A stretch of 20,149 nucleotides of DNA, taken from Candidatus Thorarchaeota archaeon. Lineage in GTDB: Archaea > Asgardarchaeota > Thorarchaeia > Thorarchaeales > Thorarchaeaceae. The notes below the pieces were generated by a model. The model did no database searches and was not told the DNA's origin. It saw only the letters and a list, made by a program, of their open reading frames with translations. Both the position numbers and the translations under genes were made by a program. Numbering within the stretch: the stretch's first letter is position 1; every line of letters starts with the position of its first letter. Positions 1 to 20,149 of this stretch are shown one piece after another. Location: positions 1 through 20,149 of the forward strand of contig PRDH01000032.1 in NCBI GenBank assembly GCA_003345545.1. Direction: 5' to 3'.

Positions 1-3000
1 GCCTTCGCCCTTCTTCTTCTCTTTCCTCAAGAGTGACTCTACGTCCCTTACAAAGGCCTCCATAGAATCAGTTTCCTCTTCGGGCTCTGGCGTTTTCACT
101 GGTTCTTCTGCAACGGGTGTCGATTCCTTCTTCTGCTCTTTCGCAGGGACTGGTTTAGCCTCTTCCTCAATCTCCCAACTTATCTCTTCTTCAGGAGGCG
201 GCGTCGGTGGTGTTGCTTCTTCCCCTTCATGCCCGTCCGATAGACCCATCCCCTGACGCTGAAGGACCGTCTGCACGCCAACTGGTACAATCGCACCCTT
301 GTCCTGAAGGGCGAGAAGCCGGTCAAGAACCTGTGCCTCCGACAACTGTAACATCTCGGATAGTGGAGATAGGAGCTTCCTGAGATAAAACTCCGCTTTG
401 TTATCTCGTACTGCTGCGATGTAATCCAGAATTCTTGCATCTGTCTTTGATACTTTTTGAGTTGGTCCGAATCTATGAGGGAGCAACCAAGAGTAGTTGA
501 ATGCTGCATTCAGGGTCGATACAATCCATTCAGAGTCAAAACAATCAATCAGCCCTGACCAGCTTTCAAGGTCTCTCTCGTATTGATTTTCAAACAGCTC
601 AACAAAGAACTGGAGCCTGTCCTTCAAGAGAGGCGTCATCTCTCCCTCAAGGATGAGGATACCAATGATCTTCTCCCCGCTATAGCTGTTCAGTCTGAGC
701 CCGTGGTACTGAATCTCTTCAAGTGTGCCTCGCACGCCGTCACCCTTGATCTCGCCATATACACTCGTGATTGCTGCAATGAATCCACTGATGAGGTCCG
801 GCTGAATCCGCTCCTCTGTGAAGGGATGATAGAAGACGCATGTACCTCGGTCGAGATAGACTGCCATGAAGTGTCGAAGAGACTCTAGGTCGACAAACAT
901 CTGCAGCTGGTTTTCAAGCGATAGCTTGGCCTCTCTCTTCTTGGGTTTGACAACCCGATTGTAGGCAGCTACCACAATTCCAAGCAGAACAAAGGAACCA
1001 ATAAGGATGCGACCGACAGGTGACATGATGAAGAAGAGGAAAAGCGCCAGAATCGGATTCGTACCGGCACCAACTGTGATGGTTCTCGAGGCGGTCCAGA
1101 GCAGTCGACTGCCGCCAAAGTGAGCTTCCGCCTCTATTGACTCGATGGTTCCGCCTGGAACATAGAAACTCCAAGTTGCAACTCCATAGGAGTTGGTAAT
1201 GTCAGACTGAGCAGAACTATCAAGGACTTGGACTGTTCCGTTCTCAAATGTGATTGTCACTACGAAGTGGACAGTCGCTCCAACGACCGCCTCACTTGTG
1301 TCATTATAGCGCAGGGTGGCACTGAGCGATACAAGTTGTCCTTCTATGCTCGGATTCCCTTCAGACACCAATTCGAGATTGACTCCCCGTTTGCTATCTA
1401 CTGTCAACTCCACGGTATCTGTCGCTGCATTTGCGAGCGGAGCTGTAGCACTCACACTGAGAGTATATACTCCTGGAGCGATGTCCAGCACTATTTCAAT
1501 GACATAGAAACCTGCGGAGTAGACTAGAGTATAGTCAACACCATCTAGGGTCATAGTCACAGTGGCTCCAGTTATTGGTGTATGATGAAGCGTATCATTA
1601 TAGGTAACGGTGACTGTAAGGTTCCATTGTTCATATTCACTGCTCGGCGTATTGATTGAGATTACAGTTGTTGCCCGGACTGTCAGAGTAAGGAATATTG
1701 TGGTTGTCGTGTATCCATATCTGACCATGGTGACATTGACTGGGTAGACGTCCGCAGTCTGCGGCGGTGTGATAGCAATTGCATATTCGCCAGATAAGTA
1801 TTCAATCTCAGTACCGTTGATCGTGATGTATATGACGGCATCATCAATTGGCATGCCATTAGAGTCCTCGACAGTAATGGTCAGAGGAACATTCGTATCG
1901 TAGTCCGTGCTAGCCGAAGAACTTGCCCACGAGTTGCCAACTGATGGAATGTCTTCCATGACTATCAATGTCTGTGTCTCTTGCCCGGGACCAAATCCTA
2001 GACTGCTTGCTCGTATGGTGACTGAGGTCGTGCCAAGGTAGTCGCTACCATTCAGGGTGATTTCCCAACGTTCTGACAATGGATTATAGGTCATGTTCAC
2101 GGTTGGATGACCCACGAAGGTTACCCTGACCCATGTTTCATCGAATATTGGCTCAGAGTTGTAGTTGTAGGTGACGGAGATAGTGATATTCTCAATGAAT
2201 GTGATATTATAATCTGCAGGACTCCATGCCACAGAGAACTCAACACCCGGTTGGCTCGCAATACTGATCGTGAGTGTATCGTCATGTTGGGGGGCGTATC
2301 CTACCTTCCACGCACTTATGTTCAGCGAAATGATGCCTGGAATCTCAGTGAAATTCTCTCCATGAAGCTCTATCCAATACACCTGTCTGATTGCATCCCA
2401 GGCGAGATCATACGTGTTGGACTCATATGTCACATTCACCGAAGCATCTGTGATATTGATCCCGCTCAGGTCTCGATAGGAAACAGTAAGATTCGTGCTC
2501 TCAAGGTAGGTGATGCTACTGCTTGGAGACCAGCTCGAATTCAGCGGGAGAGTTTCGTAGGTAAGATCTACAGTTATCTCAATACTTCTGTTCTCAAGGG
2601 CGTATCCCACTCCGTATACGGTCAGATTATAGATACCACTAGTCATCGAAGATGTATTCACAATAGCTGTCCATCTGCCTCCTCCTACATTCACCATTGA
2701 CTTATTGATTGTACTCCCAAAGGTGTAGTTGAGGCGTGCTATTGGAGGATCCAGACCTCTTACAGGATAGATTTGGTCGAAGTCAATCCCAATGCTGAAA
2801 TTGTTGTCTGTAAATGCCTCGATGTAGTATTCATCTGCATCAAGTGATGTTGGATAGTAGACGAATACCTGTCTGACAAGATAGCCTGCTTCCAACCCAT
2901 TGGTCCAGTAGACTTCTATTGTGTGAGTTCCATTGTAGTCTGCAATCGAATCAATATCCCAAAGGTAGTTCGTGGCACCGTCAGATACTGATGCATTGGG

Positions 3001-4479
3001 GGGCGCATGGATGACGGATCCGCCATACCAAATTGTGAGGTTCGTCGTACCTGAGTTCATATGAGTGCCCATTCCATCCTCTACGCTGATATCGATATCA
3101 ACATCAACAAGAATACTGACCTTGTCTTGAATAGGTTTTGCGTCTGCATGGTTTGATAACTCAATTGAAGTCACGTAGTTGTCTGCAGTATTCGATAATG
3201 TCCACGCACCATTTGTCATATCGGTACAATGAATCGTAGTAGCAATCTCAGTATAATGTCCGTAATCTACTTGTGTGGCATTATACAGTCCCGTAGGGGT
3301 CCAATCATCCGGTACAGTTACATTCACATAACGATTGAGTGACCCTGAAAGCACTGGATATGTGAGCGGCATTGTCACATTCCATTGTATGTCCTCTCCG
3401 GAACTAGCAACGCGCCAAGATGCCGCTACTGATACACTCTTTGTGTATTTGAGCATGAGATCATAGCCTATCTCAACAGATTGATTTGATTGGAAATCAA
3501 TGACTATGATGTTGTCACTATTCGTGAATGTCCATGCAGTATCAGTCAACGTCGTGGCGTTACCTGAGAGATTAATCTGTTCAGCTGAGCTGTAGTCAAT
3601 TGCCGCGTTTGCGGTTTTATTCCATGGTGTATAGGTGTAATTGAGCATTGCCTCAGCCTGTTCGAGACCTGTATAGGCGTACCACGTACTCATTGGATCA
3701 CCAAATAAATGGTATCCGGTAGCCAGTCCAGTTACTGATTTTGAAGCGCTCCACCAAACCATATTGAAGAGCGACGTTCCAGGTACACCTACCATAGTGC
3801 TTCCATCAATAACGACATAATAGTAGGTGCTGGCATTTAGAATTGCATTGTCACCGGAGCAGTCATGTGTAGCGATTTGTTTTGAAAGGGGGTTCTGAAT
3901 CCAAGGCGTTATCCATCCTGTGACATTCTTTGCTTTGTCATTATAGACACTTCTCACGCCCAGGTAAGCTTGCCCATTAGACACATCATAGTAATTCGAT
4001 TTGTAAACGAGAGAGTAGTTCTCAAGTTTGCCATCGTGAGACCGTCCATAGAATGCTTGATAGAGAGCATTTGTGGTCAGCCCCTTCACAGTATCATTCC
4101 ATATCTGTATGTAGTCATTGGCGCCAGGAGTAATCCCCAGCGTTGCTCTCTCAGCTATCGCAGTCATGGAACTAGCTTTCACTTCTACAGCAACGAGAGT
4201 CCATCCAGATACCTGATATGCTGAAAGATTCAATTGGGCTCGATGGCTGAGGTCGTTATAGGAATTAGAAATTCCAAGATTGAGTCCGGTTATCTCTCTG
4301 GTAAAGTAACTGAGAATTGTTGTTGTATCATACCCACCTGCAGATGACTGTTCTCCTCTCCTGACAGCATAGACATCAGTGTTCTGGGCAGCCAGAGGAG
4401 TATCTGCTGAATTCGAGCTGATGATCGGGAATAGGAATATCACTAATGTAATCAGAGTCAAAATCTGTTTCCTTCTCAT
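1..4479 (-). CDS. Giant single-pass surface protein B (at least 1493 aa, 3' end outside window): signal peptide, head domain, ~6 Ig-like repeats, TM, cytoplasmic longin-like + winged-helix-like domains, Pro/Glu-rich tail
   Basis: Not in the ORF track. Hand translation from ATG at 4479 (upstream GAGCGAGGTTATGAT, SD-like GAGGT) is open to position 1. N-terminus MRRKQILTLITLVIFLFPIISSNSA is signal-peptide-like. Collinear with the 2967-aa protein (ALYQAFY..HDGKLENYS, WITP, THDC, YVVIDG, YTYTPWNKT, SNQSV, TNLTIW, NGLEAGY, YYPTS). Hydrophobic PILALFLFFIMSPVGRILIGSFVLLGIVVAAY (961-1053) is followed by basic NRVVKPKKREAK, then LRHFMAVYLDRGTCVFYHPF..PDLISGFIAAITSVYGEI..LEEIQYHGLRLNSYSGEKIIGILIL..LKDRLQFFVELFENQYERDLESWSG. 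Confidence 0.93.
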   Translation of the reverse strand, partial: MRRKQILTLITLVIFLFPIISSNSADTPLAAQNTDVYAVRRGEQSSAGGYDTTTILSYFTREITGLNLGISNSYNDLSHRAQLNLSAYQVSGWTLVAVEVKASSMTAIAERATLGITPGANDYIQIWNDTVKGLTTNALYQAFYGRSHDGKLENYSLVYKSNYYDVSNGQAYLGVRSVYNDKAKNVTGWITPWIQNPLSKQIATHDCSGDNAILNASTYYYVVIDGSTMVGVPGTSLFNMVWWSASKSVTGLATGYHLFGDPMSTWYAYTGLEQAEAMLNYTYTPWNKTANAAIDYSSAEQINLSGNATTLTDTAWTFTNSDNIIVIDFQSNQSVEIGYDLMLKYTKSVSVAASWRVASSGEDIQWNVTMPLTYPVLSGSLNRYVNVTVPDDWTPTGLYNATQVDYGHYTEIATTIHCTDMTNGAWTLSNTADNYVTSIELSNHADAKPIQDKVSILVDVDIDISVEDGMGTHMNSGTTNLTIWYGGSVIHAPPNASVSDGATNYLWDIDSIADYNGTHTIEVYWTNGLEAGYLVRQVFVYYPTSLDADEYYIEAFTDNNFSIGIDFDQIYPVRGLDPPIARLNYTFGSTINKSMVNVGGGRWTAIVNTSSMTSGIYNLTVYGVGYALENRSIEITVDLTYETLPLNSSWSPSSSITYLESTNLTVSYRDLSGINITDASVNVTYESNTYDLAWDAIRQVYWIELHGENFTEIPGIISLNISAWKVGYAPQHDDTLTISIASQPGVEFSVAWSPADYNITFIENITISVTYNYNSEPIFDETWVRVTFVGHPTVNMTYNPLSERWEITLNGSDYLGTTSVTIRASSLGFGPGQETQTLIVMEDIPSVGNSWASSSASTDYDTNVPLTITVEDSNGMPIDDAVIYITINGTEIEYLSGEYAIAITPPQTADVYPVNVTMVRYGYTTTTIFLTLTVRATTVISINTPSSEYEQWNLTVTVTYNDTLHHTPITGATVTMTLDGVDYTLVYSAGFYVIEIVLDIAPGVYTLSVSATAPLANAATDTVELTVDSKRGVNLELVSEGNPSIEGQLVSLSATLRYNDTSEAVVGATVHFVVTITFENGTVQVLDSSAQSDITNSYGVATWSFYVPGGTIESIEAEAHFGGSRLLWTASRTITVGAGTNPILALFLFFIMSPVGRILIGSFVLLGIVVAAYNRVVKPKKREAKLSLENQLQMFVDLESLRHFMAVYLDRGTCVFYHPFTEERIQPDLISGFIAAITSVYGEIKGDGVRGTLEEIQYHGLRLNSYSGEKIIGILILEGEMTPLLKDRLQFFVELFENQYERDLESWSGLIDCFDSEWIVSTLNAAFNYSWLLPHRFGPTQKVSKTDARILDYIAAVRDNKAEFYLRKLLSPLSEMLQLSEAQVLDRLLALQDKGAIVPVGVQTVLQRQGMGLSDGHEGEEATPPTPPPEEEISWEIEEEAKPVPAKEQKKESTPVAEEPVKTPEPEEETDSMEAFVRDVESLLRKEKKKGEG

Positions 4480-4570
4480 ATCATAACCTCGCTCGTGACT
4501 GCTACGTACACATTTGCCAGCCTGCAGCATTAACGATTTGATACTGCACCAATCATTATTACATTTTGAT

Positions 4571-4580
4571 GGTATAAACA
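4571..4580 (-). promoter_or_regulatory. Candidate archaeal TATA box for gene B
   Basis: Minus strand reads TGTTTATACC in an AT-rich 244-bp intergenic gap, about 95 nt upstream of the ATG. An alternative TATATA sits at 4634-4639. Confidence 0.3.
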
Positions 4581-4634
4581 AGCCAGTACTTTGTTATTTG
4601 CTGGTTTGGCAGAAGTTGATTTGCTTCTAATCAT

Positions 4635-4711
4635 ATATAGCTATCTTGGTCTTGTTCATGCTGAAGCTTGACGATAATTACCAAGTAATGATTTATTTTA
4701 GACAGCTATCT
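4635..4711. promoter_or_regulatory. Cluster of palindromes upstream of gene B (candidate operator sites)
   Basis: ATATAGCTATCT (4635-4646) and AGACAGCTATCT (4700-4711) each differ at one position from the perfect palindrome AGATAGCTATCT. Between them lies the imperfect inverted repeat ATAATTAC-CAA-GTAATGAT (4674-4692). Confidence 0.4.
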
Positions 4712-4723
4712 CGAACCCCTGTG

Positions 4724-7700
4724 CTAGCGCTTCTTGATTATTCGACGAGTCCCCTCCCGCACCTCATAGAAACCTGAATCCGAATCAAGCAAATCCTTCA
4801 CAATTGCGCTTGTCTTGCTTGATGATATCCCTAGACGCTTTGAAAGCTCTGATCTGGTCAGCCCAGATTCACTTACTGTGATTGCATCCTTCATTCTGTC
4901 GATTGGGTCAGCTATTGATATTGTTTCAACTGAACTCACCATGCTCGATGTTTCTGTTGATGCTATGACATTCCTTGATAGACTTCTTCTCCGTTTCATG
5001 ATGACAAGGCCTAGAACTGGCAATGAGACTCCTCCTACGACCATTGAGAGCAATATAGGGTCTCTGAAAATCACATCTAACAGACCCAATCCCCCAACCT
5101 TGATCTGCACAGTTCTTGTTTCTGACTCTGCCGGCCAGACAGATATTGACCCTGCATACAAGGCTGTAATCTCCAATCTCGTCGCATCTAGAGGAACACT
5201 AAGAACGACTGATGCAACTCCTGCGTCATCTGTTTCGATGACTTGAGTATGATTCCGCGAATCGCTCTGAGTAAATATCACGACGATGAGTGTTAGTGGA
5301 ACATAGCCCGCAGGCTGCTCATCGTGCTGCACTATCACCGAGATGAGCAATTCACTGCCAGTCAGTATCTCGCCAACGACATTGAGAGTTAGTGCATAGG
5401 TTGATTTTGGCAACACGTGTAGTTCGACCACGCCCACCTTCGCGTCGCAATCAACGGCGTTGGCAGAGATTGAGACAGTGTACGTACCCGGACTGATGTC
5501 ACTCGGTAGCTGGATCGACATGGTGTAGTTCTGCGTAGGTGCATCATACAGCAAGAAATACTGCACTCCCTCAAGTGTGGCCGTGATGACTGCCCAGTCG
5601 ATTGAAACATAATGCACAAGGTCCACGAGTTTTGCTTGAATGATGATTACTTCGTTTTCATACTGGGAGATCTGTGAAATCAATAAGAGTTCAGTAGGTA
5701 TAGGTCTGGCTTCGATTTCCACTATCCCGCTGCCGTTCAAATAGCCGGCAAGTTGGAGAGCAATATCAAAAGTATAGTTGCCCACATGGAGTGAGCTTCC
5801 ACTGATCTGCACCAAGTATGTGCCATTGCCCAGGTCCATGACGCTGTAGGGACCAATCCAATCTACAGAGTAAACCGATCCTGGTATCCCTGTACCTGTT
5901 CTATTGTCGATGTATGCAAATCGTAGTACAATGTCCTCCTGTGCATAAGCGATGTGGCTTGGACTGTATGCCACCTCCGTCGGAATGGGTAGAACACTGA
6001 TGGTAATGGCTTCGTATTGGCTTACAAACCCGAGGGCAGAAACTGTAATGGTCAAGTTGTGTATTCCAATACCGAGCTCCGTTCCTTGGAAGACTGCTGT
6101 CCAACGATCAGTGTCCCATGTGGTTGCTTGCTCAATCCCCCCAAGAGCCAGAATGAGCGTTGCATCTGGAACGAAGCTTGAATTGCTCATCTCGTAATAG
6201 ATGTACACAATCGTTCCTTCATCATGATAGATTGAAGAGCTGAGTACTGACACGTCTAGGGTTGTCGCTGCAGGGAATACGATGAGTGTATTAGAATACC
6301 ATCCATCCACATAACCTGTTTTGTTTGCGGTCACGGTGACATTCCATGCACCTAGACCGATTGCTGTTGCTCTGATACTAAAGTGCCACATTTCATCGAA
6401 TGAGCTATACGTCAGTTCATGTATCGTGCCATTGATTGAGAGGCGAACCGAAGCTCCTAGAATCGCCTTGTAGTCCTGGATGTACACCACGGATACGTTG
6501 ATGATATCAACATAGGTCGGCGCTAGACTAGAGGGCTGCCATGTAACAAGGTACATGTTTGCAGCAGGGCTAATGTTTAGCCCCATGGTAATATGTGTCT
6601 GCAGTGCATATCCGTACAACCAAGCACTGATAGACGCGTCATATGTGCCAATCCCTGTCTGATTTCCAAAAATCGACACTCGCCATGCACCAGAAGAGTA
6701 TGCAAGATTGTAAACTCGACTATTAATCGTTACATTTACGGTTGCGTTTTCTGGCACATCGCCATCATAGAATGTGTAATCTACGGTGACATTGAGAGAG
6801 TCAGTGAATTCGATGGTGAGGTTGAATGGGCTCCAAGTTACCAATAAGGTATTGGTCGTGACTTCGTTGACCGTAAGGGTTTCTGCAGACTCCGCAAAGC
6901 TATATCCATACGCCTGTGCTCGGACTACGATGGAGTGAGGACCTAAATCGAGATAGACTCCAGTCAGACTGACTACCCAGAAGCTGCCCGATTCTAACAA
7001 GGAAAGCGTTACACTGCCATCAATCGTGATATTAGCAATGACACCGCCTTGTGGTACAATGCTACCAGTGCCTGCATATGAGTAATTTGCTGAGAGGTCC
7101 ATCTGTCCAAGGTAGTCAATAGTAATAGCATTCCAAAGCAACTCGAGACTGGTTGATGCCTCAATGATATCAAAGCTGATGTTCGAGTTGGTGGCGAAGT
7201 CATATCCATACTTGCTAATGTTCACCACAACTAGATGATGTCCTAGATCGAATGTGTTGTTGAACTCGAACCAGTAAACGCCGTTCGTGCCTTTGAGAGC
7301 ATACAGCACCCCATCAATAGTAATCGTCTTCAGTATTGCTCCTTCTATCAGCCTTCCGTAATTGTCTCTGTATTCGACCTCCAACACAATACTCTGAGTC
7401 CAGTCAAGAGTTTCGGATATCCATGACGCAATTGCTGAGGTTGGCTCTTCATGAATCGCCAAGGAAGTGGAAGCGGACTGGTCAACATAGACGCTTCCTG
7501 ATGCTTCAATATCCATGATGAAAGAGCCCATACCTGGTGGGTCCATATTGCCATAGAAAGCAAGGCAATAAGCTTGTGCAGATGCATTCCATGCCAATGA
7601 CCAAGAGTCACTACCAATTGACACATCTATTATCGCAGAAGGCACTGGTGATCCGTTGCTCATACGATAGTAGACCATGAGAGTAGTGTGTTCTACGAAA

Positions 7701-10700
7701 CTGATGTCATTGTCACTCGACCAGCTCACTTGAATGGTAGTTGGGTCCCTCCCGACCTCAAGCGTTTCACTGAGGTCCTGTGCAAATACAAATCCATACT
7801 TTGATGCTACTATGGCAAGACCGTGTATCCCAAATCCAGGTACAATGTCTGAGCCATTGAATCTTATGCCATAGGCTTCCTCCGTGGCATTCCAATAGAG
7901 CTTCAACGTCAACAGCTCAATGGTAACATTTACTGGTGCATCAAGTATTGGCGTTCCGTTACTCATCGAATACTCTACGAATAGGTAGGTGTATTCAAAG
8001 TAGGTGATGGTGTTTTGGTATGGATTACTCCATCGTGGTGTGAGCATTGTTGGTTCCTGGACAATCTCTAGGCTCAATGTATTATCATTCAGTGAATCGA
8101 ATCCATCTCTTCCTGCACGGATTTCGAGTTCATGATATCCCAGACCTGGAAGTGAATCAGAGCCGTTGAACATCAGACGATAGGTCTTACTTACTTCGTC
8201 CCAGGCGAGGTCCCAATGATTCGAGCCAATTGTGATATTCACAGATGCAGAGGCAATCGCGGAACCATTTGACATTGTGTAGTTTACTACAAGGATGGTT
8301 GAGTGCACATAGGTGATTATACCACCTCCTATCCAGTAACTCTGAATGTTCACTGATTCCGAGAGGATGACAAGCGTACGGGAGTTGTCCGTTGCATCCT
8401 TGAATCCCTCGTGGAGGAGGTATGTCGCTGAGATATAGAGAACAAAACTGCCCAGTCCGGGCGGGTCCATGTTGCCAGTAAAAGTGTACACGTAGAGTTT
8501 CGATGTTTCATTATACACAGCTTCCCATGTGTGTGTACCTATTCTAATAGTAACGAAAGCATCGATTACAGGCAATCCACTTTCTGTAATTGAAAAGTTG
8601 ATGAATAGAGATGCACTCTCGACGTATGTTATTGTGTTGTTACCGTCAAGCCACCGCGCCTGGATGGAAGTGTCTTCCTGTACAATTGTAAGCGTCTGTG
8701 TAATATCCGAGTGCGCAAGATGGTTCGCCTTCCAGGCAAGCACAAAGAACGTGTGAGGTCCAAGCGCCGGACTTGGTATATCTGCGCCAGTGAATGCAAT
8801 CTCATAGGCTCCCGAACTGCTGTTATACTGAGTCGGGTAGGGTAACACATAGGAGGCATTCACTGTTGCAGTCAGAACTGGAGAACCGTTCAAGTAGCGA
8901 TAGTAGATTCGGAAAACAGTCACATCGAGATAGGATATTGTGCTGCTTGGAATCCATTCAAACGTGATATAGGTGTCCTCAAGTCGTATCGTGAGTTCTT
9001 CCGTGGAGTCCATTGCTGAAATGTATCCAAAGCCTGACGCATATATTGTAACATCAAAAGTCGAATAGTACAATCGAGAGTCATTCCCGTGAATTAGGGT
9101 TTCATATGCGGAGCTTGAGCTGTTCCATACGAGATTCCAAAGATATCCGTTTATGGTCGCATTGAGCACTCCTGTTGCTATGAGCGAGCTATTGCTCATG
9201 ACGAACTGTACAGAAAGCCTTGTTTCACTGAAGTATGTGATGTTGTTGCCGCCAATCCATAAGATAATCAGATCCGTGGATTCCAACTGCTTGGTCAAGC
9301 TCTCAGCAGAGTTAGTCTGGCTCTGAAAATCCGCCAGATGAGCCACGACCAGAACCGGATACGTCGTGAAGTCAAGCGAGCCATCCATTCCAGTGAACGT
9401 TCTTTCGTACGCGTGAGTCACTGAGTTCCAAACAAGAGCAAGCGTGACTCCATTTATTGTGACATTGACAGTTGCGTCCGTAATCCAGGTGTCGTTATAC
9501 ATCCTGTAGAAGGCCTGAAGAGTTGTCTTCTCAACATAAGTTATGGTATCTCCATTCGTCCAGGCAAGATTAAGCAAGGTCGGTATGACTGGAAGTATGA
9601 CTTCTTCATCACTGTTCGTCTGTTCAACAAAGCCGTATTCCCATGCCCTGACCGTCAGTGAATGAGTTCCAACGCCTGGAACCGGATCTGATCCGTTGAA
9701 TCTTAGCTGGTAATACCCTTCGGTTTGATTCCAGGTGAGTTTCCATGTATCATCATCAATTGTTACATTCACTTCAGCATCCAACACTGGTACGTAACTC
9801 CCATATGTGTATTCGACAATTAGGTATGAATAGCTGAAGAAGTCAGGGTTGTTGATTTCATTCGCCCAATGCACTGACAGATATGTGGGTTCTCTTCTCA
9901 GAACTATCTCTTGGGATGAGTTTGATGCTGAATCGAATCCATATCTTGATGCCTCCACTGTCACAGGAAAAGCGCCTAGGATGGGCAGATCGACATCACC
10001 ATCAATAAGAAGATAGTATCTCTGGGCTGTCGAGTTCCATAGCAATGCCCATGGAGCTCCCGCGAACGTGGCGATGACTGTTGCGCCAGTGATTGCGCTA
10101 TTATTGCTGTTCATTAGGTATCTTATTGAGAGTATGCAGCTGTTAGTGTATGTTATGTTATTGGTTGGAATCCACTCTACAGTCAACGTTGTCGGTTCGT
10201 TTACTATGACAAGAGTCTTGCTGCCATAGGCTGTGATGAAGCCAAATCTTGATGCATTGATGATGAGAACATGGCTTCCAAGACCTGGAGGATTATCACT
10301 GCCTGAGAACTCCAGTCGATAGGTTCCCGTGCCTTCGTCCCATGTCAGATTCCAAGTCATAGAATCGATAGTGACTTGGACGAATGCTCCAGCGACTGGT
10401 GCTCCATTGGACATTGTATAGTTGACTGAGAGCAGTGTTGAGCCAACATATGTAATGGTGGATAAGCCCACCCATACTGTGTCGATTGAGGTTGGTTCCT
10501 GTCTCAGAATCAGATCTTGCGTCACATCTATTCGATTGACGAAACCGTACCTGCCAGCTCGCATTGACAGATCATGCCTGCCAAAACCAGGAGGAATATC
10601 TGAGCCATTGTACATGATGACATAGGAGGATGAGCCATCCCATGCCAGTGTCCAAGCATTCCCATCAATTGTGACATTTACATTGGCTCCCATGATGGGC

Positions 10701-13627
10701 GTTTCATCGCTCATCTTGTATGTAACAGTCAGAGTTGTCTGTTGCACGTACGTTATGTTGTTGCCCATTGACCAAGTTATTACGAGTGAAGTGGGCTCCA
10801 GAATCAACGCCAGAACCTCGGAGTCATCAAATCCGTTTCCAAAGCCTGCTTTTGCTGCCACCACTGTTACAGAATGAGCACCGAAGCCGGGATTCACATC
10901 GCTACCATTCAGAGTAAGGTCATACGTCTTGGCCCCTGGATTATAGTGAAGTGTCCAGAATCCCGATCCAATTGATACATTCACTATGGCTCCGACTACG
11001 GTGGAGCCATCTGACATCGTGTAGTTCACAATAAGCACTGTAGACTGTATGTAGGTAATTGTGGTTCCATCAGACCATGTGAGTGTTAGCGACGTCGGTT
11101 CCTCTCTCAGCGTTAGTGAATAGCTTGCATCTTCCTGGCTCTCGTAGCCTAGTCTGCTTGCCAGTATCATGAGTAAGTGAGTCCCAAATCCAGGATTGGT
11201 GTCTGTCCCATTGAACTGAATCCAATATGTACGACTAGTGCCATTCCACTGTAGATGCCAAGTGCTTATTCCATCCGTCACATCGACAGTGGCAAGTGGA
11301 ATAGCAGTGCTGTTAGACATTCGATATTCAACGGATAATATAGAGCACTCAACGAATGTGATGTTTGTCCCGTGCGACCAATTCACAGAGAGCTCCGTGT
11401 ACTCCTCGTGTATGGTGATGTCCTCTGTATCGTTTGATTGGGCCTTGTAGCCAGCCTTCCATGCTCGAATTACTAAATCATAGGTGTCAAATCCCGAAAA
11501 TGTGTCTGTGCCATTGACTGTAATTCTGTAGAGACTTAGGTCTCCGTCCCATGTGAGGGAGAGGACGTTTCCATCAATCGTTACATTTACTGTAGCATCC
11601 GTAATCGCTGTGCCGCCGGCTCTGCGGTATTCGACCAATAGGTCTGTGGCCTGAACATATGAGATGTTATTGGTAGCTGACCACTCGACAGTTAGTGGCT
11701 CCGTGTCATGAATAAGAGTGACGAAGATGGTGAGGCTTTGGTTCTGGATTGCATAACCTTCCGCATAAACAATGATTGAGAATGTGCCATTTGTTCTTTC
11801 GGCTGTTGATACTGAGGCTGTCCATGTTCCATTATTATGGTCAAATAGGCTCGTGTTTGATCCACTAGCAAACGAATAAGCGACAGTAGCTACATCTCCA
11901 TCTAATCCTTGAGGTGTGAAGGTATCCTCAAGATAAACACTGATGGAGAAGGCACTTTCTGTGAATGCATTAATCTGATAGTTCAATGCATTAAAGGAAG
12001 TCGGATAGTATAGAGTCAGGCTCTTGCTTCGATAACCTGCTTCGGTTCCGTTACTCCAGTGCTCTTCTATAGTGTAGAGTCCATTGAATGTTGATGTTTC
12101 GCTTATATTCCACAGATAATGTGTTTTCCCATTTACTACTGACGCGTTGCTCGGAGCCCATATCCTGGTGCCTAGATGCCAGATTGTGAGATTGGTAAAG
12201 CCTGTTGCGACTGGGTCTAGATCCAAATCTGAGAGGGTAGAATTGATATCAATGTTGACAGTCATGTTTGTTTTGGTAGTGATTTCAGTATTGTCCAGCT
12301 GATTAAATGTGCGAATTGACTGAAGAAAATTGTGTGAAGACGAAGTCAATGTCCATGTATCGTTCGCCATGTTCGAACAACGAATTGTTCCATTAAGGCT
12401 CTCATAATCTCCATGGTTGTAACTTGGCGTCGAAGTATTATAGAGCCCCGTAGCAGTCCATGATGTAGGGACGGAAACATTGAGATATCTCTGCTCAGAG
12501 AGAGCTGGATATTCAAGTTCTGTGGTGACATTCCAATTGACCGCATCTCCAAATCCCACAACGTTCCAGCTTGAAAGAGATTGGATTGATTTACGATATA
12601 AAAGTTCCATGCTGAATGAAATATCAACCGACTGATTTGAATTGAAATCAATTGCCACTATATTGGAATCATCATTGAACACCCACTCCAATCCATCAAC
12701 AGGCGAGCTATTCCCTTTGATGTCAATCTGTAATGGATCAAAAAACGTGAGAGCTGCGTTTGTTGTTTTATTCCACGGCGTATACGTGTACTGTAGTTCC
12801 GCTTCTCTGCGGCCTAACCCTACATATTGGTACCATGTGTTATCATTACGATAGTGATATCCTGTGTCTGTTCCAGTTACATCCTGAGCACGCCAGTAAA
12901 TCCAGTTAAACAGCCAAATCCCTGAGCCGATATCTACTCCTATCATTGTTGTTCCATCTATGACAACAAAGTAAGGCATGCTCGCATCAAGTATTGCCGC
13001 ATCAGAAGCACAGTCATGTGTCATAGTCGTGTATGAACTGATCTGGTTGAAAGGCGTAATCCAACTGGTAACGTTTGTTTCTGGATCATCATAAGCGCTC
13101 CTCACAACCAAGTATGCTTTTCCCAGTGCTGTCGAATAGTATGGAGCCTTATAGGCAAAAGAATAGTTCTCGAGTCTACCATCATGAGGCATATTGTAAA
13201 ACTCTTGATACAGTGCATCAGTGACTGCGCCAAGAGTACTATTCTGAATCTGTATGTCACTATTGGGTGTAATTCCCGTTGTTTCACGCTCTGCAGCTGC
13301 TGTTATCGTCATAACATCCATTTCAACACCGTAAAGATCCCAACCCGAAATATGGAAATCTGTAAAATCAATGAGCCCTGTATGTTGGCTCGTGCTTGAA
13401 TATGAGTTGAGAATTCTCAGGGATTGATTATTCACGATTCGGGTCATAAAGGCAGTAGTATTTCTAGTAAGTCCTAGACCGCCCGCAGATGCTAACGTAG
13501 AAGAATCAAGTAATTCAAGGTCTTGTCGGCCTTGTTCAGATGATCTATTCTTCTCTGTGGTAGTTGCTGTAGGTGTGATGAACAGAATGACGAGAATGAC
13601 GGCTACAAGTGCAAATCGTTTCATCAC
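4724..13627 (-). CDS. Giant single-pass surface glycoprotein A (2967 aa): signal peptide, head domain, ~23 Ig-like repeats, TM, C-terminal winged-helix-like domain
   Basis: ORF track. GTG at 13627 is followed by ATG at 13624, with SD-like AGGTGG upstream. Signal peptide MKRFALVAILVILFITPTA. Dense N-x-S/T sequons. TM PILLSMVVGGVSLPVLGLVIM followed by KRRR (positive-inside). C-terminal DPIDRMKDAITVSESGLTRSELSKRLGISSSKTSAIVKDLLDSDSGFYEVREGTRRIIKKR fits helix-HTH-beta-wing. Confidence 0.95.
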   Translation of the reverse strand: MMKRFALVAVILVILFITPTATTTEKNRSSEQGRQDLELLDSSTLASAGGLGLTRNTTAFMTRIVNNQSLRILNSYSSTSQHTGLIDFTDFHISGWDLYGVEMDVMTITAAAERETTGITPNSDIQIQNSTLGAVTDALYQEFYNMPHDGRLENYSFAYKAPYYSTALGKAYLVVRSAYDDPETNVTSWITPFNQISSYTTMTHDCASDAAILDASMPYFVVIDGTTMIGVDIGSGIWLFNWIYWRAQDVTGTDTGYHYRNDNTWYQYVGLGRREAELQYTYTPWNKTTNAALTFFDPLQIDIKGNSSPVDGLEWVFNDDSNIVAIDFNSNQSVDISFSMELLYRKSIQSLSSWNVVGFGDAVNWNVTTELEYPALSEQRYLNVSVPTSWTATGLYNTSTPSYNHGDYESLNGTIRCSNMANDTWTLTSSSHNFLQSIRTFNQLDNTEITTKTNMTVNIDINSTLSDLDLDPVATGFTNLTIWHLGTRIWAPSNASVVNGKTHYLWNISETSTFNGLYTIEEHWSNGTEAGYRSKSLTLYYPTSFNALNYQINAFTESAFSISVYLEDTFTPQGLDGDVATVAYSFASGSNTSLFDHNNGTWTASVSTAERTNGTFSIIVYAEGYAIQNQSLTIFVTLIHDTEPLTVEWSATNNISYVQATDLLVEYRRAGGTAITDATVNVTIDGNVLSLTWDGDLSLYRITVNGTDTFSGFDTYDLVIRAWKAGYKAQSNDTEDITIHEEYTELSVNWSHGTNITFVECSILSVEYRMSNSTAIPLATVDVTDGISTWHLQWNGTSRTYWIQFNGTDTNPGFGTHLLMILASRLGYESQEDASYSLTLREEPTSLTLTWSDGTTITYIQSTVLIVNYTMSDGSTVVGAIVNVSIGSGFWTLHYNPGAKTYDLTLNGSDVNPGFGAHSVTVVAAKAGFGNGFDDSEVLALILEPTSLVITWSMGNNITYVQQTTLTVTYKMSDETPIMGANVNVTIDGNAWTLAWDGSSSYVIMYNGSDIPPGFGRHDLSMRAGRYGFVNRIDVTQDLILRQEPTSIDTVWVGLSTITYVGSTLLSVNYTMSNGAPVAGAFVQVTIDSMTWNLTWDEGTGTYRLEFSGSDNPPGLGSHVLIINASRFGFITAYGSKTLVIVNEPTTLTVEWIPTNNITYTNSCILSIRYLMNSNNSAITGATVIATFAGAPWALLWNSTAQRYYLLIDGDVDLPILGAFPVTVEASRYGFDSASNSSQEIVLRREPTYLSVHWANEINNPDFFSYSYLIVEYTYGSYVPVLDAEVNVTIDDDTWKLTWNQTEGYYQLRFNGSDPVPGVGTHSLTVRAWEYGFVEQTNSDEEVILPVIPTLLNLAWTNGDTITYVEKTTLQAFYRMYNDTWITDATVNVTINGVTLALVWNSVTHAYERTFTGMDGSLDFTTYPVLVVAHLADFQSQTNSAESLTKQLESTDLIILWIGGNNITYFSETRLSVQFVMSNSSLIATGVLNATINGYLWNLVWNSSSSAYETLIHGNDSRLYYSTFDVTIYASGFGYISAMDSTEELTIRLEDTYITFEWIPSSTISYLDVTVFRIYYRYLNGSPVLTATVNASYVLPYPTQYNSSSGAYEIAFTGADIPSPALGPHTFFVLAWKANHLAHSDITQTLTIVQEDTSIQARWLDGNNTITYVESASLFINFSITESGLPVIDAFVTIRIGTHTWEAVYNETSKLYVYTFTGNMDPPGLGSFVLYISATYLLHEGFKDATDNSRTLVILSESVNIQSYWIGGGIITYVHSTILVVNYTMSNGSAIASASVNITIGSNHWDLAWDEVSKTYRLMFNGSDSLPGLGYHELEIRAGRDGFDSLNDNTLSLEIVQEPTMLTPRWSNPYQNTITYFEYTYLFVEYSMSNGTPILDAPVNVTIELLTLKLYWNATEEAYGIRFNGSDIVPGFGIHGLAIVASKYGFVFAQDLSETLEVGRDPTTIQVSWSSDNDISFVEHTTLMVYYRMSNGSPVPSAIIDVSIGSDSWSLAWNASAQAYCLAFYGNMDPPGMGSFIMDIEASGSVYVDQSASTSLAIHEEPTSAIASWISETLDWTQSIVLEVEYRDNYGRLIEGAILKTITIDGVLYALKGTNGVYWFEFNNTFDLGHHLVVVNISKYGYDFATNSNISFDIIEASTSLELLWNAITIDYLGQMDLSANYSYAGTGSIVPQGGVIANITIDGSVTLSLLESGSFWVVSLTGVYLDLGPHSIVVRAQAYGYSFAESAETLTVNEVTTNTLLVTWSPFNLTIEFTDSLNVTVDYTFYDGDVPENATVNVTINSRVYNLAYSSGAWRVSIFGNQTGIGTYDASISAWLYGYALQTHITMGLNISPAANMYLVTWQPSSLAPTYVDIINVSVVYIQDYKAILGASVRLSINGTIHELTYSSFDEMWHFSIRATAIGLGAWNVTVTANKTGYVDGWYSNTLIVFPAATTLDVSVLSSSIYHDEGTIVYIYYEMSNSSFVPDATLILALGGIEQATTWDTDRWTAVFQGTELGIGIHNLTITVSALGFVSQYEAITISVLPIPTEVAYSPSHIAYAQEDIVLRFAYIDNRTGTGIPGSVYSVDWIGPYSVMDLGNGTYLVQISGSSLHVGNYTFDIALQLAGYLNGSGIVEIEARPIPTELLLISQISQYENEVIIIQAKLVDLVHYVSIDWAVITATLEGVQYFLLYDAPTQNYTMSIQLPSDISPGTYTVSISANAVDCDAKVGVVELHVLPKSTYALTLNVVGEILTGSELLISVIVQHDEQPAGYVPLTLIVVIFTQSDSRNHTQVIETDDAGVASVVLSVPLDATRLEITALYAGSISVWPAESETRTVQIKVGGLGLLDVIFRDPILLSMVVGGVSLPVLGLVIMKRRRSLSRNVIASTETSSMVSSVETISIADPIDRMKDAITVSESGLTRSELSKRLGISSSKTSAIVKDLLDSDSGFYEVREGTRRIIKKR
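5100..12010 (-). repeat. Array of ~23 diverged ~100-aa Ig-like beta-sandwich repeats in protein A
   Basis: Recurring consensus EPT.L...W....ITY...T.L.V.Y.MSNG..I..A.V.VTI...W.L.W......Y...F.GSD..PG.G.H.L.I.A...G[FY]. I counted 22 units plus one variant first unit by eye. The repeats are visible at protein level only. The Ig-like fold is inferred from unit length and beta-strand pattern. Confidence 0.85.
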
Positions 13628-13669
13628 GCACCACCTAGTCCAGCAGACGGTCTATGGTCTGAGCATCTG

Positions 13670-13711
13670 ATATACATATTCTCTGTTTTTCCTTTGAAAA
13701 GGAGAGCTGTC
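13670..13711 (-). promoter_or_regulatory. Candidate promoter of gene A: purine-rich BRE-like stretch, TATA-like element and palindrome
   Basis: Minus strand reads GACAGCTCTC-CTTTTCAAAGGAAAAACAGAGAATATGTATAT. The palindrome GAnAGCTnTC is at 13702-13711, and the TATA-like ATGTATAT is ~45 nt upstream of the start. Confidence 0.35.
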
Positions 13712-13747
13712 ATGTATGGTCTTTCATTAATAGTCAGGTCTGACGAA

Positions 13748-14257
13748 TTACGTATAGTAGGACGGACCTGCGTCTGTGGCGTCTGCCGGTTTTGGTCCTG
13801 TTTGCCCGGTGATGTCATTCAGGACTGCAATGACCATGTCGATTGCACTATGAAGGCGCCTCGTCGTGTCCCAGAGTTTCTGTTCTGAGAACGCATCATC
13901 ATAGATTCTGTCTGAAACAACAAAGCCCGGTCCTGGCGGTTGAGGCCCTGGTTGCCCCGGCTTTGGTTGAATAAATCCCAGGTTCACATTCTGTGTGAAG
14001 CTGAACTTTAGCGCCTGCATCTGGAACTCTCGGAGTTTCTCAACATTCAGGAGCTTCTGGTGTTGCGGTGAGATCATAATCTGTGCTTCTATCTGAATGT
14101 ACTTCTGGTCATTCGGACGGACCACGGTGAAGAAGAACCGCATGAACTTGACCTTATACAGAAACTCCGCTCTCGGATCTGAGATGCTCTCGACCTTAGT
14201 GCCCTCTCTCGAGAACCAGTCTCGCACGGTTTTCTTGATGTGCTCCAACTCTTCCAC
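13748..14257 (-). CDS. DUF2299-like archaeal conserved protein (169 aa)
   Basis: GTG start with GAGGAG SD. The pattern 'V.DW...EG.KVE...DP.A.F...V......VVRP.......I.ISP.H' and 'RIYDD.FS.Q' resembles DUF2299 from recall, not from a search. Confidence 0.7.
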   Translation of the reverse strand: MEELEHIKKTVRDWFSREGTKVESISDPRAEFLYKVKFMRFFFTVVRPNDQKYIQIEAQIMISPQHQKLLNVEKLREFQMQALKFSFTQNVNLGFIQPKPGQPGPQPPGPGFVVSDRIYDDAFSEQKLWDTTRRLHSAIDMVIAVLNDITGQTGPKPADATDAGPSYYT

Positions 14258-14310
14258 TTGTTACTCCTCTGATACCTTAGGCAGCGATGGGTTCTCACTT
14301 AACGCTTGTG

Positions 14311-15114
14311 CTATTCTCGGAACCACTCGACCCTCTCATAACCCGTAGGAGACCTGTCTGCATAGCAAGTTATCTGCTCCCTGACAGACTTGATCATCTG
14401 AGTATCTCCTGTCACCTGAATGATTCGGCACTCGGAGTTGCGCCTAGTCATGACCAAGCCAGAGGGGTCGACGACCTGGCTGTGACCAAAGTATGTCTTC
14501 TTATCGAATCCGAAACCGACCCTGTTTGCTGCTGCGACATAGAGCTGGTTCTCGATTGCCCTTGCCTGAATCAGAGTGTTCCAATGAGCGCTCCGGGGGT
14601 CTGGAAATGCTCCTGGGACAATCAGAATCTCCGCCCCCTCCAGGGCAAGTCGGCGCGACACCTCTGGAAATCTGATGTCGTAGCAGATCTGAACGCCTAC
14701 CTTGATGCCCCCGCACTCCATCAGGGCTATTGAGTTACCTCCATCAAAGACACTGCGCTCATTCTGAAATGGGTGAATCTTTCGGTATGTTGCAAAGACT
14801 TTGCCGGACGGGTTAGCCGCGATGAGGGTGTTGTAGTATCTTGTCTCTCCTCTCTCAATGTCAGTCCCAAAGACGTATGAGTTGTGTTTCATGGCCAGTC
14901 TACTGATGAACTCACTTGTCGGCCCTGGAATTCCCGGACCTTGCTGTTCATAGTCCTCGTATCTGAAACCAATGGCGAAGAGCTCGGGGAAGACAATGAA
15001 CTGTGTCCCCCCAAGTTCTTTGTAGTCCTTCAATAGCTCTTCGGCATGTTCGAAATTGAGCTTCCTGTTTCCCTCCTTGCATATCATCTGAACAAGAGTC
15101 ACTGTGAACTCCAT
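14311..15114 (-). CDS. Carbon-nitrogen hydrolase (nitrilase superfamily; Nit/omega-amidase-like)
   Basis: Catalytic Glu-Lys-Cys triad in FPELF, YRKIHPF and ICYDIRFPE, plus 'HW..L..ARAIENQ.YV.A.NRVG' and 'GHSQVVDP.G'. ATG at 15114 preferred; the ORF track uses TTG at 15123. Confidence 0.92.
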   Translation of the reverse strand: MEFTVTLVQMICKEGNRKLNFEHAEELLKDYKELGGTQFIVFPELFAIGFRYEDYEQQGPGIPGPTSEFISRLAMKHNSYVFGTDIERGETRYYNTLIAANPSGKVFATYRKIHPFQNERSVFDGGNSIALMECGGIKVGVQICYDIRFPEVSRRLALEGAEILIVPGAFPDPRSAHWNTLIQARAIENQLYVAAANRVGFGFDKKTYFGHSQVVDPSGLVMTRRNSECRIIQVTGDTQMIKSVREQITCYADRSPTGYERVEWFRE

Positions 15115-15227
15115 GATTCTCAACTCTCTGTGGTGTCATGTTGGTTGATTCTCTTCAATCAGATAAGCAAAGCGCATGCAGCAGTTCGCCCTCAATTTAC
15201 AACCCACATCATAACGCTTAATTGCGC

Positions 15228-15305
15228 TTCTCGGGCTTGCGAGCTAGATGGCTCGCTGCGGACGTGTTTCTGGTTGGTAAACGAAGTAAATACTGAGCCC
15301 AAGAG
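15228..15305 (+). ncRNA. Putative structured 5' leader (three-way junction) upstream of porD
   Basis: P1 TCTCGGGCTT (15229-15238) pairs with GAGCCCAAGA (15295-15304). P2 is GCGAGCT-AGAT-GGCTCGC (15239-15256). P3 GTGTTT (15264-15269) pairs with AAATAC (15288-15293). Pairing was found by eye only. Confidence 0.3.
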
Positions 15306-15315
15306 CAGGAAAGAG

Positions 15316-15594
15316 ATGCCAAAGACCTCTTACTCAAGGCCCACGATTGGGGCTACGGGTGAGACAGGCAGCTGGCGCACTTTCGATCCAGTTGTCAATT
15401 ATAACGAGTGCAGCAAGTGCCGAACCTGTTGGCTATACTGCCCAGAGGCTGTCATAAGTGTTGATGAGGATGGAACTCCTCACACGGACTACAACTATTG
15501 CAAAGGCTGTGGCATCTGCGCACAGGTATGTCCTAAACAGTGTATTGAGATGGTGCGCACAGATGAGCGGAAGAGGAGGACTGGTGGCGTATGA
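15316..15594 (+). CDS. porD: 2-oxoacid (pyruvate/2-ketoisovalerate):ferredoxin oxidoreductase delta subunit, 2x[4Fe-4S] (92 aa)
   Basis: TG.WRT..PV motif, CSKCRTCWLYCPE and YCKGCGICAQVCP. The true start is probably ATG 15316 (MPKTS), after AGGAAAGAG. The stop overlaps the porA start (ATGA). Confidence 0.92.
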   Translation: MPKTSYSRPTIGATGETGSWRTFDPVVNYNECSKCRTCWLYCPEAVISVDEDGTPHTDYNYCKGCGICAQVCPKQCIEMVRTDERKRRTGGV

Positions 15595-16769
15595 AGACAG
15601 AACTCATGAGTGCGAACTATGCAGCAGCACGGTCAATCGTTTCTGCACGTGTTGAGGTCGTGGCAGCGTATCCGATTACACCCGCAACGACCGTACCCGA
15701 GCAGGTCGCATTCCTAAATGAGGAGGGTATCTACAAAGGGCAGTTCATCCGGGTAGAGTCAGAGCATTCTGCAATCTTCGCGTGTATTGGAGCCAGCTCA
15801 ACAGGTGCCCGCGCGTTCACTGCGACCTCATCAAATGGGCTTCTCCTGATGGATGAAGGTCTCCACTGGGCTGCAGCGGCAAGACTGCCCATCGTGATCA
15901 ACAACGTCAATAGGTCAGTTTCTCCTAGCTGGAATATCCATGTGACCCATGACGACTCAATCTCAAAGCGAGACACAGGTTGGATTCAGTTCTATGTGTC
16001 CAGTGTCGACGAAGTCTACCACACGATTATCCAGTCCTTCAGACTTGCTGAAGATGAGCGAGTACTGATGCCAGTGATGGTGAACTCAGACGGTTTTGTA
16101 TTGAGTCATACGCTATCGACATTCGACTACCTAGAACCTGAGGAGGTCGACAAGTTTCTGCCTCCTTATTCGCCCCCTCACTGGGTCATGGATCCCGCAG
16201 ATCCCGTGTCCCATGGTAATATAGTATTCCCGGAGTACTATCAGGAATTCAGATACATGATGCATGAGGGAACAAAAAATGCTCTCAAGGTCTACGAAGA
16301 GGTCGAGAAGGACTACAAGAAGCTCTTTGGCAAATACTTCGGAGGTCCGATAGACTGCTTCAAATGTGATGATGCGAAGGTTGTGTTCACTTCCCAAGGC
16401 TCTATGGCTGCAGAGGCGATCGACGCAGTCAAAGAACTTCGTGAAGAGGGCTACAAGGTGGGCAATGCAAGAGTCCGAATGATACGGCCATTCCCTGTTG
16501 AGCGCATACGAGATCTCGGCAGTCATGTGAAAGCTTTTGCCAGCTTTGACCGTGGTGTTTCATATGGCTTTGGAGGTCCTGTGGCAAACGACATTCGTTC
16601 GTCAATGTACAATACCAAGCATCGCCCGATGGTCAAGAGCTATATTGGTGGTCTTGGTGGTCGTGACGTGACGGTTGCAGATATCAAAGAAATGATTCTG
16701 GATACCTACAACGCTGTAGAAACCGGAGAACTGGGCCCCGAGGAGACCTGGCATGATTTGATGGAGTGA
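15591..16769 (+). CDS. porA: 2-oxoacid:ferredoxin oxidoreductase alpha subunit
   Basis: AAYPITP, ESEHSA, GARAFTATSS.GL.LM.E, RLPIV..NVNR, RDTGWIQ, DGF.LSHT, RPFP and GLGGRD motifs. Confidence 0.95.
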   Translation: MKTELMSANYAAARSIVSARVEVVAAYPITPATTVPEQVAFLNEEGIYKGQFIRVESEHSAIFACIGASSTGARAFTATSSNGLLLMDEGLHWAAAARLPIVINNVNRSVSPSWNIHVTHDDSISKRDTGWIQFYVSSVDEVYHTIIQSFRLAEDERVLMPVMVNSDGFVLSHTLSTFDYLEPEEVDKFLPPYSPPHWVMDPADPVSHGNIVFPEYYQEFRYMMHEGTKNALKVYEEVEKDYKKLFGKYFGGPIDCFKCDDAKVVFTSQGSMAAEAIDAVKELREEGYKVGNARVRMIRPFPVERIRDLGSHVKAFASFDRGVSYGFGGPVANDIRSSMYNTKHRPMVKSYIGGLGGRDVTVADIKEMILDTYNAVETGELGPEETWHDLME

Positions 16770-17680
16770 GAGATATGGTAGCTACGCGAGATATGCCACT
16801 CAGAGAATATGTACTGAAGGGAAATGCTGCATGTGCAGGATGCCAGGATATGGTTGCTCTCAGACACGCGTACAAGGCTTTGGAAGGCGACCTAATACAA
16901 GTCGTCCCTGCCTGTTGCACAAGTGTCGTGCAATCCCTCTGGCCGAAGAGCGGCCTTGACGTACCAGTCCTGAACACCGCCTTCATGGCGGCAGCTGCTA
17001 CAGCATCAGGCGTCAAGGCTGCACTAAAGGTGAAGGGTAACGATCATACAATGGTCATGGTTTGGGCCGGTGATGGTGGAACCTTCGACATCGGTATACA
17101 GGCCCTAAGTGGTGCGTTTGAACGAAGAACAGATATTCTGTATATTTGCTACAATAATCAAGTGTATAGTAACACAGGCACTCAACGGTCCAGTGCAACA
17201 CCGCTGCATGCCCAGACTACAACGACATGGCGTGGAAAGACCGAACCTGAGAAGTTGTTGGACCTCATTGTTGCCGCCCACGAACCTGTCTATCAGTTCA
17301 CAGCTAGTACAGCGTATCCGCGTGACCTGTATGAGAAGGTTCAGAAGTCTCGTCAATATCCAGGTCCGAAATTTGGACACATCTTCCTACCTTGCCCACA
17401 GGCTTGGAACTACCCGGTCGAGCAGGGTGCTGAAATTGGCAAGCTCGCTGTCGAAACAGGCTATTGGATTCTGTGGGAGCGCATCGGGGATGAATTCATA
17501 CTTGGGAAAGAGAGTAAGAGGTTTCAGGACCCAGCAAAGCGAAAGCCAATTGATGAGTTCTTGAAAATGCAGGGGCGATTCTCTCACCTATACAAACCGA
17601 CTCGCGATGACAAGAAGATCAAGGAGATTGAAGACTTCATTCAGCATCGATGGGATATCACTATGAAGACCTTCACTTAG
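16766..17680 (+). CDS. porB: 2-oxoacid:ferredoxin oxidoreductase beta subunit (TPP-binding)
   Basis: CAGC, PACC and PCP cluster cysteines. TPP/Mg motif GDGGTFDIG...YNNQVYSNTG.QRS.ATP. GTGA overlap with the porA stop; alternative ATG at 16775. Confidence 0.95.
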   Translation: MRDMVATRDMPLREYVLKGNAACAGCQDMVALRHAYKALEGDLIQVVPACCTSVVQSLWPKSGLDVPVLNTAFMAAAATASGVKAALKVKGNDHTMVMVWAGDGGTFDIGIQALSGAFERRTDILYICYNNQVYSNTGTQRSSATPLHAQTTTTWRGKTEPEKLLDLIVAAHEPVYQFTASTAYPRDLYEKVQKSRQYPGPKFGHIFLPCPQAWNYPVEQGAEIGKLAVETGYWILWERIGDEFILGKESKRFQDPAKRKPIDEFLKMQGRFSHLYKPTRDDKKIKEIEDFIQHRWDITMKTFT

Positions 17681-17701
17681 GTCTCTAATTGCGGCAGTGG
17701 T

Positions 17702-17754
17702 CCCACGCATCCTTTCTGCGGGGCATTTCTGGTTCATACTCACATTGAGAGTAT
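17702..17754. terminator. Possible bidirectional termination region between convergent genes
   Basis: Two small inverted repeats in a 74-bp convergent gap: CCC(A)CGCA-TCCTTTC-TGCGGGG (17702-17723) and ATACTC-ACATTGA-GAGTAT (17736-17754). No long U-tract. Confidence 0.3.
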
Positions 17755-19278
17755 TCACTTCTGCGCCTGAAGAGCAAGGTAGACTACGCCCCCTGTGAAC
17801 GCGGACACAATGCGTTTCACTCTATGCCTTTCATCAAGGCTATCCAAGTCTCCGCGAGAGATGCTGATTCTTGTTGCTTCCTCAGCGAAGTATCGAGAGA
17901 CCCATGGCAGATCGCCGAGTGCTGGTCCAAGATTCAATATCTGAAGGATATGAAACGAGGTTTCAAAGCATAGTTGCTCGGTGAACTTGTCCAGCTGCGC
18001 ACCGAGCGAGTCGGTATGTTTTTCGATCAGTTCCATTATTGCATCAAACGAATTGACTATCTCTTCCTCAAGATCATCTGCAGCTAGGGAACTTGACTGC
18101 GTTTTTTCAAGTCGTCGTCTCAAGTTGGCGAGGACAACTCGAAAACGCCTCTCGGGCGAGATCCGAGCCTTCTCGCCAAATCCAGCTCTTCTCTTGCAGT
18201 CCGATAGCTCCTCGTAGAGCTGCAGTGGTCTATCTTCGGATTCCATCACTCTGGCAGCGATCTCAATGTTCTCGCCAGCCAGAATATCGATGAACGCTTC
18301 AAGTGCTTTGTTCTTTCCACTGCCTAGACTCATCCTAAGTAGTCCGCTGTAGTAATCAGCTATTTCTCTCACCAGAAATGACGTGAATTCTCTCTCGGTC
18401 CATACCTGCTCTTTCCCTTGAATCGTTGAGAAGAATAGAGAACAAGTGGTCATTTTGGATGCGGCTCTACGCAGCACATCAATTGTTGATATTAGCCTTC
18501 CAAAGACTCTCGCGGTTCCCACTAGAGGCCAGTCGAATGGACTACTTGAGCCGCCTCCTGAGATCTGGTACGCAAGAGATGCTCTTGTCTGCATTGTGAT
18601 GATATAGAGTGTGGTTTCCTCAATGAGTCTGTGTTCTGGGAGGTTGAAGACCTTATCAAGATCGAAGGGGCAATTGGATGCCTTCATCACCATTAGTGCA
18701 ATCAATGCTCGGATTCTGTTTTTCCTCATCGAATCGTCGATTACATACCCGCTGTCAAGACCTGAGATTTCGAAGTACTCCTCGACAAATCCTCTATTGA
18801 TTAGTTCTAGCGACATGATCCTGTTGAGCACAGCACGCGACTCGTCTGAGGTCAACAAATTCTCCACTAGTGTTTCTAATCCTTGGTTTTCAATTTCACT
18901 GGGAAGAATAGTGGGACGTGCGCAGATTTTCGGAAGTATCATAATCCAGAGCATGGCGAGTGCACTACGTTTCCCAGCGAGAATCGCCTGCTCTTCTGTT
19001 TCCAGATAATCAATATTCGGTTTGAATCCTGCCCAGACTGGCACTGACATTAGAAACTTGACCTCGTCATCGTCCTGCAAAGCCCGTACGAGGATGTGCC
19101 TTTTCACAGATTCGAGGAGGTTAAACGGTTTGGCCCTCGTTTCAGAGGAGCTGGCAATGCCCAATTCATCACGAATTTCAATAGCATCCTTCTTCTGGAA
19201 CTCAGAGATTACTCCGAAGGCATAGCTCTGATGAAGATTATTGACAGCAAACTTGACAATCTCTGTCAGTTCTTTCAT
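17755..19278 (-). CDS. Hypothetical, mostly alpha-helical protein (507 aa)
   Basis: Long ORF. Its ATG overlaps the upstream stop (TGATG at 19276-19280). No motif recognised. Confidence 0.85.
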   Translation of the reverse strand: MKELTEIVKFAVNNLHQSYAFGVISEFQKKDAIEIRDELGIASSSETRAKPFNLLESVKRHILVRALQDDDEVKFLMSVPVWAGFKPNIDYLETEEQAILAGKRSALAMLWIMILPKICARPTILPSEIENQGLETLVENLLTSDESRAVLNRIMSLELINRGFVEEYFEISGLDSGYVIDDSMRKNRIRALIALMVMKASNCPFDLDKVFNLPEHRLIEETTLYIITMQTRASLAYQISGGGSSSPFDWPLVGTARVFGRLISTIDVLRRAASKMTTCSLFFSTIQGKEQVWTEREFTSFLVREIADYYSGLLRMSLGSGKNKALEAFIDILAGENIEIAARVMESEDRPLQLYEELSDCKRRAGFGEKARISPERRFRVVLANLRRRLEKTQSSSLAADDLEEEIVNSFDAIMELIEKHTDSLGAQLDKFTEQLCFETSFHILQILNLGPALGDLPWVSRYFAEEATRISISRGDLDSLDERHRVKRIVSAFTGGVVYLALQAQK

Positions 19279-20149
19279 CAGTCGCCCTCCTGTGATAGCC
19301 TATCTAAGACCTCTTCCTTGGATGTCCGCTTCTTGAGACCGGTTTTGATGAAGTGAAGCATCTCGATAATCGCTTCTTCCACGGTCGTTTCAGTTCCTGC
19401 TCCCATGAGTTTCGTGAATACAAGGCAATTCAGTTGACTCTCTAGCTCAGTTTCATCAGGACATGAAACTCCAGATTCACCTCTAAGATAGAGTGCCCGA
19501 TTGAGCACGCGGTAGTCGACTTCGACTACCCTGCCGTAGGGGTGTTTCTCATTTCTTACGTAGATACGCCGGCGTGGTGCCAATCCAAAGAAGTCTATAT
19601 CTTCCAAGAGCTTCATGAGCCTGGCCTGAAGAAAGGAACTGGATGCGTAGGCTCTCCTGAGTTCTGAGAGAGGCATATGTCCCGATAGACGCCGTGCCAG
19701 CTCAATCTCCTTGGAGTAGCTCATTTCTTCAACGGTTAGACCAGAGTCCTTCAGAAAATCCTCAGAGTGAAAACTTCCAAGTGTGTCAACTGTGATCTGG
19801 ACCGACTTTCCCTTACCCGTTTCATCGAGCATGAATCCCTTACTGATGTCAAGAGACCGAACATCCTCTGGACGGAAGCTGGATAAGGTCATTCCAAACC
19901 TCTCGTTCTGAGTCACCTCAATCAGGATTGCATCTACCGATGTTTCTTGACCTGAGCAGTAGAAGATCCCTGGAATGAAGGCATACAGGTTCATAGAATC
20001 TTGGCCGTCTAGCAAGCTGTCAAGAGGAATCGAGCCATGAGGTTTGTCATTTGAGGCCTCATTCTCTTTGCTTTCACTGGATGCCAAAAGGGCATCATCA
20101 ACTTCACCCTCACCTTGTCCAGTCTCTAGTTGATCTTCCAGTTTCGAGT
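19278..20149 (-). CDS. Hypothetical protein, 5'-truncated (at least 289 aa visible)
   Basis: The frame stays open past the track's TTG at 20087 to the window edge (SKLEDQLETGQGEGEVDDALLASSESK...). An acidic linker is followed by a globular C-terminal region. No family recognised. Confidence 0.85.
   Translation of the reverse strand, partial: SKLEDQLETGQGEGEVDDALLASSESKENEASNDKPHGSIPLDSLLDGQDSMNLYAFIPGIFYCSGQETSVDAILIEVTQNERFGMTLSSFRPEDVRSLDISKGFMLDETGKGKSVQITVDTLGSFHSEDFLKDSGLTVEEMSYSKEIELARRLSGHMPLSELRRAYASSSFLQARLMKLLEDIDFFGLAPRRRIYVRNEKHPYGRVVEVDYRVLNRALYLRGESGVSCPDETELESQLNCLVFTKLMGAGTETTVEEAIIEMLHFIKTGLKKRTSKEEVLDRLSQEGD

Follow-up and report, generated by a model that had tools for sequence, protein, structure and literature searches.

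A tandem pair of giant single-pass surface proteins in a Thorarchaeota archaeon, one with a predicted cytoplasmic longin domain

Introduction

In eukaryotes, longin domains lie at the cytoplasmic face of membranes, where they dock small GTPases or parts of coats, and both longin and roadblock domains are known as platforms for small GTPases (PMC3747258). Longins are found in Asgard archaea as well: a preprint describes families of NPRL2-like longins in Asgard genomes, along with fusions of these to two-component signaling domains (bioRxiv 10.1101/2020.10.19.343400). As for the cell surface, the cultured Lokiarchaeia have a single membrane and unidentified complex surface proteins and, unlike other archaea, no ordered S-layer (PMC9834061). 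We found no paper on a giant ectodomain that is joined via one membrane helix to a longin.

Here, we describe a pair of neighboring genes from a Thorarchaeota archaeon, one of which seems to encode such a protein. The window that we analyzed is an entire contig of 20,149 bp (C32), from a genome of 2.69 Mb that is 93% complete. A sequence-only reading of this window had proposed a contact-sensing receptor system with related heads, stalks of different lengths, and different cytoplasmic outputs.

Results and Discussion

A pair of giant paralogues

Two co-oriented frames, which we will term genes A and B, fill positions 1 to 13627 of the window, and a third gene lies just upstream of them:

4724..13627, minus strand: gene A, 2967 aa, with a signal peptide, head, 21 stalk repeats, terminal beta-sandwich, membrane helix, and winged helix-turn-helix (wHTH) tail
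1..4479, minus strand: gene B, at least 1493 aa, with its 3' end cut off by the end of the contig
13748..14257, minus strand: DUF2299 gene, directly upstream of A and co-oriented with it (Pfam DUF2299, E 1e-12)

Gene A begins with GTG and has an ATG one codon downstream (ORF list and translation); its orthologues have 2554–3362 aa and the same tail. The frame of gene B spans 1–4581, with translation probably beginning at the ATG at 4479. Full-length orthologues of B, which adjoin A-type genes, have 1513–1849 aa and stop 10–30 residues past the last residues that are present here, so gene B is almost complete and is probably missing only about 10–30 codons. Because the window is the whole contig, the end of gene B is absent from the assembly, as is the gene of about 100 aa that lies downstream in orthologous loci.

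A and B are a paralogous pair with a shared anatomy. BLASTP aligns about 1030 residues of the two proteins at 38% identity (E = 0), and the heads alone are 43–45% identical, which bears out the claim of tandem, co-oriented paralogues with collinear heads. The last two membrane-proximal domains together with the membrane helix are 28% identical (E 2e-15); collinearity in this part, including the motifs quoted for it, had also been noticed from the sequence.

Ectodomains and membrane topology

The ectodomains and membrane segments are arranged as follows:

11993..13552, minus strand: A head, aa 26–545, family-specific, with no PDB or Pfam match
11708..11992, minus strand: A Ig-like unit that closes the head, aa 546–640, with a weak Invasin_D3 match
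5414..11707, minus strand: A stalk, aa 641–2738, 21 tandem repeats of about 100 aa (iterated repeat HMM)
5060..5413, minus strand: A membrane-proximal beta-sandwich, aa 2739–2856 (Pfam MG4), collinear with B
4994..5059, minus strand: A membrane helix, aa 2857–2878 (hydropathy scan), followed by KRRR
2557..4404, minus strand: B head, including the closing Ig-like unit, aa 26–641, 43–45% identical to the A head
1396..2556, minus strand: B stalk, aa 642–1028, 4 repeats (repeat HMM)
1057..1395, minus strand: B membrane-proximal beta-sandwich, aa 1029–1141, with a weak CarboxypepD_reg match, collinear with A
949..1056, minus strand: B hydrophobic juxtamembrane stretch and membrane helix, aa 1142–1177 (hydropathy scan), followed by KPKKRE

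The shared head is about 640 aa long. Besides the Ig-like unit, nothing was found when the head profile was compared to PDB sequences and when 30 family members were scanned with Pfam; the match of this unit to Invasin_D3 is weak (9 of the 30 members, best E 6.9e-6). With an HMM that was iterated from one A repeat, each unit of the A stalk has an E value of 1e-7 to 1e-38. Repeat number varies from 17 to 25 among A-type proteins and from 4 to 11 among B-type proteins. The sequence-only reading had counted about 23 and 6 units, and these counts are accounted for by the 21 and 4 repeats found by HMM, plus the MG4/CarboxypepD_reg-like domain and the Invasin_D3-like Ig unit. The heights of 90 and 25 nm that had been suggested for the two heads assume fully extended stalks.

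Among Ig-like adhesin families, only MG4 scored above its cut-off on A or B, and for one domain only (the A beta-sandwich, 25.6 bits versus 24.7); the matches to CarboxypepD_reg, Invasin_D3, PEGA, and Big_13 were all below cut-off. No S-layer family was matched in Pfam scans of A, B, and the family members, and we found no paper that assigns the family to the S-layer.

A and B each have a hydrophobic, signal-like N-terminus and one C-proximal membrane helix that is followed by a basic cluster. N-glycosylation sequons are frequent in the ectodomains (95 in A and 38 in B, or 3.4 per 100 aa) and nearly missing from the tails (none in A and one in B), and soluble homologues of the B tail lack signal peptides. 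From hydropathy, charge, and sequon counts, we read both as type-I single-pass membrane proteins with the C-terminus inside. This is the topology that had been assumed earlier. Judging by sequon density, both proteins look heavily N-glycosylated.

The tail of B is predicted to contain a longin

B continues for at least 316 aa beyond its membrane helix:

481..918, minus strand: B cytoplasmic longin, aa ~1188–1333 (AF2 model; matches to the Sec22b longin, Fuzzy, and VAMP7)
241..480, minus strand: B winged helix, aa ~1334–1413 (pLDDT above 95 here; weak NirdL-like_HTH match)
64..240, minus strand: B acidic, proline-rich, low-complexity linker (translation; length varies among orthologues)
28..63, minus strand: B conserved terminal helix motif MEAFVRDVESLL, kept in orthologues and doubled in some

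A genome-wide motif scan found no other copy of the terminal helix motif in this genome. A Pfam scan assigned the B tail to no family, and phmmer against PDB sequences gave nothing significant, so the longin assignment comes from structure prediction. The AF2 model that we used was built from 44 sequences, with distant tails and soluble relatives added via a profile search, and has a pLDDT of 91.5 and a pTM of 0.86. (An earlier model from 18 close sequences was discarded; its pLDDT was 55.8 and Foldseek found no match for it at E ≤ 1e-3.) The order of elements is a helix, then beta-beta-alpha-beta-beta-beta-alpha, and then a helical winged-helix unit. All 19 Foldseek matches to the model at E ≤ 1e-3 were longins. 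The longin of B aligned to Sec22b with a Z of 13.8 (rmsd 2.8 over 123 of 127 residues), to Fuzzy with a Z of 13.1 and VAMP7 with a Z of 12.9 (VIA), and to the solved Lokiarchaeota longin (PDB 8yqg) with a Z of 12.4. Foldseek and two VIA-align searches also matched TRAPP subunits, the N-termini of AP sigma and mu, and SRX, and they matched no domains other than longins. At the level of the fold, then, the tail of B is predicted to contain a longin domain. The sequence-only reading had called the tail of B longin-like plus winged-helix-like and the tail of A winged-helix-like only, and both descriptions stand (the AF2 model for B and an HTH_24 match of 25.2 bits for A, discussed below).

Two related assignments were considered. 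First, the B tail has no match to Robl_LC7 (PF03259) in hmmscan at E ≤ 1. A profile-profile comparison to the 11 Robl_LC7 proteins of this genome gave a probability of 62.9% (87 columns, E 7e-5), while 20 of 20 column-shuffled controls were under 1%; this looks like a superfamily relation, not membership. Second, Foldseek matched the GATOR1/SEA chains 8fw5_D, 8adl_S, 9o5a_H, and 9o5d at E 1e-3 to 2e-3, in some cases over 258–286 columns. The NPRL chains have an rmsd of 12–14 Å over these long alignments and are absent from the best 50 by Z (VIA with the B-tail model). Because the NPRL chains of GATOR1 match at E ~1e-3 and are not among the best by Z, we name the domain simply a longin, which may or may not be NPRL2-like. 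The B tail is also homologous to a tandem pair of soluble proteins encoded on contig C24 of this genome, and it is only on this soluble pair that we saw a match to HTH_NPRL3, which was weak. The Atlas has no model, and a feature search in it led only to Asgard clusters without a name. Modeling of a complex of two B tails gave a score of 0.00, which is neutral as to dimerization.

The longin is the most constrained part of B

The head profile matched only 119 clusters among 1.84 billion representative proteins. Across 301 genomes of the phylum, we found the full head in 55 of the 76 genomes of the host's family. One genome from a sister family has a weak match to the full head, and any further matches were limited to its C-terminal half (positions ~280–630). 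The full head is specific to one family of Thorarchaeota. Every family member with both ends intact has one of two tails, so the concern that most homologues might lack tails does not apply. The A-type layout has 2500–3400 aa and a wHTH tail; the B-type layout has 1460–2170 aa and a longin, winged helix, and terminal motif. Both tails appear folded and are read as cytoplasmic, rather than unstructured or extracellular.

The longin-winged helix module is far more widespread: it is present in 145 of 151 genomes of the phylum, and in other families too it terminates frames of 1000–2250 aa. This genome encodes two more type-I proteins that have other heads and a tail of the same kind (on C21 and C26), stand-alone soluble relatives, and a GTPase-fused relative (on C17).

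Among B-type orthologues, the longin is 70–96% identical where the heads are 32–49% identical, and the winged helix is 35–87% identical. By these identities, the longin is the most constrained part of B, which argues for a conserved cytoplasmic partner. (The wHTH of A is 30–56% identical and diverges about as fast as the A head.)

The main rival to a role in coupling the surface to internal machinery is a structural one: A and B would form a coat or long adhesive filaments, with tails that anchor, sort, or place the proteins rather than signal. We consider this somewhat unlikely, and the same goes for the specific example of a tail that is tethered to a cytoskeletal or membrane-remodeling scaffold. 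The giant repeat stalks and dense sequons would suit a coat, as would the complex surface proteins, without an ordered S-layer, of cultured Lokiarchaeia (PMC9834061). Also, Pfam scans found no enzymatic or classical signaling output domain in the tail of A or of B, and A has shed the longin in this lineage, yet the gene persists. However, no extracellular part comes close to the longin in conservation, and the family of this longin has soluble, GTPase-fused members in this genome, which hints at more than a passive anchor. This argument from conservation has a limit, as anchoring to a conserved partner would yield an identical pattern: strong conservation of the longin suits a pure anchoring or sorting role equally well.

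In two wetland metatranscriptome libraries, short contigs that are at least 99% identical to the window lie inside A (X7) and B (X9). Given the gaps in coverage and possible carry-over of DNA, transcription of A and B is only hinted at.

The tail of A looks like a reduced B tail

The tail of A is much shorter:

4727..4993, minus strand: A cytoplasmic tail, 89 aa, a linker plus a winged HTH (HTH_24), conserved in A-type orthologues

When aa 2880–2967 were scanned alone, HTH_24 (PF13412) scored 25.2 bits (cut-off 21.9); in a scan of the whole 2967-aa protein, it scored 18.9 bits, which is below the cut-off. The isolated tail also has weaker matches to MarR_2 and TrmB, and it is basic at both ends. 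Against PDB sequences, phmmer found no significant solved relative (best E 0.28). The tail of A here does not match the model of the B tail (E 0.27), and a comparison of its wHTH to the winged helix of B showed no relation (hhalign, probability 2.4%). In other lineages, however, A-type tails retain B-like remnants, which sit before the terminal wHTH:

P0093, A-type tail: matches the longin plus winged helix of the B tail model (E 4e-7)
P0054, A-type tail: matches half a longin (E 1e-11)
P0082, A-type tail: matches the winged helix only (E 2e-5)

We read the A-type tails as a decay series of a B-like longin plus winged helix. The wHTH is the one element that is retained in all of them while the longin decays.

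The retention of the wHTH raises another explanation, which is that A is a membrane-tethered transcription regulator: its wHTH would bind DNA while still at the membrane, or once regulated cleavage has set the tail free. The long ectodomain of A would then report surface events straight to gene expression. We regard both parts of this proposal as improbable. The HTH_24 match on the isolated tail, with MarR_2 and TrmB behind it, and the basic character of both ends of the tail speak for it, but the tail has no significant solved relative by sequence and the orientation of A is opposite to that of ToxR and CadC. Moreover, in Asgard proteins of the ESCRT-II-like and NPRL-like kinds, winged helices serve to bind proteins.

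Evolution of the pair

Searching with a head HMM and tabulating stalks, tails, and synteny, as had been suggested, gave a conserved head, two tails, and a conserved tandem: the order DUF2299, A, B, and a soluble protein of about 100 aa was present at 5 of the 5 A-type loci that we looked up. The tandem pair is not a general rule, as several near-complete genomes of the host's family hold the B form only. In one of these single-gene genomes (G055, 97% complete), the B-type gene is at the same site, with DUF2299 before it; in another (G075), it is at a different site. Because A-type tails elsewhere retain a decayed longin, A seems to have arisen by tandem duplication of a B-like gene, followed by expansion of the stalk and loss of the longin, and we infer that B represents the older form.

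The earlier suggestion of modular heads and tails holds in part. A shared head does recur with two types of tails, but to call these interchangeable modules is too strong, because there are only two types and the A tail seems to be a reduced derivative.

The heads have a different history from the tails. In trees of the heads, three lineages each have a clade that unites their own A and B heads with 99–100% support, and the log-likelihood falls by 324.5 units when all A heads are constrained to be monophyletic (p-AU 3e-81). The phylogeny of the heads tracks lineage rather than tail type. As the terminal wHTH is homologous across lineages while the heads form lineage-wise clades, we favor head exchange or gene conversion between neighboring A and B genes, which is the simplest reading that the data point to. 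Repeated duplication with retention of the tails could also give this head tree, and the tree alone does not separate the two. If there was conversion, it would not be recent here: we found no recent conversion tract between A and B in the window, where the two genes share only one 14-mer.

The similarity of neighboring heads might also mean that A and B form one heteromeric complex, in which contact between the heads, or with a common ligand, drives their co-evolution. The lineage-wise clusters would then reflect selection for matching, aided by gene conversion. The strongly supported grouping by lineage and the tandem order at all five A-type loci are consistent with this, but the near-complete genomes of the family that hold only a B-type gene imply that B works without A, and the lack of recent conversion tracts in the window, with just the one shared 14-mer, also speaks against it. 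A heteromeric complex is, in our view, a long shot, and so is selection for matching heads. Like the regulator proposal for A, this is a weaker rival than a structural or anchoring role.

A proposed role for the pair

Returning to the account in which B is ancestral and A is derived, we tentatively propose that the heads bind something outside the cell and that the tail of B holds a conserved partner inside it; we prefer this to the alternatives but would stop just short of calling it probable. The ancestral plan would be that of B: a head on a short stalk and one membrane helix, then, inside the cell, a longin and a winged helix, with an acidic linker and the terminal helix motif behind them. 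In A, the stalk would have grown to about 20 repeats and a terminal wHTH would have been gained; in this lineage, the longin and the first winged helix would have been lost. Meanwhile, the heads of A and B would have been repeatedly homogenized or exchanged within lineages. Judging from their position only, the heads would bind an external ligand or another surface, and they would be held at two heights above the membrane. The longin-winged helix tail of B would hold its partner at the membrane and thereby couple surface contact to internal machinery, while A would extend the reach, its own link being based on the wHTH and either reduced or different.

As in eukaryotic longin platforms, the most plausible candidate for the partner of the B tail would be a small GTPase or a roadblock/longin-type protein; we suggest this because of the known longin platforms and the GTPase-fused relatives in this genome. 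There is no GTPase gene in the 20,149-bp window, or adjoining the pair in the loci that we looked up. Signaling by the pair would be an extrapolation from these analogies.

A more ambitious version is that B and its many Asgard relatives with other ectodomains are outside-in receptors, and that the A/B pair senses at two heights, with heads that gene conversion keeps matched. Once the head is engaged, the longin-winged helix platform would bind or regulate a small GTPase differently. This version is unlikely, but if it were true, then B-type receptors would be a prokaryotic forerunner of the coupling of eukaryotic adhesion receptors to GTPases and trafficking.

Under the more cautious proposal, B is a testable candidate for a link from contact with partners or particles to the internal machinery of Asgard cells. 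The pair also offers a natural comparison, as the same head comes with a full or a decayed tail, and it displays an unusual homogenization of heads between tandem paralogues.

Comparison with known systems

In their extracellular parts, A and B resemble the giant Ig-repeat adhesins (invasin/intimin and Bap/SiiE-type): both have a signal peptide, a distal head, and a long stalk of tandem repeats, which in A and B are putative beta-sandwiches, and the number of repeats varies among orthologues. The families of these adhesins give only weak Pfam matches to A and B, and, unlike A and B, these adhesins stop at or near the anchor, without a folded and conserved cytoplasmic domain.

ToxR and CadC, as well as integrins, cadherins, and Notch, likewise cross the membrane once, between an external domain and a small module on the cytoplasmic side; in A, this module is a wHTH. 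ToxR and CadC have an N-terminal OmpR-type wHTH, whereas A has its ectodomain first, then the membrane helix, and then a C-terminal HTH_24/MarR-type wHTH; with the opposite domain order, we rejected A as a member of this class of regulators. The resemblance to eukaryotic adhesion receptors is in layout only, and we found no sequence relation to them.

The tail of B shares its fold with the eukaryotic longins (Sec22b, VAMP7, and Ykt6; Fuzzy, Mon1, and Ccz1; Bet5, Trs23, and sedlin of TRAPP; AP sigma and mu; and SRX) and with the Lokiarchaeota longin 8yqg. The Z scores are 11–14, with an rmsd of about 3 Å over 115–134 residues, but sequence identity to these longins is only about 10%. Unlike the longin of B, none of them lies behind a giant ectodomain and a membrane helix. 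In the longin SNAREs, which have no ectodomain, the order is the reverse: the longin comes first, then the SNARE motif, and then a C-terminal anchor.

The Asgard NPRL2-like longins and NPRL2/NPRL3 of GATOR1 are like the tail of B in that a longin is followed by small winged-helix-type domains. However, the fusions described for the Asgard longins are to two-component domains, not to surface ectodomains as in B, and the DEPDC5 or Rag context of GATOR1 is not seen around A and B.

The layout of the pair suggests a link from the surface to internal machinery. The known kinds of proteins behind it are repeat adhesins and Asgard longin modules; what is new here is the conserved A/B pair, the decay of the A tail, the single-gene state in some genera, and the clustering of the heads by lineage.

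Genes flanking A and B

Gene A lies between two features of its own neighborhood, a gene upstream and a spacer that separates it from B, and a further pair of genes lies at the far end of the window:

4480-4723: spacer between the stop codon of A and the ATG of B, about 245 bp, AT-rich, with a TATA-like stretch
13748-14257 (-): DUF2299 protein gene, 169 aa, directly upstream of A and in the same orientation
17755-19278 (-): 507-aa protein gene, same orientation as the next
19278-20087 (-): 269-aa protein gene, same orientation as the preceding one

The spacer may contain a separate promoter for B. The DUF2299 gene keeps its position across all of the orthologous loci that we looked up, and in G055, a related genome with a single B-type gene and no A, it lies in front of that gene. 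Its product could be a chaperone or partner.

On the other side, B-type genes in other Thorarchaeota contigs are followed by a gene whose soluble, conserved product is about 100 aa long and belongs to no Pfam family:

L030:23852-24160
L033:24892-25212
L036:24948-25247

It likewise follows the single B-type gene of G055. (The gene is absent from the window's assembly because the contig stops inside B.)

Neither the 507-aa nor the 269-aa protein belongs to a Pfam family. At related loci, genes of about 370 and 510 aa match this pair in size and position, and they adjoin 2-oxoacid:ferredoxin oxidoreductase genes.

Relatives of the B tail

The cytoplasmic longin and winged-helix module of B has soluble homologs in the window's genome (G000), which also encodes other surface proteins with longin-like tails:

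G000:C24:7808-9537 (L002:1450-3179): tandem pair of soluble homologs of the B tail (300 and 275 aa), each with a longin domain and a winged helix
G000:C24:10458-10718: Robl_LC7 (roadblock) gene, about 1 kb from the soluble pair
G000:C21:38883-39218: type-I surface protein, 1560-aa frame, longin-like tail
G000:C26:63740-64051: type-I surface protein, 1167-aa frame, longin-like tail

In two other genomes, the reading frames of soluble relatives of the module continue across a single in-frame TGA (G134:C38:6199-6894 and G093:C66:3516-4196). Recoding could account for it, as could loss of function (a pseudogene) or an error in the sequencing.

Both the C21 and the C26 proteins end in a membrane helix and the longin-like tail. 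Each shares with A and B the C-terminal half of the head, but their distal heads are different.

Follow-up and report, generated by a model that had tools for sequence, protein, structure and literature searches.

A predicted longin and winged-helix tail on a giant surface protein of Thorarchaeota

Longins, roadblock proteins and small GTPases are core eukaryotic signature proteins in Asgard archaea, and their role in cells that lack endomembranes is a standing question. One end of the Thorarchaeota contig analysed here raises it in a form that can be tied to a place: is a longin domain held at the plasma membrane by a large surface protein and, if so, what would it do there? A sequence-only reading of this DNA had proposed a hidden gene in which an Ig-like ectodomain is fused through a transmembrane (TM) helix to a longin-like domain and a winged helix, and had inferred that the product is a receptor that couples surface contact to a small-GTPase switch or to membrane remodelling.

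Frame, layout and spread of gene B

The gene, here called gene B, is one open frame on the minus strand at positions 1–4581 of the window (the whole stretch of DNA analysed, 20 149 nt, which is the entire contig C32). Its likely start is the ATG at 4479; from there (window 1–4479) at least 1493 codons follow, with no stop before the contig end. The exact protein, beginning at the Met of this ATG, is present in the ESM Atlas. The gene is cut by the contig end, and at most 20 residues are probably missing. The ORF track did not include gene B because the frame runs off the contig and the track omits open-ended frames. To that extent the gene was hidden, as had been claimed; its orthologues, however, are already annotated, the public records of family members that were checked reading ‘hypothetical protein’. 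The peptides quoted earlier all lie on the minus strand: PDLISGFIAAITSVYGEI at 748–801, LQFFVELFENQY at 580–615, DLESWSG at 553–573, DARILDYI at 418–441 and KGAIVPV at 280–300, and the hydrophobic stretch is followed by KPKKREAK.

The encoded protein consists, in order, of a signal peptide, an ectodomain, a TM helix, a basic juxtamembrane helix, a longin domain, a winged helix, an acidic linker and a terminal helix (Table 1). It is not the product of a chance ORF: the tail that follows the TM helix is 47–96 % identical in about 60 Thorarchaeota MAGs, and a search of a 1.8-billion-protein library with the tail gave 532 matching clusters at E≤1e-3. The tail module is present in 189 of the 201 Asgard genomes sampled, usually as the last part of a giant protein, immediately after a TM helix; a TM-like segment lies directly upstream of it in 122 of 140 family representatives. 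Lokiarchaeia are among its carriers. The two-domain tail shape likewise recurs in Asgard (Promethearchaeota) Atlas clusters, with TM-scores of 0.75–0.81. The layout of a TM helix followed by longin and winged helix is real and is common across Asgard archaea, and no other part of these proteins is as well conserved or as widely shared within the family as the tail. A full-text literature search, whose reach did not extend to the figures of Liu et al., found no description of this architecture of giant ectodomain, TM helix, longin and winged helix. Six contigs of 151 nt each from one wetland metatranscriptome library are at least 99 % identical to gene B at positions 1011–2707, with the tail uncovered; as DNA carry-over is possible in that library, they neither demonstrate nor rule out transcription of the gene.

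Table 1. Features of gene B in the window; residue numbers are those of the gene B protein (P0001)
Feature	Position	Strand	Basis
Start codon (ATG at 4479) and N-terminal signal peptide or anchor MRRKQILTLITLVIFLFPIISS	4411–4479	minus	Hydropathy; ESM Atlas start
Ectodomain, ~1115 aa, Thr/Ser/Asn-rich	1057–4410	minus	Sequon count
Stalk, about five tandem beta-rich repeats of ~100 aa (residues 615–1113)	1243–2739	minus	jackhmmer self-search
Hydrophobic region, 32 aa, PILALFLFFIMSPVGRILIGSFVLLGIVVAAY	961–1056	minus	Kyte-Doolittle window means >1.7
Basic stop-transfer NRVVKPKKREAK and juxtamembrane helix alpha0	886–960	minus	AlphaFold2 model; charges from sequence
Predicted longin-fold domain, 133 residues (residues 1234–1366)	484–882	minus	AlphaFold2, VIA-align, Foldseek
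Linker with conserved LPH motif (LLPHRF), short strand between longin and winged helix	448–483	minus	Alignment A1; model
Predicted winged helix (residues 1379–1442)	256–447	minus	AlphaFold2, VIA-align
Low-complexity linker, Glu/Pro/Lys-rich	70–255	minus	Alignment A4; orthologue tails
Conserved terminal amphipathic helix DSMEAFVRDVESLLRKEKKK, fits [DE]xxxL[LIM]	1–69	minus	Orthologue tails, alignment A4

Ectodomain, membrane segment and topology

Only two hydropathy peaks occur in the gene B protein, one at residues 38–57, preceded by a basic n-region, and one at residues 1176–1207. Between them, a head of about 550 aa that is common to the neighbouring gene A is followed by the repeat stalk. 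The jackhmmer self-search gave five clear repeats and a weak sixth match in gene B, and about 22 repeats in gene A. No part of the gene B ectodomain has a Pfam match above threshold. The stalk matches CarboxypepD_reg at E 0.002 and 18.9 bits, far below the cut-off of 32.3, and SlaB at E 1e-6, also far below its cut-off; feature neighbours of the protein in the ESM Atlas, at 0.93, carry Big_3_5, MG4 and CarboxypepD_reg. The repeats are likely to be Ig-like or CarboxypepD_reg-like sandwiches. An Ig-like ectodomain is in this respect consistent with the repeats, the sub-threshold scores and the Atlas neighbours, but not backed by a profile match above threshold. Gene A has the same type of head and stalk and a quite different tail, in which a basic HTH_24-like winged helix comes straight after the TM and forms the end of the protein.

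The 32-aa hydrophobic region is predicted to comprise a short interfacial segment and one membrane-spanning helix; orthologues keep a polar or Pro/Gly break in the region, followed by a helix of 18–20 aa. A hairpin of two TM helices was considered for this stretch and rejected. Its first segment would have only 10–12 residues, which are polar or charged in orthologues, and the distribution of charges and sequons fits an N-out/C-in protein. KPKKREAK forms a positive-inside charge cluster directly after the TM helix. The ectodomain has 38 N-x-S/T sequons where composition shuffles give 15.8±3.5; the tail has a single one. Given this basic cluster and the enrichment of sequons in the ectodomain and not in the tail, the longin domain is placed in the cytoplasm, and the sequence-only reading's own check, that the domain should not lie outside the cell, does not refute that reading. 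Gene B is predicted to encode a type-I single-pass membrane glycoprotein, N-out/C-in.

The longin and winged-helix unit

The AlphaFold2 model of the tail has a pLDDT of 84.8 and a pTM of 0.79. It begins with the juxtamembrane helix alpha0 (tail residues 6–25, pLDDT around 90), continues as beta-beta-alpha-beta-beta-beta-alpha-alpha and ends in a three-helix winged unit, in agreement with the beta-beta-alpha-beta-beta-beta-alpha pattern read earlier from the translation. The modelled elements are beta1 (residues 28–35), beta2 (40–46), alpha1 (54–71), beta3 (82–85), beta4 (88–94), beta5 (98–105), alpha2 (110–132) and alpha3 (143–159). When residues 27–159 were compared with known structures by VIA-align, the 24 top matches were consecutively longins, and alpha3 was included in the matched topology. 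The highest Z scores were those of Fuzzy LD1 (13.4, 7q3d_C), Sec22 (12.7), VAMP7 (12.1) and synbindin (12.0), followed by AP2 mu (11.9), SRX (11.3), AP mu and sigma (10.7–11.9) and Mon1/Ccz1 (9.4–9.8). The matches from Fuzzy LD1 to AP2 mu and SRX aligned over 109–128 residues at an rmsd of 2.7–3.4; over the series of top longins the rmsd was 2.7–2.9 for the best and 3.2–4.0 for others. The top Foldseek matches were also almost all longins (E 1e-4 to 3e-3, probability 1.00). As modelled, the tail domain adopts a longin fold, and the longin-like assignment of the sequence-only reading is borne out by matches that are nearly all bona fide longins.

The sequence itself is remote, with 8–15 % identity to eukaryotic longins. 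Neither Pfam nor NCBIfam scans assigned a family to the longin part, whether in the tail itself or in 54 family members, and the Pfam models Fuz_longin_1 and NPR2 missed the tail when searched against the genome; NPR2 had no match there at all. A PDB profile search with alignment A1 gave nothing significant, the best E being 0.16 and one such hit being the weak match to an MCM C-terminal winged-helix domain (2m45). Since no Pfam longin model detects the tail, its kinship with eukaryotic longins is argued from the fold and from paralogues in the same genome, which score against Fuz_longin_1 below threshold (22–24 bits, cut-off 26.1). Among these paralogues, soluble ones consist of a longin and two winged helices. 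At C17:24974-26920 an Arf/Rag-like GTPase carries a fused paralogous longin and winged-helix module (A1 profile E 5e-11), and this fusion has a match in all 31 Thorarchaeota genomes sampled, at full length in most. One small paralogue adjoins a GTPase gene (C26) and another a roadblock gene (C1).

The missing link at sequence level between the tail and any curated longin family could mean that the domain is longin-like in shape only, a small-molecule or peptide-sensing domain for which the eukaryotic analogy is uninformative. Longin, roadblock and profilin domains have a common simple core (PMC10933270), and roadblock proteins do match the tail model, with lower Z scores of 9–10 and over a shorter range (model residues 24–133 only). 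However, the full longin topology, alpha3 included, is matched over 115–128 residues in the unbroken series of top longins, and the paralogues are weakly connected to Fuz_longin_1 and fused to or adjoining GTPase and roadblock genes. A mere look-alike is on these grounds improbable.

E1331 of the longin never varies among the 54 family members, and F, G and W positions hardly do; no column of conserved Arg is present in this alignment. The best candidate column has R or K in 91 % of the sequences but Arg in just 57 %; the gene B protein has Lys there. This bears on the possibility that the tail is a GAP of the GATOR1/FLCN kind, an NPRL2/NPRL3-type longin and winged helix that would sense amino acids or nutrients at the membrane and speed up GTP hydrolysis by offering a Rag-like GTPase an arginine finger. 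The order of longin and then winged helix recalls NPRL2/3, the soluble paralogues give sub-threshold matches to HTH_NPRL3 (E 6e-4), and the paralogous module is fused to Rag/Arf-like GTPases. The study of Liu et al. (bioRxiv 10.1101/2020.10.19.343400) names NPRL2-like longin families in most Thorarchaeota MAGs. Because the longin has no conserved Arg, a finger of the NPRL2/FLCN type is nevertheless unlikely, and with NPR2 unmatched in the genome such a GAP is very improbable. NPRL2/3 are also not among the 50 best VIA-align matches, an absence that does not decide the matter.

Between the longin and the next domain, L160, P161 and H162 of the LPH linker are conserved at 87–94 % in alignment A1, and the model has a strand at residues 162–164. 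The segment beyond it, read earlier as a winged helix, folds as one in the model, with helices at residues 172–184, 193–204, 208–220 and 229–235, a strand at 224–226 and pLDDT above 90. Residues 157–234 match a domain of TbtB (6ec8_A residues 260–361) with a VIA-align Z of 9.4. Pfam scores are below threshold (NirdL-like_HTH, E 9.5e-4; HTH_24, E 0.036). A winged helix next to a TM region with a Pro/Gly break, as well as the basic winged helix of neighbour A, would suit a membrane-tethered transcription factor, whose tail would be freed by Notch- or RIP-like cleavage upon a surface signal to bind DNA. In gene B, though, the HTH matches do not reach threshold, and the winged helix packs against the longin in the confident tail model. 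It is also net neutral, with 8 basic and 8 acidic residues, and its third helix SEAQVLDRLLALQDKG, as read from the sequence, is acidic or neutral rather than basic. Because of these charges the winged helix is more likely to be a protein-binding than a DNA-binding unit. The winged helices of ESCRT-II, NPRL2/3 and MCM are protein-binding units too. A tethered transcription factor is considered highly improbable.

The Glu/Pro/Lys-rich linker that follows varies in length and sequence among orthologues and is gappy and unconserved in alignment A4; Glu makes up 12.8 % of the tail. The terminal helix is different in kind. Its F..[DE]VE.LL block is found in most of 58 Thorarchaeota orthologue tails, and the Phe does not vary in alignment A4, where conservation of the Val and Leu reaches at least 90 %. 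In eukaryotes, the acidic dileucine pattern [DE]xxxL[LIM] is read by AP sigma-containing hemicomplexes.

Candidate partners and likeness to known systems

We tentatively propose, at a little under an even chance, that the membrane-anchored longin and winged-helix unit of gene B is a platform on which a soluble partner docks at the plasma membrane. The ectodomain would consist of a stalk of Ig-like repeats and a head that binds a ligand or makes contacts, coupled through one TM helix to a cytoplasmic longin that packs against a non-DNA-binding winged helix; behind the latter, an acidic tether would end in the conserved short helix. The unit would act like eukaryotic longin/roadblock platforms, providing a docking surface, probably as a dimer, and would recruit or regulate its partner at the membrane. 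The likeliest partner would be a Rag/Arf/Rab-like small GTPase, or a roadblock or longin protein of the same cell, so that clustering or conformational change of the surface protein might be read out inside the cell. Longin domains also have roles unrelated to GTPases, in SNAREs and adaptor cores. Asgard roadblock, longin and TRAPPC3 domain proteins dimerise, and GTPase-longin fusions exist (PMC10933270).

Partners would be available in this genome, which encodes 24 Ras-superfamily GTPases above the Pfam cut-off, 11 roadblock proteins and about 13 longin paralogues. GTPase and roadblock HMMs run over 76 related loci found none within about 6 kb of about 60 Thorarchaeota orthologues. Of the proposed receptor-to-GTPase switch, the structural half stands, whereas the coupling gains nothing from this neighbourhood or from the longin, which has no conserved Arg. 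Its sole positive hint is indirect, namely the longin and winged-helix modules fused to or adjoining GTPases; as these concern paralogues and not gene B itself, the GTPase link is one that we infer, and the same holds for dimerisation and for the direction of signalling.

A conserved 100-aa protein is encoded downstream in orthologue loci. The search of this assembly did not find the gene; its absence is not established, because gene B itself is cut by the contig end and completeness of the genome is 93 %. The fold of this protein gave generic two-layer alpha/beta matches only, the best being a designed ferredoxin-like protein in Foldseek (E 7.5e-4) and, by VIA, a match with Z 8.4, and the Foldseek and VIA matches allow no family to be named. 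Co-folding of the 100-aa protein (A3) with the full tail of an 89 %-identical orthologue (L009, A4) scored 0.00 and 0.00, which speaks neither for nor against binding.

The tail could instead serve an adhesin or envelope protein as an anchor or sorting device, tethering it to a cytoplasmic scaffold or setting its placement, clustering or turnover, with no signal passed; the actin cytoskeleton and ESCRT-like winged-helix proteins are candidate scaffolds, and SNARE longins and adaptor-cargo recognition are the analogies. Sec22, VAMP7, Ykt6 and AP sigma/mu match the model as well as GEF longins do (Z 11–12.7), the terminal helix fits the acidic dileucine pattern, and the same type of head and stalk carries another tail in neighbour A. 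To our knowledge, however, no coat or adaptor complex exists in these archaea. The dileucine match, a short one within an amphipathic helix, may also be due to chance, and the conservation and spread of the tail exceed what a passive anchor would seem to need. Cultured Lokiarchaeia, on the other side, lack an S-layer and display numerous complex surface proteins (PMC9834061). Anchoring or sorting is a serious alternative that we nonetheless consider rather unlikely.

A bolder and distinctly doubtful reading is that the membrane-anchored tails of such surface proteins recruit Rag/Arf-like GTPases, or read the [DE]xxxLL helix, upon cell contact, and that a prokaryotic forerunner of receptor-to-small-GTPase signalling or of cargo-adaptor recognition was present in this form in the Asgard ancestor. 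That reading takes these proteins to be the ‘complex surface proteins’ observed on Asgard cells. Cell-surface contacts are thought to have been important in the syntrophic partnerships behind eukaryogenesis. A phylum-wide family that wires a longin module to the cytoplasmic face of giant surface glycoproteins would give Asgard longins a testable site, the plasma membrane. The small size of the tail, its good conservation and its confident model also make it a convenient bait with which to look for a physiological partner of an Asgard longin, which would be the first.

Among eukaryotic GTPase platforms, Fuzzy/Inturned (CPLANE), Mon1-Ccz1, TRAPP Bet5/Trs23 (synbindin) and SRX of the SRP receptor have the fold and size of the gene B longin, and SRX with SR-beta operates at a membrane, as the gene B longin would. 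Unlike them, the latter is linked by a TM helix to a giant ectodomain and has a winged helix behind it. Sec22b, VAMP7 and Ykt6, as well as the N-terminal domains of the AP sigma/mu and COPI zeta/delta subunits, match the fold just as well. The conserved helix at the end of its flexible tether is reminiscent both of SNARE longins, which bind a helix of their own chain, and of the dileucine cargo motifs that AP sigma reads; the corresponding contact in gene B is hypothetical. Gene B has, however, neither a SNARE motif nor coat subunits, and its longin is C-terminal to the TM helix, whereas that of tail-anchored SNAREs is N-terminal.

Roadblock/LC7 proteins (MglB, LAMTOR2/3 and the Rag C-terminal domains), GTPase-regulating dimers that are widespread in archaea, have the core sheet and central helix in common with the gene B longin. 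In gene B, however, the N-terminal helix is a juxtamembrane stalk and not roadblock alpha1, and the C-terminal end has an alpha3, as longins do. The tail model also matches the solved longin dimer of the Lokiarchaeota Roadblock-Longin protein 8yqg (Z 10.3 to 8yqg_B). Closest in origin are the Asgard NPRL2-like longin and the longin/roadblock asCOG families (Liu et al.; Tran et al., PMC10933270), which come from the same phylum and, like gene B, join a longin to a small C-terminal domain; as the text of these sources describes them, they are soluble, GTPase-fused or fused to two-component domains, in contrast to the TM-anchored longin of gene B.

Reading frame, layout and topology

The observation behind the sequence-only reading is confirmed. 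Gene B, a minus-strand surface-protein gene, appears in the ORF listing and in translation as an open frame running from 4581 to window base 1 with no stop. Because the window is all of contig C32 (assembly of 2.69 Mb, 82 contigs, 93 % complete), the gene is truncated by the contig end. An ESM Atlas entry corresponds exactly to the gene B protein, beginning at the Met encoded at 4479. The frame described as a hidden gene is real; it was likely missed because the ORF listing gives contig-end frames only when open ends are allowed. Each of the peptides quoted from it was found where it had been placed.

Features of the gene B protein (residues of P0001, the translation of window 1-4581) and roadblock genes near Loki-type relatives
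Feature	P0001 residues	Nucleotide position	Strand
Signal peptide or anchor	35-57		
Ectodomain	58-1175		
Hydrophobic region	1176-1207		
KPKKREAK and juxtamembrane helix	from 1212		
Alpha/beta domain	1234-1366		
Conserved LPH linker	1367-1369		
Winged helix	1379-1442		
Glu/Pro/Lys-rich linker	1443-1504		
Terminal helix DSMEAFVRDVESLLRKEKKK	1505-1527	window 1-69	-
Loki-type roadblock gene		L070:4386-4748	-
Loki-type roadblock gene		L073:4165-4527	-
Loki-type roadblock gene		L076:4571-4945	-
Loki-type roadblock gene		L077:8825-9184	-

Strong hydropathy peaks in P0001 are limited to the N-terminal signal and the hydrophobic region, and the segment that follows the latter is strongly basic. Of N-x-S/T sequons, the ectodomain has 38, where composition-preserving shuffles give 15.8 +/- 3.5, and the tail, 320 residues long, has 1. 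Because there are only these two peaks, the post-TM sequence is basic and sequons are concentrated in the ectodomain, the tail is predicted to be cytoplasmic; these features place its folded domain inside rather than outside the cell, as the proposed receptor topology had it. Within the 32-residue hydrophobic stretch, the leading 10-12 residues were rejected as a membrane span, being too short and, in orthologues, interrupted by polar residues.

Iterative self-search revealed five clear tandem repeats of ~100 aa and a weak sixth match in the gene B stalk, and ~22 repeats in paralogue A, the neighbouring giant surface-protein gene. These repeats of the proposed Ig-like ectodomain may be Ig-like sandwiches. 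The indications, suggestive only, are CarboxypepD_reg (E 0.002) and SlaB (E 1e-6) matches in gene B, both far below cut-off, an MG4 match in paralogue A, and ESM Atlas feature neighbours of the gene B protein at 0.93 that have Big_3_5, MG4 and CarboxypepD_reg.

A 2017 wetland metatranscriptome library contains six 151-nt contigs, at least 99 % identical, within window 1011-2707 of gene B. Among wetland DNA runs, six, belonging to three studies, contain at least half of the window's sampled words (five of them >90 %), and one wetland DNA contig reaches ~3.2 kb past the window's first base.

Fold and conserved residues of the tail

The structural part of the earlier interpretation, a longin-like domain plus a winged helix, is supported by an AlphaFold2 model and two structural searches that agree with it. 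The model (P0001 1208-1450), built with A1, an alignment of 54 diverse tail-family members, has two confident domains (mean pLDDT 84.8, pTM 0.79): a helix at model residues 6-25, a beta-beta-alpha-beta-beta-beta-alpha-alpha unit at 28-159, and a unit of three helices and a short wing. Best Foldseek matches in the PDB are nearly all longins (E 1e-4 to 3e-3, probability 1.00), namely AP sigma subunits, zeta-COP, Fuzzy, Bet5/Trs23, Mon1-Ccz1, Sec22b and VAMP7. An independent VIA-align run over 48,161 representative chains ranked Fuzzy LD1 first (Z 13.4, 125 residues, rmsd 2.7), together with Sec22 (12.7), VAMP7 (12.1), synbindin (12.0), AP mu/sigma (10.7-11.9), SRX (11.3), sedlin (11.2) and 8yqg, a solved Lokiarchaeota longin dimer (10.3). 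The roadblock proteins MglB and LAMTOR reach Z 9-10, matching model residues 24-133 only. Since a longin-type C-terminal alpha3 is present and the N-terminal helix is the juxtamembrane stalk, not roadblock alpha1, the alpha/beta domain is, on the model, a longin and not a roadblock. Model residues 157-234 match one domain of TbtB (6ec8_A, Z 9.4), which we take to be a winged helix.

In the Atlas shape search, the two-domain module (TM-score 0.75-0.81 over 220-230 residues) was recovered only in Asgard 'hypothetical protein' clusters. A separate Asgard cluster of 265-aa 'V4R domain' proteins matched at TM-score 0.57 over model residues 27-226, which cover the longin and some of the winged helix; V4R is TRAPPC3/Bet3-related, and this match may point to longin-V4R combinations.

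Pfam and NCBIfam scans assigned no family to the longin part, whether in the gene B protein or in the 54 family members; a sequence-profile search of the PDB with A1 was empty, and genome-wide runs of the Fuz_longin_1 and NPR2 models did not match the tail. In the source genome the A1 profile picks out 13 paralogues, and the sub-threshold Fuz_longin_1 and HTH_NPRL3 matches of some of them form the only sequence bridge, an indirect one. Because curated-family searches miss the tail and this bridge is indirect, the domain is a longin by fold and not a member of any curated longin family.

The absence of any conserved Arg from the longin in the 54-member alignment argues against reading the tail as an NPRL2/FLCN-type GAP. 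E1331, on alpha2, is its sole invariant residue; other conserved positions are mostly hydrophobic or glycine. The gene B winged helix has no net charge and its third helix is acidic or neutral, features that argue against DNA binding. The terminal amphipathic helix, EAFVRDVESLL, matches the acidic dileucine pattern [DE]xxxL[LIM], and its form F..[DE]VE.LL is kept in most of 58 Thorarchaeota orthologue tails and duplicated in some. Tails of Loki relatives end in a ~200-aa helical extension with an ASEIFKLG motif instead.

Family distribution and gene neighbourhood

Pattern scanning across GTDB species, with one genome for each, found 76 loci, all in Asgard archaea. About 60 are from Thorarchaeota MAGs, with tails 47-96 % identical to that of gene B; remoter relatives (26-33 %) occur in Promethearchaeota/Lokiarchaeia and Helarchaeota. 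Searched exhaustively with HMMER, 1.84 billion cluster representatives yielded 532 matching clusters at E<=1e-3, mostly 1000-3000-aa proteins with the match close to the C-terminus. Of 201 genomes sampled from across the phylum, 189 have an A1 profile match, as do 84 of the 85 high-quality ones. Among the 140 representatives whose match takes in the module start, a TM-like segment lies directly upstream in 122; in 104 of them it is preceded by >300 residues, and the median module start is at position 1043. All eight members whose public names were checked are 'hypothetical protein' or unnamed. The source genome encodes at least three receptor-type members; two more giant membrane proteins, each with a divergent longin(-wHTH) tail after a TM, lie at C21:38550-43229 (-) and C26:60878-64378 (+) by A1 profile (L084, L085).

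The syntenic order in Thorarchaeota is CN-hydrolase, DUF2299, paralogue A (closest clade only) and B. Paralogue A (2967 aa, window 4724-13627 (-)), upstream of B, shares its head with B, and its tail after the TM consists only of a linker rich in Ser and Thr and, in contrast to B, a basic winged helix resembling HTH_24. Because remoter Thorarchaeota loci have a single receptor at the A/B position, A looks like a clade-specific duplicate. Two genes next to each other, at window 17755-19278 (-) (507 aa) and 19278-20087 (-) (269 aa), lack any Pfam match at E<=0.01.

Downstream of B, on the same strand and separated by about 20-210 bp in the loci parsed, 58 Thorarchaeota loci carry a 100-aa gene (150-180 bits; e.g. 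7068-7370 (+) of L009, the locus of an 89 % identical orthologue). It is absent beside Loki and Hel relatives and was not found in the source assembly, which breaks inside B. The protein is cytoplasmic and highly conserved (consensus MPWxIENYYI...ALFD), has no Pfam family and is Thorarchaeota-specific, as is the terminal helix of B. Modelled at pLDDT 76, it takes the shape of a generic two-layer alpha/beta sandwich, and structure matches gave no convincing relative. Since the whole neighbourhood is syntenic, adjacency is weak evidence for a partnership with B. A LarA-like gene follows on the other strand, then one or two VTT/DedA membrane-protein genes (L009:8750-10227 (+), with counterparts in other Thorarchaeota loci); no functional tie of either to the receptor is evident in the conserved synteny.

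Proposed small-GTPase coupling and comparison with known longin systems

No GTPase or roadblock gene lies within ~6 kb in Thorarchaeota loci; GTPases are generally outside the operons of roadblock/longin regulators (Tran et al., PMC10933270). In 4 of 8 Loki loci a roadblock gene, convergent with the receptor homologue, stands two genes downstream of it, and these four loci are mutually syntenic and so not independent. In the source genome 24 Ras-superfamily GTPases score above the Pfam cut-off, alongside 11 roadblock proteins, and the A1 profile adds several soluble proteins with a longin and two winged helices. A 649-aa protein (C17:24974-26920 (+), L083) joins an Arf/Rag-like GTPase (Pfam Arf 8e-19, Gtr1_RagA 2e-6), with an apparent further longin N-terminal to it, to a B-family longin (E 5e-11) and two winged helices; it is matched in 31 of 31 Thorarchaeota genomes sampled, full length in most. 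Additionally, single-domain longin paralogues with weak A1 matches adjoin, on the same strand, a Ras-family GTPase gene (C26:11598-12044 and C26:12603-13073 (-)) and a roadblock gene (C1:354-809 and C1:943-1200 (-)), as possible mini-operons.

These fusion and adjacency arguments bear on the longin family and not on gene B itself. That the gene B tail couples the surface protein to a small-GTPase switch is a reasonable if tentative inference; the main alternative, a non-signalling anchor or sorting role for the tail, is less likely.

Liu et al. (bioRxiv 10.1101/2020.10.19.343400) describe ~130 Roadblock/longin-superfamily asCOGs in Asgard; one family, which combines an 'NPRL2-like' longin with a C-terminal domain, occurs in most Thorarchaeota MAGs, and there are also fusions to two-component domains. 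Asgard roadblock proteins and their relatives form dimers, and GTPases fused to longins occur as well (Tran et al., PMC10933270); a cultured Lokiarchaeon has complex surface proteins and no S-layer (Rodrigues-Oliveira et al., PMC9834061). In searches of article text no description of a giant-ectodomain-TM-longin-winged-helix architecture was found; a published figure may depict one. Gene B is a new architectural variant among Asgard longin-domain proteins, one that is common across the phylum and carries no annotation in those public records that were checked, and its family is a concrete handle on the role of longins in cells without endomembranes.

Follow-up and report, generated by a model that had tools for sequence, protein, structure and literature searches.

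A giant Thorarchaeota surface protein ends in a conserved, predicted cytoplasmic winged helix of DNA-binding sequence type

Gene A, located between positions 4724 and 13627 on the minus strand of the window (by which we mean the whole stretch of 20,149 nucleotides analyzed here, from a Candidatus Thorarchaeota archaeon), encodes a giant protein that is predicted to be a type I (N-out, C-in) single-pass surface protein with a glycosylated ectodomain of ~2,850 aa, and whose last 60 residues are a conserved winged helix-turn-helix (wHTH). The reading we favor, though only tentatively, is that A is a one-component protein akin to the transmembrane transcription regulators and that its wHTH binds DNA from the membrane. 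To judge from its sequence, such a protein may link contact outside the cell to gene control inside. The topology of A and the fold, sequence type, conservation and modular use of its tail domain are observations; what we infer is DNA binding, the existence of targets and any influence that the ectodomain has on the tail. New here are the occurrence of the winged helix on many Thorarchaeota receptors, its kinship to a soluble wHTH protein, the accessory nature of the tail and the presence of a paralog, gene B, with a matching head.

Translation gives 2967 codons from a GTG at 13627; the database copy begins at the ATG of the next codon (13624) and is 2966 aa long. A signal peptide at the N-terminus is followed by a head, ~22 repeats of ~100 aa, a single transmembrane (TM) helix, the cluster KRRR, a linker and the C-terminal domain, all encoded on the minus strand. 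The signal peptide or signal anchor (residues 1-25, 13553..13627) has KR in its basic n-region, followed by a hydrophobic stretch and a Thr-rich c-region. The head and neck (approximately residues 26-642, 11702..13552) are variable and paralogous to the head of B, and identity among orthologs in the head is 35-74%, against 49-77% in the stalk. The stalk itself (residues 643-2857, 5057..11701) was delimited by repeat anchors, which recur with a ~100-aa period from residue 643 on and mark ~22 Ig-like repeats, and Pfam reports an MG4 match at residues 2766-2825. We counted 95 N-x-S/T sequons in residues 1-2865, that is, in the head and stalk, against 35 ± 4.6 in shuffled sequences, and not one in the tail; the sequon-rich stalk is predicted to be extracellular. 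The single TM helix (residues 2858-2877, 4997..5056), which contains GG...S.P, was placed using the hydropathy of relatives and the alignment. It is followed by the stop-transfer cluster KRRR (residues 2878-2881, 4985..4996), which, according to the positive-inside rule, places the C-terminus in the cytoplasm. Hydropathy scans revealed the same layout of TM helix and RRRR in relatives of A, and a cluster of the RRRR type lies C-terminal to the TM helix in most members of the family. The linker (residues 2882-2907, 4907..4984) has 11 Ser or Thr and is poorly conserved, with 10-60% identity among orthologs and a deletion of the whole linker in ortholog P0009; it is also disordered, with an AF2 pLDDT below 50. 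Its length, which the initial annotation of this DNA had estimated at ~25 aa, is exactly 26 aa. Finally, the wHTH (residues 2908-2967, 4727..4906), made up of H1, H2, a turn, H3 and a beta-hairpin wing, runs up to the stop codon (4724-4726) and ends in the basic cluster RRIIKKR. All the strings quoted in that annotation, namely VVGGVSLPVLG, KRRR, the HTH string GLTRSELSKRLGISSSKTSAIVKDL and the wing FYEVREGTRRIIKKR, are present in the translation.

When scanned alone, the tail matched the Pfam family HTH_24 at 24.4-25.9 bits (E 7.5e-6 to 2e-5), over the cut-off of 21.9 bits; in the full-length 2,967-aa protein, the same match scores 18.9 bits and falls under it. HTH_24 was matched by 23 of the 42 members of the tail family (best E 1.9e-8), and further matches in the family were to DUF7343, MarR_2 and TrmB, all of them DNA-binding wHTH families. 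Above threshold, the tail sequences match families of this kind only, and the Pfam scan gave no Trans_reg_C match for the A tail. The HTH string of A is hydrophobic at positions 4, 8, 10 and 18, has a small residue at 5 and Gly at 9, and as a sequence fits the Dodd-Egan pattern, the established pattern of classical HTHs. AF2 places helices at 107-119, 126-133 and 137-150 and strands at 154-159 and 162-167 (pLDDT 77-89), so in the model the tail is a canonical winged helix, with three helices and a beta-hairpin wing. The winged helix that had been proposed from the letters alone is thus borne out by both the fold and the HTH_24 match of the isolated tail. The closest structural neighbor was the wHTH of DriD (VIA Z 10.6, rmsd 1.2 Å over 65 residues), followed by NolR (Z 10.0) and by ArsR/MarR types. 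DNA-bound regulators were best overall (Z 10.6-9.5), and protein-binding winged-helix folds came within 1-2 Z units of them (ScpB 9.4, UFL1 9.3, ESCRT-II 8.5). A Foldseek search of the PDB with the 168-residue model returned no match at E ≤ 0.001, as most of the model is disordered, and the weak matches were wHTH regulators and ribosomal protein S25. A profile search of PDB sequences yielded weak HTH matches only (E ≥ 0.015), and the look-alikes in the ESM Atlas, which all score below 0.9 and serve as leads only, were small archaeal HTH_24/DUF7343/MarR proteins.

Eight full-length orthologs of A keep the tail, and in the alignment the recognition helix and the wing are kept in all of them. With the fold confirmed and these two elements conserved, the initial annotation, which had staked its reading on both points, holds on both. 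As a measure of conservation we used region-wise protein identity instead of dN/dS, since synonymous sites are expected to be saturated at 63-77% protein identity; by this measure the winged helix is 63-73% identical among orthologs. Across 41 tails, the conserved exposed positions are found at the start of H2 (T-R), at the start of H3 (S-x-S-K) and in the wing (R-x-G...R), the elements with which wHTH domains usually contact DNA, and the tails carry a mean net charge of +2.9 per 60 aa. Receptors with very different ectodomains have almost the same recognition helix, an observation that fits one common ligand as well as one DNA motif. The winged helix ends many single-pass receptors of Thorarchaeota, of many sizes and in several genera, and is always the terminal module, whether it stands directly after the TM helix, after an extra module of ~60-100 aa or after a longin-like domain. 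Judged by sequence, this modular layout is that of sensor-plus-output one-component regulators. The tail is found on a large ORF in ~23 of the 77 genomes of the GTDB family (Thorarchaeaceae), and a locus search seeded with the single A tail recovered one locus. Within the genus, an A-like protein of 2,996 codons, encoded in the same A-B arrangement, ends 9 residues past the TM helix, which makes the tail an accessory; in three other genomes of the genus, no A-like gene was found with the A query.

The tail also has a soluble relative, a coiled-coil wHTH protein of ~125 aa whose copy in this genome lies elsewhere (C29, G000:C29; L002:929-1303, minus strand), and to which hhalign aligned the tails with 94.4% probability (E 9e-8, 34% identity over 58 columns). 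In a profile search across the phylum, 72 of the 76 genomes of the GTDB family gave matches, most of them to this small protein, which on these profile matches is present in nearly every genome of the family. It scores over the MarR_2 and HTH_IclR cut-offs, its basic recognition helix is invariant, and in 8 of 10 genomes its operon carries two to four TTGTCGATTR decamers with a 10-bp period, forming a phased direct repeat; taken together, these features make it look like a real operator-binding factor. Tail and soluble relative share the pattern G-L-T...G-x-S-x-S/R-K/R-T-S...R-D/E-G-R...I-R-F-R. Only the soluble relative has an N-terminal coiled coil, probably a dimerizer, in place of which A has the TM helix and the giant ectodomain, and only the soluble relative combines a more basic recognition helix with a phased decamer repeat before its own operon. 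In the tail, K-S-R-S-R-T-S of this helix becomes I-S-S-S-K-T-S, with two of the three basic residues lost, the wing has Glu where the soluble relative has Lys, and Ser, Gly or Ala occupies the positions predicted to contact bases. The sole exact match of the two-decamer pattern in the genome is the operon of the soluble relative itself, and an exact pattern search showed that the repeat is absent from the contig of A.

Gene B, the shorter paralog of A, occupies positions 1..4479 on the minus strand, with its last few codons beyond the end of the window. It encodes a head of the same type as in A, a stalk of ~6 units, a TM helix and, in the cytoplasm, a longin-like domain with a different winged helix. 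Counting only loci with enough downstream DNA, we found a gene with a B-like head downstream of the gene with the winged-helix tail in 15 of 16 loci, in several genera, and the gene 3′ of the tailed gene has a longin tail wherever it could be read to its end. Moreover, the A and B heads co-vary within a locus, with 44-46% identity to each other against ~35% to A heads of other types. A complex prediction for the A winged helix and the longin-plus-winged-helix region of B, run without controls, scored 0.01 against a mark of 0.32, a value that weighs on neither side of the question of binding. It is conceivable, if improbable, that A and B form a paired outside-in signaling unit, in which the same exchangeable head would be presented at two heights (~22 vs. 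~6 stalk units) and the outputs would be the DNA-binding winged helix of A and the longin-type GTPase-platform module of B. In its boldest form, tension on the ~100-nm fiber would control the tail, a mechanosensing, Notch-like principle without a nucleus. If this were true, one surface contact would reach both transcription and eukaryote-like switch signaling. In any case, the gene pair with its matched heads offers a concrete experimental system once a Thorarchaeote or a surrogate host exists.

Transmembrane transcription regulators (TTRs) are defined by the combination of one or more predicted TM regions with a predicted DNA-binding domain, and include ToxR, TcpP and CadC in bacteria and ArnR/ArnR1 in Sulfolobus; Asgard archaea are not mentioned in the paper that gives this definition (Demey et al., 2023; PMC10269533). 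With its TM residues 2858-2877 and its HTH_24 tail, A is formally a TTR by sequence, and like the TTRs it is a single-pass membrane protein with an extracytoplasmic part and a predicted cytoplasmic wHTH. Nevertheless, the DNA-binding domain of ToxR and CadC is N-terminal and of the OmpR type, whereas that of A is C-terminal on a type I protein; TTRs have a small sensor, whereas A has a glycosylated repeat fiber of ~2,850 aa; and, unlike in TTRs, the wHTH of A is a minimal 60-aa unit of the HTH_24/MarR-like kind, without a dimerization or HAMP-like element. The N-terminal OmpR/PhoB wHTH, the type II topology and the small periplasmic sensor of the ToxR/CadC/TcpP type are not found in A. If A is indeed a membrane-tethered regulator, the glycosylated fiber would present the variable head outside the cell, while the TM helix and the flexible linker would keep the minimal wHTH close to the membrane on its cytoplasmic side. 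In this position the wHTH would bind nucleic acid, DNA being the likeliest target, and would most likely do so while tethered, following the logic of ToxR and ArnR; the dimerization missing from the 60-aa domain would come from ectodomains that pair or cluster. Several points count against DNA binding: the 60-aa tail has no dimerization element, its recognition helix is poorer in basic residues than the helix of the soluble relative, whose decamer repeat is also missing from this contig, the linker is lost in one ortholog and the tail is missing from the A-like protein of the same genus, and the closest relatives of the domain sit behind a longin-like domain. Should the tail bind DNA, A would represent a new layout of archaeal one-component regulators, a giant adhesin-like fiber wired to a minimal wHTH, in the archaeal group closest to eukaryotes, where the sensing of partners or of surface contact is almost unstudied. 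The tail domain is small, soluble when excised and easily assayed in vitro.

Almost as likely as DNA binding, and in our view quite possible, is that the winged helix docks the inner end of the receptor to a common cytoplasmic partner, which could be the cytoskeleton, a platform of small GTPases or B's own tail, and that A and B are two receptors of one unit, raising the same head to two different heights above the cell. Nearest to the A winged helix are the C-terminal winged helices of those Thorarchaeota receptors in which a longin-like domain separates the winged helix from the TM helix; longin-like domains are modules known for protein-protein signaling. The terminal winged helix of A is homologous to that of the P0058-type subgroup of these receptors, against which the tails gave an hhalign probability of 98.3% (E 1.2e-14, 60 columns). 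A resembles them in its glycosylated Ig-repeat ectodomain, its one TM helix and its conserved cytoplasmic module, but lacks a longin domain and has only the disordered linker between KRRR and the winged helix; a search of the literature found no paper describing Asgard single-pass receptors with longin-plus-winged-helix tails. Docking is also favored by the recurrence of a B-like head gene with a longin tail downstream, by the co-variation of the A and B heads, by an H3 that is poor in basic residues and almost invariant on all receptors, by the position of ScpB, UFL1 and ESCRT-II close behind the DNA binders in the structure ranking, and by two relatives with EAP30 matches of 20.3 and 18.7 bits, under the cut-off of 26.8. 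On the other hand, only DNA-binding wHTH families are matched above threshold in Pfam, the gene neighbors are metabolic, and the tail is not detectably similar to B's own winged helix (hhalign probability 1%) or to the genome's own ESCRT-II EAP30 protein (0.24%), which is itself over the Pfam cut-off. Archaeal ESCRT systems use winged-helix and coiled-coil-plus-winged-helix proteins as interaction modules (PMC11188069), and A shares the winged-helix fold with ESCRT-II (Vps22/25/36) and CdvB (Z 8.5 for 3cuq_B). Yet ESCRT-II has a tandem pair of winged helices and A a single one, the A tail gave no EAP30 or ESCRT Pfam match, and no ESCRT genes lie nearby, so that neither sequence similarity, a tandem arrangement nor the neighborhood places A with ESCRT-II or CdvB. 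Of the two types that the initial annotation had set against each other, MarR/Lrp and ESCRT-II, the tail is HTH_24/MarR-like, and the ESCRT-II variant finds no support in the sequence. A profilin profile search of the genome gave no match, and its controls were likewise silent; the EAP30 protein, being over its cut-off, served as the Asgard marker in place of profilin. We also discarded a packing face between winged helix and longin-like domain taken from an AF2 model of a longin-plus-winged-helix receptor tail (6-row alignment; pLDDT 71-93 for the winged helix, ~50 for the longin domain and below 50 for the linker between them), whose interface is unusable at this longin pLDDT and a pTM of 0.42. 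If the tail does dock proteins, it would be a Thorarchaeota-specific adaptor module common to longin-bearing receptors, with a bearing on the first coupling of eukaryote-like signaling platforms to the cell surface.

Notch, SREBP, ATF6 and MYRF resemble A in that most of the features recur, namely a large portion outside the cytoplasm, one TM helix and a cytoplasmic portion tied to gene control, and Notch in addition has a long repeat ectodomain and type I topology, a likeness that we regard as analogy only and not as homology. A corresponding mechanism, in which a ligand or pulling would trigger cleavage in or near the TM helix and free a 60-90-aa wHTH fragment as a soluble transcription factor, had been suggested for A, and we consider it unlikely. 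Helix breakers are typical of intramembrane-protease substrates, and the GG and P noted earlier in the TM helix of A are present, with small or helix-breaking residues recurring in the TM helices of the family; in the eight orthologs G and S are invariant, but P is replaced in one, and these residues are probably not specific. The linker is disordered and accessible in the AF2 model, but unconserved and deleted in one ortholog. A search of the genome for the proteases that could act on A returned two to three M50 site-2 protease matches and a borderline rhomboid (22.5 bits vs. a cut-off of 22.6); however, site-2 proteases and rhomboids were found in 14 of 14 control genomes, so their presence is that of housekeeping enzymes and not specific. 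Site-2 proteases cut type II helices, while the enzymes that cut type I helices are rhomboids or those of the presenilin type. A, being type I, would have the wrong orientation for the former, and of the presenilin/SPP-type enzymes none was found in the 93%-complete genome (no match to PF06550, and none to PF04258, for which the control was silent as well). The conserved neighborhood in the orthologous loci contains no protease gene, and the released 60-aa winged helix would be a monomer without a dimerization element. Unlike for proteins of the Notch/SREBP type, no dedicated protease was found for A, and there is no nucleus to reach; the intracellular domain of Notch, to our knowledge, does not itself bind DNA. 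We find it similarly doubtful that the tail has no signaling role and is an element of biogenesis, sorting or stability, for instance by giving a targeting factor something to grip or by binding acidic lipids through a basic domain close to the membrane, or else is a dispensable add-on drifting to loss. This would agree with the tailless A-like protein of the same genus, the three genomes of the genus in which the A query found no A-like gene, the minority of family genomes with the tail on a large ORF and the basic C-terminal RRIIKKR. The conservation of the winged helix beside a drifting linker, and its retention on receptors of many sizes in several genera, argue instead for a selected, specific function over decay.

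Returning to A as a membrane-tethered regulator, we inspected the DNA around the gene. Its neighbors are metabolic genes (POR and CN-hydrolase) and a DUF2299 gene directly upstream (13748..14257, minus strand; Pfam PF10061, 48.5 bits), which is syntenic with A in all orthologous loci read. The one-component regulator proposed in the initial annotation stands as far as a conserved, tethered winged helix of DNA-binding sequence type at the cytoplasmic end is concerned, but an alignment of orthologous loci gave no operator-like motif before A or B that is conserved beyond close orthologs. Three candidates were rejected as evidence. A putative autoregulatory palindrome before A and B, GANAGCTNTC, has two matches against 0.5 expected, a number reached in 9 of 100 shuffles, and orthologous loci do not keep the copy at 4701, though the palindrome may still be real. 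Conservation of the block ACAGCTCTCC ahead of A is limited to close orthologs, in which the intergenic DNA is 77% identical in any case. TTGTCGA, from the soluble relative's candidate operator, is present 5 times in the window (3.2 expected), with no copy in a promoter of A or B. The intergenic region between A and B (4480..4723, minus strand) does contain a TATA-like block, AAGATAGCTATATATG, which is conserved in an alignment of five loci and probably forms B's own promoter.

Gene A is the longest ORF of the window (4724-13627, minus strand; 2967 codons), and the database protein, of 2966 aa, starts from the ATG one codon past the GTG. Its translation, which contains all the strings quoted in the initial annotation, begins with a signal peptide or signal anchor. 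From residue 643 onward the ectodomain consists of a ~100-aa repeat of about 22 units, followed on the minus strand by a TM helix (residues 2858-2877; 4997-5056), the cluster KRRR (residues 2878-2881; 4985-4996), a 26-aa linker in which 11 of the 26 residues are Ser or Thr (residues 2882-2907; 4907-4984), the C-terminal domain (residues 2908-2967; 4727-4906) and the stop codon (4724-4726). We counted 95 N-x-S/T sequons before the TM helix, against 35 +/- 4.6 in shuffled sequences, and none in the tail. Because of this distribution and the positive-inside KRRR, A is predicted to adopt a type-I topology, in which the ectodomain is glycosylated and lies outside the cell and the final 90 residues are cytoplasmic.

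The initial annotation proposed that A ends in a membrane-tethered winged helix, and both sequence and structure comparisons bear this out. Taken alone, the tail matches Pfam HTH_24 with 24.4-25.9 bits, above the cut-off of 21.9, while the same family scores 18.9 bits in the whole protein, which is under the cut-off; there are lesser matches to MarR_2, TrmB and DUF7343. In an AF2 model of the tail region, built on an alignment of 8 orthologues, the TM helix and the linker are disordered and residues 2906-2966 fold as H1, H2, H3 and a beta-hairpin (pLDDT 77-89). An all-against-representatives structure search placed DNA-bound wHTH regulators at the top (DriD, Z 10.6, rmsd 1.2 A over 65 residues; NolR, Z 10.0), then ArsR/MarR types. 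Given the model and these neighbours, the fold is that of a canonical winged helix. By itself, the fold does not name its ligand, and Z-alpha (Z 9.5), ScpB (9.4), UFL1 (9.3) and ESCRT-II (8.5) come close behind.

The tail is kept in 8 full-length orthologues of A (2933-3476 aa), whose identity to A is 35-74% in the head, 49-77% in the stalk, 45-65% in the TM helix, 10-60% in the linker and 63-73% in the winged helix. Invariant positions include those of G-x-T-R where H2 begins, of S-x-S-K where H3 begins and, in the wing, of E...R-x-G, so that the recognition helix and the wing are conserved, as the reading in the initial annotation requires. One orthologue, P0009 (L008:4077-12878; 2 member sequences), has neither the KRRR/RRRR cluster nor any of the 26-aa linker, and its winged helix would directly adjoin the end of the TM helix; this could be a genuine deletion or an assembly artefact. 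The public record of another orthologue, P0007 (locus L034, CAYGWX010000068.1), is titled 'uncultured bacterium', in a gene family otherwise found in Thorarchaeota, and the MAG label is probably wrong.

Among 1.84 billion representative proteins, a profile built from the 60-aa domain has 61 matches at E <= 0.001. About 40 of these are proteins of 67 to 3362 aa that end in the domain, usually in the order TM helix, RRRR, Ser/Thr/Pro-rich linker and winged helix. In some receptors (P0026, P0047, P0019, P0052 and P0065) an additional module of 60-100 aa separates the TM helix from the terminal winged helix; it resembles another HTH-like unit, after which comes a hydrophobic strand. For P0065, a sub-threshold EAP30 match (18.7 bits) covers both the extra module and the terminal domain, which hints at a tandem winged-helix arrangement. 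A small group typified by P0058 (NCBI name 'Candidatus Thorarchaeota archaeon') carries a longin-like domain between the TM helix and the winged helix, and hhalign relates it to the A-type tails with a probability of 98.3% (E 1.2e-14). Since these proteins differ between TM helix and winged helix and all end in the latter, the winged helix is the constant terminal module of a set of single-pass receptors with a variable middle part.

When the profile was run on 301 genomes sampled across the phylum, it matched 72 of the 76 genomes of the window's GTDB family, versus 5 of 224 others, where the matches were weak and partial. Two classes could be distinguished. The first comprises tails on large ORFs, the longest of which, in genome G120, has 3371 codons; they are present in about 15 of the 25 genomes of the genus, the own genome included, and, in three other genera, in about 8 more. 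The second, which almost all genomes of the family have, is a soluble protein of ~125 aa with an N-terminal coiled coil and a wHTH. The wHTH of the own copy (G000:C29, L002:929-1303, minus strand) scores above the MarR_2 and HTH_IclR cut-offs. Tails alone and eleven soluble proteins align by hhalign with a probability of 94.4% (E 9e-8), and the recognition helix K-S-R-S-R-T-S-E-V-L-N is invariant in the eleven. The tails and the soluble protein probably derive from the same stock, as the soluble form is the more widely distributed. Its two-gene operon (L002:929-1720; L050-L059) encodes a 110-aa charged protein and the ~125-aa coiled-coil wHTH, and, in 8 of 10 genomes, which belong to several genera, is preceded by 2-4 TTGTCGATTR decamers with an exact 10-bp period. 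The repeat is a likely autoregulatory operator, because the only exact match to the two-decamer pattern in the own genome is this operon; we infer that the soluble relative is probably an autoregulating, operator-binding factor.

Our tentative reading is that A is a transmembrane regulator with a predicted DNA-binding wHTH. In its favor, the best structural neighbors, the HTH pattern, which is canonical, and the type of sequence all point to DNA-binding wHTH families; further support comes from the kinship with a probable operator-binding factor, the position of the conserved residues in the usual DNA-contact elements, the positive net charge of the tails (mean +2.9 per 60 aa), and a variable module followed by a terminal wHTH, a layout typical of one-component regulators. 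Five points count against it and support an alternative that is nearly as probable, in which the winged helix is a protein-docking module: of the three basic residues in the soluble relative's recognition helix, that of A has lost two, and Glu stands in place of a wing Lys; the tail has no dimerization element; a conserved operator-like motif was looked for upstream of A and B, and none was found; P0009 does without the linker; and the nearest winged-helix relatives lie behind a longin-like domain. The own genome encodes an EAP30 protein above the Pfam cut-off, which fits an Asgard origin; the taxonomic assignment rests in part on this match and on the NCBI names of relatives. The suggestion that the tail is an ESCRT-II winged helix drew no sequence support, as the tail profile matches the EAP30 protein with a probability of 0.24%; sub-threshold EAP30 matches occur in only two relatives.

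If A is a regulator, its wHTH would more likely act while tethered to the membrane than after release, since the reach of the flexible 26-aa linker is comparable to that of known transmembrane transcription regulators (TTRs) and there are archaeal precedents. Release by Notch-like cleavage, also put forward in the initial annotation, now seems improbable. M50 proteases and a borderline rhomboid are encoded in the genome, but both families are also present in 14 of 14 control genomes. Moreover, the substrates of site-2 proteases are type-II helices; for A, a type-I protein, a rhomboid or presenilin-type enzyme would be required. Neither PF06550 nor PF04258 had a match in the 93%-complete genome, the PF04258 result being weak because its controls were silent, and the orthologues share neither an invariant TM Pro nor a conserved linker. 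Formally, A is a TTR, a kind of regulator also known from archaea (ArnR; PMC10269533). It lies outside the ToxR/CadC group, from which it differs in the type of wHTH, in the terminus that carries this domain and in topology. Our literature search found no description of the Thorarchaeota tail family, nor of a similarly large surface protein with a cytoplasmic wHTH in archaea.

Even the most distant orthologous locus has the gene order POR genes, CN-hydrolase, DUF2299, A and B. The DUF2299 gene (13748-14257, minus strand), which has a Pro/Gly-rich C-terminal part, is the direct upstream neighbor of A, in the same orientation, wherever an orthologous locus was read, and a gene with a B-like head lies downstream of the tailed gene, on the same strand, in 15 of the 16 loci having enough downstream DNA. 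B (1-4479, minus strand) shares the head type of A, which is followed by about 6 stalk units and a TM helix; its longin-like domain is very conserved, and the winged helix that accompanies this domain has no detectable similarity to that of A (probability 1%). The heads (11702-13552 in A, about 2700-4400 in B; loci L004 and L007) come in at least three types, and those of A in three. Within a locus, the heads of A and B are 44-46% identical, versus about 35% between A heads of different types, while the stalks of A are about 75% identical across these loci with differing heads, which suggests that heads are exchanged, or converted in concert, between the adjacent genes. The tail of A is accessory: a 2,996-codon A-like ORF followed by a B-like gene, in genome G087 of the same genus (L035; G087:C13:37169-41101), stops nine residues (RRRWKKSSS) past the TM helix, without the winged helix. 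A membrane-proximal query found no A-like gene in three other genomes of the genus.

A palindrome, GANAGCTNTC, occurs at 4636-4645, 4701-4710 and 13702-13711 and was rejected as not significant, with 2 matches where 0.5 are expected and at least as many in 9 of 100 shuffles. Conservation is lacking for the copy at 4701-4710, and that at 4636-4645 sits inside a conserved TATA-like block, which is probably the promoter of B. At the other end of the window (17755-20087, minus strand) there are two overlapping genes, of 507 aa and about 269 aa, without a Pfam family; in the distant locus L004 the pair is conserved in synteny, with lengths of 504 aa and 380 aa.
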